In this document: positions 1 to 64,000 of the stretch, one piece after another | Position numbering within the stretch: the first letter of the stretch is position 1 | Layout: the number at the start of each line of letters is the position of its first letter | Virus record (IMG/VR): IMGVR_UViG_3300009158_000001 | Coordinates: 32,001 to 96,000 of that record | DNA length: 64,000 bases | Direction: 5' to 3' (one strand) | Origin: a virus | The notes under the pieces: generated by a model | What the model was told of the DNA's origin: nothing | Databases searched by the model: none | What the model saw: only the letters and a program-made list of their open reading frames with translations | Translations under genes and position numbers: made by a program

Positions 1-1546
1 AGGAGTTTGCTGGAATCTTAATCTTAAACCATCCAGTCTTATTAAAATAAATTACATTACTTGTAATGTCAAAGTTAAAAACATCAGAAAGATCAGAAGT
101 AGGAACAAATCCCTCAACCGCAACTCCGCTATTGCCAAAGTCTATTTTCTTTTCTTCACTCTTATCAACGTATACCCAAGTGTAATAGTATTTACCAATC
201 TTCTCTACAAGATCTGGACTATTACTTCTTTCGCTTGAGTAATTGATAAAGATATTAGCAGACTGTAATCCATTCTGACTTGCATCTATTAGATAGTTAA
301 CAACTTTATATTGATTATCAAAGCTATACAAAGTAGACACGTCTTTAATATCTACCAAAGAAACCGTATTTACTGTATCAACTAGCGGGTTTATATTCTG
401 TATGTTATTGACGATTTGCGTATTAAATAGCTTTAAACCGTATGGTGCACTTCCAGGCATTTTATTTATTGGATTAATAGGGTATAAACTAAAATCTTTA
501 TCATCTCCAATAGCTAACTGGTAATCGATACCATTTACATTTGGTTCTACAAAGTCACATACTTCAAGAGCAAGCTGATTTACATTTTGTAAAGCATAAA
601 ACTTACTAAAATATAAACCACTTTTTTCAAAGTCTTTCTGCTTTTTATTTACTATAAGCTTTTTAATATTAAAAATATATCTGTATGCTGTATTGCCGTC
701 TACAATTTCATCATATGCATTTTTTGTCAAAAGAACTTGGATAGCTTTAACTTTCCTGTTAATGTAAATAACATTTGAGTTAATAGCATCAGCATTCTCT
801 AAAATAATGTACGATGTATCCATATCGTCAGTAACAACAGCACTAATTTTACTTTTTACACTAGAATCTGTAATGCCAATATACATTTCTCCGACTTCAG
901 TTGGAGAATTGAAAATAATATTGAATGTCAAGCCAACGGAATGTGGAGTCAAAGTAGAAACTACACCAGTCCATCCATTCGTTGTTGTGTCATCGGCTAA
1001 TAAAGCAATAGAACTTCCTGGAACAGTAGCAACTCTTTCTGTTCCTGTCTCTGGTGTCCTAGAAACTTCTACACTGTAACTGCTAGTAGGAATTCTACGA
1101 TAACTTTCAAGAACTTCATTGTTTGTGAAAAGCTTTGTATTTGCGTTTGCAAGCCTAACACAGTGATTCACTATGTCTATTTCTACATTTTCTGGAGCAA
1201 GAAGAGGTTCAGTCTCTTGGCCATGAAAGTCGTAATAGATACTCTTATAAAATCCATCAGTATCTGATCTAAGAAATAACCTATCATTAATAATTGTTTC
1301 GCAGTTTGTAAGATTATTGTTTATTTCTTTTTCTTGTATATTCCACTCTACAATATCCATCTCTAACTTTTTAAGTTTTTCATATAAGTCTTTTTGAACT
1401 TCTAGGATTCTTAGTCTTAATTCATTTAATTTACCAGCAGTGAGTCCTTGTTCGCTATAGAAGTTAGGTGAAAGTGCAATCGTGCCCTCAGGCATTCCAT
1501 CTACTATGCTCCCATTAAACAATTTATTTTCATAGTTAATATTCAT
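1..1546 (-). CDS. Partial distal tail/baseplate-region structural protein (at least 515 aa, runs off the window start)
   Basis: Translated by hand from the ATG at 1546 (MNINYENKLFNGSIVDG...). The frame stays open to position 2 and starts 1 nt after the stop of the 849-aa ORF. It is absent from the ORF track because it has no stop codon in the window. Confidence 0.8.
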   Translation of the reverse strand, partial: MNINYENKLFNGSIVDGMPEGTIALSPNFYSEQGLTAGKLNELRLRILEVQKDLYEKLKKLEMDIVEWNIQEKEINNNLTNCETIINDRLFLRSDTDGFYKSIYYDFHGQETEPLLAPENVEIDIVNHCVRLANANTKLFTNNEVLESYRRIPTSSYSVEVSRTPETGTERVATVPGSSIALLADDTTTNGWTGVVSTLTPHSVGLTFNIIFNSPTEVGEMYIGITDSSVKSKISAVVTDDMDTSYIILENADAINSNVIYINRKVKAIQVLLTKNAYDEIVDGNTAYRYIFNIKKLIVNKKQKDFEKSGLYFSKFYALQNVNQLALEVCDFVEPNVNGIDYQLAIGDDKDFSLYPINPINKMPGSAPYGLKLFNTQIVNNIQNINPLVDTVNTVSLVDIKDVSTLYSFDNQYKVVNYLIDASQNGLQSANIFINYSSERSNSPDLVEKIGKYYYTWVYVDKSEEKKIDFGNSGVAVEGFVPTSDLSDVFNFDITSNVIYFNKTGWFKIKIPANS

Positions 1547-1547
1547 T

Positions 1548-4097
1548 TTATCCTATTACTCCCAAAGCAACAGATTCAATAACTGGACTATAGTAGGGCA
1601 ATAAAGACCCTATATCTTTTATATTAGAAGGAAATACAAAGTATTCATTTGTATTTAAAAATTCTTTTTTTGGAATTTCTTTCTCCAATGTAAAGTCTAT
1701 TACTTTTATGCAACTATAATCAAACGAAATAGGTGTTTGTCCAACTGTTGCAGTTTCACCAGTCTCAAACCAATTCAAACTATTGAATAGCTTTACATAT
1801 ATACGGTTAGTAGAGTAGTCAACAGAGAATACATTTAGACTTTCAGATGTTGTAGCTTTTACTCCAACCGTAAGGCTATGATTTTGGCTTAACTTTAGAT
1901 ATAAATTACTCTCATCAAAATAATAATCACCTTCATTGATAAGAACATTATCCGTAACTCGACGATCAAAAGCAAAGTCTTCTATACTCAAAGACTTTGC
2001 AAAAAAATCAGCAAGATTTAAGCTAGTATTTCTTGCTTGATAAGTTACAATTCCATCTACTTTGCTTTTATAATCAAAGTATTCTGTACTATCTGATAAA
2101 GTTGATAGCTCTTGTTGTCCATTAATATATGAAACTTCTTTTTTATTACTAATACGAACACTTCCATAGTGCAATGATATTGACTTTGGCAATTGTATTG
2201 TTCTTAAATCTATACTCATTTTGGGAAAATCTAATACCTTATCCATCAAACTAAATATTCGGAAGTTTGAGTTGAATAATCCCTCAAGAGCACCTACATA
2301 GTTAAAAGTCAAAATATTATCTGGACAATTAATGGTTTTATTCTCTGTATCTGTTTTACCTGAAACTTGTTCCGTCTCCAGGTAGTACACATCCAAAGAT
2401 CCTATTGCAGATAGACTTTGATTTAGGTAAATAATACCTTCTACTCTATCCAGAGAGTACTCATACGCTTCATAAGTTTCTTTCCTGTCAACAAGTCTCC
2501 AAGATACCTCTGATCCATCTAGCCATTTAAATATTATTTTTTGAATATACTTTTTACCTAAAATAATTTGGTCACCAGAATAAGTTGGAGACATTGACGC
2601 TATATTCAATTCTTTAGCATATTCTAGGCCTATGCTTGAGCCTAGACCATTATGCGGTATAGAGATCTGCTGCCCATATACGTAAGTAGGTATTGTGCTT
2701 AAATACAGGTCAACAGGAGTCCCAACACTTAAACTACTAAAGTAGAATGTATATCCTTCTCCTGTATACTCAGAAAAGTAATATCCATTAGCTAAGTCTC
2801 TACCCGGACTTCTAGTTTGCTTTTCGCCATTCACAGTTACTTTGAAATAGTCTTCAAGATTTGCAAACGGCAGGCTTAAAAATACTCGGTTAGAGTTTTC
2901 AACAATGTGAATAATTGTCTGTTTGTTTTCGCTTAGTAACTCTTCCACTACTTTATACTCAGCATTTTTAAATAGATATTCAGTAGGTAATCTTTTTGAT
3001 TTCTCAAATTTAGTCTTCTCTAAGTAATCAAGAGCTAATTTTAGATTTGAAATGCTACATTCAATATAAAATTCTGGATCTTTAATTGGTCCAGACAGCT
3101 TTGTATCTTTTCCTTCTAGCTTTTCAGTATTTGCTAGGATCTTAAAATCAAGAAAAGACTTTTGGCGGTTATCCAACAGAGTGTAGTCTTTGAAGAAAAG
3201 ATATTTATTGCTGAATATAGGCATACGAATAGTCTTAGCCTTTAGTTCATTCTTGTATTTTACTTTCAAAAAGCTAATCTTTTTAATATCGAATTGATTT
3301 ACTTGCTTTGGCGAAACTTTTATTTCTATATATAAAGAATCAGTTAACGCTGGTTTAGCAAGTTGTACCCAATAATCTTTAACTGACCCGTTATAAAGAA
3401 TATCTTGGTTCTGTGTATTTCTTACAAAAAGATTCACGTCTTGCCCAGCATTCTTTATATACTCAAATTCCATCTCATTTATAATTTCATTCTTGCTAAA
3501 AATAACATTTAAGCAAAGTTTTAAAGTAGCGTCATCATCTCTGAAAAAAGAAAATAAATCATTTTGATTATTGTTCCAGAGAGCTTCAATCTTTGAATTT
3601 TGAAAAGGATTACTTTCAGCGCCAATTTTTATATTAGAGTCAGATAGAATTGTTACTTTAGTCGGAATAAAACTAGTTGTCTCCAAGGCTGGAAACCAAA
3701 TTCCACTCTCATCCATCCCATATTTACTATCAGGAATAAACATATTTTTATCATTCAGAGAAAGAACAGAAATGTTGTCTTCATTAAGAAATGAGTTTAA
3801 TACTTTTTTTCTAAGAGCTAAAACGTCATAGCGATCTCTTAGAGCCTGCATTTGCGTTTCTTTTGTGTTGTAAAACTGATTAATTAAAAGTGAGACATCA
3901 TTCATATATAAAATAGAATCATTTATTTCTCTCATCATTTCACCAAATGGCGTAGAGAAATCACTAGTAATTGAACTGTATCTTTTGATAGAAGGACTTT
4001 TTAGGCTACTATCTAAAGTGTCTACGACTATATCTTGCACATCAGAAGATAGTTTTGATTCGATGTCCAGGATTTTATTTTGAATTTCTTTTAACAT
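1548..4097 (-). CDS. Hypothetical virion structural protein (distal baseplate region), 849 aa
   Basis: Long ORF, coupled by a TAATG overlap to the upstream gene. N-terminal coiled-coil-like segment followed by beta-rich sequence. Confidence 0.6.
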   Translation of the reverse strand: MLKEIQNKILDIESKLSSDVQDIVVDTLDSSLKSPSIKRYSSITSDFSTPFGEMMREINDSILYMNDVSLLINQFYNTKETQMQALRDRYDVLALRKKVLNSFLNEDNISVLSLNDKNMFIPDSKYGMDESGIWFPALETTSFIPTKVTILSDSNIKIGAESNPFQNSKIEALWNNNQNDLFSFFRDDDATLKLCLNVIFSKNEIINEMEFEYIKNAGQDVNLFVRNTQNQDILYNGSVKDYWVQLAKPALTDSLYIEIKVSPKQVNQFDIKKISFLKVKYKNELKAKTIRMPIFSNKYLFFKDYTLLDNRQKSFLDFKILANTEKLEGKDTKLSGPIKDPEFYIECSISNLKLALDYLEKTKFEKSKRLPTEYLFKNAEYKVVEELLSENKQTIIHIVENSNRVFLSLPFANLEDYFKVTVNGEKQTRSPGRDLANGYYFSEYTGEGYTFYFSSLSVGTPVDLYLSTIPTYVYGQQISIPHNGLGSSIGLEYAKELNIASMSPTYSGDQIILGKKYIQKIIFKWLDGSEVSWRLVDRKETYEAYEYSLDRVEGIIYLNQSLSAIGSLDVYYLETEQVSGKTDTENKTINCPDNILTFNYVGALEGLFNSNFRIFSLMDKVLDFPKMSIDLRTIQLPKSISLHYGSVRISNKKEVSYINGQQELSTLSDSTEYFDYKSKVDGIVTYQARNTSLNLADFFAKSLSIEDFAFDRRVTDNVLINEGDYYFDESNLYLKLSQNHSLTVGVKATTSESLNVFSVDYSTNRIYVKLFNSLNWFETGETATVGQTPISFDYSCIKVIDFTLEKEIPKKEFLNTNEYFVFPSNIKDIGSLLPYYSPVIESVALGVIG

Positions 4098-5494
4098 TAA
4101 TTAACACCGAGTCTTGCGATAGGTAAAAAGGAAGCATAGACACTCATACTTCCTATAAAATTTACTTTTCCTTTGAGTTGAAAATCACTAGTAGGAGTTT
4201 TTAATGAGACCCCAGTTCCATTGAACATTATTTCGCCATCCTCGGAGACAGGCCATGCACAATTGATATTCTTTTTTAAAGTATATGTCATGTAAGCATT
4301 GCTTTGTAATGTATCTAGTTTAACATAAAGATACTTTGGAGTTGTACTATACTCTGTAGAATAATAGAAATTACTCTCATTTGCAGATGATTCAATCTCT
4401 TCAATCCTAAACCAATTATTTTTATTAGTGCTTATTTTAAAATCTTTAATATTGAAGTTAGAGTTTCCTAAAGCAGAACTTAAAGAGATTGAATTAAGTG
4501 CTATGCTGCCTTCAATTTCAACTGGGTAAGGGCATTTAAAAATGCTATAAGTCTGCTGTCTTTCAACAAGCTCTAACTTAGATAAAGCTAAATATCTAGA
4601 TGTCTCTGAGATAAAAGAAGGAATTTGAATGCTGTAACTTTTATTATTTATCTTAGTAGACCCTTCAAAGAAAGAAGGATTAGGAGAATCTAAAGTTAAC
4701 GAATTTACATTAAATGTACTATTATAAAAAGCTTCTTTACTTGAGGTAATAGAGATATCTTTTTTATAAATTTTAAACTCAGCATTTAAATAGTAAGATT
4801 TTCCAATCTTATTATTTTTGATAACTATTTTAAATTCATTACTTTCTTCAAAGTATATTGAGTCTTGCTCGAAGTCTATGCTAAAGAAACATTTATCAGA
4901 AGGAGAAATGTTTTCTCTTAAAGAATCTGATGAAAAAATATCAACCCAAGTTCCTATAGGACTTCTCACTTTTATATATACAACATCATTTATCTTTTTG
5001 TTTATAACTAGCAGAGATCCTTTTTGGCTATTTGGAACTTTAAAATAAATCTCTGAGAAATAAGATTTTTTTTGAAATGATGAGTAAACTTTATTGTTCT
5101 CTAAGCGTGCATTTGTTGGCATCTCAATAAAAGAAAGATTCTTATTTAAACCCTTCACCTCAAAACCATCTATCTCAAGTGATGGACTCTCTTTTGAGAA
5201 AAAAGAAATAGAATCCATAGTTGGTAATGCATTGCTGTTATATATAGCTAATTTTGAGTAGTATTCTGTGAGGAATAAATCTTCTACCAAAGCTTTTACT
5301 TCTATTGATTCTTTTTCTTGCCTATCAAGTAAGACATTATGTTTAGTTTGTAGAGTTTGAGATTCTTTTTCAAAACTTTCGACAACACTTTGAACTTGAA
5401 AAAGCCTTGAAATAAGATCAAAACTGCCATTGCCTGCTGTTCCTAAGGACATAGAAGGCATTGGTAAATTCTTATTTACAAATGTTGTTTTCAT
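4097..5494 (-). CDS. Hypothetical virion structural protein, 465 aa
   Basis: ORF with an AAGGA RBS in the co-oriented structural operon. Layout is similar to its neighbours (helical N-terminus, beta-rich rest). Confidence 0.6.
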   Translation of the reverse strand: MKTTFVNKNLPMPSMSLGTAGNGSFDLISRLFQVQSVVESFEKESQTLQTKHNVLLDRQEKESIEVKALVEDLFLTEYYSKLAIYNSNALPTMDSISFFSKESPSLEIDGFEVKGLNKNLSFIEMPTNARLENNKVYSSFQKKSYFSEIYFKVPNSQKGSLLVINKKINDVVYIKVRSPIGTWVDIFSSDSLRENISPSDKCFFSIDFEQDSIYFEESNEFKIVIKNNKIGKSYYLNAEFKIYKKDISITSSKEAFYNSTFNVNSLTLDSPNPSFFEGSTKINNKSYSIQIPSFISETSRYLALSKLELVERQQTYSIFKCPYPVEIEGSIALNSISLSSALGNSNFNIKDFKISTNKNNWFRIEEIESSANESNFYYSTEYSTTPKYLYVKLDTLQSNAYMTYTLKKNINCAWPVSEDGEIMFNGTGVSLKTPTSDFQLKGKVNFIGSMSVYASFLPIARLGVN

Positions 5495-5501
5495 TTTTTC
5501 C

Positions 5502-5882
5502 TTAAAGGGCAGAGTCTAACTCTGGATCTATTGTAAAACTTATTTTATTTCTTTTTGTATCAACAAGAATCTTCTTATTTATTTTACTAAATAATAGTCC
5601 TTTGCTTCTGATAACTGGAAAAATATAAGTGATTTGATTTTCAGTATATATACCCAAAAATTGGGCATCTAATGAAAAACTTTCAATTGTTATTTTATAA
5701 ACTTCTTTTGAGCCAGCTGGCGTAATTAGTTTTCTTTTTTTTAATGAATAGATTCCATGAATTCCAATTTCATATTGTTGTTCATTTATATATAAATCTA
5801 ATCCAGTTAACTCTTGTTTAACTAGAAGATTACTTTTTAAATCTAAGAAATAATAATTTGTTTTATCTTTCCATTCCACCAT
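5502..5882 (-). CDS. Hypothetical protein, 126 aa
   Basis: ORF coupled by a TAATG overlap to the upstream gene. Confidence 0.6.
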   Translation of the reverse strand: MVEWKDKTNYYFLDLKSNLLVKQELTGLDLYINEQQYEIGIHGIYSLKKRKLITPAGSKEVYKITIESFSLDAQFLGIYTENQITYIFPVIRSKGLLFSKINKKILVDTKRNKISFTIDPELDSAL

Positions 5883-6508
5883 TAGTTTGCCTCATATAAT
5901 GCTGACTCTCCATTTGCATGAGCAACTAGTTGAAAATCTACATCCAAGCTTGTACCAGGAGGAGTACGTAAGAATATTTTTACTTTAAGTAGCCCTCTTT
6001 GTTCTGCGTATTCATTAGGCTCCCACTGGGTTGAGTACAATCGAAATGTATTAGTTAAATCATAGCCAGGAGAACCAATTATATTACCTTGTCCATTAAA
6101 GATTAACGCCCGGTCAAGTGGAATCTTATTCAAAATATTTGAGCCTTGCTCCCAGTTGACTTGGAATTTCAACATGTTTTGTGTACTAAGAGTTCCAAAA
6201 TCATCTATATATGAGTTGGTATTACCACCACCTTGATAGTGTCCGAACACAATAAATAGCCCATAAGGCTTACCGTCACCATCTGATTGATTTCCTAAAG
6301 ATAGAATCTTATTTAGATCATCTAACTTTTTAGATGAAGTATAAAATCCAAAACCCATAAGGTTAACTGCTGAACTACCATCCATAGTTCCATTATTTCT
6401 TACCCATAACTCTTTCTCTTGTGCAGCTGAATTTAAGACTGTCTTGTTTAAAACAACTAAGTCAGCTGTTGCAGCCGTAGGATTTGAGCCAAACCATGTT
6501 AAGTTCAT
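5882..6508 (-). CDS. Hypothetical structural protein, 208 aa
   Basis: ORF with an AGGTG RBS, in operon context. Confidence 0.6.
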   Translation of the reverse strand: MNLTWFGSNPTAATADLVVLNKTVLNSAAQEKELWVRNNGTMDGSSAVNLMGFGFYTSSKKLDDLNKILSLGNQSDGDGKPYGLFIVFGHYQGGGNTNSYIDDFGTLSTQNMLKFQVNWEQGSNILNKIPLDRALIFNGQGNIIGSPGYDLTNTFRLYSTQWEPNEYAEQRGLLKVKIFLRTPPGTSLDVDFQLVAHANGESALYEAN

Positions 6509-6516
6509 ATTGTCAC

Positions 6517-9024
6517 CTAATCTTGTGAATTATAAAAAGCAATCATTGGAGAATTTGCAGATTGTAAATTACTACTTGAGTTTCTCCATCTACAATACAT
6601 ATAATTTTTATTTGGAACATCAGCTTCATAGACAAAATTATCTAATTGAAATTTTACAATATCATTTATAATTTCACCATCTTCTATATTAAAAGATACT
6701 AAAAGATTACGACTTTCATCTGTGCGCATTGAACCTTTCCATGAATTTTTAGATGGATCAGGAAAAGAATCGTCAACAAGTGAACTAAATACATCTAGTC
6801 TATCAAATAGAGAACTTTTATATTTAACATCAATAGTTAACTTGCTTTTAAGTACCATCAATTTTTTAACATCTGGACAATCCATATATTTTACATTTGG
6901 ATAGGAACCCATATTCTTATTCTTTATTATCTCTTCTTCTAGGTTTACATAGCTGTCAGCGTAGTCTTCTTGCTTTTGTATGGCGTTAATGCCAACTACG
7001 CTAGCAATAGACTCAATTGCTCCTTCTGCGTCTACTGTTGCTATTGTTATGAGTAAATCATTAATGCCATCAATACCACCAAGCTCAGATCCCAAGATAA
7101 GCAAGTCTTCTCCTATAGTGTATCCTTGCCCTGGATATATAACTACAACATCATTTATTGAATATGATCTTTTAAATTGACTAGTTGTAACTTTAATTTT
7201 TACAAGACAACCTGTCCCAGTTGTTTCTGCGTAGGTACTTGTAGGACTTATATTTAAGTATTCAATATATCCTTTTTCTGTTCTTTTTGCATTTAGATTA
7301 ACATCAAACAAAGGCAACTCTGTTCTATCCACATAGATTGCAAGATGATTCCTTGAACAAATGTCTACTTCATTACTAGGATTAAGGATACGGCTAAATA
7401 GAAAATCTTTTCCTCTCTTGATCAAATCCAAATCATTTTTAAGTCCAGCATATACACGTAAATCTTTATGTTTCACTCCATTAATATATTTTTCTTTTTT
7501 AAATGAAACAGAGCAAAACAAAACAAAATTAGCAGAGTAGTCTGCATTTACTGTATTCTTAAAAGGATTTACTACGCAGTACTCGTCAACAAAATCTAAT
7601 AGACTTAGTCCTGTTAGAGTTGTTTGTAGAATAGAAGAGTAAAAAATTATGTCTTTATATGTTTTAATTATAGGATCATAAACTTTTTTTGTTTTTAACC
7701 AATGTATTTTTGTTTTTTCAGCTCCAGTTCCAGGAGCAAGGAAGAAATACATATCTCCTTCAAGTAACCATCTTTCATTGACAGGATTTACATTATAGAA
7801 TTCTCTACTATTGTTTTCATCATCAACAATGTACTCAGCATATATAACATCGTTTTTCTGTAAAGGAATTCCATTACTATAAGTTACAACGCCAAGTGAA
7901 TAGTCAAGGCCTCCAGTAAAACTTTCATAAAGAACAATGTTTCTATCTAAGTAAGAACCTGACAAAAGCTTACCTAGTAATTCATCTTTGGTTGTTTGCC
8001 CAAAAACTGGTACTCCATTCCTCCAGACTGTAAAGGTAAATTGTAAGTTTTTGCTTGGATCAAGAAGAATATTCTTATCAGGAACAGCAAAACAAAACTC
8101 ATTAATATATTTGCCTTCTTTCTTTTGTGTCAAGAAGGGACTATAAGGAAAGTACATTTGATCTGAATAAGTAGCAATGCCGTTTAAAGAAACTTTCCAA
8201 GTTGTTTCATCGTCCCGTGTAATAGTAAATCCTTTGCCATCAAGAAGAAGTGGCCATGGTTTTCTAATTTCTAAACCTTCAGAAATAAAAGGTTTGACTT
8301 TTGTTTTGGCATGCTCTTTATAGTAAATAGTTTGACCAGCTACATATGGGAAATCAAATCTCCACAGATTGCCTTCTTTGCTTTTTCTGTAGAAAGGCTT
8401 TTTAACTCCATAAGATTCTTCTTCAGACAAGTAGTCATAGATAGTCTCTTCCTTAAAGAGTGGTTCCTCTTTGAATACCTGACTAACTAGCACAGAACTT
8501 TCAGCAGTCCCTTGTAAATAAGTTACAAAAGATGCTCGATACACTCCATTCTTGATATCTAATTCATTCTTGACGTTACTAGCAATAAAACTATAGTCTT
8601 TGTCATAGATAAAGAGATTAGAATCTGTTACTTTATTCCAAAGAAAAAACGAAGGTCTCGTATCTGGAACAACTGATGTAAGTCTATGTCCAAAAAACAT
8701 AGGTATAAAAAAAGAATTCTCATTCTTTACTATAGTTGTAAAAATTAAGTTTTCCTTTTCACTATAGATTGTCGAGTTATTACTAACATAGACCGTGTCA
8801 GAAACTGGCTCAATGTAGTTTTCAATGAAATTATTAATTTCAATAGCTTGTTCTGAGTATATCTTTTCTGTTTCTAAATAGGCAACCTGTATATCATCTG
8901 CTTGTACAGTTTGCCGCCACATAATAGCATTCCTTTCTGGCCGACTGCAGACAAAAACAGAATAACTATTTTCTATATTTTTATTTGATATAGATATTTT
9001 AAAAGGAATTGAAGACATAAGCAA
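6517..9024 (-). CDS. Baseplate/tail-associated structural protein, about 835 aa, with one GxGY..G..LGG..ND module
   Basis: Long ORF. The module VIYPGQGYTIGEDLLILGSELGGIDGINDLLITI lies at about 7010-7230. The true start may be the ATG at 9018. Confidence 0.65.
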   Translation of the reverse strand: MLMSSIPFKISISNKNIENSYSVFVCSRPERNAIMWRQTVQADDIQVAYLETEKIYSEQAIEINNFIENYIEPVSDTVYVSNNSTIYSEKENLIFTTIVKNENSFFIPMFFGHRLTSVVPDTRPSFFLWNKVTDSNLFIYDKDYSFIASNVKNELDIKNGVYRASFVTYLQGTAESSVLVSQVFKEEPLFKEETIYDYLSEEESYGVKKPFYRKSKEGNLWRFDFPYVAGQTIYYKEHAKTKVKPFISEGLEIRKPWPLLLDGKGFTITRDDETTWKVSLNGIATYSDQMYFPYSPFLTQKKEGKYINEFCFAVPDKNILLDPSKNLQFTFTVWRNGVPVFGQTTKDELLGKLLSGSYLDRNIVLYESFTGGLDYSLGVVTYSNGIPLQKNDVIYAEYIVDDENNSREFYNVNPVNERWLLEGDMYFFLAPGTGAEKTKIHWLKTKKVYDPIIKTYKDIIFYSSILQTTLTGLSLLDFVDEYCVVNPFKNTVNADYSANFVLFCSVSFKKEKYINGVKHKDLRVYAGLKNDLDLIKRGKDFLFSRILNPSNEVDICSRNHLAIYVDRTELPLFDVNLNAKRTEKGYIEYLNISPTSTYAETTGTGCLVKIKVTTSQFKRSYSINDVVVIYPGQGYTIGEDLLILGSELGGIDGINDLLITIATVDAEGAIESIASVVGINAIQKQEDYADSYVNLEEEIIKNKNMGSYPNVKYMDCPDVKKLMVLKSKLTIDVKYKSSLFDRLDVFSSLVDDSFPDPSKNSWKGSMRTDESRNLLVSFNIEDGEIINDIVKFQLDNFVYEADVPNKNYMYCRWRNSSSNLQSANSPMIAFYNSQD

Positions 9025-9031
9025 TTAGTCC

Positions 9032-12000
9032 TTAATAGGCAATTCCACTTGTGGAAATATTTGGAGCTGGATCTCTTTCAAGAGCTGTTATTGTTTTTAA
9101 TGTCAGCCTGCCTTTAAATTCAACCCAAACATATGTATGTATCCCCTCATCTATGCTTCCTCCGATAATGGAAGCTCGACCTTGACTTGTTCCTGGCTGG
9201 ATAACATGGCCTGTTAAGACTTCTCCTCCAGCACCAATGGAATCAATATAAAACCTAACGTTGTTAGTTGTATCTCTTCCTTGCAACAGGCTACCAGGAA
9301 TAAGAACGTAATCATTAACATCATACCCACTTCCTCCATTAACAATGTTAATGGAAATATTTCCAGATACAGGATCATCATTATAAGGACCACTTGGCCC
9401 AACTGGAAGAGTAATATCTAACTCTAAACCTTTGTTATCTGTGAAGCTTGTAATAAACTCTGCAGGTTCATTTCCATACTGATCTGTTAAAAATACCCTA
9501 TATGGAACAGGAGAATTTGGCCAATTATCCATTTTTTTGTCAAAATGCAAAAGCAAACAAAACATTTTATTTTGCATATATCCTGCATATTTTGACTTAA
9601 ATAAAGGAAATCTATTATAGTAACTATCGTGATTGTGTAACATCTCGCAAACACCAATTGCTGCATCATATCCAACTGCTCCACCAAGTGGCGAAGTGTG
9701 AAAAAGATATCCGCCTGCTGGGTAACTTTGGTCAACTCCAGTTGATGGAATACTTCCACTTGATTTCATTAAAACAGGAATTTTTTGATGAATGTCTTCG
9801 ATACCCATATCAAGACTGCCTTTTGCTTTGTAAGACTCAACCATAAATACATTACCTGCAAGAACCTGCCTGTAATCACGGTTAAAGGGACTATCACCTA
9901 AATTTTGTTCTGCCTCATCATAGGCTGGGCTCGGACTATCGGCGTCGCCAGTTGTTCGACCATTTGGCGCAATAAGCCTTTGGCCAATAAAATATTCTAA
10001 GTCTACTTTAAGCGATTGCAAACTAATTGGAAAAGTATCAAATAAATTTATATGATCCCCAGAACGCGCAAGAAGCATATCTTCTGAGCCACGAATCAAT
10101 TGATCAACAAATATACTAGGAGCCATTAGCCGAGAACCAAAGAAACCAGGACTAGTTGGATTAGAACCTGGCGCACACAGAATATAACCATCTCCATTCT
10201 GACCGCCCACCCAGTTTGGTACGTCTTGAGAATCATTCTGATACATTGGATAAACTTGTTCAGTTGACATTACAAATGTTTTATGTGCCAAATAATTTTC
10301 TATTCGCATAGGAAAGCTGGTCGCGTTCTCCTGTATAAGGTCTCCCATATAATGTCTAACTTTAAATGGAACAACATACTCAGCTGTATAGGGCTGATAA
10401 GGATCATTTCTAAATCCTGCAAAAGCTTCTACGAAAGAAGCTTGACGAATTGCTGAGCCATAGTCTTCTGCTCTATGCGAACCTAAAGAAATTCTTCTGC
10501 TATTCTGCCAAGGAGCAGGATCGCTACTAGATGCTAATCCTGATCCACTATCTCTTAGAATTTTGCCATCCATAGATCTAATTGAATCCCATGGCTTAAC
10601 AAGACCCCATCTATAAAAACCTTTTCCAAAGTTATATAGAAGATTAATATTTCCACCAGACGTATTTGTATATGAGTTTACATTTAAGCCAGCCTCAAAC
10701 TGAGGCTCTACATCTGTTACTTTACCCCAAAATCTAAATTCTCTGTGGATAAACTGATTATTATCAATTGCAGTTAAAATAGGAGATTCTGGTCCCCAAT
10801 TTTGACTTTCAGCTTTAAGACCTAATCCAACCTTAAAATCAGGATGAAGATTATCTAATTGCCCAGATAGACAAAAATTAATTCCATATGTTCCACGAAA
10901 AAACGGACGACCATATACCCACCCAAGAATATGCGAGTCTGATGCTTTGCCAATTTTGCCTTTAACTAACGTATTAGACCTATTACGATCTGGGGCTAAG
11001 CTAAATATATCTAGAATAGGACCTGGTCCATAGTCTAACTCATCATCATTGGCATCATATACTCCACCTGTACTTCCATTAAGTGCAGGATAGTTAATAG
11101 CATTTGAACTCCATAATGAAGCAAGGTGATGGCTTGTATAGTCCTTAGACCAAGGAGCAAGAAAAACATTATTATCTCTGTCAACAACTGGTCCAGGAGA
11201 AGAAAGAATACCAGCACCAGATGCAATAACATTTCCTTTTGTATCTGCTGAATCTAAGGTCTTTAAAGCAAAGGTTCCTTTGTCACTTATTGCTTCGGGA
11301 TAACTAACTTCCAAGGCAAATGTTCCAGGGATACCAGTCGATGTTTTTCCTCTCGTTGCTGGATTGACAGAAGACTCAGACTTTCCTTCTCCTCCGACAC
11401 TAAGCCAGATATTAGAACCTTTAATAGCTTTTACTGCAAAGCCATCTCTATACTGATAATCAGTTTTTGCTGGACTATTTGTATTTGTCCCAGCTTTTGA
11501 ATTTGCAGTAGTGACAATATTAAACTCACCAGCTCTCCAATAGGCACTTGCTTCTGTATTAAAATATGGATCAATAACTGCAAGACGACCATTAAAGATA
11601 TCTTCTCTATATCCAAAGTATAGATTACCCCATCCAATATTTAATCCACCAATATTGGATGTGTCAGAATTCCCTAGACGAATAGCACCTGTTTCATCTC
11701 CTGGTATAAACCCATGCTTTGACAAAGAAGAAAGATTATTTTGCTGATCAAATTTATTAGGAGCTATAAAAGGATAAGGTTCGTAATAAAGTTTTACTGC
11801 TCCATGAGTATTTGGATAACTTTTATTCTGGAATGGCGCAACTTTGTCTGAATTCAAAACAAGATGAAGGTCCAAACCTGTTACATCTCCCCCACTTTCT
11901 GCAACCACTCTTAAAGTAAGATCATTATCTGGGGTTATTCCTCCAACTAGACTACCTGGAATTTTAATAATATTGCCAACAGCATAACCAGATCCATTAT

Positions 12001-13798
12001 TCAGGATAGCATTTACAAAATCACCAACAGGATAATCATTGTAAATTACAAGTTGGTTTGCTGGAATTTTTATCTGGAGCTGAAGACCAGTCCCAGACCC
12101 CAGAATAGTAGTAGGAGTAACAACATAATAAGAATAGCTATTCTCAGAGGAAATATCTGGATTTCCAAATACAAAAGAATGGCTTCTTAGCTGTGAGTAA
12201 TCAGAAATATCACTAGACAAACTCCAAGTTATTTTTTCTTGACGATTTCCAGAATTCAAACCCGTAGTTTGCGTGCTGTATTGATATGTCTTAGGTGTTG
12301 ACTCTATTGGAAAAAAAGCAAAATCTCCGAAGAACATATTCTTATTTAAATTAGAATCATATGCGCTGTTCTTGTCGTAGAATCCTTGAGATCCACCAAA
12401 CTTATATCCTAGTCTACTGAGGTACTGAGGATGGACATCGTTAGGGATCTCAGAATCAGTAAGAAATCTTGAATACCCAAAGAAATTCAAACCACCACTT
12501 TCTCCTGCAAGTTTATCTCCAATTGGAATAGCTGGCATATCTAAGTGAGTATGAACTAAATCTCTATGTGAAATTCTTTTGCTATTTATTCCATCATGAT
12601 CATGTTGCGAAAAGTTAATAGCATTTTGTGCAATACTTCCAGTTAAAGATGTTCCAACTGTAAACAAGAAGAAATCTTTTGAATTATAATTTGATCCGCT
12701 AGCACTTAAGAGATTGCCAGAGTCATCAAGCCATACATTTTTTAGGGATGCCGGTGTTGTAAAGTTATAAACAATTTCACTACTAGTTCTTATTAGTGTT
12801 ACAGGATAAGACTCTCCAGTCCGGCTATCAAATAACAAAGTAATATTATCTTGTAGTGTGCTGCCAGCAAAAACATCATTTCCTCCAACTGAGACATTTG
12901 GAAGAACATAGTTTTTAATTCCACCAATAGCTTTTCCTACTGGCTCAAACCCAGCTGCAACTTTCTGAAGAGCTTCGCCATTGCCATAACTTAGTAGACT
13001 TTCTTTTACAGAAATAACTTCTGGAAGTCTCATCTTCCAAAGCGCAGTGTCATTTTGCGAGGATACGTACTCTATCTTTAGGCAACCATACTCATCACTT
13101 AATGAATCAACTAAGCTATTTCTTGTTTCTAGACTAAGACTAAGAATTGAAAGATCTGGAATACAGTTATATCCTGCTCCAATATAAGACTCTGTGTTAG
13201 GAACATATAGGTCGTACTTTAAAGATTCACCATGGTTAAAATAGCAATTGCTATATAGAGTTGCTGATGCCACATCCACATAATAAGCTGGACTGATAGA
13301 GGTATAGACTTGATCTTTTAATGTTTTACGTGAAAACGCAACACCAGCAACTACCAATGTATACGAGATCGGTCCAGTAGCTTTTCCTGGAGGAAAAGGA
13401 AGTTGTTGTTCAAGAGTGTCTCGCTTTAAAGGCCAACCTGCAGTCTGAGTTTCTTTTAGGTGATAAGAACCCGGAATGTATCGAAGATTCAAAAGAGAAT
13501 GTGCTCCGATAATTCTTGCAAGATTAAATGTATTCGTAATAGAGTTAGAAGCTGCAGCAAGCAAAGTAGATCTATTTGTACTATTCATTTTTGAATAATA
13601 AGTAGATGTACTTGTTATGTAATCCTTAGATTCAATACTTGCGCCTTTTCTGACAAGGGGCCCAAGTAAATTATTTAATAGACTAAACCCAGATCGAACA
13701 GATTCATATAGTTTATTGAATACAATAGCTTCAGGTAAAGCTCCGGTCGTAAAATTAAAACTAGGAACATTTAAGCCTTTTTTTAAGCTATCACTCAT
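9032..13798 (-). CDS. Tail fibre / receptor-binding-like protein, 1588 aa
   Basis: HDHDG and DVHPQY motifs typical of trimeric fibre shafts; Gly/Ser/Asn-rich beta sequence; two GSGY modules; located after the baseplate genes. Confidence 0.6.
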   Translation of the reverse strand: MSDSLKKGLNVPSFNFTTGALPEAIVFNKLYESVRSGFSLLNNLLGPLVRKGASIESKDYITSTSTYYSKMNSTNRSTLLAAASNSITNTFNLARIIGAHSLLNLRYIPGSYHLKETQTAGWPLKRDTLEQQLPFPPGKATGPISYTLVVAGVAFSRKTLKDQVYTSISPAYYVDVASATLYSNCYFNHGESLKYDLYVPNTESYIGAGYNCIPDLSILSLSLETRNSLVDSLSDEYGCLKIEYVSSQNDTALWKMRLPEVISVKESLLSYGNGEALQKVAAGFEPVGKAIGGIKNYVLPNVSVGGNDVFAGSTLQDNITLLFDSRTGESYPVTLIRTSSEIVYNFTTPASLKNVWLDDSGNLLSASGSNYNSKDFFLFTVGTSLTGSIAQNAINFSQHDHDGINSKRISHRDLVHTHLDMPAIPIGDKLAGESGGLNFFGYSRFLTDSEIPNDVHPQYLSRLGYKFGGSQGFYDKNSAYDSNLNKNMFFGDFAFFPIESTPKTYQYSTQTTGLNSGNRQEKITWSLSSDISDYSQLRSHSFVFGNPDISSENSYSYYVVTPTTILGSGTGLQLQIKIPANQLVIYNDYPVGDFVNAILNNGSGYAVGNIIKIPGSLVGGITPDNDLTLRVVAESGGDVTGLDLHLVLNSDKVAPFQNKSYPNTHGAVKLYYEPYPFIAPNKFDQQNNLSSLSKHGFIPGDETGAIRLGNSDTSNIGGLNIGWGNLYFGYREDIFNGRLAVIDPYFNTEASAYWRAGEFNIVTTANSKAGTNTNSPAKTDYQYRDGFAVKAIKGSNIWLSVGGEGKSESSVNPATRGKTSTGIPGTFALEVSYPEAISDKGTFALKTLDSADTKGNVIASGAGILSSPGPVVDRDNNVFLAPWSKDYTSHHLASLWSSNAINYPALNGSTGGVYDANDDELDYGPGPILDIFSLAPDRNRSNTLVKGKIGKASDSHILGWVYGRPFFRGTYGINFCLSGQLDNLHPDFKVGLGLKAESQNWGPESPILTAIDNNQFIHREFRFWGKVTDVEPQFEAGLNVNSYTNTSGGNINLLYNFGKGFYRWGLVKPWDSIRSMDGKILRDSGSGLASSSDPAPWQNSRRISLGSHRAEDYGSAIRQASFVEAFAGFRNDPYQPYTAEYVVPFKVRHYMGDLIQENATSFPMRIENYLAHKTFVMSTEQVYPMYQNDSQDVPNWVGGQNGDGYILCAPGSNPTSPGFFGSRLMAPSIFVDQLIRGSEDMLLARSGDHINLFDTFPISLQSLKVDLEYFIGQRLIAPNGRTTGDADSPSPAYDEAEQNLGDSPFNRDYRQVLAGNVFMVESYKAKGSLDMGIEDIHQKIPVLMKSSGSIPSTGVDQSYPAGGYLFHTSPLGGAVGYDAAIGVCEMLHNHDSYYNRFPLFKSKYAGYMQNKMFCLLLHFDKKMDNWPNSPVPYRVFLTDQYGNEPAEFITSFTDNKGLELDITLPVGPSGPYNDDPVSGNISINIVNGGSGYDVNDYVLIPGSLLQGRDTTNNVRFYIDSIGAGGEVLTGHVIQPGTSQGRASIIGGSIDEGIHTYVWVEFKGRLTLKTITALERDPAPNISTSGIAY

Positions 13799-13831
13799 TT
13801 GTTAATCCTTTTAAATTCTTAAAAATTTAAA

Positions 13832-16800
13832 TTATAGTTTTATATTAAAGCTAATCTCTGAAGAGCCATTCTCGTAAACTCCAAGATGATTACTTAAGTA
13901 ATTTATACCATTGGAGTTTACATAGGAAACATATGGCATAGTAGGCCCAACCTTTGAACTTGCAGCTATATTATTTATCGTAAAAAAGGTATTTACCCCT
14001 ATAGTAGATGCGTCTTGGCTACCAGAGCCAGGCAATCTCCACCCATAGGGTATTTTGACCGTTTTTAGTAAATTCTCGACAACACCTTTGTCAAGGTTAT
14101 TAAGTTCTATTTCAAACTCAACGCTATTCGAATAGATAACATTATCATTATCACCATAGGTTGACGCCATAATATTAGCTTTTGTTTCTGGAATTAAAGC
14201 ATATCCAGCAATAGCATTATTCGGATCGGTCTCATTTGGCAAAGGTAAGATTTCACTTACTAAAAACTTTCGACCTCCTGAACTATAAGACGAAGTCATT
14301 ACAGGACCATATACGTTCTGAAATGGGTTTGGACTAGACAAAGAATCAGCATCATAAGAAGGGTGCTTCCATTCCGTAGGAGATGCTGAAGTTGACTTTA
14401 GTCTTGCAAGAACTGATTTTTTACCGTTCATTTTTGCAGGATGAAATGCTTTATCATCTGGTCTAAGCATTCTAAATGAAGTAACTTTATGATCTGCAAC
14501 ATTACCAGAGTAACTAGTTGTAAAATTTACGACTGCTCCTCCTGGGAAAAAATTAGATGTTACCTGATCTATAGTTAGATATAAATCATGCGTTACATTT
14601 GTACCATTTAAAAGACTTCCCTGTACTTTTATTACATCACCTTCAAAAAAATTAGTCCCATGAGTTTCAATGCTAACAGTAGTATTTGTTCCGTATTGGT
14701 ATGCAACTCCTGCTATTGGTGTAGCTATCTGGATATTAAGTGTTGGCATAGTCTTGCCATTCGGATAAGCTGAAGAAACTAATACAGTAGGAACATTTGC
14801 ATAAGTTTTTATCTTTGCCACAAAAGGAGTTTCTGAATCTGCTATTATTGCAAATGTAGTGTTAGTCTCTCTTGGCGCATAAAAAATAGACGAAGCCCAA
14901 GCCTCTGGAATTTCTACAATATCCTTTATTTTGTAAACATCATTGTGCTCTATGCCTTCTATTGAGAGAACCATTTTCCCACCAATATAAGTACTAGCAC
15001 TTTCTTTGTTTATCCAATCGTAGAAAATTAATCCTTTATCATATCCATTGTTACTGTTATCAACTCCCCAAGAAGAATTACTATTTCTAAGTTTTAAGAT
15101 TCTAGTAGAAATGCTAGAAGGATTAACAAATACGCCAACTTTTTCATCTATGCTAAGACCTTGCGTATTTGGTATTACGTACTTTATTCCAGTAGTGCCA
15201 ATAGATCCATCATCCTTAGTAATCATATAAAGAATGTTTGTTTGAGTAGCGTCGCCTGAAACAGGCAACTCATAACTATCTGGAATACTTAAAAAGGTAT
15301 TAGCACCTAACGCAACAACATCAGCAGCTTTAAATGTAATCCAATTAAACTCACTATCACCCGGAGAATAAGTTGCATAGAAGATTCCCAGATCATTTGT
15401 AATTACACTAGTAGATAATGCTCCGTTTATTAATCCTTTGCCTTCTTGTATAAAGACAGTTACTTCTTGATTAACTATTGGATCGTTACTCTCTGATAAG
15501 ACTTGTCCTTCGAGATAGACAATTTCATTCTGATTGCTCAGAGGTCCATATACAAAAGTACTTGTTCGCTCCCCGCGCCTCAAGTAATTTATTCCTACTG
15601 CCTTTAGTGTAATCTTATAAGGATATTTTTTATTCTTACCAAGCACTGCGATGGTTTTTTGATTAGCCCAAAGCCAAGGATCAAGAGTCTTCTCTATATG
15701 CTGTTGCGGTCCTAATCCATTAGCTGTTGATAGACCAACACAAGGAGCATAATAGGCATATACTTCTTCATTACTATCTACTGTTGATAGATAAGAATAG
15801 GGAGAAATAATACAATTTGCTGGAAAATTTTGTATTGTTTTAATTAAGATTTTGTTTTTACTTAGTTTCCAAAAGGGAACAACCACTGGTGCGTTTGGCG
15901 CATGATATATAGTTATATAACCATTATCATCGAATGCATCTGTATTAAGATGTAAATAAACATTTCCGAATTCAGGAGAATTATCTCCTGCTTGTGCACC
16001 TATTGGTTTTGTATATACAAATTGTGTAGAGCTTGATAACGTCTTTTTGCAAAAAGAAATCTTACCAGTATATCTATCGAAATAACAAGCATTGCCATCT
16101 TCATTATTTTTTGCTTCAAGCTCAGCTTCTAGATAGGAATTATAAGTCTTGTATATTGTTATAGCCCCTGTATTTTTGTTTCTACTAAGGATTGTAGTGC
16201 GACCAGCCTCAAATGGGGTAGTAGCATACCCTTCACTTGCCGGAGAGTATTTAAGCCTAAATGTGGAGTTATAGCCAGACTCTTTTCCTTTACCAAGATA
16301 CTCACAGAAAGCTTTAAAGCTTCCATCTGCCAAACTTGCATTTCGATCTTCTAATGATAGATCGCTGAATGAAGTATTGTCTCTTAACCCACTTGAAAAG
16401 TCATCAGACTTTTGCAAGTAGTTATTAACTAGTAACCCATCTAACGCTTCATTAAAGGCATATCCCATATAGGGCAGGCTAGTATAACTATCGATCTCAT
16501 TGGGCACCGCAAATAATGTGTAATCGCCTTTGTTAACTTTATAAACATTACTAGATATAAAATTAATTTGCGCTGCTTTGCGCCTTATATCAGTTTCCTC
16601 TTCCTGTTCTCTTGACCAGAAACTATCTAAAGAAATAGTAGACCCAGAAGATGAAAGCGTTGCTACTTCTATAGAGCTTCTAGGCTGAATATAAGCTGTT
16701 AGTCCGCCAATCTGAGTCTCTCCAGAAGAAACATAAAGCTTATTGTCTCTTGTGAAAGACATAAGACTTTTCTCGTGTAAGATTCCATTTCGATAATATT

Positions 16801-16993
16801 CTTTACCAATCTCTTTTGGATTCTTAGAAAAACTCCAATACTTTTCAGTAGGAGTTACTGCACCAAATCTACTAAGTGCAGTTAGTCCAGTAACTACATT
16901 GTAATTTATTTTTGACTCTCGTACATTTAGTACAGATGTGTAGACAGAAATAGAATAAGTTAAAGATACTTTATTTATCATAATAAGTCCCAT
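13832..16993 (-). CDS. Large baseplate/tail structural protein with an Ig-like domain, about 1050 aa
   Basis: Big-1-like segment (VYLEGQVLSESNDPIVNQEVTVFI...ITNDLGIFYATY) and one GSGY-type module. The start may be the ATG at 16981. Confidence 0.6.
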   Translation of the reverse strand: MGLIMINKVSLTYSISVYTSVLNVRESKINYNVVTGLTALSRFGAVTPTEKYWSFSKNPKEIGKEYYRNGILHEKSLMSFTRDNKLYVSSGETQIGGLTAYIQPRSSIEVATLSSSGSTISLDSFWSREQEEETDIRRKAAQINFISSNVYKVNKGDYTLFAVPNEIDSYTSLPYMGYAFNEALDGLLVNNYLQKSDDFSSGLRDNTSFSDLSLEDRNASLADGSFKAFCEYLGKGKESGYNSTFRLKYSPASEGYATTPFEAGRTTILSRNKNTGAITIYKTYNSYLEAELEAKNNEDGNACYFDRYTGKISFCKKTLSSSTQFVYTKPIGAQAGDNSPEFGNVYLHLNTDAFDDNGYITIYHAPNAPVVVPFWKLSKNKILIKTIQNFPANCIISPYSYLSTVDSNEEVYAYYAPCVGLSTANGLGPQQHIEKTLDPWLWANQKTIAVLGKNKKYPYKITLKAVGINYLRRGERTSTFVYGPLSNQNEIVYLEGQVLSESNDPIVNQEVTVFIQEGKGLINGALSTSVITNDLGIFYATYSPGDSEFNWITFKAADVVALGANTFLSIPDSYELPVSGDATQTNILYMITKDDGSIGTTGIKYVIPNTQGLSIDEKVGVFVNPSSISTRILKLRNSNSSWGVDNSNNGYDKGLIFYDWINKESASTYIGGKMVLSIEGIEHNDVYKIKDIVEIPEAWASSIFYAPRETNTTFAIIADSETPFVAKIKTYANVPTVLVSSAYPNGKTMPTLNIQIATPIAGVAYQYGTNTTVSIETHGTNFFEGDVIKVQGSLLNGTNVTHDLYLTIDQVTSNFFPGGAVVNFTTSYSGNVADHKVTSFRMLRPDDKAFHPAKMNGKKSVLARLKSTSASPTEWKHPSYDADSLSSPNPFQNVYGPVMTSSYSSGGRKFLVSEILPLPNETDPNNAIAGYALIPETKANIMASTYGDNDNVIYSNSVEFEIELNNLDKGVVENLLKTVKIPYGWRLPGSGSQDASTIGVNTFFTINNIAASSKVGPTMPYVSYVNSNGINYLSNHLGVYENGSSEISFNIKL

Positions 16994-17891
16994 TTACTGC
17001 AACTGCACTAGTCTCATTAGCTTTCCATCCTGCATTAACCAGCTTTGAAAAGAAAGCTAAATCTAATATCTCTGGATTCTCAGATCCAACAAATGCATCA
17101 GGTGCCAAGTTATTATAATCGATCAATGCGTTTGAGCTAGCAATAATTGGAGATATTCTATAAGACATTACTGGACAATACACTAGTGGTAGATATTTAT
17201 GATAATAACTGTAAATCACTGTCATAAGTTCTCTATCATCATTGTCAAATAGATGGAAACTTCTTGTTACTTCATCATAGTAAAAATCACCAATTTCTAA
17301 TACTTCTTCTGGTGTATTGACTTTGTTCTTTAAAAAGCTTCCCTTGCCTCTTATACTGTCAGGTAAGACAACTAAATCTAAGGTTCCAGGCATTATATAG
17401 TTACCACCTAGAAGACTTTTCTTTGCAGTCCCAAAGTTTACAAATGGCATTAGAAAACATAAATCTTTTGTAAGATATTTTTCTTCATCTATCACTACTT
17501 CATTATTGGCACTTAATGCTTCAAAGTCATTCTTGAATGTTTCAATAGTTTTGTGATCAGTTATTTTGTAAGACAACAGCAACTCACGTTCACCTTCTAT
17601 GCTGTTTGCCCAGTAAACATTTAACTCATACCCATTGAAGTAGATTCTTAGCTCAGGATCTATTTTAATATATCCAATATCTTTAGGAGGATGACCTAGT
17701 GCTCTTCCATGTCCACTACTTTGTCCTGAGTTACTAATGCTAGAAGGATAAGTTGAGGCTGACAAACATCTATATTTAAAGTCAACTAAAGATTCATTTT
17801 GATTTCTATAAACTCCAAACTTTTGCCCAATGTAATCTATGCTTGTTACATTGGACTCTTTCCCTAGATAATTGAAATCTTTAATACTCAT
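16971..17891 (-). CDS. Baseplate wedge-type protein, 306 aa
   Basis: N-terminal IDYIGQKFGVYRNQNESLVDFKYR resembles the LD.IG...G..R...E.D..YR motif of baseplate wedge (gpI/J-associated) proteins. Confidence 0.55.
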   Translation of the reverse strand: MSIKDFNYLGKESNVTSIDYIGQKFGVYRNQNESLVDFKYRCLSASTYPSSISNSGQSSGHGRALGHPPKDIGYIKIDPELRIYFNGYELNVYWANSIEGERELLLSYKITDHKTIETFKNDFEALSANNEVVIDEEKYLTKDLCFLMPFVNFGTAKKSLLGGNYIMPGTLDLVVLPDSIRGKGSFLKNKVNTPEEVLEIGDFYYDEVTRSFHLFDNDDRELMTVIYSYYHKYLPLVYCPVMSYRISPIIASSNALIDYNNLAPDAFVGSENPEILDLAFFSKLVNAGWKANETSAVAVNGTYYDK

Positions 17892-17892
17892 T

Positions 17893-19590
17893 TTAATACT
17901 CTACTAGAAGTTTAGAAGATTCTACGTTTGTCCAGATTTGCCCAGAATTTCTATCAAAGTAATACCCATCTTTATAGAAAGACAAGACATTCTTGACAAT
18001 CCCATTAGAGAATTCTAAGTTTGCATTACTATCAGATCCAAACTTCCACCCATAGTAATTTGTCTTGAGATCAAAAACCTTCCAAGGAACTTTATATTTT
18101 ACAGTTAGAATTTTAGCACCAGCTTCTACCACAGTACTTCCACCTCTCTCGTTGGTATGCATCAGAGCCTCGCATATAACTTTATATGAGCCAATATTAT
18201 CAAGATAAAGATCCCACCTTAACTGTTGGTCTCCAAGCCCAATCCAAGCTTCATCTTCGTTAACTACTTCGCCTTCTGCATTAATATAGTACTCTATTGG
18301 CTCTCCTGTTATTTCATCGGAGTTTTCTGAGTTTTTAATTTTCAATCTAAGACGAGTTGTATGAATATCACTTGGCAGAGAAGTAACTCTAGTCTCAATG
18401 GTAACTTTTTCGATATGCTCTTCATCTTTTGCTACAAAAGGAATATCTTCGCAGACAAGATCTAGGAAATGATTATTATTGTTTTCATAGATAAACTTAT
18501 TACCAGTAAGATACAAATCGTATAGATATAATTTTGTTGTGTCTAAGGACTCAGCATTATCTGGATGCTTAACGGTATATAAAAGTTTACCTACTGAAAC
18601 CCAGTCATCAACTACCTGTATAGTATCCTGTTCGTTTAGCAAAGTATAAGCATCATGAACAATTTGCTCATAGTCCGAAAGAGCGTTTACTGCTTTTAAA
18701 AGCAAATACTCATTGTCCGAACCATTGTCTGTCTTTTCGATAACCCACATTGTATTTTCATATTCAGTTCTTAATGAATCAAAGTTTTGGATAGCTCCAA
18801 AGATCTTTTTCTTTTTATCTTTATCAAAAAAGTTATTTTCAATAATTTCAATATCAAAGTTATCTAATTGCGAATCTTCTAAAAGAGAAAATTTTAATGT
18901 ATATATTCCAGGCAAAAATTCTTGATTGAAAGAAAAAGCTTCATCTGCTAGCATGAGAACATCAGATATTGGAATTCCATTTTGCCCAAGTATTTGAGCA
19001 AAACTAAAACTATAAAATGAAGAATCCTCTCTCATAAATTTATAATAGAAATCACTATTTTTATAAGTAGTTCCATTCTTTGGAGTTAATTGAAATCCTA
19101 TAAAACAAGGATTTTTTACTCTTAATAGATATTCTTTTCTTTCAACTACATCAAGTACCTCAATACTAGTAGAAACTTCTTTCTTACCTTTAAAAAGTAA
19201 GGGAAGCCTATAAGTCAAGTCTGTCTTCTCCATGTTTGGAATTGTAATTAGATCACAGTTTGACTCTCCATCAAATTGGTAAACACTTACATTCTTTGGA
19301 ATTTTATATATAAAGTCTAGATCAGAAATTATTTTCTCTGGCTCAGGTGATGCATATAAAAAAAACTCAGTACTGTCATCTGTTTCAGCTTGATTTAGTC
19401 GCATACTTGATACTTCAACAAAGGAAGCTTGACCAAATTGAAAAATAGGAACAGCAAGATCATTTAAGATATTTTGATAGTTACTATTCTTGTCCGTCCT
19501 TGCTTTTGCAAATGAAGGCAATGTGTTTAGTTGCTCTTGTACTTTGTAATTATAAAGAGGCTGAGTAATTAATTCTTGATATTTATTCAT
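17893..19590 (-). CDS. Baseplate-associated structural protein, 565 aa
   Basis: Overlaps the end of baseplate J, in the usual wedge position. Confidence 0.55.
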   Translation of the reverse strand: MNKYQELITQPLYNYKVQEQLNTLPSFAKARTDKNSNYQNILNDLAVPIFQFGQASFVEVSSMRLNQAETDDSTEFFLYASPEPEKIISDLDFIYKIPKNVSVYQFDGESNCDLITIPNMEKTDLTYRLPLLFKGKKEVSTSIEVLDVVERKEYLLRVKNPCFIGFQLTPKNGTTYKNSDFYYKFMREDSSFYSFSFAQILGQNGIPISDVLMLADEAFSFNQEFLPGIYTLKFSLLEDSQLDNFDIEIIENNFFDKDKKKKIFGAIQNFDSLRTEYENTMWVIEKTDNGSDNEYLLLKAVNALSDYEQIVHDAYTLLNEQDTIQVVDDWVSVGKLLYTVKHPDNAESLDTTKLYLYDLYLTGNKFIYENNNNHFLDLVCEDIPFVAKDEEHIEKVTIETRVTSLPSDIHTTRLRLKIKNSENSDEITGEPIEYYINAEGEVVNEDEAWIGLGDQQLRWDLYLDNIGSYKVICEALMHTNERGGSTVVEAGAKILTVKYKVPWKVFDLKTNYYGWKFGSDSNANLEFSNGIVKNVLSFYKDGYYFDRNSGQIWTNVESSKLLVEY

Positions 19591-20746
19591 TGGACACGCT
19601 AAATGTAAGAGTACCTACTGTTCCAATTTGATTTGGCTCTAGTATTATTTCATTCTGTAAAGTAGCATCATAACTAAAATATATACTTCCATCTTGAACT
19701 TGATATGTTACTTTTTTAAAATCTCCACTTGTTTTTGCAAGTAACTTTACACCAGGTATGCCCCCAATCAAACTCTTAATACTGTCTAGGCTAACAGACT
19801 GTCCACCTTGAATGGCATTAAAGTAATTCAGAATTATAGATTGAATTTGATCTTGGACTTGACCTGCATCTACATTTTGCTTTACAATAGCAGTTACTTC
19901 AAAACTAAAAGGAACTGCAATAAAGTTATTTACTCTTACAGATTGGTTAGGTCCAGCAAAAGAGTTTAATTCATTAGATATATTTGATAGATATCTTTCT
20001 TCATAGAAGACGCCACTTGTTGGCTGAACATAAACATAGATTCCGCTTGAACCACCGTTACCTCCTGCGACATAACTTTTTCCAATATCTGGTATTACTT
20101 GATTTAAATAATAATTCAGTGAACTAATATTTTTTTGGTTAGATTCTATTTTTGTAAAGATTCTAACTCTTAGCGCGCCATCTCCTTCTTGATCTTGTCC
20201 ATTCCTTATTGCTGCAGTATTAGTAACTCTCAATCTAGGAAAGTTTTTAACAAATCTATTTAGAGATCCTTTCTCAACATTGTAATTTGAGCCAGATGCG
20301 TTTGCTATTGCACCTACATATACGCTTTTACTACTACTCGAAATAGAATCAACTTGCTGAACAATAAATCTTTTTGTATCATTGAAGTCACAAATTTGTA
20401 ACCCATTCAAATTAATATTGTAGTCAAGAAGAACATCAAGAAGATTTTCATTAAAACTAGTAGAAATTATAATGTTACGATCAGTACTGAGTACTCTCGC
20501 CGCTGTATCCATTTTTCTACTTATGCCAAAGTCATTAGCAATCTTGTCAAGACCTCTTGAGGTTGCACTTGAAACAAAAGAATCTCTTAGGTTTGCTCTA
20601 TAGTCAAGTTCTGAGCCCACTATAAGCTGAGCAACATCGCTTGCTAAGCTATCAAGCATTGATCCTGGATAGAAATAATTCGCATGTTTTCTACCAAGTG
20701 AATTCCCAAAAATTAAATTTTTAATATCAATTGTACTTCTTGGCAC
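19583..20746 (-). CDS. Baseplate J-like wedge protein (P2 gpJ / Mu gp47 family)
   Basis: Motifs SSATSRGLDKIANDFGISR, A.ASGSNYNV and VTNTAAIRNGQDQEGDGALRVR; follows a gp25-like gene; GTG start with a GGAGG RBS. Confidence 0.85.
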   Translation of the reverse strand: MPRSTIDIKNLIFGNSLGRKHANYFYPGSMLDSLASDVAQLIVGSELDYRANLRDSFVSSATSRGLDKIANDFGISRKMDTAARVLSTDRNIIISTSFNENLLDVLLDYNINLNGLQICDFNDTKRFIVQQVDSISSSSKSVYVGAIANASGSNYNVEKGSLNRFVKNFPRLRVTNTAAIRNGQDQEGDGALRVRIFTKIESNQKNISSLNYYLNQVIPDIGKSYVAGGNGGSSGIYVYVQPTSGVFYEERYLSNISNELNSFAGPNQSVRVNNFIAVPFSFEVTAIVKQNVDAGQVQDQIQSIILNYFNAIQGGQSVSLDSIKSLIGGIPGVKLLAKTSGDFKKVTYQVQDGSIYFSYDATLQNEIILEPNQIGTVGTLTFSVSNE

Positions 20747-20747
20747 T

Positions 20748-21230
20748 TTAACCTCCGAAAGCTTTATAGACAGTTTTTAATTCTTGTGTACTATGATTAA
20801 AAACAGCTTTAACTTCTATCATATTTGCATTAATATTAATAAGAGATAGAAACATTGTTACTTTTACCCCTATTGTATCTTTTGTAATAGGAAAAACCAC
20901 GACATCAATTGGGTAATCTTTCTGATTAAAAAAACTATTATTTAGATGTATTTGAATATAACTTCTTATATCTGAAAGAGCTTGAGCTGTCATTATTAGA
21001 TTTTTATATCTCTTTGGAGAAGCTCCAAATTCCATATTCTTAAGATACTCATTTCTTTTTGTTTGTAAACACATTTTAAGAATTTGAAGCATTGTCTCTG
21101 TTGGGTCATTCTTCCCTGTAAGAGATACTTTATTATGACTTGGTGTTGATTCAATAACTATATCCCAGTCATTTGTAATCTTAATATCTCGCAATCCAAT
21201 TGGATCTTGATGTGTTTTTACTATTGCCAT
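20748..21230 (-). CDS. gp25/W-like baseplate wedge (sheath initiator) protein
   Basis: Pattern DIKI..D.DI...LQILKMCLQTKRNEY....EFGAS; size of 160 aa; lies immediately before baseplate J. Confidence 0.7.
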   Translation of the reverse strand: MAIVKTHQDPIGLRDIKITNDWDIVIESTPSHNKVSLTGKNDPTETMLQILKMCLQTKRNEYLKNMEFGASPKRYKNLIMTAQALSDIRSYIQIHLNNSFFNQKDYPIDVVVFPITKDTIGVKVTMFLSLININANMIEVKAVFNHSTQELKTVYKAFGG

Positions 21231-21553
21231 TATATTCCTACTATACTAGTAGCACCTGCTATAATTGCTGAATTTATTGCAACATTAGCAAATGCATTAA
21301 TTATAGTTTCCGAGAAAAAATATGTAGGAGTAAAGGGTAAAGCTCCGGCAACTGGAGTTATATTAGAAAGTAGCCCATGAAAAGTCATTTTATCTGGACT
21401 CATTTGAAAGTTTACACTTTGTGCACTTGCATTTATAACTGACTTATCAAGAATTATAAAGTTATCTGGGCCTGCCCCTATTCTCACATAGTCTTTTCCA
21501 ATTTCAATATAGGCATCACCATCGGGAATTTTAATAATCTTTGCAGCGCTCAT
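21230..21553 (-). CDS. Putative baseplate spike-associated protein, 107 aa
   Basis: Short beta-repeat-like N-terminus (AYIEIGKDYVRIGAG) and hydrophobic C-terminus; lies between the hub and the gp25-like gene. Confidence 0.4.
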   Translation of the reverse strand: MSAAKIIKIPDGDAYIEIGKDYVRIGAGPDNFIILDKSVINASAQSVNFQMSPDKMTFHGLLSNITPVAGALPFTPTYFFSETIINAFANVAINSAIIAGATSIVGI

Positions 21554-21561
21554 TTTAATCC

Positions 21562-22008
21562 TTAAAATCCAGCAGCCCTAGTATTGGCTGAAAGTCCTGC
21601 TATTACTCCTCCAAAGGAGCTAGCTTTATTCTTTTGATAATTAATAATTGTATTATCCTGCATATTATCGCACATCAACCAAGCTAATCCCTTTTTCCAG
21701 TTAACGCCTTTCCATACATATTTAACTCTTAGTTTTTTAAGAATAATTGCCTCTCTATTGCCTATAGAACTAAGCATAGCTTCAGGTGTTTCTCCCATTA
21801 AACGAAATGGAGTTTCATCACTGGGATAAGTGTCCCAAGCAACTTTAACATAGATGCTTGGACTGTTAGGTGTTGGATAGATAATATCAACTATAGTTCC
21901 ATAAATTGGATTTTGCTCTGTGTGTAAACTTGGGCTGCCTCTTTCGATATGGTCTTTATGTTTAAAGTAAGTAACACCTATATTAGTCTTAGGAACTACG
22001 CCTGACAT
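21562..22008 (-). CDS. Putative spike (gp5/gpV N-terminal OB-fold-like) protein, 148 aa
   Basis: YGTIVDI...IYVKVAW pattern and position after the hub; the call is positional. Confidence 0.35.
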   Translation of the reverse strand: MSGVVPKTNIGVTYFKHKDHIERGSPSLHTEQNPIYGTIVDIIYPTPNSPSIYVKVAWDTYPSDETPFRLMGETPEAMLSSIGNREAIILKKLRVKYVWKGVNWKKGLAWLMCDNMQDNTIINYQKNKASSFGGVIAGLSANTRAAGF

Positions 22009-22041
22009 TTTTTTCCTTATTTTTATAAATGTAATACAAAA

Positions 22042-24378
22042 CTATTTAGTTCCACCAGTTGTAACAGGAGCCAATACTTTTTCATAGGTTGAACTACCAC
22101 CAGAAGCAATGTCTGGCGATTGCGGTGACTCATCAAAGTATTCTTGGACTTCCGTATACTCAACTAAAGAATCTCCTATCTTTGCATTCTTTGCAGGATC
22201 TATTGCTGCGATAGCTCCTGCCATCTCGCCCATCTTTGCTCCAAAGTTCATGAAAGTTAGATCCCAGTGATCTTTGAAAGTTTCAAGGCTTTTTTCCATC
22301 ATTAACCACCATGAAAGATTAGCACCATATTTAGCTCTAATTTCACTATTTTCCATTAGCTGGTCAATTTCTTTTGTGGCTAAACCCATACCGCCATCCA
22401 TAAAATATTGCTTCATGTACTGTAGTGGAGTTTTATAAATACCACTGCCAAATCCAATATTGATTCCAGCAACCATAGGAACACCTTCTTTCATCAGAGG
22501 AATAATAAAATAAGCTCTACTATCTGCTACAAAGTTCATAACAAAACTTTGGAATTGCGAACCAAATTTTGAAAATGCATAACCGCCAATTCCAATGCTT
22601 GTTATTAGACTAAAAGTAAGACCACCTTTCCAACCAGAACCAGTAAGCAAAGTCCCAATCTTAGGTATGCTTCGAATTAAATTTATACCTGCCAGACCAT
22701 TAGCAGCCAATGCTAGGCCAGCAGCTCCGCCACTAAGTGCCCCTGCAGCAAACCTAAGATCTCCCGTCCAGCTATCGTTATCCCATAGCTTACTTACTAT
22801 ATCCATTTCATATTTAATTTTTTCCACCTGCTGGTCATAACTATTAAATAGTTTTTTAAGTTGTCTTGCTGCAACACTATTGCTTACTAAACCATCTGTG
22901 TCTCCGTATACTGGTCTTTGAGCCATAGCATTACTAGCATATAGTTCTGTTTTCATCCATGCTTCATTGTATAAACCATTATGTAACATATACGGAGTAA
23001 CATCATCATTTACAACAAGAGTGTCTGGGTAAATATGAGTTATAAATCCAGTGTCAGCGCCAAACATGTGATGTACTTCTTCTACTTCAATTGGGCCACA
23101 AATATTACTGTATGTATCGTTTACCATAATTACATCATATGGGCGAATATGTGGATTTCCCATAATCAAAAGAGAACCCTTGTACATCTCTTTGGCTTGT
23201 TTAGCTAATAGAGATCTTGCATATCTCTTAGCCATTGCTTCTCTTTTTATATTAACAAACTGATAATGAGTACTACGTAAGTAAGCAGGAGATAGATCTA
23301 TACATGCATTTCTTGTAACAATATTATCGTCATTCCAACTTACAAAAATATTTGGATTTTCTGTTCCAGCAGAAGATTTGTTGAATGAGTCCGTTGCTAC
23401 ATCATCAGTTATGCTAGTTCCACCAAACTGAACGCTAACTTGAGTAAACCAGCCGTCTGCTGTTGCTTCTATTGTGTTGTTAATAATATCTGTATAGGAG
23501 TTTACATTGTGCCATCTTCTAAAAGGACGAAATCTATTTCTTACAGTTTTGATAAACTTACTTGCTAGATTTGCATTTACAACAAGATTGAATCCTTTGC
23601 CATTTGTTTGCTCTAGCATTTTGTAAACTGATAAAGATATTGATTTACTAGCACCTTCAAGGCTTGGACTTGATCTTATACCTTGTAGAGTAACACCTTT
23701 TTCTCCTGCCATCTGTCTAACATTTTCAGTCTCAGAAAAACTACTATTTGGAACCTCAACATTTCGTTTATCCACAACCTTTGACATCATAGCCATTTCT
23801 AAGAAAAGCCTATTTGCTTCAAAAATACTTGAAGGATCTCCCATAGATTCCCACATGTCCTGATCTGGAAATCCAAAAAACATAGTCATTCTATTTGACC
23901 TATAATATATTCTTGGATGCTTTACATATCCAGGATGTCTATAGGTCATCTCCTCAAATACTTCCCAGATTGTAGAGTAGTAAGTTGTGTATTTAAGATC
24001 TTCAACCGTCCAAGCTTCTGTCCAATGCTGATCACTTGTTATTAATTTTCTAGCTTTTGATGTTGGTCCATCCAAAGCAACAGGAACATTTCCAGGTTCA
24101 GGCGTCGCCGCAGGTGGCGGAGTTGCGCTTTGGCCCGGCACTGGATTAACAGCTAGAGGAGCCGAAGAGGAAGGTGCAGTCGAACCTTCGGCTTTGTATT
24201 CTCCCTCGTACTGGCCACTTGTTGGATTCCATCTCCGTGCTCCTCTGCTCCCATCAGCTCGATAAGGACCGAGAGCAGGATCATCACCTCTTTTCATAAT
24301 CTGCCAACCCATCGTCTCATCTTTTTTTTGCGCTTCAGTTGGTTCGTTTGGTTTTGTTTCTGGTGCTGGTCCTGCCAT
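22042..24378 (-). CDS. Baseplate hub protein, C-terminal portion (gp27/gpD-like), 778 aa
   Basis: STIWEVFEEMTYRHPGY and YKGSLLIMGNPHIRPYDVIMVND...IEVEEVHHMFGADTGFIT match the hub C-terminal signature. Hydrophobic Gly-rich segments lie near the C-terminus. Confidence 0.7.
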   Translation of the reverse strand: MAGPAPETKPNEPTEAQKKDETMGWQIMKRGDDPALGPYRADGSRGARRWNPTSGQYEGEYKAEGSTAPSSSAPLAVNPVPGQSATPPPAATPEPGNVPVALDGPTSKARKLITSDQHWTEAWTVEDLKYTTYYSTIWEVFEEMTYRHPGYVKHPRIYYRSNRMTMFFGFPDQDMWESMGDPSSIFEANRLFLEMAMMSKVVDKRNVEVPNSSFSETENVRQMAGEKGVTLQGIRSSPSLEGASKSISLSVYKMLEQTNGKGFNLVVNANLASKFIKTVRNRFRPFRRWHNVNSYTDIINNTIEATADGWFTQVSVQFGGTSITDDVATDSFNKSSAGTENPNIFVSWNDDNIVTRNACIDLSPAYLRSTHYQFVNIKREAMAKRYARSLLAKQAKEMYKGSLLIMGNPHIRPYDVIMVNDTYSNICGPIEVEEVHHMFGADTGFITHIYPDTLVVNDDVTPYMLHNGLYNEAWMKTELYASNAMAQRPVYGDTDGLVSNSVAARQLKKLFNSYDQQVEKIKYEMDIVSKLWDNDSWTGDLRFAAGALSGGAAGLALAANGLAGINLIRSIPKIGTLLTGSGWKGGLTFSLITSIGIGGYAFSKFGSQFQSFVMNFVADSRAYFIIPLMKEGVPMVAGINIGFGSGIYKTPLQYMKQYFMDGGMGLATKEIDQLMENSEIRAKYGANLSWWLMMEKSLETFKDHWDLTFMNFGAKMGEMAGAIAAIDPAKNAKIGDSLVEYTEVQEYFDESPQSPDIASGGSSTYEKVLAPVTTGGTK

Positions 24379-24512
24379 AATAATCCTTATAGCTCTATAC
24401 TATTAATAATTTAATTATCCTTTAATGATAAAATTCATACTTAAAACTATAATAAAGATTAATTTAAAATTTTATTCTAATTAGTTTACGGGCCTGGTCT
24501 TCTTTAGGAAAT

Positions 24513-27500
24513 CTAAGGCGTACCGGGCGCAGGTGCAGGAGCAGGAGCAGGTGCAGGAGCAGGCGGCATAACTACTTGCTGCTCTAATTGTGCTTGCGCA
24601 GCTGATGTTGCGGCAAACTCATCAAATACTACACCTGGAATATACTCATTGTCATATACTGCAGCACTTTTAAAGTATGCTGCATCATCTGTGACTTGAA
24701 CATTGCCAAATACACCACTTACCCATCTTCCTGCTGAATCTGACCACATCATAATTTGACTTGCATTAGGATTAGGAGCAAAAATATTATCATCTTGGGG
24801 TCCCTCTAAAGGAGATATTCCTTTTTGTCTTGCCGCTGCTGTCATTCCACCAGTTGCATTCCAACCTGCACTATCTGCCATAGTTGAGTCTGACATTCGC
24901 CCAATCCAACCAACGCTGCCTCCTTTTCTTCCACTATTATAAAGAGCTCCTAGATTTACTGTCTCCTTGTATTGTTGCATATGTTTTTCTAAACTTTGGT
25001 CTTCACCAAACATAACAATATCATCAAGTCTTCTTTTGCCAAAATGCACAACCTCACTTGAGAACATTAGACTTGCAAGAGTTGAGAAAGTTGTATCAAA
25101 GCTTAATGGCTCGCTTGCGCTACCCCATTCACTTTTTGCTCCTTTAATTTGAGCAACCAATTCAGCTCCATAGGACTGAGCAGTAATACTCATACGGGAT
25201 GACATTCCTTCCATCTGGACATCTGTAATTTCTCCCAGAAATACTTCTTCTAGTTTATTTGAATCATTACTAAATCCAAGGCAAACTTTTATTTTCAACC
25301 CAGGTGCAATACTAAAGTTATATTCATTTTGTTCAAGAACTGTATCTGCTGTTATAGGATTTCTATCTTCTTGCCCAAAAAGACTTGCTTCGTCAACAGA
25401 AGGTTGCGCTGAAGATGATGCCTTATTAAACTGATTAAAACCACTTAATAGACCGTTAACATCGCTAAAAGTAATAGTACAAATAGCAGCTGGTCTTTTT
25501 CTGCTGTCAGATATGTTTAAAGATTCAATCTTTGAATAGGAAAATACCTCATCAAAAGACAACCATTGCTTTGAGAAGATCTCGTCTTCCTCAAAGAAAA
25601 ATACCTTAACAACAGGAAAAGCTCTTCTTGCTGCTAATTTAGGTCGATTAATACTTTTTAAAGCATTAGCAACTTTTATTTTCATAGGTGTTCTAAATTG
25701 TGCAGTTTGAGCATATGCTCCTGCTCCTCCTGCTGCAAGACTTGTCTGACTACTTCCTGTGTAGTCAAAAACAAGAGGTTCCCAAACTAACATGCCCGCT
25801 TTTATTTTTGCTCTTATTTCATCAATCTTGGCAAGAGTATCGGATGAAGGCATTTTATCATCTTTATTTTTCCCTGTTGCATCTGTTAGATTGTTTCCAT
25901 CTTTATCTGTGCCAAGATTGCCCGCACGAGGTCTTAGAAGTTTTTCGGGCTTGAAACCTGCGGTTACGTCTTCAGTAGCTTCCTGGTTTTGCCTTAGTAG
26001 GAAATTAGATCTAACCATATTTAAGTAATATTCTGTACCAAGCGAATCGTATTGTTGATAACTATAATTCAATACTTTATTACCAAAAATAGGATCTTTT
26101 GGATTTAGCCCACCAGCAAGAGGACTAAGTAAATCAAGATTATCACCAAACATAAGACTTAAATCATTCCAAGAAACAACGTTAGGCGAAGCTATACTTT
26201 CAACACCATCGCCATCAGCTGCGACTGCACCAGCGCTGGCTATTGGTACTCTTGTTTTTCCATCTGATGACATTTTATGCGAGCTTGCGGCATTAAATCT
26301 TGAAAGGTATTCACTGCAAACATTTCTTCGACTACTTGTAAAGGCATTCTCATCTTCTTCAGTTCTGGACATTGCTGTAATATTTGGATTATTAATAGTA
26401 GTAAACGAGGCCCCTTCTGCTTGAAATTTCCTTTGTTTGAAAATTCTTCTTGGGCTTGTCTCTACTGTTGCAAGACCTTGCATTTCTCCTAGGCATTTTT
26501 CAAAATTGACATCTATAAATAGATTTCGAAATTCGCTCATGGAAACCCCAGGAACAAATACTCTATTGTCACCTTCGTAACCTTTACCTAAAGCCTCCCC
26601 TACCTTTTGTCCTGCAACTGGCTTTTGTGTTCCTTCTGGGAGATTATCTGGGTTTACAGCTTCAACAGCTACAACATAATCAGACATATCAGGGCCGACT
26701 TCCTCTCCTCCGAAATAATCAATACCTGGATTAGCTAGATAGAAGTCCGGATCTGTAAAACTTGATCCTCTTAACTTATTAGATAAACCATTAGCGCCAA
26801 GTGCATTCCAATAAGGATGATGAGGTAATTCTAAGTCATCATATGATGGAGCAGTCAAATCTGCAGAAACTTTAGATAATAGTTTCTTGGTCTCTGGGAA
26901 CCAATCGGTATATCTAACAACTCTTTGAATGTCAGAAAATCTTAATACATTATTAAGATATGGAATAGCCAATGCCTCCCAAATATAATCTATAAAGTCT
27001 TGGCCAATTAAAGATGCTTGGCCAGCCTCTACATGTAGTTTCTTAAACAATGGAGTACTTTGTTGAGCTGGTCCAACACCACCAAAAAATCCAGTACTTA
27101 ATTGCTCAACAGTGCCTGAGTCTAAGTCAAAACTATCTGATTCAACTTCAGTAAATAAACCATTAATTCCAGTTACTTCACTTGGAAGTTTATCTTGACT
27201 TAGTCTTCCACCTTTGGGCAATTTGTCTAAGGCTTTTAAGAAATTCTCATATCCATTTGATAAGCTAACGCTGTATAGCGTCATATTGTCAATGTCAATT
27301 ATCTCTTGTTCTTTTTCATATTCAAATTTAAAGGTTTCCTGATATATTAATTTTCCATTTGCTCTACTATCTAAAATATCTTCACCCCAAGGTCTTCTAC
27401 CTTGTTTAGTTTGGTCAAATACATAAAAATAATCATAAAAAGGAGCATGCTGCTCAGTATTTCTTTCGGCCTCAATTCTTTCCATTATGCTAGTAAAACT

Positions 27501-30500
27501 AGTAAAACCCGCCGTACCAGCTATTGCAAGTTTAGTACCTATACGTGCAGCTTTAGCCCATCCACTAGCACTAGCCTGTAAAGCACTCGCATTTTTGCGA
27601 TGCCACCAGTACCGACCTAAAAAGCCCTTTTTTGCTGCTTCTTCTGCAGAAGCACGAAGACCTTCTCTAAGGGCAGCTGATTTTTGATAAGCTTTGACTG
27701 CTTTTGCTGCTCGGGCTTCTTTTACTGCTAGGTTTCCAACTTTTTCAAGTGCGGCGGCACCTTTAACAAGTTTTGCAATTTCTGCAGCGCGAGCCGCACT
27801 ATTTGCAGCCTTGGCGACTAGAATCGGAGTTGCAAGTCCAACAGTTGCGGCTTCAAGAGCATAAAGTCCTATGTAGGTAACAGCCTCTTGAAGAAGAAAA
27901 ACTCCAATTGCTTTTCCTGCATCTGATGTCAGAAACCACTTAAAATCTTTTAATGCTTCTCGAATATCGCCATTAATTGTCTTATTAGCATTGTCATTCT
28001 TGATAATTAAAGATATATCATAGAATCTTCGTATTGCTCTTGTGTTCTGAGCCAAAGCCAAAACATTTCTATGTGCCATAAGATATGGATAAAAGGTTCC
28101 TGGAATATGACAACTTTCACCTAATCCCTCAATTTGTACAAGCCCTGCGGCTGCAGCAGCACCTTCAGCTTGTTTGCTATCAGTTTTAGCAAGCCCAGCT
28201 AGTTGCGTAAGCCATGTACCGTAAGCTCTTTGATAGGATCCTGTTCCATCTTTCCAGTTAATAAAAGCAAATGGACGGAGAACCGTATCTGTTAAATCAT
28301 TATTTAACATTGTTCCTGGACGCTCAAGCATCCAATCCCAAGCAGGAGGGGCAACTCTTCCTAGGAATGGATTACTTTCTATAACAAAACTTACATAGTC
28401 AACAGTAGCGTTTGGAATCAATGAGATATAAGCGTGCTCTGGGTAAGACTTATAATAGAACATCATTGAGCTATCCATATAAGCTGCATCTCTTGCTTTT
28501 GTTGGCTGAAGCCAAGGAGCATACAAATTTGTTATTCGCTTATCAGGAATATATGTAATAAAACCCTCATCAGTGAAAATATATCTCTCTCTTAGTTTGA
28601 TTTGGTCAATGTCCTCTTGGGTAACACCATTAACGCCAACTTCAATAGCGGCTAGTTCTGTGTTTGCATCTTGATAATAACTATCTTTTGGAAATAAATT
28701 ATTTACCATGTTTATATGAGCAAGTACCTCTAAGAGATATTTGTTACTGCTTAAATAGACGTCTGTCTGTTTATTTGCAGGAGTTAAATCAACATTTAAA
28801 GTTAAAATGTATTGCTCTTCATTGTCGATTATAGCCTTTTTTCTTTCAATGTAAGGTAATCCTTTTTTCTTTCTTTCTTGTTGGTAGTTCTGCGCAACAA
28901 CAAGAGTTGCTTCATAAGCGTCCTCTTGCTCTTTTGTTCTAGCAGTACCAGGTGGAAAAAGACCGTCTGGATTATAGTCTGATCCTCCTAGGAATTCTTT
29001 AAGGAAAGATTCTTTAATTTCTTGGTTTCCGACTACTGATTCTTTCTTTAATACTTGCTGTTTTATACTAATATCATTTGCAGTCAAACGCATTTCGCAT
29101 GCATATACATTTGGTTGCTCAGGTACAGCTGCCATCTCAATGCCATTTATAACAAAGTAAACATTTCCAAAAGCATTAATAAAATTATTCTCAACTCTTA
29201 AAGAGTAAGCTTCTGGGATATGTTTAAACATTACCCCTTGCTTCCTTAACGTATCTCTTATTACCTCTAACTGTTTAATAGAATTTAAACCAAATCCTTT
29301 CATTGACAAAAGAAAAGTATCATCTTGGCTTCCAAGAAACTGAGCAGTTGGGGCCATAATTCCCTGAACATTCAACATCTTGAAATTATTACTTGAAGTT
29401 GCAGATATAAAATCACAGATTAAAGGATCTTGCATTTGCCTTGACTCTGCATCATTGCCAGAAACAAGTTCAAGAATATGTTCTCTGTAGAATAAATCAA
29501 AATTTGTCAAGTCACCTTCATACAAGTACCAACCGGCTTGCTCCAAAGTCCGGACCTGAAGCCCATAGAATTCCCAAGGATGTAAATCTCTATTCTTCGT
29601 TATTTCTTCTTCATTTGCTGTTAGATACTCATCGTATGATTCGTATGGTTTATCAGTGTTAGAGTTAGTCAGCTTTCTCCAGTTACTATTTGCGCCATTT
29701 TCTAATGCAAACTTAACAGCTGATTTTATAATGCCTTCAGTATTGCCAGGTTTGCCTTTTAAGTTTTTACCTCTTAAATCATTTAGAAGTTCATAGGTAG
29801 CTTCTTCTTCTGGAAGCCCGTGCCTATTTTCTGGCTTTAATTTATAGTATGCATTAATAATATCTTTTGGAGGTTTTGAAGTTGCATTCTTTAGAAGAGG
29901 AGTAATGTCAATGCGGTCATATAAAGATCCATGCCCAGTATCTTCGCCGCCAAGTTCAACATGCAAGTGAGGACTACTTTCATCAACAGCCGTTCCTCCT
30001 AAAAAAGCACCTATCCACTGTCCTGCTTCTAGTACTGCGCCTGGACCAAAATTTTTCGTCCATGTGTCTATAAATGTTTCAAAAATTGGATTTGTACGGC
30101 TAACCCCTTCAGGAGCCATAGCGGCTAAATGCCAAAATCGAATTTTCTTTCCCCTGAAAGGTCCGTCTAATATTTCGCCTATAATGCTATTGCCTTTAGA
30201 GCCACTAAGACCTTTATGATTTTCGTTAGAAAATCTATATACTTCAAATCTATACTTGTACGCATCGAGCTCCCAAGCAATAGCCTGTGTACTATAAATC
30301 ACTCTTTTCCAAGTCTTTTTTCCTCTGATTACAACTTGTTTCTCTGGAGAATAACCTCCATTATAGATTGCAACATCATAAGCTATTTCAGAAAAGCACG
30401 TATTCTCAGTAATACGTATTTTAAAAGGTGTAAAAATTGGAACTGTAACATCTCTATTATTTGCTGGGTACGAAGGCATAATGTCTATGCCTTTATGGAA

Positions 30501-31898
30501 ATAATAACCGTGATCAGCCAAATTACTGCCATCAGGCTTTTTAGCTATAATTTCCTTACCAGTAAATTCTGTTCGATCAGTCGCATCTCTTATCTCAGCA
30601 AACATACTACTATTTATTGGTACAAAATAATCTCCAAAGAAATTAATTTTACCAGCTCCATCTATAGCATCATTGCCTCCAGATGACGACTTCCCAGCCC
30701 CTAATGTTTCGGATTTTTTTAAAGCATCATTCTCTTCTTGAGTCATATTAGATGGAAATAAAACATTTTTAAATAATCTTAATTTAAAATTCTTAAGTCT
30801 AAGTCGAATTCCATTTCTTATACCTTCTGCGACAACCGGATCAACAGTAATATTTTTAAACTCATTCCATCTTAAATAGACCCGATCTCCAAGATTTTGC
30901 TCAGTAGAGTTATAAGGTGAAATTTGAGTACAATCAAAAACTTCTCCATTGCCTATATTTTTTTGTTTATGCCGGGAATAAAGCCAATCTATATAGGCTT
31001 TATATGGCTCCGACTCTCTTGCAAATTGAGTTCTTTCAGGATTAAGCATAAAGTTAATATCTAACTTATGTAAACTTTCTGCCGTTTGATAGGCAGGATC
31101 AACCATATAGACAGCATCGCCTGGAGGTTCATTGCCTGCAAGTAAGGCAGCATTTATACCCGCGATATAAGTTGAATCATCACGTGTGTTCATAAACCAT
31201 CTTTCTAGGTTGTCTAAGACAAATGCTTTCTTGTTTTCTTCTGTTAGATAAGGATTCCTGTTAGGAAGATTAATTTCATTTACATCTTCAAAGCTTTGTC
31301 CACCTTTACTAATCCAATTTTTTTTGTAATGCCAAAAGTCGCTATAACAAGCATAACTCATTGGAGTAAAAGTTAGTGTTCCTAGGATTGTATCTGGTTC
31401 GCCTGGAGAAGTTGTTAAAGCTAGATTGTGCATGCAAAATACCATATTATGGAAAATAGGTATTTTTAACTTTGTTCTTAGGGTTGCATTCTCAATAACA
31501 GAAAACGGGGTATTTTTAAACTGAAGAATAAGATCTAATATTCCGCCGCGTTTCCCGCTATTATTGCCAGAAGTGTGGTCGTCTCTTGAGTCAATATTTC
31601 TAATTGAACTTTTTCCTGGCAAAGTAAAACTAACAGAAAAGATTTCGTTTGCAATACCAACAGGAAGTTTGTCACTATTTCTTGAGCGAACTGACTGAAC
31701 AGTCATATAGTTATTTTCTTCTGTAGAAGAAATTTTCTCAGGAGGAATAATAAATTGTAAATCATTAATAAAAAATGCATGATTAATATGGGAGTACTCA
31801 GTCCCATAATCACTCCAAGTAACTAAATTACCCTTATCATTTTTAAATGATAACTGTAGAATATCAAAATCTTCTAATTTCCAATTGTCATTAGCCAT
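24513..31898 (-). CDS. Giant tail-tip/hub protein with an M23 metallopeptidase domain, 2461 aa
   Basis: M23 motifs HKGID (30483-30497), FWHL and HLH (29961-29969). The C-terminal region has hub N-terminal character (KIKVCLGFSND...EVFLGEITDV...ITAQSYGAEL). Confidence 0.75.
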   Translation of the reverse strand: MANDNWKLEDFDILQLSFKNDKGNLVTWSDYGTEYSHINHAFFINDLQFIIPPEKISSTEENNYMTVQSVRSRNSDKLPVGIANEIFSVSFTLPGKSSIRNIDSRDDHTSGNNSGKRGGILDLILQFKNTPFSVIENATLRTKLKIPIFHNMVFCMHNLALTTSPGEPDTILGTLTFTPMSYACYSDFWHYKKNWISKGGQSFEDVNEINLPNRNPYLTEENKKAFVLDNLERWFMNTRDDSTYIAGINAALLAGNEPPGDAVYMVDPAYQTAESLHKLDINFMLNPERTQFARESEPYKAYIDWLYSRHKQKNIGNGEVFDCTQISPYNSTEQNLGDRVYLRWNEFKNITVDPVVAEGIRNGIRLRLKNFKLRLFKNVLFPSNMTQEENDALKKSETLGAGKSSSGGNDAIDGAGKINFFGDYFVPINSSMFAEIRDATDRTEFTGKEIIAKKPDGSNLADHGYYFHKGIDIMPSYPANNRDVTVPIFTPFKIRITENTCFSEIAYDVAIYNGGYSPEKQVVIRGKKTWKRVIYSTQAIAWELDAYKYRFEVYRFSNENHKGLSGSKGNSIIGEILDGPFRGKKIRFWHLAAMAPEGVSRTNPIFETFIDTWTKNFGPGAVLEAGQWIGAFLGGTAVDESSPHLHVELGGEDTGHGSLYDRIDITPLLKNATSKPPKDIINAYYKLKPENRHGLPEEEATYELLNDLRGKNLKGKPGNTEGIIKSAVKFALENGANSNWRKLTNSNTDKPYESYDEYLTANEEEITKNRDLHPWEFYGLQVRTLEQAGWYLYEGDLTNFDLFYREHILELVSGNDAESRQMQDPLICDFISATSSNNFKMLNVQGIMAPTAQFLGSQDDTFLLSMKGFGLNSIKQLEVIRDTLRKQGVMFKHIPEAYSLRVENNFINAFGNVYFVINGIEMAAVPEQPNVYACEMRLTANDISIKQQVLKKESVVGNQEIKESFLKEFLGGSDYNPDGLFPPGTARTKEQEDAYEATLVVAQNYQQERKKKGLPYIERKKAIIDNEEQYILTLNVDLTPANKQTDVYLSSNKYLLEVLAHINMVNNLFPKDSYYQDANTELAAIEVGVNGVTQEDIDQIKLRERYIFTDEGFITYIPDKRITNLYAPWLQPTKARDAAYMDSSMMFYYKSYPEHAYISLIPNATVDYVSFVIESNPFLGRVAPPAWDWMLERPGTMLNNDLTDTVLRPFAFINWKDGTGSYQRAYGTWLTQLAGLAKTDSKQAEGAAAAAGLVQIEGLGESCHIPGTFYPYLMAHRNVLALAQNTRAIRRFYDISLIIKNDNANKTINGDIREALKDFKWFLTSDAGKAIGVFLLQEAVTYIGLYALEAATVGLATPILVAKAANSAARAAEIAKLVKGAAALEKVGNLAVKEARAAKAVKAYQKSAALREGLRASAEEAAKKGFLGRYWWHRKNASALQASASGWAKAARIGTKLAIAGTAGFTSFTSIMERIEAERNTEQHAPFYDYFYVFDQTKQGRRPWGEDILDSRANGKLIYQETFKFEYEKEQEIIDIDNMTLYSVSLSNGYENFLKALDKLPKGGRLSQDKLPSEVTGINGLFTEVESDSFDLDSGTVEQLSTGFFGGVGPAQQSTPLFKKLHVEAGQASLIGQDFIDYIWEALAIPYLNNVLRFSDIQRVVRYTDWFPETKKLLSKVSADLTAPSYDDLELPHHPYWNALGANGLSNKLRGSSFTDPDFYLANPGIDYFGGEEVGPDMSDYVVAVEAVNPDNLPEGTQKPVAGQKVGEALGKGYEGDNRVFVPGVSMSEFRNLFIDVNFEKCLGEMQGLATVETSPRRIFKQRKFQAEGASFTTINNPNITAMSRTEEDENAFTSSRRNVCSEYLSRFNAASSHKMSSDGKTRVPIASAGAVAADGDGVESIASPNVVSWNDLSLMFGDNLDLLSPLAGGLNPKDPIFGNKVLNYSYQQYDSLGTEYYLNMVRSNFLLRQNQEATEDVTAGFKPEKLLRPRAGNLGTDKDGNNLTDATGKNKDDKMPSSDTLAKIDEIRAKIKAGMLVWEPLVFDYTGSSQTSLAAGGAGAYAQTAQFRTPMKIKVANALKSINRPKLAARRAFPVVKVFFFEEDEIFSKQWLSFDEVFSYSKIESLNISDSRKRPAAICTITFSDVNGLLSGFNQFNKASSSAQPSVDEASLFGQEDRNPITADTVLEQNEYNFSIAPGLKIKVCLGFSNDSNKLEEVFLGEITDVQMEGMSSRMSITAQSYGAELVAQIKGAKSEWGSASEPLSFDTTFSTLASLMFSSEVVHFGKRRLDDIVMFGEDQSLEKHMQQYKETVNLGALYNSGRKGGSVGWIGRMSDSTMADSAGWNATGGMTAAARQKGISPLEGPQDDNIFAPNPNASQIMMWSDSAGRWVSGVFGNVQVTDDAAYFKSAAVYDNEYIPGVVFDEFAATSAAQAQLEQQVVMPPAPAPAPAPAPAPGTP
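24529..24564. repeat. 6 x 6-bp tandem repeat GCAGG(T/A/C) encoding the (Pro-Ala)6 tail
   Basis: gcaggt gcagga gcagga gcaggt gcagga gcaggc read directly from the sequence. Confidence 0.9.
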
Positions 31899-34800
31899 TA
31901 TAGTTTCCGCTCCATGTCAGAAGGTACACTGTATGTAGTGTTTATGTTTAGTCCAATACTTGAACCCGGAATTGCTTGGCGTAAAGACCTAGCATATTCT
32001 ACAGGATTGGTTCTATCAAGATTGAGACTTCTACTAGATATTCTAGCAGTTGCGCCATCTAAATATGACTTTTTCATTATACTTGTTGGTGCAGGAATAT
32101 TTGATTCTGAATAATCTGCGCCTAAAGCATCTGCCATATCCATACTTTGCCTACGATAACTATCACTGACAAGCGATCCACCACCAGTCAATGGTTGCAT
32201 TTGAGCATTACTATTCATTCCATAATTAGAAGGTGGTGGCGGTATATCACTTAATGGCTCATCATCATAGCCTTTAGTAAAGAGTGCATATAGACCAGCC
32301 ATTGCAGCCGCACCAATTCCAACAGTTCTAGCAAATTTATTCTCAAGTAAACCTTTAGCATCTTCTGCGCCAATAGACATTTCACTTCTCATTGACCTAA
32401 CAAAGTTTGCTTCAGCATTTACATTTCTTGTTTCCTCACTTATTCTAGAAGGAGCTGGCATAGGGGCAGGAGCTGTCTCAGCTTCATCAGCAAGCGACCC
32501 CATTGCTGTGTCAAGCCCCCCTCCTCCTTGGCGTGCCTGTGCCTTGTCAATCTCAGCTTGGTTACCTGCGGCAAGTCTTTGTTGAGCATCACTCATTTCA
32601 TTTGTTTTTTCTTCATAAAGACTTCTAAGATCAGCTTTTTCTCTTTCTCTTTGCTCAGGAGGAAGAGCATTTATTGATGAATTTAAAAGAGCAGTTCTTT
32701 CTGCTGCAGGTGCGCTAGCAAACGCAGCTTCAAAAGACCCATGATCTCCGGACGATAAAGCTCTAAGAACAGTAGTAGGCTCAATATCTTCTGCTTTTTT
32801 ACTTGCCTCTAAAGTACTTTTTGTAACTTTAGCTCTTGATAAACCTGAGGTTAATCCTTCCATTTGTTCAGGTGTTCTTTGAGGTAAAAGATAGTTAGAC
32901 TTTTGGCCATCTTTATCAGTGTAAAAGAATGAATCAAAAAACTCAGTGAAATAATTAGATCTTTTTTCTGGATTAGGCTCTGAGAGAATACGACCTACTG
33001 ATTCGGAGAATACGCTACCAAGTGTTCTATCAAGATGCTTAAAGCCAACCGCATTTTGTTCCATCTTATTAGCAAACACAGATAAGTCTTCTGCTTCTGT
33101 TCTTGTTATTGCCCCAGTCTCTTCAAGTATTCTTTTTATAAATCTTATTTCTTCTGCAGCATTAGAAGTTTGACCAATCTCAGACTGGCCAGACCATTTC
33201 ATAAATGCCTTCTGGACTTCACCTAATTCAAGGCTACCATTAGCTCCAAGTTTATCCTTAAGAGAATCTTTAATTATTGGATCAAATGCATTTTGACTTA
33301 TGTTATAGGATCTTTGTTGGTTAAACTGTTCTTTCATTGGCTCATCAGATGTTAAATCTCTAAGTTTTCCGTATGCCTCTTCGACCCCCTCAGGAGTGTT
33401 TAAAAGATGCTCATCTTCGGAGCTAACCTCAATCATTTTTGTTAAAGCAGCATCATGGTCAAAGTCGGCCGATGTTTTATTAGTGACGTTGCCACCCATT
33501 CTAACAAACTCTGCACCAGGAGTATCTTTTGATACAGTCTGGCCATTAGATATCCATTCTCCATATGCAGGAATTGATACACCACCTGCTTGGTCCATTT
33601 TAGGATTATATCTACCAGAGTATACACTCATAAACTCAGGACCAATGGAAGGAGGCTGTCCTGACATCATAGGCATGTCAGCTTTGCCAGCTAGTACATC
33701 CGCTCTGTATTTATTCAAATACGCAACTTCATGTTCGCGGCCAGCTGCTTGTGCTTTTTTTATTCTTAAATCAAAACTTTCATCTATTCGACTTCTTGAC
33801 AGGCCCATCTGATAAGGCTGCATATGAGTAGGCAAACTTTTATTTAATTCAGCTCCATAGACCGTTTCATATTTTGCTCCACTAATTCCACCTTCTAAAA
33901 GATGTGTTGTGATTCCAATACTTTCTTTATTCAAATCACCTTTAAATTCTCCAAACGCGCCATGTAATAGCTGAACAAGGTCATCGTCGATATTTTCCAT
34001 GTTCTTTTCAAGCATGTCAAAAATTCTACCAATGATATTCTTTAGTTTTAAATCTTCAGTTAATCTTGCTGATCTAGAATCTTTTACAGTAGAGGCGTTT
34101 AGTAGATTAGCAGAAGGAAGATACTCCATAGTATTTTCGGAATATTTTACAAACCCTCCAGTCTGTCTAAGCTGTTCAAGAGTTCCTCTTCTTTTTGCCA
34201 TTTCAGTTGCATATAATTCATCTGGTATTTTTGCACTAAGATCTAAGACTGTGTCTGAACCAACTTTACCAGCCTCTCCAACTGGCTGACTGCCAACTCT
34301 ATTTGCCATTTCTTGTACAGAAGATACATAAGCAGGATCTAGAGGAGTAATTCCTTGAAGAGCCTGATCAAAAGCAAGCATGTGTCGTTTACGGTATGGA
34401 CTGCCTTCTGCTGCAATAGTACTTCTTGTAGAGTCGTAAATCTCTTCTACGTAACGTCTTTCAAGCTTAGCGTCATTGTTAGAATCCAATGAGAAATCAC
34501 GACTTGTTTGAACATTCAATCCAACAACGGCAGGAGATGATTCAATTCCAGCCATAAGACTTGCTTGGTGTTCTTTATTGAATCCTAAAGCTTTTAACAT
34601 ATTTGTCGTTGCAGCTTGCTGGCCTTCCATCATTTCTGCTAAGCCAGGAAAGCCAGTACCTTTTTGTTCTAACCCAAAAATTAATCCATATACAGCTTCT
34701 TGATATGGTCTACGTTGATTATTAGGAGTGTTAATTTTTAAATGCTGATTTACTTTCTTAAGCATTACAAGTAGTGCGTTAGTATCTTTTTCAGAATAGC

Positions 34801-37759
34801 GTGCCCCTTGCAAAGCCTGTGCTGCCGCGTGAAAGTCTTGAAGTGTATTTTTAAATCCTTTTATATATTTTTCCTGTGCAGGTACAGGCAACTTCGAGTC
34901 TACTGATGCAATTTGTTTATAGAAATCTGAATCTACTAACATATCATCTGCAGGTAGTACCGCATCAAGCGTTGATCCGGTAAACTTACTTGTAGCATAT
35001 TGCTGTTGGCCACGAATTGCTAATGTATTACCCTCTTTATATATTTCTTTACCTTCTGCAATATGCGAAACATCTTCTGTTAGAGATTCAGCAGCAACAT
35101 TATAAAGATTTCTTTGCTCATCAGTTAAAGGACCCATTGCGGAGTCATCTCTTATCTGACCAAGAACTTGTTGTTTATTTCTTTGTATTGCTTCTTCTCT
35201 GGCTGGATTAGTTGCCATGGCATCTAGTTCATTTGTTCGCTCTAAGTTAACTTGAGAAACAGTCTTATCAAGATCATTCTTCCTTGCTCTTTCAAGTTTT
35301 TCTAACTCTTCCTCTCTAATACTTCTGGTCCATTGCCCTGTTGTACTTTCTTCTTCATATCTAGCTAGGCGCTTTTTGTGTCGCTCTTCAGCTTTAGCTT
35401 TCTCTTCTTTTACCTTTGCATCGTACTTTGCATTGATGTTAATAGTCTCTTCAGACTCAACATCAGCAATTGCAGAAAAAAGATGTTGGTTAGTTTTTGT
35501 ACCGCCTTCTAGCTTTCCTGCTCCTGCAGGCACTTCTCTGCCAAAAGCAAGTTTATAGCCACCTTCAATTGGGATAACATCTTGAAGTAGCACTCTTCCT
35601 TGAGAAGCTGTTCCTCCCGCATCAACAAAAGTATTTTCTATTGTTCCGTTGTTTAAGCGCCGACGACCAAGAGCTTCTCCTTCTGAAAAACCAACACCTG
35701 ATCTTTCTTGCATATCGAAAATCATTCTTTGTCTTTGCATAGGATCAGCGTCGCCTAAAGCATCTACTTCCTCTAAGAAAGGTTGTAACTTTGGATTGTA
35801 TTCAAAAGGATAACTTTCAGTTCCCGTTTCAATGCTAGTTCGTCTTCCTGGTCGAATGAATGTTCCTTCAACTTGTTCAGCATTAGGATTAATTAGACCT
35901 CTTGAACCTTCAAGGAAAATCTCAGGACTTCTTGCTTGGCCTCTAGGAGTAGAGAAAACAGCGCCAGTAACAAATGGCTCAAGTCCACTTTGAAGCATTC
36001 CTTTAAACGCACCACTTCTAAATGGATAAGCATCTAAAAGCATTGCCTTTGAACCCATAGGATTACCTATAACACGCGCCTGATTACCTACACGCGAAAG
36101 TGCTGTTCTGCTACCAGGATTAACAACAGTTAAAGGGTTATTAAGATGTCTATTAGTTCTTCTGCCAAGTGGAATTACACTTACAGGCTTAACTCCACCT
36201 GCAGTATTTTCTAATTCTCCAGCAAAAGTACCCATATAGATACCAGCTTCTGGTCCATTCATTCCTGCCTCTGCCCAGTGGTAAATTCCTTTATCACCTT
36301 GCTTTGCACCTGCTACTGGAAAAAGAGAAACACCTTGGGCTTGTGCTATTTTTAAATGTGCGTTAAACCGCTCAACAGGTTCAATGCCTACAATACTTCT
36401 CTCTTCTTGCATAAGGATTTGCGAATGTTTTCTTGCCACTGCAACTAAAGGATTTTTTGTTGGATCTATCTCTTCCATGTATCGAATAGCTTCATCAGAG
36501 CTTTCAGCTGACGAGAAAAGAATCTCTTCTGCAGATCTAACTTTTCCAGCTTCTAAGGCTTCAGCTACATCTAAGTATTTACCAGTTTGAGGATTCCAAA
36601 TATTATCGTGACCTGTTATTGCTGGAGTTGAAGCAATGTCAGTTCCAGTATTATCAATGTTAATGACTTTGCCAACTGGCGAGTACATGCTTGAACCAGA
36701 TTTTCCTCTGAAGTAGATATGCCCCTGAGCCTTGCCTTGTTCACCAACAAAATAATCTCCTGCCTCTCCTAGTGGTAAATTAATTTCACCACTATTAACT
36801 CTTACTCTTGCATATCTAAATGAACGAGGAGCTGCACCTTCTGGCTGACCAAACGAACTCATAATTTCATATATGTCGCCTTGACCAGGATTAAACTGGA
36901 ATCTTCCCCCTAATTTAGATTGAAGTGCTTTCTGGTATTCGCCTAATTTTGCTTGCTCTGCTTGTGTAAGAGAGGCAAGAGATAAGTCTCTTGTGCTAGT
37001 TGGCATTTTGTTAAATTTATCAAAACGAGACATTGCACTCATAACTTGATTTCCATTATCAAGTCTTAGTCCTATAGCTGCAGGTATTTTATCTGAAGCT
37101 CTACTTGCGTTTAAGAAACGAGTATTTGATCTGTGATAGTAATCAAAAATATTTCCAAGGCCTTCTACGCTAGCTTCTGCCGCTTGGCGAAAACTTTCAA
37201 GCATACCTATAGTTTCTGCATAAGTAGCGCCCATTAAGCGACTCTTTATATTGCCAATAAGTTTTTCATTACGAGGATCAGACACGAATCCAGAAAGACG
37301 CTTATCGCCATTGATCATATCAAGAACAGACTTCTTAGCTGCCGTTAATGAAAGAATTGCGCCTTCAGCTTCTCTCCCTAGATACATAACATTATTTAAT
37401 GCATTGTTCTGTGCTCTTGCCGCTTGCTCTGCAGTTGCCCCTACAAAGCTTCCCGCTTGAGTTGTGCCATATTCTTTAATCCTATCTAGAACTTCAGAAG
37501 TTACGGTTGACTGCAACTTTAGAATCTGTTCGCTGAAACTTAAAGCCTTATTACTCCCCATCCTTCCTCTTGCCTGAGAAACCATCGAGAAGAATGTAGT
37601 GTTGGGTCTAGGTGGGCTAGCAGGAAAAGATGCAAAGCCAGGACTAAGTAGCATTCTTGCAACTTGAGGTGTAAGTTCAGCACCAGTTGCTTTACCCGCT
37701 TCCTTTGTTGCCATACTCCCGTATAATATAGCACCTAAACTTGTTAAGAACTCTTGCAT
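31898..37759 (-). CDS. 1953-aa tail-module protein; putative virion-carried single-chain two-barrel RNA polymerase(-like) protein
   Basis: ADFDHD (DxDxD at 33452-33466), preceded by GQPPSIG and followed by EIGQTSNAA and QNAVGFKH; upstream GAGKLEGGTK; C-terminal hydrophobic helix. Confidence 0.55.
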   Translation of the reverse strand: MQEFLTSLGAILYGSMATKEAGKATGAELTPQVARMLLSPGFASFPASPPRPNTTFFSMVSQARGRMGSNKALSFSEQILKLQSTVTSEVLDRIKEYGTTQAGSFVGATAEQAARAQNNALNNVMYLGREAEGAILSLTAAKKSVLDMINGDKRLSGFVSDPRNEKLIGNIKSRLMGATYAETIGMLESFRQAAEASVEGLGNIFDYYHRSNTRFLNASRASDKIPAAIGLRLDNGNQVMSAMSRFDKFNKMPTSTRDLSLASLTQAEQAKLGEYQKALQSKLGGRFQFNPGQGDIYEIMSSFGQPEGAAPRSFRYARVRVNSGEINLPLGEAGDYFVGEQGKAQGHIYFRGKSGSSMYSPVGKVINIDNTGTDIASTPAITGHDNIWNPQTGKYLDVAEALEAGKVRSAEEILFSSAESSDEAIRYMEEIDPTKNPLVAVARKHSQILMQEERSIVGIEPVERFNAHLKIAQAQGVSLFPVAGAKQGDKGIYHWAEAGMNGPEAGIYMGTFAGELENTAGGVKPVSVIPLGRRTNRHLNNPLTVVNPGSRTALSRVGNQARVIGNPMGSKAMLLDAYPFRSGAFKGMLQSGLEPFVTGAVFSTPRGQARSPEIFLEGSRGLINPNAEQVEGTFIRPGRRTSIETGTESYPFEYNPKLQPFLEEVDALGDADPMQRQRMIFDMQERSGVGFSEGEALGRRRLNNGTIENTFVDAGGTASQGRVLLQDVIPIEGGYKLAFGREVPAGAGKLEGGTKTNQHLFSAIADVESEETININAKYDAKVKEEKAKAEERHKKRLARYEEESTTGQWTRSIREEELEKLERARKNDLDKTVSQVNLERTNELDAMATNPAREEAIQRNKQQVLGQIRDDSAMGPLTDEQRNLYNVAAESLTEDVSHIAEGKEIYKEGNTLAIRGQQQYATSKFTGSTLDAVLPADDMLVDSDFYKQIASVDSKLPVPAQEKYIKGFKNTLQDFHAAAQALQGARYSEKDTNALLVMLKKVNQHLKINTPNNQRRPYQEAVYGLIFGLEQKGTGFPGLAEMMEGQQAATTNMLKALGFNKEHQASLMAGIESSPAVVGLNVQTSRDFSLDSNNDAKLERRYVEEIYDSTRSTIAAEGSPYRKRHMLAFDQALQGITPLDPAYVSSVQEMANRVGSQPVGEAGKVGSDTVLDLSAKIPDELYATEMAKRRGTLEQLRQTGGFVKYSENTMEYLPSANLLNASTVKDSRSARLTEDLKLKNIIGRIFDMLEKNMENIDDDLVQLLHGAFGEFKGDLNKESIGITTHLLEGGISGAKYETVYGAELNKSLPTHMQPYQMGLSRSRIDESFDLRIKKAQAAGREHEVAYLNKYRADVLAGKADMPMMSGQPPSIGPEFMSVYSGRYNPKMDQAGGVSIPAYGEWISNGQTVSKDTPGAEFVRMGGNVTNKTSADFDHDAALTKMIEVSSEDEHLLNTPEGVEEAYGKLRDLTSDEPMKEQFNQQRSYNISQNAFDPIIKDSLKDKLGANGSLELGEVQKAFMKWSGQSEIGQTSNAAEEIRFIKRILEETGAITRTEAEDLSVFANKMEQNAVGFKHLDRTLGSVFSESVGRILSEPNPEKRSNYFTEFFDSFFYTDKDGQKSNYLLPQRTPEQMEGLTSGLSRAKVTKSTLEASKKAEDIEPTTVLRALSSGDHGSFEAAFASAPAAERTALLNSSINALPPEQREREKADLRSLYEEKTNEMSDAQQRLAAGNQAEIDKAQARQGGGGLDTAMGSLADEAETAPAPMPAPSRISEETRNVNAEANFVRSMRSEMSIGAEDAKGLLENKFARTVGIGAAAMAGLYALFTKGYDDEPLSDIPPPPSNYGMNSNAQMQPLTGGGSLVSDSYRRQSMDMADALGADYSESNIPAPTSIMKKSYLDGATARISSRSLNLDRTNPVEYARSLRQAIPGSSIGLNINTTYSVPSDMERKL

Positions 37760-37777
37760 TGTAAATACCCGCTATTC

Positions 37778-40700
37778 TTACTGCTCAAAGGGATTAACAG
37801 AAATGCTATTTCTTATATCAATGCTGATTGACGAATCAAACCGATTAGGTCCTTGAATATTATAACTATAATTACCATAGACATCATTAGCATTATTAAC
37901 TGCTGACATTGCCTTGTGTGGATTGATAAATTTAAACTTGTTTAGATCTTGAACAGCTTGTTCATCAATATAAGGCTTTCTAGACATATAAGATGCGCGG
38001 CTGGGATAGATACCAAAGTCATGGTAATTCATACCTTCACTTTCAATGTATTTTAGCTTTACATCCTCTAAATCTACTGCAGGATTAAATCCAATCCAGT
38101 CAGCTCTTGGCATACTTTTATGTTGAAAGTATTGACTAACTTCCATTTCTCTCATTGCCTGAGCTTCATCTGGATTTGCAGCTTCTCCGTACCCCATTTT
38201 TTCTTTTAAGTTTGTCAAGTCCGCTGCATAGTCCATGCCGAATGTAGACATAGGCCCAGCTCCGGCAGCTCTATTAATAGCATCAAGATCCTTTCCTAGA
38301 TAAAAGTCTCTCATTGTTTTTTGTTTATACTCAGGCAAAGCCTCTATGATTTCTTCCTGTCGACCAGGATTGAATTCTCTAGCAAAGCCAGTTGCAAAAA
38401 CAGATTCACGTCCTCCAAGTGTGCTACCAAGACTTTCATCTGAGACATAACCCGAAGAACCAATAATTGTTTTCTGTGCAATGTTTTGATATTGCTTTGC
38501 TAGTCTGTCATCCCCAGAAAATGTTGCTGCTTTAGAAAGACCACTATATTTAGCATATTTAAGCTTATCAAAGTATTCTTCTGTATCTCTTTTCTTTCTT
38601 AGTCCAGGTGATTCAAAATCTATACCAAGCCAACTATGAACTGCACTTTTTACAGCAGGAGCAATCCAGTCAGCAATGGGAGAGTCCCATCCTTTCATTT
38701 CGCTACCATACATTTCACGACTCTGATAGTCTTCTAACACGTCTCTGTATGGAAGTAATTTGTTTATTGGAGCAGCACCAAAAGCCATTATATGCTCAAT
38801 AGGTTGAGCTACTCTATTGGCAAAGTGAGTTGTTGCTTCCCACCCAGCACCTATAGCCTTTCCTAGGTAGTTTGTCATTGCAAAATTACCAATAGGAGAA
38901 TACTCTTTAGCAAACTTGCCTTCAGATCTTAACTCTTTGTTGACATTGAATCCATTGTTTCTAACTGCAGCTTTTATAATTCCGTCATCGTCGACTGCTT
39001 GCCCAATTGAAGCAGGAACACTTACTGTTACTCCTTGGCCAACTTGAATCTCATCAGAGAAAACTTCCTCATTCTTCTTTTTCATTTTTGCAGCTTTTAT
39101 TTGCGAATAGTTAAATTCACTAATTAAAGCATCAACATTATTAGTTATTCCTGCAACACCAAATTTACCTCCATATCCTTCAAGTGTAAAAGTCATGGAC
39201 TGGGGATCTACTGAAGCAATTGTTCCAGAAATATTATCATAGCTACTTGGTTTGAATTGATAAGAGTCAAACTCTCTTCTGTTCTTTTTCTCTTTCATCA
39301 TCTGTTCATGGCGATACAAAAAGCCACGCTCTGGGGCAGTCATCTCATCTGAATCTCTCATTAGTTTTGCTTTGTGGAGAGTTCCTTTATACTGAGGAGA
39401 ATAAGGCGATACATCACCCAGCACATTTAACTTATGAAGAAGTGGATAATCTTCAGGATTTACACCCTTTAACTCAGGGTGTAAAGCTTCATATCCTTCT
39501 CCCGGCATCCTATACTCACCTTCTCCATGTCTTGCTGATGTATATGGATTGCCATATTTGAAACTATCAGGAAGCCAATTAGGCATTGAGTTACGTATCG
39601 GATTGTATTGTTTATTTTCATCTTGATGTACAAATCGACGTATTGCTTCTGATGTAAATGGGATTCCCATAAATGAACCACCACCATGCAGATCATAGAA
39701 CTTTGAATCAATATCCATGTTTCTAGAAAAAGATTCTAACTCTTGGCGCTGGTCACCCACTTTACTAGTTCCGGTAAGGTAGCCCTTAGCGCTCTTTGCA
39801 TAGAAGCCAACAAGGCCACCTAGAGAAGTTGCCTCTTGCCAGAACTTGCCAAGAACACGAGAACCTTGGTACGGAGAAACAGGTGCTGCCATTGCAATGC
39901 CACCAATTCTCTGATCAGGTATTTCCTCTAATCCAGTTGTTCTTTCTAGATATTTTGTCTTACCATCCTTTGACTCTCTTTTCCATTCGCCAACATGCAT
40001 TAACTTTGGTCTTTTTATAAGATCAGCAATCGGTTGTATTGCAGGATATATAAAAGGAATCTGATCAAATGCTGCTCCGGTTATAGGAGAAGGTCTCTTG
40101 TAATAATTTTCTCTTTCTAGTTTATATGTAAAGTTTTTAAGAAAAAATTCTGCGACTGGACCATGATTGCCTGAACTACCAGCTTGTGTTGCTCCAGATG
40201 AAAGTCTTGCTATTAGAGAAGGTCGCTGGTAAAGAACGTCGTCTCCTCCATATCCGCCCTGTCCCATTTCCCAGCTTTGATTTCTTCTTACAGTTTCAAG
40301 TCTTTTACCTTGGTTTAATTCTCTTAACTCTCTTGGTCTTTCTACTGTACCTAATCCGCCAGTTCCCAGAAACCATCCAAGAGCTGCAATACCCGAAGCA
40401 TAAGCAATAGCTTTTATTCGAGGAGCATTTTCAACTGCTTTAATAACGCGTTTAAAAACACTTCTTTCATTTCTTAAAATCTTTTGGCGGCCTTCTTCAT
40501 ATGTAAAGTCTGTTACCTTTTCTGCGAGGACTGACAAGTTACTCTTATCATTAATCTTGCCAATTGGATTATTTAGTACTCCATGTTGACCAGATTCTTC
40601 TAAGCTTTTTACATATGAAAGAGTATCTCTTTCCACGGCGGAGATTTGATGTTCAGTCAATCCACTTAAGTCAAATGCTGAACTTCTTGGTGTCGAATGT

Positions 40701-42628
40701 CTTTGATGCAAGATTTCATTTCTTTGCCGTCTTATTGATTTAATCTGATCATCAAGTTCGTCCTGCAAAGCAACATGCTGAGCATTATCAACATTGCGCA
40801 TCCTCTCATGGTATTCAGCTTTAACTCTTACTACTTCTCCGCTTGTCTGGCGTATATGCCCAGCAACTTCACGAAGTGGAAGATTTGCTAAGTCTTGAAA
40901 TTGTTGGAGTAGATACTTTTCTCTCTGTCCAACTTCTACAACTTTATTTTTATTTAGAAATCTTTGTAACGTAACAAAACCTGCGCCTAAAGCAATACCA
41001 ACACCAAGCGCAGTTGTTGGATTAGTTGATCCTGGCATCATTTCTTCAAATGATCTTCTCCAGTCATTTATAAGAGTTGCTTCACCTATGTAACTTCTAA
41101 TCTCATTTGCTCTGCCAATCAAGTTGGCAACACCGGGTATTGGGCCAGCCGCAAAGGGCCCTACACCAATCATCCCTAGTCCGCCTACAGCACCGCCTAT
41201 CAACATACCTGGCAGGGTCCTCTTGCGTAGTTTATTCGCAATTAAACCACCTGCTATTGCAAGACCAGTTGTTTGTAGAGCTCCGGCAACTTCTTTATTA
41301 ATTCCCTCTCCATTTTTCATGCTATAACCAAGTTGGTTAATAGCCATAAGACCAGCACCAACAGTTGTAGCTAGTCGACTATATCGACCAAGCATAGCAA
41401 ATGCATGACCATGTTGGATTCTAGGAGTTAAATTATTTTCTGTTAGCGTAGAGTAGATTGACTTCTTGACATCTGGGAAAAGATATTCAAAGAAAGATCC
41501 AACCTCATTAAACATCTCAGAGAAAAGATTAGATGTTCTAGTTAAAGCATAGCTAGTATATGACTCTGCATGAAAAAGTTTATTAGATCTTTCTTCAGCG
41601 GTTTTACCTAATAAATTTTTAAAGAATTTAAAAGGTCCCCACTCAGAAACACTTTTCTCTCCTCCATATAAAACATTTCCGAAGTTAAGTCGCTTACCAA
41701 CTCCAGAGAAAAACTTTCTAATGCTTGGATCTAATTCTCCTTTACCAATAAGCACATAGCCTTCATCTCCGCCAACCTTCTCAGCATAAGTTGCACCAGT
41801 TGATCGTTCTTTCAAGCCTAGACTGGGATCTATACCAATTAAGACTGACTCTGTATACTTGCCTTTGTCGGCCAAGATAACGTCACTTGCAAGGGCTCTA
41901 CCTTTAGGCACTACCTTGCCAGATAAATCAACTTTACCTTCACGAACCTGACCATCTTGGTAAACAAGGTAGTCAATAAGGTTTAATTTTTTTCTATCTA
42001 TTCCAAACTGTTGGCTATAAAAATCAAGAGTTCTATCTCTTGAAACTTCGCCAAGAGATCTAAGACTGACATCTAACGATATAGGTGTACTGCCTCTATC
42101 AACTGAGTAAGATAAGACATCTGTTAAATAGGTAGCTTTTGTAAATAGCTTAATAACATTATCAAAAATTGGTAGCCCAAGACCTTGCTGTTGTAGCTTT
42201 GTAAGGCCTGAGTACCAAAACTTGCCAGGGTCAGAAGTCTCTGCTCCTAGAGCAGCAAAGTCAGTTGCTTTATTAATTAAAGCAGCTCTGACATTCTTAA
42301 TGGCGTTTTTACCAGTTCTTAATTTGAATACATCACCCACTTCTTTGATGTGGTTTTCTGTACGCATAGACCAGCGTTGGAACTTCCTACTTGTGAGTAT
42401 ATCATGCGCACCCTCTGCAAGGTGTGGTGCAGTATTGTATACAAGATAAGCAACTGCACTCTTTACACCAAAGCTTGCAAGCTGTGCAGAAGTTGGAATT
42501 TCTTCGCCAGCGGCTTCCGAGCTTTCAGCCCAGACATCTTGTGCCTCTGAGTACTTACTGCGCTCTGCGGAATCAACTAGTGGTTGATTCAAAGCAAGTT
42601 GCTGTGACAGATAGGTAGGTAAGGCCAT
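37778..42628 (-). CDS. Tape-measure-like protein, 1616 aa, with a degenerate SNase-like OB domain
   Basis: Follows the tube and chaperone genes; helical, with several Gly/Ala-rich hydrophobic segments (e.g. TLPGMLIGGAVGGLGMIGVGPFAAG). Confidence 0.65.
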   Translation of the reverse strand: MALPTYLSQQLALNQPLVDSAERSKYSEAQDVWAESSEAAGEEIPTSAQLASFGVKSAVAYLVYNTAPHLAEGAHDILTSRKFQRWSMRTENHIKEVGDVFKLRTGKNAIKNVRAALINKATDFAALGAETSDPGKFWYSGLTKLQQQGLGLPIFDNVIKLFTKATYLTDVLSYSVDRGSTPISLDVSLRSLGEVSRDRTLDFYSQQFGIDRKKLNLIDYLVYQDGQVREGKVDLSGKVVPKGRALASDVILADKGKYTESVLIGIDPSLGLKERSTGATYAEKVGGDEGYVLIGKGELDPSIRKFFSGVGKRLNFGNVLYGGEKSVSEWGPFKFFKNLLGKTAEERSNKLFHAESYTSYALTRTSNLFSEMFNEVGSFFEYLFPDVKKSIYSTLTENNLTPRIQHGHAFAMLGRYSRLATTVGAGLMAINQLGYSMKNGEGINKEVAGALQTTGLAIAGGLIANKLRKRTLPGMLIGGAVGGLGMIGVGPFAAGPIPGVANLIGRANEIRSYIGEATLINDWRRSFEEMMPGSTNPTTALGVGIALGAGFVTLQRFLNKNKVVEVGQREKYLLQQFQDLANLPLREVAGHIRQTSGEVVRVKAEYHERMRNVDNAQHVALQDELDDQIKSIRRQRNEILHQRHSTPRSSAFDLSGLTEHQISAVERDTLSYVKSLEESGQHGVLNNPIGKINDKSNLSVLAEKVTDFTYEEGRQKILRNERSVFKRVIKAVENAPRIKAIAYASGIAALGWFLGTGGLGTVERPRELRELNQGKRLETVRRNQSWEMGQGGYGGDDVLYQRPSLIARLSSGATQAGSSGNHGPVAEFFLKNFTYKLERENYYKRPSPITGAAFDQIPFIYPAIQPIADLIKRPKLMHVGEWKRESKDGKTKYLERTTGLEEIPDQRIGGIAMAAPVSPYQGSRVLGKFWQEATSLGGLVGFYAKSAKGYLTGTSKVGDQRQELESFSRNMDIDSKFYDLHGGGSFMGIPFTSEAIRRFVHQDENKQYNPIRNSMPNWLPDSFKYGNPYTSARHGEGEYRMPGEGYEALHPELKGVNPEDYPLLHKLNVLGDVSPYSPQYKGTLHKAKLMRDSDEMTAPERGFLYRHEQMMKEKKNRREFDSYQFKPSSYDNISGTIASVDPQSMTFTLEGYGGKFGVAGITNNVDALISEFNYSQIKAAKMKKKNEEVFSDEIQVGQGVTVSVPASIGQAVDDDGIIKAAVRNNGFNVNKELRSEGKFAKEYSPIGNFAMTNYLGKAIGAGWEATTHFANRVAQPIEHIMAFGAAPINKLLPYRDVLEDYQSREMYGSEMKGWDSPIADWIAPAVKSAVHSWLGIDFESPGLRKKRDTEEYFDKLKYAKYSGLSKAATFSGDDRLAKQYQNIAQKTIIGSSGYVSDESLGSTLGGRESVFATGFAREFNPGRQEEIIEALPEYKQKTMRDFYLGKDLDAINRAAGAGPMSTFGMDYAADLTNLKEKMGYGEAANPDEAQAMREMEVSQYFQHKSMPRADWIGFNPAVDLEDVKLKYIESEGMNYHDFGIYPSRASYMSRKPYIDEQAVQDLNKFKFINPHKAMSAVNNANDVYGNYSYNIQGPNRFDSSISIDIRNSISVNPFEQ

Positions 42629-42654
42629 GGTTTCCTTTAAGAGACTGTTCTATA

Positions 42655-43701
42655 TTATTTTCTCTTAAATTTCTTATTCTCTCTTACTTTTACTCCAATC
42701 TTTTTGAAAGTGGTAGCTTCTTCAGTTTGCTTGGTTGCTAAAGCCCTTCTTTCTCTCTCAAGAATAATCTCATATCCAGCAGGTACAATACCCATTTCAA
42801 GCTGTGCTGCTAATGCTTCTTCATCTGTATATCTTGGTAGATTATCAAAATCTTCTGCATCAAATCCGCCAATTTTATTGTTCTTGTCAATTTTAATACC
42901 TGGCACATTAACCTGAACGCCATTTGAAACAGCAACTCTATCCTTAGGAGCAATATAGGTTACACCTTCATTTGATGATGCGACTGAGATATCCTTTTTA
43001 TACTCGGGCTTTGGTTCATTCATTGTTCTCTCAGGAGTAGGAGTCTGTTTATTTGACGCCTCTTGTTGGGCCCTAAACTTAACAAACTCATCAATAAACG
43101 TATCATCTTCTGTTTTCTTTTGTGGCTTTTTTGCCTTAGGCTTTGCTGCTTTTTCAACGTTGGGATCATATATCTCTAGTGGATTTTTAAGTATTCCATT
43201 TTCAAGTAGATATTTCTCCGCACTGGCAAATAAACTAGCAATTCGATCAAATGGCAATTTGTCTAAAGACTCAAAAGTGTAAGCTTTAAATACTACGCAA
43301 ATAATAGTATACATTTGATACTCAACATTTGTCATGCTAAGTGCTCTATACATATTAAGTCTTTGAGTAAAACCTTGTATGTTTATATTTCCATTTGAAT
43401 CTGGAATAATTCCAGAGTCACTAATGTACATTATTAAGTTTGATATAGTGTCGACTATGCCAGCTGGCAAGTAGTCTATTTCAAAGTCTGTCCACTTAGG
43501 AGTTCTAAGAGTATAGTCCCTAAAAATCTTTACCTTTAATTCGTAATTTGAAAGACTATTAAATCGTTCAGCATAGCGAATTCTTTTATATTCACCCCAA
43601 GGTATACGAGTAAAATATTCCGTATGAGTACTATTAAGCCCATACGGAAGATCTACTACATATAACGGGATATCCTTATGGTTAAAGATATCTAAGTACA
43701 T
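42655..43701 (-). CDS. Tail assembly chaperone-like protein 2, 348 aa
   Basis: Lies between the chaperone and the tape measure. IDYLPAGIVDTISNLI parallels VNDLPAGLPDLLTNMI in the 172-aa protein. Confidence 0.55.
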   Translation of the reverse strand: MYLDIFNHKDIPLYVVDLPYGLNSTHTEYFTRIPWGEYKRIRYAERFNSLSNYELKVKIFRDYTLRTPKWTDFEIDYLPAGIVDTISNLIMYISDSGIIPDSNGNINIQGFTQRLNMYRALSMTNVEYQMYTIICVVFKAYTFESLDKLPFDRIASLFASAEKYLLENGILKNPLEIYDPNVEKAAKPKAKKPQKKTEDDTFIDEFVKFRAQQEASNKQTPTPERTMNEPKPEYKKDISVASSNEGVTYIAPKDRVAVSNGVQVNVPGIKIDKNNKIGGFDAEDFDNLPRYTDEEALAAQLEMGIVPAGYEIILERERRALATKQTEEATTFKKIGVKVRENKKFKRK

Positions 43702-43718
43702 TAATACTCTTTAATTAA

Positions 43719-44237
43719 TTAGAGTTCTTTGCTTAGTGAGAAAGCAAGTTCTACAGGAATAAATGCACTTAAACGGCTAATCATATTTGTAAGAAGATCT
43801 GGCAGACCAGCAGGTAAATCATTAACTGCTTCATCTGATAGCATTGGGAAAACACAACCAGCCTCTAGAATTTCCTTATTAAGTCTTTCCATGTCCTGAC
43901 CAGCAATCTCACGGATCATTCGCATCTCTCTTACTTTAAGAGGACGGACTAGAAACCATCTATTGTCTTCATGAGGATAAACAATGACAGTGCCATGCTT
44001 CTCCTTCATTCTTGCAACATAGCTTCTAGAGCATCCCATCTTCTCAAGTTCAGAGTAAGCAAGATCTTTCTCTTCCTCTGCTGTAAGAGATCTTTCCTGT
44101 TGGGGTTTTGACTCGTCGCCAGTAGGCTCCTTTGCAGCCTCCTTCTCAGCCTCTCTGCTCTTTCTTGTTTTTTCAAGCTTTTTCTCTAAAAGAGCTTCGG
44201 CGTCAACTTCTACTAATTCTGTTGTTGTTTCTGACAT
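43719..44237 (-). CDS. Tail assembly chaperone, 172 aa
   Basis: Pattern WFLVRPLKVREMR...ILEAGCVFP...LPAGLPDLL; charged N-terminus; located upstream of the tape measure. Confidence 0.65.
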   Translation of the reverse strand: MSETTTELVEVDAEALLEKKLEKTRKSREAEKEAAKEPTGDESKPQQERSLTAEEEKDLAYSELEKMGCSRSYVARMKEKHGTVIVYPHEDNRWFLVRPLKVREMRMIREIAGQDMERLNKEILEAGCVFPMLSDEAVNDLPAGLPDLLTNMISRLSAFIPVELAFSLSKEL

Positions 44238-44269
44238 TTTTCCTCTTTGTTCCTATTGGGTTGTAATTA

Positions 44270-45325
44270 TTATGGCTTGACTATTGGGGGAAGTTCAGGT
44301 GCCGCATCCCCTCTAGCAATATCTTTTATAGGTCGTTCTGGCTTAGCTACCGCCGTTCCACCTGTTTGGTTTGTTTTGGCTGCTTCTGTTGCGGTTGCCG
44401 CTGCCGCTGCTGCTGCTGGTGAAGCAGGCTCGGCCTTTGCCGCTTCGGCTTGGGCGGCAAGAATACTATCATAATCAGTTTGTCCGCTTCCATTTCTAGC
44501 AAGAACTTCTTTTGATCTTGCCATAAATTTATAGGTTTCCATTATTGGTTGGTCATCAGACATAATCTGTTGTGCTTCGCCAATAAAATGAACATCTCTA
44601 AGTATAACAGTCGAGGAGTTCATATAAGATGTGATACCATTTGCCATAGATGTTATATTTGGATTACCATAAGTAATAATTATATTCAAAGGCTTGTTTA
44701 CTCCGCCAGCCCTTGAAAACTGGTCAGGTCTATGAAGACTTCCGCTGTCCGATAGCGCCTTGCCATAGCCTCCCGATAATCCAAAATATGACTTTTGAGC
44801 ATCGTTCAGGTTTCGTTCACTTAAACTTCCATGTAAGCCACCACTATTAGCTAATAGACTTGTAGTTCCATCTGGAGTCGTATTATTTGTAATAGTACCT
44901 GCAGTTAAATTTGCAACCATATCTGTCTGAAGGCTTTGATTGGCAAATAAACCATCAAGCATTGCGGCATCACCAGGATGATTGCCCATGTTGTCATATG
45001 ATCTTAGTAAACTAATCAATTTTTTCTTTCCATTTAGCTCAGGAAAATCGCCTGCAGAAAAAGTAAAATCTCTTGGTAGCTCTGAATAATATTTTTGCAA
45101 AACATAACTCAAATATTGAGGATGTTGAAAGTTAATATAAAGTTGACCTAATACAATTACTTGACCATCAGCCACCCCATCATAGTATAAACTGTTATAG
45201 CCATAAATTGGTCTTTTGTTTTGTGATACTTCCCATGAAATACCAAAAGCATTTGTTATAAGAGCAGAGCCAATTGTTAATGATACATTTGCTCCAGTAT
45301 ATGCAGTTGCTACTGACTTAGCCAT
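44270..45325 (-). CDS. Tail tube-like protein (paralog 3), 351 aa
   Basis: YTGANVSLTIG...ISWEVSQNKRPIYGYNS...ADGQVIVLGQLYINF aligns by eye with the tube N-terminus. Confidence 0.7.
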   Translation of the reverse strand: MAKSVATAYTGANVSLTIGSALITNAFGISWEVSQNKRPIYGYNSLYYDGVADGQVIVLGQLYINFQHPQYLSYVLQKYYSELPRDFTFSAGDFPELNGKKKLISLLRSYDNMGNHPGDAAMLDGLFANQSLQTDMVANLTAGTITNNTTPDGTTSLLANSGGLHGSLSERNLNDAQKSYFGLSGGYGKALSDSGSLHRPDQFSRAGGVNKPLNIIITYGNPNITSMANGITSYMNSSTVILRDVHFIGEAQQIMSDDQPIMETYKFMARSKEVLARNGSGQTDYDSILAAQAEAAKAEPASPAAAAAAATATEAAKTNQTGGTAVAKPERPIKDIARGDAAPELPPIVKP

Positions 45326-45367
45326 TATTATCCTTTTTATAATTAATCTTCATAGCAACGTTTACTA

Positions 45368-46420
45368 TTATTTTAAATATCCATCTCTAAAACGGTTGAT
45401 AGTGCCTTGTTGATATGTGGCAGTACGACGGGTATTCCTCTTGCCATTCATAGGGATTCCTTCAGGATTAACTTCATTATGCGCAATAGCACTATCAGCT
45501 TCCATAATTGCATTATATTTATAAACTTCTTCTTGAATTTCTCTTCTTTGCTCTGGGGTGTTAGAGCTTGAATTAGCTGGAGCAGGACTTACTATCGCTG
45601 GAGTTGCTGTAGTAGGTTCAGTCGCAGCCTTAACACTATCAACTAAGACAGGCTCAAGTCCACTATCAAATGCATTTGCAAAGCTAAAGGTGCTATTTGC
45701 TGTACCAATTGTACCTTCAAAATATCTTATATTTGAAGCCATATACTGATATTGAACTTCAGTGTAAATGTCTTCAACTGAAAGAGTACTAGAGTCATGA
45801 ATAATCTCAATATCTTCTAGAATAATTTTACCCATATGTCCAGCTTCATTTATCATCGTAATAATAATATCAAACGGCGGAAGATCAGAAGGTTTTACTA
45901 CTTCTCCTAGATAATTTGTATCCCAAGAAAAATCCCAGATTTTTCTATTCTTCTCTGGCTCTGGAGCCCCAGCATTACTCTTTCTTTTAGTAATGTATTC
46001 AGCGTCACCAGACGCATAACCTAGAAGTCCACCTCTATCCCATGTAACATCAACATCCCCTTTTAATGGAAATTCGTAATTATCATTAAATACATGGGTA
46101 TGTAACTGGTTAAATATTAATGTACCAGCAATAGTTCGGCCACCTCTTGCTACTGCAATTGGATTTTTAAATCCTAATGCCTTTACAGGTGTTTTAGTGT
46201 TATAAGTTGAAATTGATATAGTCTGTAAAGTTCCAATTCTAAAAATTCTTGCACTGTTTTTTCCTTGATACTGAGGCAACATAATTGTTGCTGAAATATC
46301 GCATCCAGAAAATCCAAGATTATTACCTGCTGCAGTAAAACTCTCAAATAATCCATCCCTTATAGTAGGAGGTTTCTTTGGCGGAGTATCTGTTTGGACG
46401 GTTGGACCGGGAGGAGCCAT
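45368..46420 (-). CDS. Tail tube-like protein (paralog 2), 350 aa
   Basis: FSGCDISA...LQTISIST...PVKALGFKNPIAVARGGRTIAGTLIF...DLPPFDIII is clearly homologous to the 212-aa tube. Confidence 0.8.
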   Translation of the reverse strand: MAPPGPTVQTDTPPKKPPTIRDGLFESFTAAGNNLGFSGCDISATIMLPQYQGKNSARIFRIGTLQTISISTYNTKTPVKALGFKNPIAVARGGRTIAGTLIFNQLHTHVFNDNYEFPLKGDVDVTWDRGGLLGYASGDAEYITKRKSNAGAPEPEKNRKIWDFSWDTNYLGEVVKPSDLPPFDIIITMINEAGHMGKIILEDIEIIHDSSTLSVEDIYTEVQYQYMASNIRYFEGTIGTANSTFSFANAFDSGLEPVLVDSVKAATEPTTATPAIVSPAPANSSSNTPEQRREIQEEVYKYNAIMEADSAIAHNEVNPEGIPMNGKRNTRRTATYQQGTINRFRDGYLK

Positions 46421-46539
46421 TAAGTATCCTTTCTATAGTTGAGAAGAAAAACTATTAGTATTAAAAAAATTACAAATAGACATGCCAAAATTACGGCTCC
46501 ATCTTTAATCTTTGAAATAGTTTCTTTTATTTTTTTCAT
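46420..46539 (-). CDS. Small single-pass membrane protein, 39 aa (not in the ORF track)
   Basis: MKKIKETISKIKDGAVILACLFVIFLILIVFLLNYRKDT*; AAAGG upstream of the ATG; the stop overlaps the next ATG (TAATG). Confidence 0.6.
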   Translation of the reverse strand: MKKIKETISKIKDGAVILACLFVIFLILIVFLLNYRKDT

Positions 46540-46552
46540 ATGCCTTTACTCA

Positions 46553-46585
46553 TAATAAAAAACCTACATATATTATATGTAGGTT
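46553..46585 (-). terminator. Probable Rho-independent terminator after the tail tube gene
   Basis: 11-bp inverted repeat AACCTACATAT/ATATGTAGGTT (46561-46585) followed by TTTTATT on the minus strand. Confidence 0.65.
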
Positions 46586-46622
46586 CTTCATACCAGTAGC
46601 CTGTATTAGGCTATTTAGTTAT

Positions 46623-47261
46623 TTACTCGCTGATAGTAACAGCACCGCTAGCAGTTCTGTCAATCTTGAAGCGACTATCTTTCTGAGTTGTCCAACGAGT
46701 AACCGCACGAGCAAGATATGTTGTTTGCATATCAGCCTGGCGATCTTCAATACCCATACCCCAGCCTTCATTCATAAGTTCAACACCATGAATAACGCAC
46801 TTAGCAGCAATACCCATTTCATTTAATGCACTAACAGTGACATCAAAAGGAGGAAGCTGATCGGCATAGAAAGCCTTTGAAAGCTTACCCATTGAGTCTG
46901 GCTTGGCAGCAGAGTCTCCTAGCGATGGACGAGTTGGACCAGCTGTTGAACTAAAGTCCATTGGATTTGGCTCGTAAATCTTTTGAACAAACTTGCCAAG
47001 TGCGCTACCCTCATCCTCGATATTGAACTGCTCAAGAATAGCATGTGTATCAAACTGAATAAAGATTAGTGAACCAGCAATACCACGCTTGCCGCGTGAG
47101 AAGGCGCGAGGGTTGGCCTCACCTAGTACGTAGATTGGGGCCTTTTCGCGCTGAATAGCATAGGAAACCGCCATAAGGTTACCTACTTCATTGTTCGCAA
47201 AGACAGCCTTAATATCAGCTCCTGAGAAACTGTTGTGTGCTCTTGTAAGAAAATCAGACAT
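46623..47261 (-). CDS. Tail tube protein, 212 aa
   Basis: Directly follows the sheath; SFSGADIKAVF...REKAPIYVLGEANPRAFSRGKRGIAGSLIF...DQLPPFDV; AAGGAG RBS; codon usage of a highly expressed gene. Confidence 0.85.
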   Translation of the reverse strand: MSDFLTRAHNSFSGADIKAVFANNEVGNLMAVSYAIQREKAPIYVLGEANPRAFSRGKRGIAGSLIFIQFDTHAILEQFNIEDEGSALGKFVQKIYEPNPMDFSSTAGPTRPSLGDSAAKPDSMGKLSKAFYADQLPPFDVTVSALNEMGIAAKCVIHGVELMNEGWGMGIEDRQADMQTTYLARAVTRWTTQKDSRFKIDRTASGAVTISE

Positions 47262-47284
47262 TTTTATTGCTCCTTAATTTATAA

Positions 47285-50266
47285 TTAAACGCTAAGGTTT
47301 ACAGAGAAGGTAATCTGTCTAAGCTCAAAGACAGGAGTGAGAGTTAGATCAACTCTAACCTTACCAAGAACACGCTCTTCTGCAGTTTGCATAAGCTTAA
47401 AGCGGCCAGCTGTAATAACCTGTACGCCAGTGGAATCGCCAAGATTTCTCTTGAGGACTTCGCCAATTGCAGCTTCAAGTGCATTCCTCTTGATTGCGGA
47501 AAGACCTTTACCAAGGAAAGGACGAGCCGTATTTCTAAGCTCTTCAGCAATCTTAGCAACAATTCTTACCGTAGTAAGTCTTGTGTAGTCAGATGTTGGA
47601 GAAGCAAAGGTCGGTGAGTCTGCAATAGATGGTGTACCGTTCTCAACCTTAGCAAGTGTAAGTCCAAGGCCACATGCAACGTCCACAGTCTTGGTCTCTA
47701 GGCGGTAAGGCACAAATAGACCAGGAACCTGACGGTTAATAAGGCTGTCAATAACACTCAAGTTAGGAAGCATACCAGCAACAATTGTAGCCGCATTTGT
47801 AATGTAAGCAGGGCTTCTTGTGTTAACATCATCTGCTGTTGTGCCAAACAGAGCAACAACAGAAAGATACTTACCAAGATCGATTTTCTTACTATTACCA
47901 TCCAGCACCATGTTGGCTGTTGAGTAATCAAGTGATCTATCTTCCGTTAGGAAAAGTCCACCACGCTTTACGCCATCATTGAAAGCGTACTTGCCGCCAA
48001 TGAACTTATGACCAAGTAGACCTGTACCATTATTGCTTTCATCAGTAATGAAGTAGGTGCCACTCTCTCTGTCATACGCATAAGTAGGAGCCTTACCAAA
48101 GTACTCACGAATGCCACGAGCCGAAATGCTACCAGGAAGACGAGTACCAATCACACCGTGACAAGTTCTGTAATCCTCTGAGTTCTCATAGCAATACGTT
48201 GCAAGAAGATGCCCAAAGTTAACTTCTCTATATTGGAACTCACCTGACTCCGGAAGAAGACTATTACTAGCAATCTCGGGAAGATCTGAAATAACACCAG
48301 TGGTCGACCAGTAGTAGGTATAGGTGTAGTCGCCATTGTCTGATACAACAAGGTAACCAAGGGCATCGTTTGCTTGCCCAGGCGCAGGATAAGCCCCATC
48401 AGTAATAGTAATATCTGCACCATCAGCGGCATTCTTAGCATCAATTGTTATGCCATAAGGAACAATGATGTCAAAAGCTGCAAGATCAAGATTCTCAAAC
48501 GCAGTATGAAGCTTCTCATATCTCTTCATAAGGGAGATATTTGAATCAGTGGTGCCTGGGCTAAACTCGGCTGCAGTACCGTAATCAAAGTTGTTATTAG
48601 CATAATCTTCAAGAGGGGCATGAGTAAATGTTGCCCCACTAAGACCATAGGACACAGCTGTGCCGCCATCAAGAACCTTATCAAGAGGAACATAAACGCC
48701 ACCACCAGCAACAGCAAAAGGCTTATTGCTATCCTGAGGGTATAGACCAACATCAGACGCTCTACCAGTTGATGATCCAGCTACTCCATAGGCACTGACT
48801 GTTCCCTGTCCAGAAGGAAGTGTAATTGTAGGAGCAGCCTGTAAGAAAGGACGAGCAGTATAGCCAGCCCAAGGGTGATCAACGCCGTAAACAACTTCAC
48901 CGTCAGCGTTGACAGTGCCATCAGCGGTAATTGATATTACGTTGTCTAACGCGCTAGCAGTGAATGGAAGCTTTTCGAATTCCCCATTAGCATTAAGAGC
49001 AGCTGCTAGTGCAGTGGCCACAGCACTAGCAGAAGTATAAGGCTGACCAACAGCATATGTTCCAGTAGCAGTAATTCCAGAAATGCCAAATGAATAAGTA
49101 AGAGCAGTTGCACCAGGAGCAGCATAGTTACCAGCAATAGTACCAACTGTTGCCACTGCACCTCTGACAAGACCGTTACCAGCAACGCTGGCACCAGTTA
49201 TAACACCTGAAACATTGACAGTAATAGTAACAGTAGCATCATTGGTGCTTGTTACTCCACCAAGAAGACTACCATCAACAACAATATTACCAGCAGTATA
49301 ACCAGTGCCCTGAGTTGTGATAGTTACGCTATAAACACCACCAGCGCTGACTGTGATAGATGCTCTACCAGCGTCGTGGCCATCCCCATCATCAAGTGCA
49401 AGGTCAGTATATGTACGGGTTGCCCCTGCGACTGAGGCCACTGAGAAAGTAAGATCATTTGCAGTGCTGACCCCACCAAGAGCCGAACCTAAGACCTTAA
49501 GTCCATCACCAACCGCATAAAGTGAACCACCAGCAGCTGTCGAAATTGTAGTAGTTGAGTAGGCTCCTGTTCCAAACGTAGGAACACCTAGCACAGTAAA
49601 TGTAGCCCCAGTACCAGGACCAGATGCCTGATAGCTAGAAGCAACTCCAGTGTAACTCCTGCTTCCCGAGCTAACACTAATAGCAATAGACTCTGCCTCT
49701 GCGCCTTCGCCTAGGCCTAGATCAACATCGCCAAGTTCAAACTCAACATCAACTTCGCCATTATCAAGTGAGGCACCCTCTAATGCAGTACCCTGCCAGA
49801 CAACAGTATCCGTCTCAAGATTAACAACAATAAGTTCAGCAGTAACAGACTTATCATCTGCAGTGCCAGTACCACTCGTTGCTAGGCTCTTAGCATGACG
49901 ATAAGCCACGCCATACTTAGCAGCAGCTTCAGGCGACTCCTGTGTAGTACGAATTGTAATACCTGCAGCGCTTGCCTCATTAACATCAGCACCAAGAGCT
50001 GACAAAACAGGAGGAGTACCAGGCAAACGGTAAACATAAATGTTTGAAGCTCCGCCTTTCTTGACTTCGCTAGCGGCTCTCGCAACTTCAGAGTCAGAAC
50101 CAAACTCTCTAACAACAGCACTTACATCTGACATCAGGAATGGTTCACTGGTAAGACCCTTAGTGGCCGTACCAAGAACAAGAACAGACTGTGTAAGATC
50201 TGGGGCTGAGAAGGTTAGGTTACCATCTTGAAGCTGTACGTAACTCCCGGGTAGGTTTATATACAT
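47285..50266 (-). CDS. Contractile tail sheath protein with a large inserted domain, 993 aa
   Basis: N-terminal LPGSYVQLQD...VLVLGTATKG..EP and C-terminal YTRLTTVRIV...FLGK...VDLTLTPVFELRQITFSV sheath signatures. Confidence 0.92.
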   Translation of the reverse strand: MYINLPGSYVQLQDGNLTFSAPDLTQSVLVLGTATKGLTSEPFLMSDVSAVVREFGSDSEVARAASEVKKGGASNIYVYRLPGTPPVLSALGADVNEASAAGITIRTTQESPEAAAKYGVAYRHAKSLATSGTGTADDKSVTAELIVVNLETDTVVWQGTALEGASLDNGEVDVEFELGDVDLGLGEGAEAESIAISVSSGSRSYTGVASSYQASGPGTGATFTVLGVPTFGTGAYSTTTISTAAGGSLYAVGDGLKVLGSALGGVSTANDLTFSVASVAGATRTYTDLALDDGDGHDAGRASITVSAGGVYSVTITTQGTGYTAGNIVVDGSLLGGVTSTNDATVTITVNVSGVITGASVAGNGLVRGAVATVGTIAGNYAAPGATALTYSFGISGITATGTYAVGQPYTSASAVATALAAALNANGEFEKLPFTASALDNVISITADGTVNADGEVVYGVDHPWAGYTARPFLQAAPTITLPSGQGTVSAYGVAGSSTGRASDVGLYPQDSNKPFAVAGGGVYVPLDKVLDGGTAVSYGLSGATFTHAPLEDYANNNFDYGTAAEFSPGTTDSNISLMKRYEKLHTAFENLDLAAFDIIVPYGITIDAKNAADGADITITDGAYPAPGQANDALGYLVVSDNGDYTYTYYWSTTGVISDLPEIASNSLLPESGEFQYREVNFGHLLATYCYENSEDYRTCHGVIGTRLPGSISARGIREYFGKAPTYAYDRESGTYFITDESNNGTGLLGHKFIGGKYAFNDGVKRGGLFLTEDRSLDYSTANMVLDGNSKKIDLGKYLSVVALFGTTADDVNTRSPAYITNAATIVAGMLPNLSVIDSLINRQVPGLFVPYRLETKTVDVACGLGLTLAKVENGTPSIADSPTFASPTSDYTRLTTVRIVAKIAEELRNTARPFLGKGLSAIKRNALEAAIGEVLKRNLGDSTGVQVITAGRFKLMQTAEERVLGKVRVDLTLTPVFELRQITFSVNLSV

Positions 50267-50284
50267 CGGCTCTCCTTTGAATAA

Positions 50285-51028
50285 TTAATTTGAAGTAACA
50301 ATTTTTAAAGCAATTTCTTTTAGTACGAAGAAGCTGGACCAACTAAGTTTCTCAATTGAGACAGCATATTTAATAGTTCTCTTGTGTCTTAACGCTTCTG
50401 TGTCATCTCCTAATTCTTCTACAAAAACAAAATCTAACACTCCACTGTATTTAACATACCATAGATAAACCTTAATGATATCCATGATCCACTCCTTTAG
50501 GAGGTCAGCTTCATGCGCTGTTTTTCCATATACACTCAAAGAAATATTATAGTCAAATCTTTGACCATATAAGTAGATCTCGGATGTATCATCTTTCGGG
50601 TCCATGTACTTGCCAACTAGTATAGGTGTCACCATCCTACGAGAAGGAGCGTTTACTGCCCCTGTTCCGGCGGCACCTGGTTTACCGTCTAGAACTTTAA
50701 AAACAACATTAGGAGTTTCACTTTCAACATTGATGATAGGTCTTTGAATAATTAATCTTTCATTATTTAACCATGAAGGTTTAAGGGATACAGTTGCAAA
50801 ATTGATAACTTCCTGAAGCAATTCCATAACTTCATAAATTGTATTGATTCTTATTTTGTCATTCTCTAATTTAAGAATTGCTTTGCCACCTGGCTCCAGT
50901 ATTAAATTACTAGGTGCTGCTTCTGTGACCTTATTTAATAGTTCGTTCTTTTCAAGAACTTCAACAATAAAATTCTTTTGAGCAGTACTAAGGTCAGCCT
51001 GTAATTGTTTACTCAGTGGATTTAACAT
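50285..51028 (-). CDS. Tail terminator / tail completion protein, 247 aa
   Basis: Located just before the sheath; FDYNISLSVYGKTAHEADLLKEWI pattern. Confidence 0.6.
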   Translation of the reverse strand: MLNPLSKQLQADLSTAQKNFIVEVLEKNELLNKVTEAAPSNLILEPGGKAILKLENDKIRINTIYEVMELLQEVINFATVSLKPSWLNNERLIIQRPIINVESETPNVVFKVLDGKPGAAGTGAVNAPSRRMVTPILVGKYMDPKDDTSEIYLYGQRFDYNISLSVYGKTAHEADLLKEWIMDIIKVYLWYVKYSGVLDFVFVEELGDDTEALRHKRTIKYAVSIEKLSWSSFFVLKEIALKIVTSN

Positions 51029-51029
51029 T

Positions 51030-51578
51030 TTAATATTTCCTACAGTATAAGATTATGTATTCTATTCGACCAGTATCTGAACGCTTCTCATTCAATGTAT
51101 TAATTGTCCAAGTAATATGGCGACGCTCTGGCTTAACAAGAGCACCATTAGGTTCCAATGCTAATTCTATGATTTTATCTTCATAGTCTATTGCTACTGT
51201 GTCTTGCACATAAAACTTACAAAATTGCTTTTTACTTCTGCCAATTTCTGTAAGTAATGAAGCTCCAGCTTTTTCCTGATCACTTCCAATGTCAACTTTA
51301 AATGTATCTATATAATGCTCATCCCATAGATAGCCTTCTCCTAGGCATACAGTGCATTTTTGATGCATTTGACCTTCTTTAGCTACATTGCAAGAGCAAG
51401 GAATTCTGTAGTTATTTGCATTACGTCTAAACTTTCTAAGCATAACTTTGAAAGCCTTTGGGATCTCATAGACTGATCCTCCAAAAGTATCTTTAGTTTC
51501 TTTGCGTAAATCTACTTCTTTTTGTGTAACTTTTGGGCTTGAATCTAAGCGATAAAAGCGATTTCTTTTAATAGCCAT
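51030..51578 (-). CDS. Head closure / neck protein with a CxC-CxxC motif, 182 aa
   Basis: IPCSC...KCTVCLGEGY and C-terminal RSDTGRIEY; neck position. Confidence 0.65.
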   Translation of the reverse strand: MAIKRNRFYRLDSSPKVTQKEVDLRKETKDTFGGSVYEIPKAFKVMLRKFRRNANNYRIPCSCNVAKEGQMHQKCTVCLGEGYLWDEHYIDTFKVDIGSDQEKAGASLLTEIGRSKKQFCKFYVQDTVAIDYEDKIIELALEPNGALVKPERRHITWTINTLNEKRSDTGRIEYIILYCRKY

Positions 51579-51591
51579 TTATGCTCCTATC

Positions 51592-52728
51592 CTAACTACC
51601 AGTATCAGGCCAGTTGCCATTTATATTTCTATAGATGTACCGGTAACGATAACGGTTCTGATAAGCATAGTCTGGATAGTATCTGTAAGATCCAGGAAGT
51701 CTAGTTTTAATATTGACACTCGGAGCAAATCTAGGCATGTTATCAATTGATCTGCCAAAAGCAGGATAGTCTGCACCAAGATAACCTTTGATTGCCATAC
51801 CAGCATTAAGACTTGCGCCATATGAAAGATTACCATTGCTATGAAGAATTCTATGTAAGTCTTCATTGCGTTTTCTCATTTGCTCAATCTTGACTTTCAA
51901 AGCTGAGCCATTGTCAGCCCATTCGACTTTAAGATCGCCAAGTTGTTTAGCACGAGGAGCACCTAAGGCAAGTGAAATATTCTCAATCAAATCAATAGAA
52001 CTATTGATGATTACGTACTCCATCTTAACATAATCAAGCCATTTTTGTGTTCCATTTTGCACTGGCATATCAAAGACCATTGCATCTACAACTTTTGAAT
52101 ATCTATAAATAAGATAGTTAACCGTATCAGCATCAACATCACCTACAATACTACCAACGCTAGATAGAACTTGATCGTAAGTTGCGTACATGGGAGTGTA
52201 CCTACTAGTGAACCAAGATTCGTCTTCTATGCCCACCGAGTCGACTGCAGCGCCAATTTCTTTGATTCCCCTAATTTCAATAACATACTGATTATTATTG
52301 AGTAACGTATCAAAACCTTCATCTTGTGAATAAGTATTGAGTTCGCTGCCACTAGATGTAACAGTAAATGGAACAAGACTTGTAAACATAACTGGAGCAA
52401 GATCAGTGCCAACATTGATTTCAAAGTAAGCCCACCACTCTCCAACTTGAGAGTCAACTGCAGTTATATAGTTATAAGTATATTGTCCATACTTAGTTGG
52501 AGCACCTGGATCAACTCTATAGAATCCTGGCACTGCATGAGTGGCAAGATTGACTCCCGGTAGTCCGGGCTTTTTGCCATATGGATAAATTGATACCTTT
52601 GGTGTAGATTCAGGGATTGTCATATCAGCTGCAGGATCTGTACTAACAAATCCATTAGCTAGATAGCCATTTCCATCTCTGACTTGGCAAACAATATTAA
52701 CTGCATCTCCTTGAATTACGGTTAACAT
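51592..52728 (-). CDS. Head-tail adaptor / neck protein, 378 aa
   Basis: C-terminal half FTSRYTPMYAT...AKQLGDLKVEW is adaptor-like; Ig-like N-terminus. Confidence 0.55.
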   Translation of the reverse strand: MLTVIQGDAVNIVCQVRDGNGYLANGFVSTDPAADMTIPESTPKVSIYPYGKKPGLPGVNLATHAVPGFYRVDPGAPTKYGQYTYNYITAVDSQVGEWWAYFEINVGTDLAPVMFTSLVPFTVTSSGSELNTYSQDEGFDTLLNNNQYVIEIRGIKEIGAAVDSVGIEDESWFTSRYTPMYATYDQVLSSVGSIVGDVDADTVNYLIYRYSKVVDAMVFDMPVQNGTQKWLDYVKMEYVIINSSIDLIENISLALGAPRAKQLGDLKVEWADNGSALKVKIEQMRKRNEDLHRILHSNGNLSYGASLNAGMAIKGYLGADYPAFGRSIDNMPRFAPSVNIKTRLPGSYRYYPDYAYQNRYRYRYIYRNINGNWPDTGS

Positions 52729-52729
52729 A

Positions 52730-53830
52730 TTATTCCCTTATTACGTTGATAATAATTTTTTTGCCATTAACAATCCAAGAATAGCCCACATCGACTGCAT
52801 CTTGGTTGCCATCCATAACATTTCTAAACAACTTAATTGTATCTGCTGTTACGCTAGTGGGATCAATATCCTTATTAAAAGTAAGAGTAATTTGTTTGGT
52901 CTTTAAAGATATATTACTAGCTCCATACTCAGGATCAATTTTTACTAGTTGAAACTCAGTAGCTGCAGCTTCTATCTCTGCTTGAGTAGGCACATCCAGT
53001 CCAATTGGACTTTGCGAAACTGTAGTGGGTAATTCTTTAACCTGATCAGCTGCTGTAGAAAAATCAACCTTATAAGTATCAACTAAATACTGTATGGGCC
53101 GAAGATTTATTGTCCAGGTATCACCTATTTTAAAGCTGTCAGACGCTCCGCCAATAAGTTCAAGGTAAATGTCTTTATCTTTGGCAATTTTGTTTCTACC
53201 AGTTAATGGTAGCAAATCAAACTTAACAGTATCATTGCTGTCAAAATACCATCTTAATTTACAAGATGACGAGCTGCCAGCTTTTGCCACCTCAACAATT
53301 ATTAAATCTGCTGTAGTTCCAGTGTAATAGCCACTAGATCTAATAAGACCTTCGCCGCTAGATAAAGGATCCTTTAGTGGATCAAATACAGTCCTTGATC
53401 CAATGTAACTCCATTCATTGTCAGGAGAAGATGAGCCGCTAATTAGCAATCTATAGTCTGTCTTTTCCTGTAAGAAAGCCCTGGGTCTAATAATTAATTT
53501 GCTTTTAACATCAACGTCGTACTCATAACTCATTTGCTCTTCAAGAGTAAGCCCAGACGAATCGCACCTAACAACCTCTAACTCAACTGGAACTTCACCT
53601 TTGAGATGAAGACTTTCAAGTGTTTTTGCGTAGGAAGATTCATTAGTAAATCTATAAAGTTTTTCTTCAAACTCAACACCAGTTGCAATGTGGTTATCAG
53701 GGCCAACTAGACTAATACTGTTCTCAGCAAGAAACTCAGATACCTCTTGATCAAAAAGAATCTCAATCTTTTCCCCAGTAGGAAAAGTAGTAATAGGACC
53801 TGGCCAAACTGAAACAATATTAAAAGCCAT
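52730..53830 (-). CDS. Ig-like (Big_5/SbsA-type) domain virion protein, 366 aa
   Basis: Two Ig-like units: IVSVWP...IEILFDQEV and LVKIDPEYGASNI...ITLTFNKDIDPTSV. Confidence 0.7.
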   Translation of the reverse strand: MAFNIVSVWPGPITTFPTGEKIEILFDQEVSEFLAENSISLVGPDNHIATGVEFEEKLYRFTNESSYAKTLESLHLKGEVPVELEVVRCDSSGLTLEEQMSYEYDVDVKSKLIIRPRAFLQEKTDYRLLISGSSSPDNEWSYIGSRTVFDPLKDPLSSGEGLIRSSGYYTGTTADLIIVEVAKAGSSSSCKLRWYFDSNDTVKFDLLPLTGRNKIAKDKDIYLELIGGASDSFKIGDTWTINLRPIQYLVDTYKVDFSTAADQVKELPTTVSQSPIGLDVPTQAEIEAAATEFQLVKIDPEYGASNISLKTKQITLTFNKDIDPTSVTADTIKLFRNVMDGNQDAVDVGYSWIVNGKKIIINVIRE

Positions 53831-53832
53831 TA

Positions 53833-54051
53833 TTAGAACTCCTCAATATAAGATTCAAGAGTACATTCAACTTCACACCCAGTAACTAAAGTAATCTCTT
53901 GTGTCTCTAAGCTCTCAGCCTCTATAACCGCATCTTGATTATCCATAATTGCTTGATGTTCCTCAAAAGCTAGCCTTCTAAACAAAGCATCCATGTCCTT
54001 CTGTGACGTAATATTTGCTAATGCATTTGCAATTTTATTTTCTAAACTCAT
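53833..54051 (-). CDS. Hypothetical acidic protein, 72 aa
   Basis: ORF with a GGAG RBS directly after the capsid terminator. Confidence 0.6.
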   Translation of the reverse strand: MSLENKIANALANITSQKDMDALFRRLAFEEHQAIMDNQDAVIEAESLETQEITLVTGCEVECTLESYIEEF

Positions 54052-54085
54052 GTCATCTCCTAGTAATTAATATCTAGATACGGAC

Positions 54086-54094
54086 ATTATAACA
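54086..54094 (-). promoter_or_regulatory. Candidate extended -10 promoter (TGTTATAAT)
   Basis: Exact TGnTATAAT on the minus strand, about 35 nt upstream of the ATG at 54051, overlapping the terminator U-tract. Confidence 0.45.
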
Positions 54095-54126
54095 AAAGAA
54101 AACCCCCAGGCCTTTCGACCTGGGGG
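54091..54126 (-). terminator. Rho-independent terminator after the major capsid gene
   Basis: Minus strand reads CCCCCAGG-TCGAAAGG-CCTGGGGG followed by TTTTCTTTTGTT. Confidence 0.9.
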
Positions 54127-54148
54127 CTATTTATCTATCTTCTAATTA

Positions 54149-55432
54149 TTAGTTAGAAGGGAAGTTTGAGCCGCCGTCAATTGTAGCGCCAGCAGGATCA
54201 AAACCAGAGGTAGGATCGTAGTAAGGACGCGCAATTTCAGGTGAGTAGAAGTTCTGGTCGCAGAAGATATTCTTAAGCGTAACTAGACCCTGGCCTTCGT
54301 TATACATGAAGATACCCCACTTCTCTGACCACTTCATCTTGAAGGTCTCAAAGTACTTGTCTTCCCACTCGTCAGCAACAATGCCTGAACCAACAATTAG
54401 AGCACCAAGTGACTTGCTATCGCAAAGAACGATATCGGTAAGCTTAGTAGCAGGATCGTAAGGCATGAAGCGTGAAGTCACAATACGTAGACCAAACGGA
54501 AGGCCAAGAGGAAGCTGAGGAGCAGCTGTAATGGCATTAACGTTAAAGTCCTTAAGTGAAGCACCAGTACCATCGGGCTTAAGACCAAGCTGGCCACGTG
54601 AGTAACCCTTTGAAAGGACACCCTTAACGGCATCAGGAACACCGCTAACGTTAGCAGCCGAACCCGAATAGTTACCAAAGAGATTGCCGCTGCCGCTCTG
54701 CATGGCAAATGCACGAAGGACGGGGTCGCGTACAAACATAAGGTAAGTAAGAGGATGGCAGATTAGCGTATCGGGAGTGAAACCTCTCTGGATGAGAAGG
54801 TGATACGCATTGAAAAGGTCATCCATGGTAAGCGTACCATTGGTCTTGAGCGTAATGTCACGACCAGTGGTGATACCAAGAGCTGACTGAGAAGGATTAA
54901 GATTGTCGAACGCAGGAACGCTGATGTTCGTGATATGCTTAGCGATTTCGGTCTCCTTGCGGCGAGCGAAAGCACGACCGGCCTCACGGGCAAGGTAACC
55001 AAGGAGATTCCAATTGGAAGCCTTGATAGCCTCTTGCGTAAGGGAGATCATAACACCCCACTTGTCAATGGCGGCCGTAGCCATACCACCGCCAGTAGTC
55101 ACACGCTCTTCACGGTAACCTTCAAGCTCAGTGACCTTATGGACAGTGAAAGCTGAAAGGGCGGGAAGACGGAACTCAGTAATACCATCCGGCGCAGGAA
55201 TGGTATCAAGGAGTGGGGTAAGATTGAGCATTGGCTCCATTGGCTCCATCATAATCTCAACAATTGAGTGCTTGACCCAGGGCCCAAGCTCAGCTGACGT
55301 AATCGCGTCTTCGATTGAAAGACGTGAGTCGCTGGAGTGGTCTGAGCCAGGAAGCCAACCGTTGTTCTTGATGAGCGCTGTAAGCTCACTCTGATCAGCA
55401 ATTTCTAGGTTCTTGTGCTTTAGTCTTGACAT
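54149..55432 (-). CDS. Major capsid protein (HK97 fold), 427 aa
   Basis: KWGVMISLTQEAIKASNWNLLGYLAREAGRAFARRKE long-helix signature and PDTLICHPL; GGAG RBS; GC-rich optimised codons; followed by a strong terminator. Confidence 0.9.
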   Translation of the reverse strand: MSRLKHKNLEIADQSELTALIKNNGWLPGSDHSSDSRLSIEDAITSAELGPWVKHSIVEIMMEPMEPMLNLTPLLDTIPAPDGITEFRLPALSAFTVHKVTELEGYREERVTTGGGMATAAIDKWGVMISLTQEAIKASNWNLLGYLAREAGRAFARRKETEIAKHITNISVPAFDNLNPSQSALGITTGRDITLKTNGTLTMDDLFNAYHLLIQRGFTPDTLICHPLTYLMFVRDPVLRAFAMQSGSGNLFGNYSGSAANVSGVPDAVKGVLSKGYSRGQLGLKPDGTGASLKDFNVNAITAAPQLPLGLPFGLRIVTSRFMPYDPATKLTDIVLCDSKSLGALIVGSGIVADEWEDKYFETFKMKWSEKWGIFMYNEGQGLVTLKNIFCDQNFYSPEIARPYYDPTSGFDPAGATIDGGSNFPSN

Positions 55433-55466
55433 TTTTTGGTTCTCCTTATTGAGATTATGATTTTAA

Positions 55467-57026
55467 TTAGAGTAGGACGCGCACGATGGCAGCGAACTGA
55501 CCACCGCTTGACTGATGAATTTCTGCAGGATGGCCATCATTAGCCGAACCAGGAGTACGATCAGCGAGTGACACGCCATCATAGTCATGGAAAGTCTTGA
55601 CAGAGGCAAGATCAGCCTTAGGTGAACGGTCAAGTGTATAGCACTTACCAACAATGTCTTCAGGAAGCTGATAGCCAGTAGGGTTGGCCCAAGTAGTAAC
55701 CTTGGCTACACTAGCATCAGTAAGGTCACCAGTAGTGGCGGCAACAAGAGCACCAGCAGTGATCTTGAGTGCAACCTCAGGCGTGCGAGCCACATAAGGG
55801 ACAAAGTTAGAATACTTGTCGTAGGAGAGATAATCGCCAGGCTTGACATTACCAGTCACTCCGGCAAAAACAGCAACGTCAACATACTGATCACTGGTAT
55901 CTGCAGCAGCGTCTGAGACGTTAGAGCCAGCAAGAGCAACAGCAGCAGTGGGTAGGTAGCTGAATGTGACAACAGTGCCAGCGGTAGCAAGAGTGCCAGC
56001 GCCGCCCGACTCATACATGAAAAGAATACCAAGTTCACGGTCAACGAAATAATCGCCAACCTTTGTTAGTTGATTTGGGCTACCCTTCTCAGCCTTAAGA
56101 ACAAGTGCGCTTGCAGAAACAGTGCCATATTGCATGGCATTGTAAATGTTATGCTCAATGCTCTTACGACCAAGAGCAAGAGCCACCCAGTTCTCATTCG
56201 TTAGATCGGCATAGCGGACAGGAAGAAGAGCCAAGAGGTCCGAAGCGCCTGCGTCACCAATTTCATTGCCGAAAATCCAACGCGCTGTACCAGCAACTTC
56301 AAGCTGACTAAGAGCAGTAAGCTTTTGGGTATTTGCAGCAGTCGTAACAGTCGCGGCCTTAATAGGAGCAACAGGTAGACGAAGGGTGTGGTCCTGGCCA
56401 GTCCAGAAGGTTGACTTATTTTCACGACGATAGTTCATGAAGCGAAGCTTGTTGGGCTGCGTACCATCACCACCAGCCCAGGCATAAACCACGTTAGCAG
56501 CTACACCGATTGGGCGAGAAATAAAGGCATCAATAGTCTCTGACGCGCCAATAAGGCCACGACTCTTGAGATGCGTAGTCAACTGCGTGACTGTGTACTC
56601 AACAGCAGCAGCAACAGGAAGACCAGTTGTTAGGTCTTCAATGCGCTCATCTACATCTTTCTGCTCATACTTAAGGACCGGAGTGGTACCGCCAGCGACA
56701 ATAGCAGCCTTCCAAGCAAGACGAATACCTGCAGGAACAAGGCGACCTACTGTGCCAAGGTTAATGGTAGAAGTAGCATTCTCACCAGTAAGACTCTCAC
56801 GAGTGAGAGCAACAAGCTTACCGGGCATGATTACAACCATATCGGTAAAGACGTGGCGCTGATACTTGTATGAGAAATAACCATTGGCCGAATTTGTAGC
56901 ATTGCGGCTAATTGGGAGCCAAGCCGCAGCGGCAAGGTCATTCTGAGGTGCAACCGTGTCGCCGTGCGTAGGGGCGATAATCGGCTTACCATAATCGATA
57001 TCTCTAAGCTTTCTATATGTTGCCAT
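55467..57026 (-). CDS. Capsid-associated (decoration/cement-like) protein, 519 aa
   Basis: Immediately upstream of the major capsid gene; VVIMPGKLVAL, RPIGVA and VKPGDYLSYDKYSNFV motifs; codon usage of a highly expressed gene. Confidence 0.6.
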   Translation of the reverse strand: MATYRKLRDIDYGKPIIAPTHGDTVAPQNDLAAAAWLPISRNATNSANGYFSYKYQRHVFTDMVVIMPGKLVALTRESLTGENATSTINLGTVGRLVPAGIRLAWKAAIVAGGTTPVLKYEQKDVDERIEDLTTGLPVAAAVEYTVTQLTTHLKSRGLIGASETIDAFISRPIGVAANVVYAWAGGDGTQPNKLRFMNYRRENKSTFWTGQDHTLRLPVAPIKAATVTTAANTQKLTALSQLEVAGTARWIFGNEIGDAGASDLLALLPVRYADLTNENWVALALGRKSIEHNIYNAMQYGTVSASALVLKAEKGSPNQLTKVGDYFVDRELGILFMYESGGAGTLATAGTVVTFSYLPTAAVALAGSNVSDAAADTSDQYVDVAVFAGVTGNVKPGDYLSYDKYSNFVPYVARTPEVALKITAGALVAATTGDLTDASVAKVTTWANPTGYQLPEDIVGKCYTLDRSPKADLASVKTFHDYDGVSLADRTPGSANDGHPAEIHQSSGGQFAAIVRVLL

Positions 57027-57047
57027 AATTTTCTCCTATAATTTGGG

Positions 57048-57860
57048 TTAGACTTTCACATCTAGTGGGTTAAACTTTCCTGAAACAAAGCCAGAACGCA
57101 CTTGCTGAACAAGATAGTTCTCAGCTTTATTTATATCATGATTTCGTAATTCCTTATATTTACTAGCGACTCTGCGCTCTACAGATGTATAGTATTCTTC
57201 TGTGGTATCCATTGCGTCTTCGATGGTGCTAACATCAAGCTTCTTGCCAAGTTCTTTGAGCTCAGAAGAATCTTCAATAATAATTTCTTCTGACTCTGAA
57301 CTGTCAGCAATTTCACTTACTATCTCTTCGACAGAGTCCATTGGTCCACTCATTTCTTCTTTGATTTCATCGGCAGGAGATTCGCTAGGAATTTCCATGC
57401 CAGCAGCCTGAAGAGAAGCTCCAAGTTGCCACTGCCATTTCTGGTGCATATCAATACGCTCAGCAAGAAAGTTAGCAACACCCTGCTCATTTGCAGCATT
57501 GGCAGCATCAAAGGTACCCTTGAGCATAGCAATCATAGCTACATTCTTCTTGTAAATATCAAGAGCAAGGTCTTTAGCTTCAGTAGTCATAGAGTCATCT
57601 TTGAATGACGCCGTCTCTACCATGTGAGTAAGAGAAGGAGGGAATGCCCCAAGCTTGCGAATATTCTCAGCAAGATCATCTACTGAGCCGTATACATCAT
57701 CATAAATATTGCCAAATAGCTCATGGTACTCAGCAAAATCTGGGCCAGCCACATTCCAATGGGCACGATGCGCAGTGAAGTAAAAAACAACTACGTTGCA
57801 AAGTAGGTCTTCAAGAGCATCAGCGACAGAAGTCGCGCCGGTTGTCATTTCAGTTTCCAT
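57048..57860 (-). CDS. dps: Dps (ferritin-like DNA-protection protein) with an acidic C-terminal extension of about 115 aa
   Basis: AHWNVAGPDFAEYHELFGNIYDDVYGSVDDLAENIRKLG carries the Dps ferroxidase His/His/Asp/Glu; C-terminal helix HQKWQWQL; GGAGG RBS. Confidence 0.9.
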   Translation of the reverse strand: METEMTTGATSVADALEDLLCNVVVFYFTAHRAHWNVAGPDFAEYHELFGNIYDDVYGSVDDLAENIRKLGAFPPSLTHMVETASFKDDSMTTEAKDLALDIYKKNVAMIAMLKGTFDAANAANEQGVANFLAERIDMHQKWQWQLGASLQAAGMEIPSESPADEIKEEMSGPMDSVEEIVSEIADSSESEEIIIEDSSELKELGKKLDVSTIEDAMDTTEEYYTSVERRVASKYKELRNHDINKAENYLVQQVRSGFVSGKFNPLDVKV

Positions 57861-57927
57861 ATTATTCCTCCAAAAGGATTAAGTTAAATTAATAATTACA
57901 TAGTGATTCTAGCATAATTCCTATACT

Positions 57928-60654
57928 TTAGCCACCTATACCAGGAGCAGGATAAGCACCAAGAGGAGGAGTTTCTTTCTTGCTCCACACAACAGGAGCC
58001 ATAATCTTTCTAAGCTCAGATCTTTTTTTGACAATTACTTCTTCAGTCTTGTCATATAAGCCATCCTCATTCATCCTGGCAATAGTGAGAACAGTAGCGG
58101 GATCCTCTTCAGAACCCTCCACACTGCAACTAATTCCATGAGTAACAACACCTTTGCTATGCATTGCATCAATAACGCCGTATCCTTCCTTCATTTCAAC
58201 TGCATCATCTTGCTCACCAAGTGAACCAGAGCTAACACCAACTTCATTACCTTTACTGTCAAGGCGATAAGCAACAAAGTCACCCACTGCAAATGTAGCA
58301 GTTGAAGGAGTAGTGTAAGTCTTCTCGGGGGTATAAGTATCCTCGACGCCAACCTCAGCAACAGGCTCATTGTAAACAAAGTCTCCCATAACCCAAGAAC
58401 CTTTGACTGAGTCTTCGGCTCTCATACGTTCAATCTGAGCAGCTTTGGCATAAGCCCAAGTCTTGCCACCATCACCACCCCAAAGATCCCAAGCAATACG
58501 ACCAGCAGAAGGAAAACCTTCTTCCCCCTGGCTAAAGCCAGAAGCCTTCTTATCAACTTCATGACGAGCAAAAAAACTTTTCATACGCATAACAGTAGAA
58601 GGAGAAAGTTCTTTTTTATTCATGATGTCTCTCGCACGCGCAACACCTACACCCGTGCCACCGCGCTTGAATTCTCCACGCCACTCAAGGCCCCGCTTAG
58701 CAGCTGATGCCATACCAGGCGTAGGAATAAAACCTTGAGCTTCATCATCCATTTCTGGACCAAATAGATCTTGGATATCTTCTCCAAACTCAGACTGATC
58801 CATCTTTGACTTACCAGCATCTTGCATACGAGCTAGCATCTTTTGAGCACGAGCCTGAATAGATTTGACTTTCTCAGGAGCAAGACCACTTACTTGTGGC
58901 GCTCTAGCAATAGCATTACGAAGGTGTGGAAGATCAACCTTGCCATCTTCTCCCTTATAGGGAAGGTGACGGAGTGAACGAGGCTTAGTTTTGCCCTCTT
59001 CATCCTTCTCGCCACCTTGAGTAATGTAGAAGAATGAACTATCAGGAAGGTTATTAACGTAAGCAGTAGTCCAGACAGCATCATCAATGCTGATAGTCTT
59101 TACCATTTCGGAGAACATCTCAGCCGACATATCGTCAGCTAACTCTACATTAAAGTTATTAGCAAGAAATTCTTTAACAGAATCTAGTAGTGATTTACTA
59201 TCAAGTTCAACCTTTGCAAGTTTCTCATCTGTGATAGCTTTGCCAGAGCGTAATTCTTCAAGCTCTGACATTACCTCTACAGGAGCAATAGATTTTGACT
59301 TAATATATTCGTCAACAATTGAAAGAATTTCTTTCTTATTGTCTTCTGATAGTGCAGTGGGCATTTCTTGCTCCTCTTGGTTAGTTAATTTGGTTTGGTC
59401 TTCCATAGGTTCTTGCTTGCTTGCTGAGACTAACCCATCTGGGATAACAGCAAATCTGCAGTAGCCATTTGGTTCTATAGTTTGGGAAATAATTTTACAA
59501 CAATTCTCACTAGCATGAAGAGCACAATTGCCACACTTAACGCCAATGCTAAGATTCTCATTTTCTGGGCCACTTTCATAGCCAACCCAGATACCAGGAG
59601 CCTTATCTAAAGGCCCGACCTTGGCAGCAAGAGTCATCAAAGAATCCGCAAGCGCTTTCTCTTCTTCTGATAACTGACTGTAAAGATCTGCATGATCTTC
59701 AACAATCTCAGTTGGCACCGTAGCAACTGGACCATTATCAAAGCTGGCCATAATCTCCGAGTCAGAGATATCTGTAACTGCATTCTTGAAACAATCAGTG
59801 ACAACCATAGTAGTCTTGAAGTTTTCTAGATATTGTTGAAGTGCGTCGCCTCCAACTTCTTTGTAATTCATAACTCTTGCGTGAACATCAGCAGGATGGG
59901 TGACATAGGCATAACCACGGTAACGGAGACCACTCGGTACACCATAAGCTTTAACGCCATCAATGTCATCGCCAATATCCCATTCCATCTCATCAGTCTT
60001 ATATGATCTACCGCTGATAGAGTCATAGAGGTCATTAGGTGTCATTTCTACGCTGACTGTAAGATAGCGACCATCTAGAGTTTTCTCTACGGCTTCTGGA
60101 TCTGTAACAAGTCCCTTGACAAGTACCCATCCAAGGCCCTCAAAATCCTCATCAGTCATCATTCCAGACTTGGCAAGCTTCTTCATATAGGGAGCCATAG
60201 CAACATCAGGAGCCTTAAGCATAAGGCCATCCTTGATCATTCCAGAGCTAACATTATAGGCAGCCTTAGGATTGTCTACCCACGTACCACCAATAGCCCG
60301 ACCAACTGCGCCTACTTCTCTATTCTCAATCTTCTTACCATCAACAACAGCAACTTCCTTATGCATAGGCTTAATGGGGATATTGTATGGATTAGTAAGT
60401 GTAGGGATAGCGTCTTTTAGATCAGCAGGCATATAAATAAGATTATTCTGAGTAGGCCTCATACCATGAGTAACCTTGGTAAGAGTTACTAGGCCGACCT
60501 TATTCTCCGCAACACCATCATTAATAAAGTATTTGAAATCAAGAAAATGAGGACTCTTTTTGTCCCATACTTCATGGGTAAAATCGCCCTTAACACTATT
60601 AACAAAATAGTCTTGAACGATACCTTCTTGTAATAGTCTCTTACTTATCTTCAT
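57928..60654 (-). CDS. Prohead maturation protease fused to several accessory domains, 908 aa
   Basis: N-terminal PMH...AVGRAI...VTDPEAVEKTLDGRYLTVSVEM...YVTHPAD fits an HK97/herpes-type protease; located between portal and capsid genes. Confidence 0.75.
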   Translation of the reverse strand: MKISKRLLQEGIVQDYFVNSVKGDFTHEVWDKKSPHFLDFKYFINDGVAENKVGLVTLTKVTHGMRPTQNNLIYMPADLKDAIPTLTNPYNIPIKPMHKEVAVVDGKKIENREVGAVGRAIGGTWVDNPKAAYNVSSGMIKDGLMLKAPDVAMAPYMKKLAKSGMMTDEDFEGLGWVLVKGLVTDPEAVEKTLDGRYLTVSVEMTPNDLYDSISGRSYKTDEMEWDIGDDIDGVKAYGVPSGLRYRGYAYVTHPADVHARVMNYKEVGGDALQQYLENFKTTMVVTDCFKNAVTDISDSEIMASFDNGPVATVPTEIVEDHADLYSQLSEEEKALADSLMTLAAKVGPLDKAPGIWVGYESGPENENLSIGVKCGNCALHASENCCKIISQTIEPNGYCRFAVIPDGLVSASKQEPMEDQTKLTNQEEQEMPTALSEDNKKEILSIVDEYIKSKSIAPVEVMSELEELRSGKAITDEKLAKVELDSKSLLDSVKEFLANNFNVELADDMSAEMFSEMVKTISIDDAVWTTAYVNNLPDSSFFYITQGGEKDEEGKTKPRSLRHLPYKGEDGKVDLPHLRNAIARAPQVSGLAPEKVKSIQARAQKMLARMQDAGKSKMDQSEFGEDIQDLFGPEMDDEAQGFIPTPGMASAAKRGLEWRGEFKRGGTGVGVARARDIMNKKELSPSTVMRMKSFFARHEVDKKASGFSQGEEGFPSAGRIAWDLWGGDGGKTWAYAKAAQIERMRAEDSVKGSWVMGDFVYNEPVAEVGVEDTYTPEKTYTTPSTATFAVGDFVAYRLDSKGNEVGVSSGSLGEQDDAVEMKEGYGVIDAMHSKGVVTHGISCSVEGSEEDPATVLTIARMNEDGLYDKTEEVIVKKRSELRKIMAPVVWSKKETPPLGAYPAPGIGG

Positions 60655-61180
60655 TAGCCTTCCTTATAATGACTTTGCTATTAGGATGATCAGGCGGTAA
60701 ATCATAATACTTACTATCTGAGATTTTTCTATTATCTATTATAGACTGACTACTTTGATTATATACCTGGTATGATTCTTCACCACTATCCTTTAAAGCA
60801 TTGAATACGCCCCAGTTATAGCTTCTCATTCTTTCTGTCTCATAGATAGTCATCATCCTGTGCCCAATTGTCTTAGCCGTATCAGTAATAGTATTACCTT
60901 GGCGATTGCGCATTTCAATGTGTAGCTTGTCTATGAAAAACTTCTGAACCTTCAACTGGAATTCTATATTACCAGTATGCGTCTCGTTCGTTAGATTAGA
61001 AGAGTCGGCATACTCAGAGTAACCTTTTATATAGGCCTTAATGCTGTTGTCTTTAAGCATAATAGAAAAACGCTCAAATGCAGCATCAATGGTAAAGTCA
61101 GGTTGGATGTCATAGTCAGCTTTCTCTTTTAGATGGCTAACTAATCCATTCACGTCTTCTCTATACTCATCAAAGTCCAT
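60641..61180 (-). CDS. 179-aa ORF; probably the frameshifted C-terminal part of the portal (open frame extends up to 61291)
   Basis: No SD sequence before the ATG at 61180. The frame is open for 37 more codons upstream, into the A10 run. Confidence 0.6.
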   Translation of the reverse strand: MDFDEYREDVNGLVSHLKEKADYDIQPDFTIDAAFERFSIMLKDNSIKAYIKGYSEYADSSNLTNETHTGNIEFQLKVQKFFIDKLHIEMRNRQGNTITDTAKTIGHRMMTIYETERMRSYNWGVFNALKDSGEESYQVYNQSSQSIIDNRKISDSKYYDLPPDHPNSKVIIRKANEDK

Positions 61181-61275
61181 GATACTATTTGTAACTAGAC
61201 TTCCCGGCGCACTCTTTGTTCCATGCTGATTTGATGGTCTAACAGCATTGGCATTTGCTTTCCCACTAGGCAGCG

Positions 61276-62820
61276 CTACTGAATTTTTTTTTTAGTATTG
61301 CCTGAATCTTTCTCGGACACTGTTGGCTTCTTTGCTAGATTACCAGCAGCTAGATCTCTAGCCTTCTGCAGATCACCAGAGGACATAGGAGTCCTGTTAC
61401 TCTTGGCAGATGTCTCAGCAAGAGGAGACATAGGATTTGCGCCAAGTCTAAGTAGTTCTTGAGCTTCTGTAACCATCTTGTAATATGAATGATCCCAGTC
61501 CTCATCTTTCGCAGTGGACATACCAATGCGATCTCTTAACTCATCATGACTAATCGCGCTATTAAGCCAAAGCTGGATAGCTGCGTTTTCCTTTTTAATT
61601 TGATTCTCAACATCTATTTCTTTAAATCTAAGAACAACTTTGTTATTAGGATCTAGCCAGTCAAAACTATTGTCCTCTGCACTTTCTTGAAGCATAGGAA
61701 CAATAAGATTAGCATAGATTTGCTCTTCAAGAACAAGTTGATCACTCTTGACTGCGTTAATAAGGCTACTAGACATAGTAGCTGCTGTAGAACGGTTAGC
61801 AGTATCACCTTCCCCAATATCTACCGTTGATAGGCCAAGGGCAGCAAGAACACGTTTCTTAAAGTAATCAAGATAACTTTCAGCTCTAAGAGAACGACCT
61901 TCTGCGCCAATCATTTTAATTTCATGACGTTCAGGGGTAACAAAGAAACCTTCTGGTGGCTGATTATTAATAACCTCAGTAACCATAGTAATCTCATCTC
62001 TACCATCTGGAAGAATAGTAGCAGGCATTGCTTCGGTTCCAATCTTATACTGTACAATTGGAAAGATGCTTTGATGAAGTAAAACTTCTACGTCTGTTTC
62101 AATTCGACGCAAAGCTTTAATATCTTCAATAGCAGCACTGCATCTTGGCGTACCAACAATAAACCCTTCAAGCTTATTAACATGAAAATGTATGATCTCA
62201 CTAGGCTCATAGATTGAGGTCGGACGAGTATTTTCTGTCCAATCCTCTTCGCTGTATTGTCGATACTTTATAGGCTGTTTAAGGTCATTAACCTTAACCT
62301 GGATCATACTAGTAGGAAGTATATGAAGTGAGCTAATTGGGGCTATTTTGCGCCCTTTAGAGTCTGTTCTAGTATAGCCTCCAGATGTCTTGTCATTGCG
62401 CTTGATAAGAACAAAACAATTACTATATCTAATAATATTCTTGGCTATATCAGTTATAAACTGTCTAGGCGTAGTACGACTAACGTAGCAAACTTCCTTA
62501 AGTCTGCGCTCTACGTAGTCTACAAGATCTGGGTCTTTCCCTATTACCTCATAGCCTTCTTTCATGAAAAGAGAAAGTTTCTTGTCAAAGCTAATCTGTA
62601 AGTAAGCTTCAATTGTAGCAACTTTATCTATTTCCTTAAAATCATGCTCTAGCTTTTGCCAGTCATTCATGAAGTAAGGACGTGTCGTTCTATAGTTAAA
62701 TACTGGATCCTTTGTCTTTTCTAGACTAGGCCCAGGCATCTTACTCTCAGCATCATCTATTACCTTAACGGATGATGCAAGATTCTTAAGATTAATAACT
62801 TGTGCTTTTAATTTAAACAT
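61276..62820 (-). CDS. Portal protein (514 aa as read; about 726 aa if frameshifted)
   Basis: Motifs NIIRYSNCFVLIKR, EIIHFH...GTPR..AAIEDIKALRRIE, YLDYFKKRVLAALG...IGEGDTANRSTA and ISHDELRDRIG. Confidence 0.88.
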   Translation of the reverse strand: MFKLKAQVINLKNLASSVKVIDDAESKMPGPSLEKTKDPVFNYRTTRPYFMNDWQKLEHDFKEIDKVATIEAYLQISFDKKLSLFMKEGYEVIGKDPDLVDYVERRLKEVCYVSRTTPRQFITDIAKNIIRYSNCFVLIKRNDKTSGGYTRTDSKGRKIAPISSLHILPTSMIQVKVNDLKQPIKYRQYSEEDWTENTRPTSIYEPSEIIHFHVNKLEGFIVGTPRCSAAIEDIKALRRIETDVEVLLHQSIFPIVQYKIGTEAMPATILPDGRDEITMVTEVINNQPPEGFFVTPERHEIKMIGAEGRSLRAESYLDYFKKRVLAALGLSTVDIGEGDTANRSTAATMSSSLINAVKSDQLVLEEQIYANLIVPMLQESAEDNSFDWLDPNNKVVLRFKEIDVENQIKKENAAIQLWLNSAISHDELRDRIGMSTAKDEDWDHSYYKMVTEAQELLRLGANPMSPLAETSAKSNRTPMSSGDLQKARDLAAGNLAKKPTVSEKDSGNTKKKIQ

Positions 62821-64000
62821 TATCTATATTAACTCCAAGTGCAATCTTTTTCCAGAAATCCAAAGTTTCACCTTTGCTTATTATAGATGATTTGGCTTTG
62901 TCACAGTTAGTTAAGTTAAATCTTCTATCTGTTAGAGGATTATACAACTGAGCAGTATTTTTGCCTTCAATATCCTTAAGGCCTATGTTGTTTTCAACAA
63001 TAACTCCTGGTTGACTCTTCCCATTTATAGCAGCGCCAGCTTCTTCCATTATTTTTGTAAGTTCACTGCTAGAGAAAGGAGACTCAATAACAAACCCAGT
63101 CTCATTGCCTTGCTGATCATAAACAGGCATTTTCGTACAAACTTCAATACCTCTATCAGCTAACTCTAGCAACGCACCAAGAATAGAATAAAGAGTGCTT
63201 AGTGCCATAATCTTTGCGGCAACTTGAATTCTTGTTGCTGTCTTACTATTTAGCCAACTATTTAATCCCTCAATTGCTAAAGTCACTTGGCTGCAATTGT
63301 TTTCTAGCATTTTTCCTGCGCCACTAAGTATCATGTTAAATATCTCAACAATATCTCCATTCTCAACAAAAGCAACATTAGACAAAAACTTAACAACCTC
63401 TTCCCCTGTAGAAGCTTTGTCTGGCTTTTTAGTTGGATTGGTCTGGGAAATATCAAAGTCTCTAAGGTAACCAGCAAATGAATTCACAGCATCTTGCAAG
63501 TCAGCTCTATCAATACTAGAAAGGGTATTTGCATGATCACTCCATTTTCTTAGGAGTTCTTTTTCTTTATCATTCTCTGGGACTTTACCATTATGAATAT
63601 CTGAGATCTCAGACATACTCCAGCCATAGGTAGGATTAGGCAAGGCTTTGTTTATGTCCATCAAGGAGATCACAGACTTAGATGTACAACCTGCATATAT
63701 CTCCCAAGGACTGAAAGACCATCTTAATCCTAGTTTAATAGCTGCAAGTAAAGGTCCAAGAATCATTGCAATCAAGTCTCCTAAGAAACCTGAAAAATTC
63801 AAGACAACCTCTTGCCATGAAAATCTAATCATTGCAAGAATAGATGCCGCAAGGAATGCAATCTCAATTGGACAAAGTGTACCTAGTCTAACTAGGCTGC
63901 AATAGTTTTGTTTTATTAGAAATTCTGTATCAAGGGCATTTAGAATTTTGTCAAAAAGAAAAGTTAGATTATCCAAAAGCAACTTAGCATCAAATTCAAA
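62813..64000 (-). CDS. Partial hypothetical protein upstream of the portal (5' end outside the window)
   Basis: The frame is open from the window edge (FEFDAKLLLDNL...), so the TTG start at 63982 is probably not the real start. Contains hydrophobic segments. Confidence 0.65.
   Translation of the reverse strand, partial: FEFDAKLLLDNLTFLFDKILNALDTEFLIKQNYCSLVRLGTLCPIEIAFLAASILAMIRFSWQEVVLNFSGFLGDLIAMILGPLLAAIKLGLRWSFSPWEIYAGCTSKSVISLMDINKALPNPTYGWSMSEISDIHNGKVPENDKEKELLRKWSDHANTLSSIDRADLQDAVNSFAGYLRDFDISQTNPTKKPDKASTGEEVVKFLSNVAFVENGDIVEIFNMILSGAGKMLENNCSQVTLAIEGLNSWLNSKTATRIQVAAKIMALSTLYSILGALLELADRGIEVCTKMPVYDQQGNETGFVIESPFSSSELTKIMEEAGAAINGKSQPGVIVENNIGLKDIEGKNTAQLYNPLTDRRFNLTNCDKAKSSIISKGETLDFWKKIALGVNIDNV

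Follow-up and report, generated by a model that had tools for sequence, protein, structure and literature searches.

P0001, a protein of 1953 residues that an uncultured, contractile-tailed phage of 174 kb encodes in its tail operon, is likely a single-chain two-barrel RNA polymerase that is packaged in the virion, ejected, and used for early transcription, and its gene stands at the tape measure position. We analysed a window of 64,000 nucleotides of this phage (positions 32,001 to 96,000 of IMG/VR record IMGVR_UViG_3300009158_000001), in which P0001 is encoded by an uninterrupted reading frame of 1953 codons (31898-37759, minus strand, as are all features described here). A sequence-only reading of the window had proposed a two-barrel polymerase from a series of short motifs, every one of which we found at its place in this frame. 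The proposal is supported by predicted folds that follow each other in the correct N-to-C order and by the conservation of an aspartate triad; the sequence and the structure models together suggest that P0001 is catalytically active.

P0001 fills the tape measure slot of a myovirus tail operon

Matches of PHROGs to tail sheath, portal, and capsid proteins bear out the proposed myovirus context. The gene order is sheath, three tube-like paralogues, a 172-aa gene, a 348-aa gene, P0005, P0001, and the hub-like P0006, and P0001 fits the position of a tape measure gene, between the tail chaperone and tube genes and the baseplate hub. The upstream giant P0005 (1616 aa, 37778-42628), which contains a Gly-rich hydrophobic region, is a homologue of the virion proteins gp145 of Bacillus phage 0305phi8-36 and ME3_35 of the cultured Acinetobacter phage vB_AbaM_ME3 (BLASTP, 1e-14 and 1e-15). 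The downstream giant P0006 (2461 aa, 24513-31898), whose start overlaps the stop of P0001 (TAATG), is related by sequence search to ME3_37 and gp147 (annotated baseplate hub). Its N-terminus matches a PHROG annotated 'endolysin'; an M23 peptidase in P0006, prompted by the string HLHVE, had no Pfam match and was discarded. Since its flanks are homologous to gp145/gp147 and ME3_35/ME3_37, P0001 lies in the gp146/orf146 (tape measure) slot, and it is P0001 itself, not a neighbour as first thought, that takes the place of the tape measure protein.

The tape measure function of the orf146 slot was assigned from tail-length correlation (PMC2147016), and mass spectrometry found gp146 of 0305phi8-36, a 'hypothetical tape measure protein', in virions. 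Its location, which in related phages is that of the tape measure protein, makes it probable that P0001 travels in the virion and is injected to begin early transcription, and the detection of gp146 in virions strengthens the case for delivery. An exhaustive HMMER search identified 19 homologues of P0001, all without annotation, and a related-locus search with A1 added three further ~175-kb IMG/VR loci.

A C-terminal hydrophobic helix had been predicted from the sequence, and we located it at aa 1809-1827 (FARTVGIGAAAMAGLYALF, 32279-32335), ~130 aa before the C-terminus; it is conserved, Ala/Gly-rich, and of moderate hydrophobicity. A helix of this kind lies 118-140 aa from the C-terminus in P0001, gp146, and ME3_36, the ME3 protein of the same slot. 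The strongly conserved module behind it (31901-32278), with invariant columns in KGYDDxPLxDxPPPP ... NIPAPT ... ATARIS ... DRTNPxEYA ... PSDMERxL, may be the end that attaches P0001 to the tail or hub. P0001, gp146, and ME3_36 share a slot, yet no similarity among them was detected by BLAST or HMM, and local alignments of their C-terminal 200 aa were not significant (z 0.4-3.0). P0001, P0005, P0006, and a 3763-aa ORF of the phage have no similarity to each other or to gp96 of the Thermus phage P23-45, and we dropped the idea of a common C-terminal docking domain of the giants, as they lack mutual similarity. The N-terminal region of P0001 (aa 1-530, 36170-37759) is also conserved in the family, for example at A317, P329, and Y349 among the invariant and near-invariant columns; a Pfam search matched neither this region nor the C-terminal module.

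An active two-barrel polymerase could also remain in the cell in which it is made and serve late genes, RNA-dependent or primer-making synthesis, or replication, its place in the operon being incidental. Enzymes of the QDE-1 type act on both DNA and RNA templates (PMC9508822), and the 3763-aa ORF, in which PF05183, PF00623, and PF00940 (searched against the whole genome) and PDB and Pfam searches of region 2300-3100 found no match, may hold a second RNA-polymerase-like domain. We consider such an intracellular role unlikely, however. In every relative examined, the gene keeps its translationally coupled place, with a virion-protein homologue on one side and a hub homologue on the other, the C-terminal helix and end domain are conserved in an architecture common to the virion protein gp146, and a polymerase first made with the late tail proteins would be of little use unless carried to the next cell. 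Phages N4, phiKZ, P23-45, and the crAss-like phages follow this logic of a virion-carried polymerase.

Predicted catalytic motifs are conserved in the P0001 family

We built AlphaFold models of residues 520-1700 and 1280-1690, the latter hereafter the domain model, and scored column conservation in an alignment of 17 full-length homologues with a lowest identity of 16%. The motif DFDHD (NADFDGDQMAVHV; D1432, D1434, D1436; 33452-33466), part of NKTSADFDHD (aa 1427-1436), is the predicted Mg2+-binding catalytic loop and is directly followed by a beta-strand, as in beta' (strand 158-163 of the domain model). DxDxD alone occurs at chance level, with 16 instances in the 55,643 aa of the phage's ORFs and 0.56 expected in 1953 aa (probability of at least one, ~0.43), so that the weight rests on conservation and fold. 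The Asp triad is unchanged in 17-18 homologues, the most distant at 16% identity. Of 1953 columns, 25 (1.3%) are invariant across 17 homologues, all three Asp among them, as are K749, P1370, Q1568, F1573, and K1574.

The segment MMSGQPPSIG (aa 1364-1373, 33641-33670), which contains P1370 and lies ~60-68 aa upstream of DFDHD, is the putative counterpart of beta' RxPxLH. The arginine of RxP had been read as replaced by Gly, but the aligned residue is Gln1368, and Gln stands here in 12 of the 17 aligned members; four distant members (QRSPTIT, SRNPNLI type) and the fragment P0022 have Arg, and P0020 has Leu. Further upstream, GYKLAFGR...GKLEGGTK (aa 734-755, 35495-35560) resembles beta GDKxxxRHGxKG in the alignment. 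The lysine pair proposed from its GAGKLEGGTK part (aa 746-755, 35495-35524) held for K749, whereas K755 is variable among the 17 homologues; K736 and R741 are semi-conserved.

Downstream of the triad, a long helix with GQSEIGQTSN (aa 1514-1548, 33116-33220; helix 235-269 of the domain model) is a candidate bridge helix. It includes EIGQTSNAA (aa 1527-1535, 33155-33181), and G1524, Q1525, G1529, and S1532 (GQxEIGxxSN) are near-invariant. The domain model and the alignment also point to a candidate trigger-loop element made of a helix and EQNAVGFKH (aa 1553-1575, 33035-33103). This helix (aa 1553-1572 in the domain model) carries the invariant QxxxxFK formed by Q1568, F1573, and K1574, within MEQNAVGFKH (aa 1566-1575, 33035-33064).

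These residues bear on the idea that P0001 has a structural role, as tape measure or in the tail lumen, and that its dead polymerase shell acts as plug, spacer, or membrane-channel component. P0001 does occupy the tape measure slot, it has His at motif position 4 and Gln for the Arg of RxP, and gp146 of 0305phi8-36 is without DxDxD, which means that the slot can do without a polymerase. We nevertheless regard a purely structural role as improbable. At 16-30% identity, the few invariant columns include the Asp triad, P1370, K749, and QxxxxFK, which indicates selection on an active site rather than on a scaffold. Canonical DxDGD, the family consensus, is present in most members, and RxP in some. 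The earlier caveat that P0001 could be an inactive relic is weakened, because the His is private to P0001/P0002, the consensus is DxDGD, and gp66 of phage phi14:2 is active with a non-Gly fourth residue, in DFDID (bioRxiv 10.1101/2020.03.07.982082).

Two polymerase barrels are predicted in a single chain

The model of aa 520-1700 (pTM 0.67) contains two beta-barrel modules and helical domains. A long, predominantly alpha-helical extended chain is absent from it, so P0001 does not have an all-helical tape measure fold. The first module, a beta-like barrel (aa ~596-759, 35483-35974), can be aligned with RNA polymerase second-largest subunits, both cellular and viral. By model and alignment, it is followed by a mostly helical connector (aa 760-1295, 33875-35482) with a ~100-aa helical hairpin and the invariant residues Q918, Q919, F1028, E1100, R1102, and P1215; its portion from about aa 1156 onward corresponds in alignment to the N-terminal region of beta'. 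A beta'-like double-psi beta-barrel (DPBB) is predicted at DFDHD (aa ~1296-1442, 33434-33874), and every fold search with it returned the largest subunit of RNA polymerase, which gives the top matches in PDB, BFVD, and the ESM Atlas. Fold matches along the chain are hence to second-largest subunits first and to beta'/Rpb1 afterwards. Residues 344 to ~935 of E. coli beta' align with residues 10 to 295 of the domain model (at range level only), and the barrel region scores higher with beta'/Rpb1 than with QDE-1. In the models, P0001 has the features of the two-barrel superfamily, namely a beta'-type DPBB with DxDxD and an upstream beta-type barrel with a conserved basic residue.

It is very unlikely that P0001 is no polymerase and that the predicted DPBB and DxDxD coincide by chance in a tail protein, for example another metal-dependent enzyme, given that the matches to RNA polymerases reach well past the barrel into the helices that follow it (220-260 aligned residues vs 80-110 with generic DPBB proteins), that a second, separate module resembles the partner subunit and stands in the correct N-to-C order, that alignments with QDE-1 and plant RDR2 extend across the two modules, and that the motifs come in the expected order (P-containing motif, ~60 aa, DxDGD, strand).

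Sequence searches returned little. Pfam and PHROGs had no match to the whole of P0001 or its parts, PDB sequences none by phmmer or profile, and 50,697 GenBank phage records none by tblastn; the RNA_pol_Rpb1_2 profile PF00623 and the RdRP profile PF05183 gave nothing at E<=10 against the whole genome, and language-model look-ups in the Protein Atlas were uninformative. As neither PF00623, PF05183, nor another Pfam entry matches it, P0001 represents a separate sequence family.

Comparison with known two-barrel polymerases

Carriage of two-barrel RNA polymerases in the virion is known in crAss-like podoviruses and in one group of Thermus siphoviruses, the latter with the enzyme fused to the tape measure protein. 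The closest precedent for P0001 is of this fused type, gp96 of P23-45, a tape measure protein whose N-terminal portion is a two-barrel virion RNA polymerase (PMC10770324; PDB 8h2m). Both proteins have a single-chain two-barrel core with DxDxD at the tape measure position, in both phages the polymerase protein or the adjoining one contains hydrophobic or membrane segments, and the role proposed for both is pre-early transcription by an ejected enzyme. Each phage also seems to encode a second RNA polymerase that looks unrelated, gp64 in P23-45 and a putative YonO-like stretch in the 3763-aa ORF here.

We found no specific sequence or structure relationship of P0001 to gp96 or gp64. In hhalign, the P0001 family aligned with residues 1-1200 of gp96 only in the DFDGD stretch (probability 0.5%) and with the ME3_36 family with a misplaced Asp motif (E 0.0043, probability 8%), and we discounted both alignments as signs of homology. 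The A5 profile had no match in the full genomes of 0305phi8-36, Moorella MTATph1, ME3, and P23-45. ME3_36 carries REP...GDHDQD and matches the barrel domain model of P0001 in structure (E 6.4e-4); the records consulted on gp146 and ME3_36 contain no description as polymerase.

The virion RNA polymerase gp66 of phi14:2, a crAss-like phage (bioRxiv 10.1101/2020.03.07.982082; Nature 2021), is, like P0001, a giant (~2000 aa) virion-module protein that is marked out in sequence solely by DFDxD, with a residue other than Gly in fourth place. Each has two barrels at its core together with bridge helix and trigger loop, the latter two as candidate elements in P0001, and both are missed by standard profile searches. 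Among the BFVD hits of P0001 are fragments of giant crAss-like phage proteins and a fragment of a 'Structural protein' from phi14:2. However, gp66 belongs to a podovirus and has a QDE-1-like core, whereas the barrel of P0001 is nearer to beta'/Rpb1 and its family consensus is canonical, and there is no sequence similarity between the two. Overall, the P0001 family has no sequence relationship to the known virion two-barrel polymerases, and its predicted shape is nearer to cellular beta'/Rpb1 than to QDE-1.

With cellular beta/beta', QDE-1, and YonO, P0001 shares the order of the barrels, beta-like before beta'-like, and its family shares the DxDGD consensus, a putative upstream RxP-type motif, and the basic residue in the first barrel. 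The helices after the second barrel align with the bridge-helix region of cellular enzymes. Unlike cellular beta/beta', P0001 has both barrels in one chain, and unlike all of these enzymes it falls outside the PF00623, PF00562-type, and PF05183 sequence profiles and has large N- and C-terminal extensions without a known fold.

Proposed mechanism and implications

We propose that the chain of P0001 runs from the conserved N-terminal region through the beta-like barrel with K749, the ~540-aa helical connector, and the beta'-like barrel to the bridge-helix-like and trigger-like helices, the hydrophobic helix, and the conserved end domain. The loop D1432-x-D1434-x-D1436 would bind the catalytic Mg2+. 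P0001 would be synthesised late, alongside the tail proteins, and its C-terminal module would build it into the virion, where the tail lumen or the hub region is its most likely place, as for tape measure proteins. Sheath contraction would then expel it ahead of the DNA, and it would transcribe the first genes of the entering genome without host polymerase. The motifs with their invariance, the predicted fold, and the synteny are what our analysis shows; catalysis, packaging, ejection, and the identity of the transcribed genes are the parts of this scheme that we infer.

A wider and more tentative idea, which we hold to be possible with the odds somewhat against it, concerns one old lineage of large myoviruses, the 0305phi8-36-like group, including ME3 and the ~175-kb uncultured phages. 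Their tape-measure-slot protein would be a beta/beta'-like single-chain RNA polymerase that is threaded through the tail, ejected first, and starts a two-polymerase cascade with a YonO/RdRP-like enzyme (orf99 in 0305phi8-36; the domain of the 3763-aa ORF here). The slot polymerase might read the 15 co-oriented hairpin elements of the early region.

We found no account of an enzyme like this in a phage with a contractile tail. A folded polymerase core of ~130 kDa would need to be stored in, or to pass through, the tail tube. The cultured phage vB_AbaM_ME3 offers a tractable system, since ME3_36 has the same slot, its own motif, and a significant structural match. Giant 'hypothetical' tail proteins without Pfam match can be enzymes, and what proved useful as a signal in the present case was that a five-residue motif is conserved, rather than that it occurs. 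If the wider idea on the 0305phi8-36-like group is true, tape-measure-linked virion transcription would be ancient and repeatedly used in siphoviruses and myoviruses, rather than an oddity of Thermus phages.

Genomic position of P0001

The phage record in IMG/VR is 174,107 bp long and has direct terminal repeats; almost all genes of the window (its bases 32001-96000) are on the minus strand. PHROG matches identified the portal, the capsid, and a 993-aa tail sheath protein in the window. The sheath is followed by three paralogous tube-like proteins, two small genes, and three consecutive giant ORFs on the minus strand, P0005 (1616 aa, 37778-42628), P0001 (1953 aa, 31898-37759), which is the subject of this study, and P0006 (2461 aa, 24513-31898). 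The P0005 stop lies 18 nt from the P0001 start, and the TAA stop of P0001 overlaps the ATG of P0006 as TAATG. The 18-nt spacer (37760-37777, GAATAGCGGGTATTTACA) lacks a Shine-Dalgarno-like sequence, which may hint at weak Shine-Dalgarno usage in the host.

The three sheath-adjoining paralogues (44270-45325, 45368-46420, and 46623-47261, minus strand) all match phrog_9206. Its label 'major head protein' looks wrong, and by position and comparison with gp140/gp141 of Bacillus phage 0305phi8-36 these proteins are tail tube paralogues. P0005 has a Gly-rich hydrophobic region (approximately aa 420-560), and among the Atlas clusters nearest to it is one with Gly-zipper_Omp; P0005 may act on membranes as an ejection protein. 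P0006 and the next protein (778 aa, 22042-24378, minus strand) match phrog_20474, an 'endolysin' profile of 1954 aa, and phrog_8809; the matched parts differ, and it looks as though a single giant hub/lysin protein of other phages had been split here. The HLHVE string of P0006 is M23-like, yet no Pfam match backs an M23 peptidase, and we rejected this assignment. Between the portal/protease region and the capsid genes, a 270-aa protein (57048-57860, minus strand) matches phrog_3636 'DNA binding protein' (E 7e-22). The block upstream of the terminase, outside the window, encodes a 1329-aa protein with a staphylococcal-nuclease domain (L004:13604-17593, minus strand; PF00565, E 1.3e-12) and a 437-aa protein (L004:17606-18919, minus strand) with a sub-threshold match to PF21769 'Virion DNA-directed RNA polymerase domain' (E 0.0034).

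Judged by its terminase, the phage lies close to Moorella phage MTATph1, 0305phi8-36, and Acinetobacter phage vB_AbaM_ME3. The same trio follows the sheath, tube paralogues, and chaperones in 0305phi8-36 (gp145/gp146/gp147) and ME3 (ME3_35/ME3_36/ME3_37). P0005 has homologues in gp145 (1e-14) and ME3_35 (1e-15), its virion-protein counterparts in these phages. The homologues of P0006 are ME3_37 (3e-6) and, at weak similarity, gp147 (1e-3); the annotation of both is baseplate hub. These homologous flanks put P0001 in the slot of gp146, annotated as 'hypothetical tape measure protein; identified as virion protein by mass spectrometry'. For gp146, Hardies et al. deduced the tape-measure role from tail-length correlation, and they also remarked on the fast divergence of the gene (PMC2147016). 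Sequence similarity was not detectable among P0001, gp146, and ME3_36; all three have a hydrophobic helix rich in Ala/Gly, which lies 118-140 residues before the C-terminus, and gp146, unlike P0001, has no DxDxD. On contigs of distant family members, genes for ∼350 aa and ∼1500-1600 aa precede the P0001 homologue in the same order, and it is followed by a 2700-3200-aa gene on two contigs and by several smaller ORFs on a third. Less probably, P0001 is a polymerase that is not packaged.

Catalytic motifs are conserved in the P0001 family

P0001 had no match in Pfam, PHROGs, PDB sequences, or GenBank phages. The motifs quoted in the sequence-only reading, which had proposed a two-barrel polymerase, are all found in P0001 where that reading placed them. 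Taken alone, the presence of DxDxD is not above chance, because a protein this long is expected to hold 0.56 copies (16 in 55,643 aa of phage ORFs). A word-indexed search gave three relatives, and HMMER, run exhaustively on 1.84 billion representatives with a profile of residues 560-1700, gave 19 homologues, none annotated and most with 1600-2300 aa. When 17 full-length members are aligned (identity 24% in the median and 16% at the lowest), 25 of the 1953 columns are invariant, among them D1432, D1434, D1436, K749, P1370, Q1568, F1573, and K1574.

The family consensus at the Asp triad, TxKxSxDxDGD, is the canonical motif. The motif Gly is indeed replaced by His in P0001, and only its 93%-identical relative shares this residue at position 4. 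Some 60-65 residues upstream of the triad, most members have QxPxIGPE and the most distant ones QRSPTIT, SRNPNLI, or SRSPADS, so part of the family keeps the RxP arginine; in P0001 it is replaced by Gln1368 and not by Gly, the residue given in the sequence-only reading. Of the two proposed barrel lysines K749 is invariant and K755 is not conserved, and K736 and R741 in the upstream segment GYKLAFGR...GKLEGGTK are semi-conserved. The substitutions in P0001 had raised the idea of an inactive relic; the presence of the catalytic motifs among so few invariant columns makes this unlikely.

The predicted fold resembles two-barrel RNA polymerases

An AlphaFold2 model of residues 520-1700, made from a 17-sequence alignment without templates (mean pLDDT 75, pTM 0.67), has two beta-rich modules (aa 596-759 and 1296-1442) with helical domains between them. 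Foldseek returned no PDB match at E <= 1e-3 for this model; about 42 of the 50 best PDB matches were RNA polymerase beta', QDE-1, or phage AR9 polymerase. A separate model of residues 1280-1690 had a pLDDT of 85-96 over the barrel, and its best 50 Foldseek matches in the PDB were all beta'-type chains (probabilities up to 1.00). In the ESM Atlas all seven rows were Rpb1/beta' clusters, and four full-length clusters had a TM of 0.50-0.54 by query over ∼295 aligned residues. BFVD gave two significant matches (E 3.6e-4 and 6.4e-4) and, below these, LEF-9, RNA polymerase subunits of giant viruses, and fragments of giant proteins from crAss-like phages and of a phi14:2 'Structural protein'. A double-psi beta-barrel by chance is very unlikely.

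P0001 is outside the sequence families of gp96 (P23-45), gp66 (phi14:2), YonO/RdRP, and Rpb1, and its family is new in sequence, for a type of enzyme already known. We found no earlier report of a two-barrel virion polymerase in a contractile-tailed phage, but an earlier mention in the 23 published family alignments is possible.

Proposed role and a cultured representative

The closest precedent for P0001 is Thermus phage P23-45, in which an active two-barrel virion RNA polymerase makes up the N-terminal ∼1100 residues of the tape measure protein (5002 aa) and transcribes pre-early genes, among them that of a second polymerase not carried in the virion (PMC10770324). By analogy, and inferring all that goes beyond fold and synteny, we propose that P0001 would be synthesized late, alongside tail proteins, and built into the tail or hub via its conserved C-terminal module; sheath contraction would then expel it, and it would transcribe the first genes of the entering phage DNA.

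The 0305phi8-36 lineage encodes a polymerase of the RdRP/YonO family, orf99 (PMC2147016). Outside the window, the 3763-aa ORF P0024 (G000 115269-126560, L005:69-11360, plus strand) has YonO/cellular-RdRP-like strings (DGTNLMSDELA, IRR..FKGM, TRIP, and GGDDDD) at approximately aa 2420-2960. It also has several TM segments, a Lys/Arg/Ala-rich stretch, a weak trypsin-like match below the Pfam cut-off, and a C-terminal HIRAN domain (PF08797, E 3.5e-8). Pfam RdRP, PDB sequences, and PF05183 on the genome gave no match for the YonO/RdRP reading. P0024 may be the counterpart of orf99 and a second, perhaps non-virion, polymerase; orf99 and these strings make the P23-45 analogy closer. The element TCCT(G/T/A)CGTC occurs in 15 co-oriented plus-strand copies flanked by GGC/GCC or GGCC/GGCC stems (G000 127008-167099, outside the window), 14 in the early region starting just after P0024 and one at 167099, and in three unflanked copies elsewhere. 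One of the two putative phage polymerases may use these hairpins as promoters.

ME3_36 (L017:22173-26984), which occupies the tape-measure slot of the cultured phage ME3 and is labelled 'hypothetical protein', has GGDHDQDQAAV, with SREPAQG ∼40 residues before it, both invariant in its six relatives. The BFVD entry matching the P0001 barrel domain at E 6.4e-4 comes from an uncharacterised ME3 protein that was cut into 802-residue pieces; it appears to be the second half of ME3_36, and pieces of this size fit a 1603-aa protein. ME3_36 is an experimentally accessible candidate polymerase, and the polymerase idea is directly testable in ME3 as a cultured representative.

Follow-up and report, generated by a model that had tools for sequence, protein, structure and literature searches.

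A Dps-type mini-ferritin with a putatively scaffold-derived tail is encoded in the head module of an uncultured tailed phage

The common view holds scaffolding proteins to be chaperones with a purely structural role, and the Dps genes of phages to be cytoplasmic stress helpers. The scaffolds of P22 (gp8), 80alpha and phi29 bind the coat protein through a C-terminal helix-turn-helix or helical hairpin. Other proteins enter the head by means of targeting elements; the IPs and Alt of phage T4 reach the capsid via an N-terminal capsid targeting sequence, and C-terminal targeting of the HK97 protease can bring foreign proteins into proheads. Dps proteins, for their part, bind DNA via Lys-rich tails, and a basic N- or C-terminal tail is present in the DNA-binding members only. 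A paper from 2026 proposes to view scaffold and cargo as internal partners that can stand in for each other, with the possibility that scaffolds keep biochemical functions (PMC13669383). Here we describe a phage gene in which a Dps domain and a tail related to scaffold ends are joined.

The gene lies in a window of 64,000 nucleotides (positions 32,001 to 96,000 of IMG/VR record IMGVR_UViG_3300009158_000001), whose source record is a complete 174-kb genome with terminal repeats from an uncultured phage. ORF and translation identify positions 57048-57860 of this window as a real reading frame on the minus strand, the strand that carries all the features described below, with its ATG at 57860 and its stop codon at 57048-57050. 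The encoded Dps-tail protein (270 aa, P0001) consists of three parts: a Dps fold, a linker that is acidic, disordered and hypervariable, and a C-terminal helical hairpin with strong conservation. The same architecture is present in 52 cluster representatives (clusters at 90% identity). The strong ribosome-binding site that the preliminary description ascribed to the gene is indeed there, as a Shine-Dalgarno motif GGAGG (57867..57871) that ends 6 nt before the ATG. As read from the sequence, the Dps-tail gene shares an operon and a terminator with the capsid gene; the sole strong terminator in the head module sits after the latter, where a terminator-like intrinsic hairpin (54101..54128; 12-bp stem with 8 GC pairs, followed by a T run) closes the head operon.

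In this module, the genes follow each other in the order portal, gp123-like protease(-like) gene, Dps-tail, decoration-like gene and capsid protein. This order parallels that of Bacillus phage 0305phi8-36, in which gp122 is followed by gp123 with the nested scaffold gp123*, gp124 and gp125, and the synteny places the Dps-tail gene in the position of the 0305phi8-36 scaffold, in line with the scaffold slot initially proposed for it. A scaffold-type position between the portal/protease and capsid genes is likewise apparent from synteny with phage ME3 and with 84 loci of the nearest Dps-less clade; in these loci, a protease/scaffold gene of 500-890 aa ends where the Dps gene ends here, and the capsid protein is 31-41% identical to that of our phage. 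The portal protein (61276..62820) matches phrog_9232 (E 1.5e-34) and, by BLASTP, 0305phi8-36 gp122 (E 4e-50). The major capsid protein (54149..55432) belongs to the HK97 fold family (PF25209, E 2e-10) and has homologues in the capsid proteins of 0305phi8-36 and ME3. The Dps-tail gene had been placed between the prohead protease and the capsid genes. On the upstream side this description stood insofar as the N-domain encoded there resembles the gp123 protease, but it has no Pfam protease match, and on the downstream side a 519-aa gene intervenes. The decoration-like product of this gene, located between the Dps and capsid genes (55467..57026), is related to Acinetobacter phage ME3 gp21 (BLASTP, E 3e-7) and takes the position of 0305phi8-36 gp124, a 'putative head decoration protein' that is present in virions; relatives with 96% identity in the capsid protein share 55-78% in the decoration-like product.

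The upstream gene (57928-60654) encodes 908 amino acids. Its N-terminal domain (residues about 50-278; 59821..60507) shows homology to the domain of 0305phi8-36 gp123 that is annotated as a protease (BLASTP, E 6e-11; hhalign, 95%) and to the N-domain of the protease-Dps-scaffold fusions described below (hhalign, 92%); S201 is invariant in it and H98 nearly so. GenBank notes gp123 as a protease, and we call the domain protease-like by virtue of homology to this annotated protein only. No match to the S78, S78_2 and S77 protease models (PF04586, PF14550, PF03420) was found in the whole genome, and hhalign comparison of the gp123-type N-domain with the S78 domains of Dps fusions was insignificant (at most 19%). 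For the first 300 residues, a homologue search yielded two fragments only, and AlphaFold with a 22-row alignment returned an unusable model (pLDDT 29.7); an atlas search with the N-terminus recovered unnamed viral clusters only, and a PDB sequence search with the 908-aa protein gave no match. When five segments of this protein and the 519-aa protein were scanned against Pfam and PHROG at lax thresholds, the sole match was phrog_2859 (E 2e-30), an 'AAKRGLEW' domain (58426..58722) that is fused directly N-terminal to Dps in P0061, P0083 and the L027/L030 polyproteins. The gene also contains a four-cysteine cluster (59458..59535), homologous segments of which adjoin stand-alone Dps genes elsewhere: tblastn with residues 308-429 matched the gene directly after Dps in L033-L038, and Cys clusters near Dps are present in P0126, P0142 and L030 as well. 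Sequence resembling gp123* was not found in the 908-aa gene.

That the Dps domain is intact, as first described, is the common verdict of Pfam, PHROG and PDB matches and of the predicted fold. The domain (residues 6-152; 57405..57845) is recognized by PF00210 (ferritin-like; residues 14-151, E 9e-15), the protein matches phrog_3636 (E 7e-22), and its nearest solved structures in the PDB are Dps proteins (E 2e-18). AlphaFold predicts a four-helix bundle from residue 6 to 152 at pLDDT values above 90 (helices 6-36, 42-69, 77-83, 95-122 and 126-152), including the short helix in the long B-C loop that is a hallmark of Dps, and Foldseek TM-scores normalised to Dps crystal structures are 0.86-0.93. 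The domain probably forms the usual 12-subunit cage. Alignments with PDB entries mark H34, H46, D61 and E65, with W35 adjacent, as candidate ferroxidase ligands; we take them to correspond to the inter-subunit His, His, Asp and Glu ligands H51, H63, D78 and E82 of E. coli Dps, which a Trp adjoins. None of these five residues varies in 165 non-redundant domains of the clade, which cover all architectures, while the equivalent of the second-shell residue D67 of E. coli Dps is a Gly here and varies across the clade. The invariance of the ligands argues, with good confidence, for a protein that retains iron chemistry.

A purely structural use of the Dps domain would dispense with this chemistry: a self-assembling 12-mer could act as a hub that multimerises capsid-binding hairpins and replaces the ancestral coiled coil. 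The variable D67 equivalent would be compatible with such an exaptation, as would the lack, in the clade of our window, of the coiled-coil scaffold segment of its relatives, which has no gp123*-like counterpart in the 908-aa gene either. A mere hub, however, would not need to preserve four metal ligands and an adjacent Trp throughout 165 domains; in several lineages, Dps is repeatedly accompanied by Cys-rich motifs of the metal type, and in group A of the relatives coiled coil and Dps occur together with Dps being optional, so that it is not a hub there. We regard loss of the iron chemistry as improbable, and a Dps domain that is still a working ferroxidase as the better reading.

Beyond the Dps domain, residues 153-199 (57264..57404) constitute the very acidic linker that had been noted before; they contain 16 D/E but 1 K/R (net charge -15), are predicted to be disordered (pLDDT below 50), and are only 17-23% identical between subclades whose tails are 72-96% identical. 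Acidic disordered tethers are a typical feature of scaffolds. The following segment (residues 200-223; 57192..57263; ..LGKKLDV.TIEDA..) is unstructured and conserved, with G205, K206, D209, I213 and D215 invariant, and is a candidate docking or cleavage motif. Its IEDA tetrapeptide occurs in the whole genome (54,045 aa) only in the Dps tail and at the N-terminus of the capsid protein; since chance alone would give two proteins of these sizes about 1.5 tetrapeptides in common, it provides a weak lead only. The C-terminus had been described as basic and helical. Two predicted helices (226-241 and 243-256; pLDDT 75-91) within the hairpin (residues about 222-264; 57069..57197) bear out the second attribute, but the first was overstated, because the hairpin carries a net charge of only +3 and the whole 71-aa tail one of -1. 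A coiled coil or elongated helical body of the scaffold type is absent from the AlphaFold model, which has only the disordered acidic linker between Dps and hairpin. The N-terminus of the protein is short, the Dps domain has a net charge of -11, and a basic DNA-binding tail is missing (linker -15, tail -1). Since the protein is very acidic and devoid of Lys-rich tails, a DNA-coating role is unlikely.

Conservation is higher in the tail than in the Dps domain (e.g., 96% versus 58%), and sequence profiles relate the tail to the ends of scaffolds. The suggestion that relatives without Dps might carry the same tail on their protease/scaffold protein proved right in profile searches, hhalign comparisons and shuffling controls: the tail is homologous, over about 42 columns, to the last ~45 residues of this protein in related Dps-less phages. 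An unselected profile, built from the last 60 residues of 64 protease/scaffold proteins of the nearest Dps-less clade, was run against the 2,423 ORFs from the six-frame translation of the phage's own genome, and the Dps ORF was its sole match (E 0.0067, compared to 8.5 for the next best). The real profile score of 17.4 bits was reached by none of 5000 shuffles (0/5000), the maximum of which was 11.0, and hhalign aligned the tail with the scaffold-end profile at 81% (E 1.2e-5, 42 columns). This 64-sequence profile supersedes an earlier one of seven sequences, with which the Dps ORF came second at a non-significant E of 0.37. Comparison of the tail with the scaffold ends of gp123*, ME3 gp20 and group A revealed no similarity. 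Searched alone against 1.84 billion representatives, the tail matches its own clade only, which places the scaffold relationship out of reach of a single-sequence search; a structure-atlas search with the tail returned generic helical hairpins. Neither the tail nor its motifs were found elsewhere in the phage genome; it is thus not a tag common to several cargo proteins. From this profile-based homology, the tail of the Dps-tail protein is scaffold-derived.

About 170 further clusters of phage proteins contain Dps domains of the same type in fusion with head proteases and scaffolds. We tallied the architectures among 209 Dps-containing cluster representatives. Sixty-four of them combine a gp123-type protease, Dps and a gp123*-type scaffold (hhalign, 99.7% for the protease half and 91% for the scaffold half), 27 join Dps to an S78 protease and are placed between portal and capsid genes, and about 20 consist of an S78 protease, Dps and a second type of scaffold directly before the capsid gene; stand-alone Dps accounts for only 22. 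Outside this tally, loci on viral contigs comprise head polyproteins of 1,700 aa that contain Dps, and stand-alone Dps genes directly after the portal gene. Across all architectures, the Dps domains are 45-60% identical to each other, compared to 24-28% identity to previously noted phage and cellular Dps proteins, and their last helix bears a signature of its own (..NEQG.ANF.AER.D.H.KW.WQL). Within group A, head modules that are almost identical to one another either carry the Dps insert, lack it or contain it in a decayed form, which makes it an optional passenger there. All relatives of the Dps-tail protein are uncultured, and neither among cultured phages nor in the literature searched did we find fusions of Dps to a protease or scaffold.

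These fusions bear on the reading of the gene as an ordinary auxiliary Dps that, in the cytoplasm, shields the host cell or replicating DNA against oxidative stress, inserted by chance into a head operon and with a tail used for something else. Phage Dps genes have so far been understood in this way (Lactobacillus phages, PMC6669764; gut phages, PMC8008677), and the conserved ferroxidase ligands would suit such a function. Those genes, however, sit among DNA-metabolism genes and encode proteins only 24-28% identical to the present clade, whose members are fused to proteases or scaffolds in most retrieved clusters; moreover, the tail of our protein is homologous to scaffold ends and more conserved than the enzyme domain. 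A cytoplasmic auxiliary role of this kind has, in our estimate, little probability. We consider it likely instead, on sequence grounds, that the Dps-tail protein is a head-assembly protein, that is, a scaffold-like ferroxidase inside the procapsid rather than a free cytoplasmic stress protein; its association with the procapsid as such appears highly plausible.

For such a protein, we infer docking on the capsid protein, cleavage and a protective benefit. Late in infection, the Dps-tail protein would be made together with the capsid protein. Each Dps oligomer would display many hairpins, and the hairpin, by analogy to the scaffolds of P22 (gp8), P2 (gpO) and 80alpha, would dock on the inner face of the capsid protein, so that the oligomers might be co-assembled within the procapsid as a multivalent scaffold-like core with the linker serving as a flexible, strongly acidic tether of roughly 50-70 residues. 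In the clade of the window, Dps may replace the coiled-coil part of an ancestral scaffold, while in other lineages it would be an optional passenger inserted between protease and scaffold. Within the shell, Dps could oxidise and store Fe(II) and consume peroxide. The head protease may then cut the tether, and the folded cage, too large for the capsid pores, would most likely stay in the DNA-filled head and limit the harm done to the genome by Fenton chemistry while the virion is outside the cell. The preliminary description had also considered delivery of Dps on infection, which finds no support here; a folded dodecamer would not fit through a tail tube.

As a purely transient scaffold, the Dps-hairpin protein would instead enter the procapsid and, in the manner of ordinary scaffolds, be degraded or expelled at DNA packaging; mature virions would then be free of Dps, and the iron chemistry would serve the infected cell or the assembling head, with abundant late Dps detoxifying Fe(II) and peroxide during replication and packaging. 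The gene in the scaffold slot and the scaffold-derived tail accord with this course of events, as do the charges of the Dps domain (-11) and the linker (-15), which resemble those of scaffolds that DNA displaces; such strong negative charge fits poorly with dense DNA and speaks for removal during maturation rather than for retention. The protease of HK97-type systems is normally digested and lost together with the proteins fused to it, and Dps is dispensable in group A, where it is sometimes decayed, so that any benefit must be conditional. On the other hand, a four-helix bundle, and still more a 12-mer, should be protease-resistant and too large for the pores, judging from Dps structures, and repeated independent fusions to head proteins are hard to explain if the useful site were the cytoplasm. 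We rate the purely transient scaffold as rather unlikely. Retention of the Dps-tail protein in mature virions is conceivable, at a probability that we put slightly short of even, and still more tentative is the generalization that the mature virions of widespread, mostly large uncultured phages carry iron-loaded Dps nanocages with scaffold- or protease-derived tethers.

In about 170 protein clusters, an iron-detoxification enzyme thus appears to have become part of the head-assembly machinery, by several independent routes. If confirmed, the Dps-tail protein would be a natural scaffold with a biochemical function, which so far is a hypothesis of 2026 only (PMC13669383), and would provide a mechanistic link between phage procapsids and ferritin-loaded encapsulins. 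Dps nanocages in virions, if they exist, would constitute a natural phage counterpart of ferritin-filled encapsulins and a living intermediate between 'scaffold' and 'enzymatic cargo' in HK97-fold shells; virions would then be a protected iron pool with a built-in defence against damage of the genome by peroxide and iron. This points to a new factor that determines how virions survive in peroxide- and iron-rich waters and bears on the amount of iron carried per virus particle. The ~45-residue hairpin may represent a natural tag with which proteins could be brought into large phage capsids, and the nearly identical head modules in which the Dps insert is retained, missing or decayed constitute a natural experiment ready for comparison.

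Compared with known systems, the locus shares with 0305phi8-36 and its gp123/gp123*, a P2 gpO-type fusion with a nested scaffold product, the order portal, protease/scaffold, decoration and capsid. It differs in that the scaffold portion is a separate gene, in which Dps and an acidic linker replace the coiled coil, and in a hairpin that is not detectably gp123*-like and resembles that of the nearer Dps-less clade; in the 64 clusters of the first fusion type, a gp123 homologue carries the Dps clade between its protease and scaffold halves. With P22 gp8 and the scaffolds of 80alpha and phi29, our protein has in common a predicted two-helix C-terminal hairpin after a flexible acidic region, and a gene just upstream of the capsid gene. 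Those scaffolds are without an enzyme domain, and the likeness is one of architecture for which we claim no sequence homology. The Dps and S78 fusions may be seen as natural counterparts of T4 IPs and Alt and of HK97-based targeting, in which a passenger enters the prohead tethered to a head-assembly element, but the element of the Dps-tail protein is C-terminal and scaffold-derived, and the passenger is an iron-storage cage, not an anti-host effector. Cellular Dps proteins and those noted in phages (Lactobacillus myoviruses, 'Gratiaviridae', Synechococcus phage S-SRM01) have the same fold and ferroxidase ligands; in contrast to them, the present clade is acidic, lacks a Lys-rich DNA-binding tail and has its own last-helix signature, and its genes reside in head modules, whereas the other phage genes lie among those of DNA metabolism.

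The comparison with encapsulins made in the preliminary description holds as an analogy but not as membership, since the capsid protein is a phage protein of the 0305phi8-36 type with the portal adjacent, and the genome, with its portal, terminase and tail genes, is that of a true tailed phage. Encapsulins with ferritin-like cargo (EncFtn/Flp, IMEF) likewise combine an HK97-fold shell with an iron enzyme of the ferritin superfamily, which bears a C-terminal shell-docking element on a flexible linker, the docking being a prediction in our case. The cargo here is of the Dps 12-mer type instead of EncFtn, Flp or IMEF, and a scaffold hairpin of ~45 residues takes the place of a short targeting peptide. 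With these differences, the sequence relationships suggest that a mini-ferritin is loaded into phage heads in a manner similar to the loading of ferritin cargo into bacterial encapsulins.

The viral genome in the source record is complete (174,107 bp, with terminal repeats), and its minus strand holds all long ORFs of the window. The preliminary description had the coordinates of the Dps gene right, and its strand needs correcting to minus: the ORF at 57048-57860 (-) encodes 270 residues. The intact Dps domain that had been claimed was confirmed by matches at residues 14-151 to the Pfam ferritin-like family (E 9e-15) and to a PHROG of phage Dps-like proteins (E 7e-22), and the nearest solved structures are exclusively Dps proteins (best E 2e-18). 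An AlphaFold model based on 20 relatives folds residues 6-152 into the four-helix Dps bundle (pLDDT >90; TM of about 0.9 upon superposition on Dps crystal structures), predicts disorder for residues 161-220, and ends in two C-terminal helices (226-241 and 243-256; pLDDT 75-91). The linker is indeed very acidic (16 acidic residues and one basic residue); the C-terminus is helical as described but not markedly basic, the hairpin carrying a charge of +3. A strong ribosome-binding site is likewise present, GGAGG ending 6 nt before the ATG, and the sole strong terminator of the head module follows the capsid gene. Alignment to Dps places the equivalents of the ferroxidase ligands at H34, H46, D61, and E65, with W35 adjoining the first His. 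Across 165 non-redundant Dps domains taken from relatives retrieved in two homologue searches, none of these five residues varies in any architecture; the equivalent of E. coli D67 is Gly in the window protein and variable elsewhere in the clade. Such strong conservation of the ligand and Trp positions argues that the domain has kept its metal chemistry and not merely its fold.

In the direction of transcription, the head genes comprise a 389-aa ORF, the portal gene (61276-62820, -), a 179-aa ORF without a family match (60641-61180), a multidomain 908-aa gene (57928-60654, -), the Dps gene, a 519-aa gene (55467-57026, -), and the gene for the major capsid protein (54149-55432, -). Distant kin of both the capsid and the portal protein occur in Bacillus phage 0305phi8-36 and Acinetobacter phage ME3. 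The annotated order in 0305phi8-36 is portal gp122, the "protease/scaffold" gp123 with the nested scaffold gp123*, the putative decoration protein gp124, which was detected in virions, and capsid gp125. At its N-terminus the 908-aa protein has a domain homologous to the protease domain of gp123 (BLASTP E 6e-11; hhalign 95%), and the 519-aa protein resembles ME3 gp21 (E 3e-7), which occupies the gp124 position; synteny thus puts the Dps gene exactly at the position of the scaffold portion, in agreement with the scaffold slot proposed for it. The neighboring prohead protease of the preliminary description finds backing in the gp123 homology and not in Pfam, whose protease models matched nowhere in the genome; by this homology the 908-aa product is a putative protease. 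Among relatives with a capsid protein about 96% identical, the decoration-like 519-aa protein retains 55-78% identity, a variability that fits a surface-exposed, fast-evolving head protein.

A single-sequence search with the last 75 residues of the Dps protein against 1.84 billion proteins matched solely its own phage group, and this tail has no similarity to the scaffold ends of gp123*, ME3, or group A, a lineage with near-identical head modules. Relatives were also gathered via the capsid protein. One clade shares 31-41% capsid protein identity with the window phage, and Dps is absent from all 84 of its loci; the order there is portal, a gp123-type protease/scaffold gene of 500-890 aa, a 519-like gene, and capsid. 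That such Dps-less relatives might carry the tail on their protease/scaffold proteins had been suggested, and this was borne out. The C-terminal 60 residues of every one of this clade's 64 non-redundant protease/scaffold proteins, unselected, were combined into a profile. Searched against the phage's own genome, translated in six frames (2,423 ORFs), it matched the Dps ORF alone (E 0.0067; runner-up 8.5), the alignment spanning residues ~222-264. Profile-profile comparison gave a probability of 81% (E 1.2e-5, 42 columns), and none of 5000 shuffled tails reached the real score (17.4 bits; shuffles ≤11.0); an earlier profile from seven sequences had given no significant match to the tail. These comparisons indicate that the hairpin ending the protease/scaffold protein of this lineage is here joined to Dps. 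Conservation of the tail exceeds that of the enzyme domain: in one subclade the tail is 96% identical, the Dps domain 58%, and the linker 21%. Capsid protein conservation within the clade is 87-97%, and no second copy of the tail was found in the genome; all this fits a partner-binding role of the tail.

Just two copies of the motif IEDA, each within S-(T)-I-E-D-A-[IM], are present among the 54,045 aa that the genome encodes: near the N-terminus of the capsid protein (residues 40-43; 55313-55324) and just before the hairpin of the Dps protein (residues 213-216; 57213-57224). Both sites are conserved in relatives, and IEDA is a possible, statistically weak candidate for a shared maturation-cleavage or docking motif. 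On a 1.9-kb contig (L046:145-651, cluster representative P0124), about 95 residues unlike Dps precede the conserved tail, and acidic linker-like sequence lies upstream in a different frame; this could be a linker insertion or an assembly chimera.

Members of the same Dps clade recur in other head genes. Two homologue searches yielded 209 Dps-containing cluster representatives (90% identity clusters), which were sorted by motifs; the second search targeted long proteins, so that the proportions of architectures are biased and their recurrence is not. The gp123-type protease, Dps, and a gp123*-type scaffold are joined in 64 clusters (profile comparison with gp123: protease half 99.7%, scaffold half 91%), the window type of Dps, linker, and hairpin accounts for 52, Dps with an S78 prohead protease for 27, S78 with Dps and a second scaffold type for about 20, and stand-alone Dps for 22. 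Gene contexts confirm that the fusions reside in head modules: TerL, portal, Dps-S78 fusion, capsid; portal, a 408-aa fusion with Dps as its sole matched part, capsid; fusion, 252-aa gene, capsid (198-kb contig); and portal, S78-DUF6321-Dps-scaffold, capsid. Where Dps of this clade stands alone, its gene immediately follows the portal gene, and the Dps fold also occurs inside public viral structure models labelled "Prohead protease". Among 50,697 deposited phage genomes there were no Dps fusions, matches being limited to the protease halves. Dps is part of two single ORFs of 1,709 and 1,735 aa (L027:4275-9404 and L030:4200-9407). Judged by eye, these also carry an "AAKRGLEW"/AAKRALEW domain and protease-like motifs and end in a long helical region, and by this inspection are giant head-morphogenesis polyproteins.

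Several features of the 908-aa gene reappear beside Dps elsewhere. Its phrog_2859 "AAKRGLEW...AWDLWGG" domain (58426-58722; residues ~645-743) is fused immediately ahead of Dps in other phages (P0061, P0083, L027/L030); by eye, it adjoins a Tudor/SH3-like domain in the 908-aa gene, and in P0083 the two flank Dps. Homologues of its four-cysteine cluster (C-x2-C ... CC ... C; 59458-59535, residues ~374-399) are encoded directly 3' of stand-alone Dps genes (L033-L038), and in fusion proteins (P0126, P0142, L030) other Cys-rich motifs closely precede Dps, among them CDCGCGSC and a 10-Cys stretch in L030. By these motifs, a metal-site theme recurs beside Dps. In a Dps-less relative, the 1,166-aa protease/scaffold protein at L070:2119-5619 (contig shared with L160) carries a large insertion within its conserved "LPxSSFCGP..." domain; with HNH-like motifs and the end ..VHNS, it looks like an intein.

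The capsid proteins of group A are ~88-91% identical, yet the protease/scaffold gene exists in three states: without Dps (498-541 aa; e.g., L083:4470-6095), with intact Dps (655 aa and the P0148 type; L100:4140-6107), and with a remnant keeping the last Dps helix alone (584 aa; L103:4356-6110). Because a coiled-coil scaffold is kept in all three, Dps is, as judged from these genes, dispensable for assembly in group A and acts as cargo gained and lost. No coiled-coil scaffold segment was detected in the 908-aa gene or the Dps gene of the window clade, where the multimerizing role may have passed to Dps.

The targeting to the capsid interior proposed in the preliminary description has comparative evidence behind it, namely the scaffold-derived tail, the scaffold-slot synteny, and the recurrent head-gene fusions, and on this footing head targeting of the Dps protein appears well supported. 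In the mechanism that we propose, the protein would form the usual Dps dodecamer with its tails outward, a multivalent particle that could dock on the inner capsid surface and be taken up into the procapsid. The tether would then be cut by the head protease, and the folded cage, too big for the capsid pores, would stay with the DNA and might remove Fe(II) and peroxide, limiting Fenton damage in the extracellular phase. The observed parts of this picture are the intact Dps with its full iron site, the flexible acidic tether, the scaffold-derived hairpin, the late-operon placement, and the recurrent head-protein fusions. With its strong negative charge and no Lys-rich tails, the protein is a poor candidate for DNA coating, and the same properties leave a transient scaffold that is later removed as a live rival. 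A folded cage is unlikely to be delivered into the host.

Earlier reports on Dps genes in phages place them among DNA-metabolism genes and describe them as helpers against oxidative stress (PMC6669764; PMC8008677); those proteins share 24-28% identity with the window protein. We found no description in the literature of Dps fusions with prohead proteases or scaffolds. Work on HK97-fold shells from 2026 proposed that scaffolds and the cargo of encapsulins are interchangeable as internal partners, and that biochemical functions might be kept by scaffolds (PMC13669383). The window Dps family, a scaffold or cargo tether that bears a ferritin-superfamily enzyme and is found solely in uncultured phages, would be a concrete case of this scaffold/cargo proposal.
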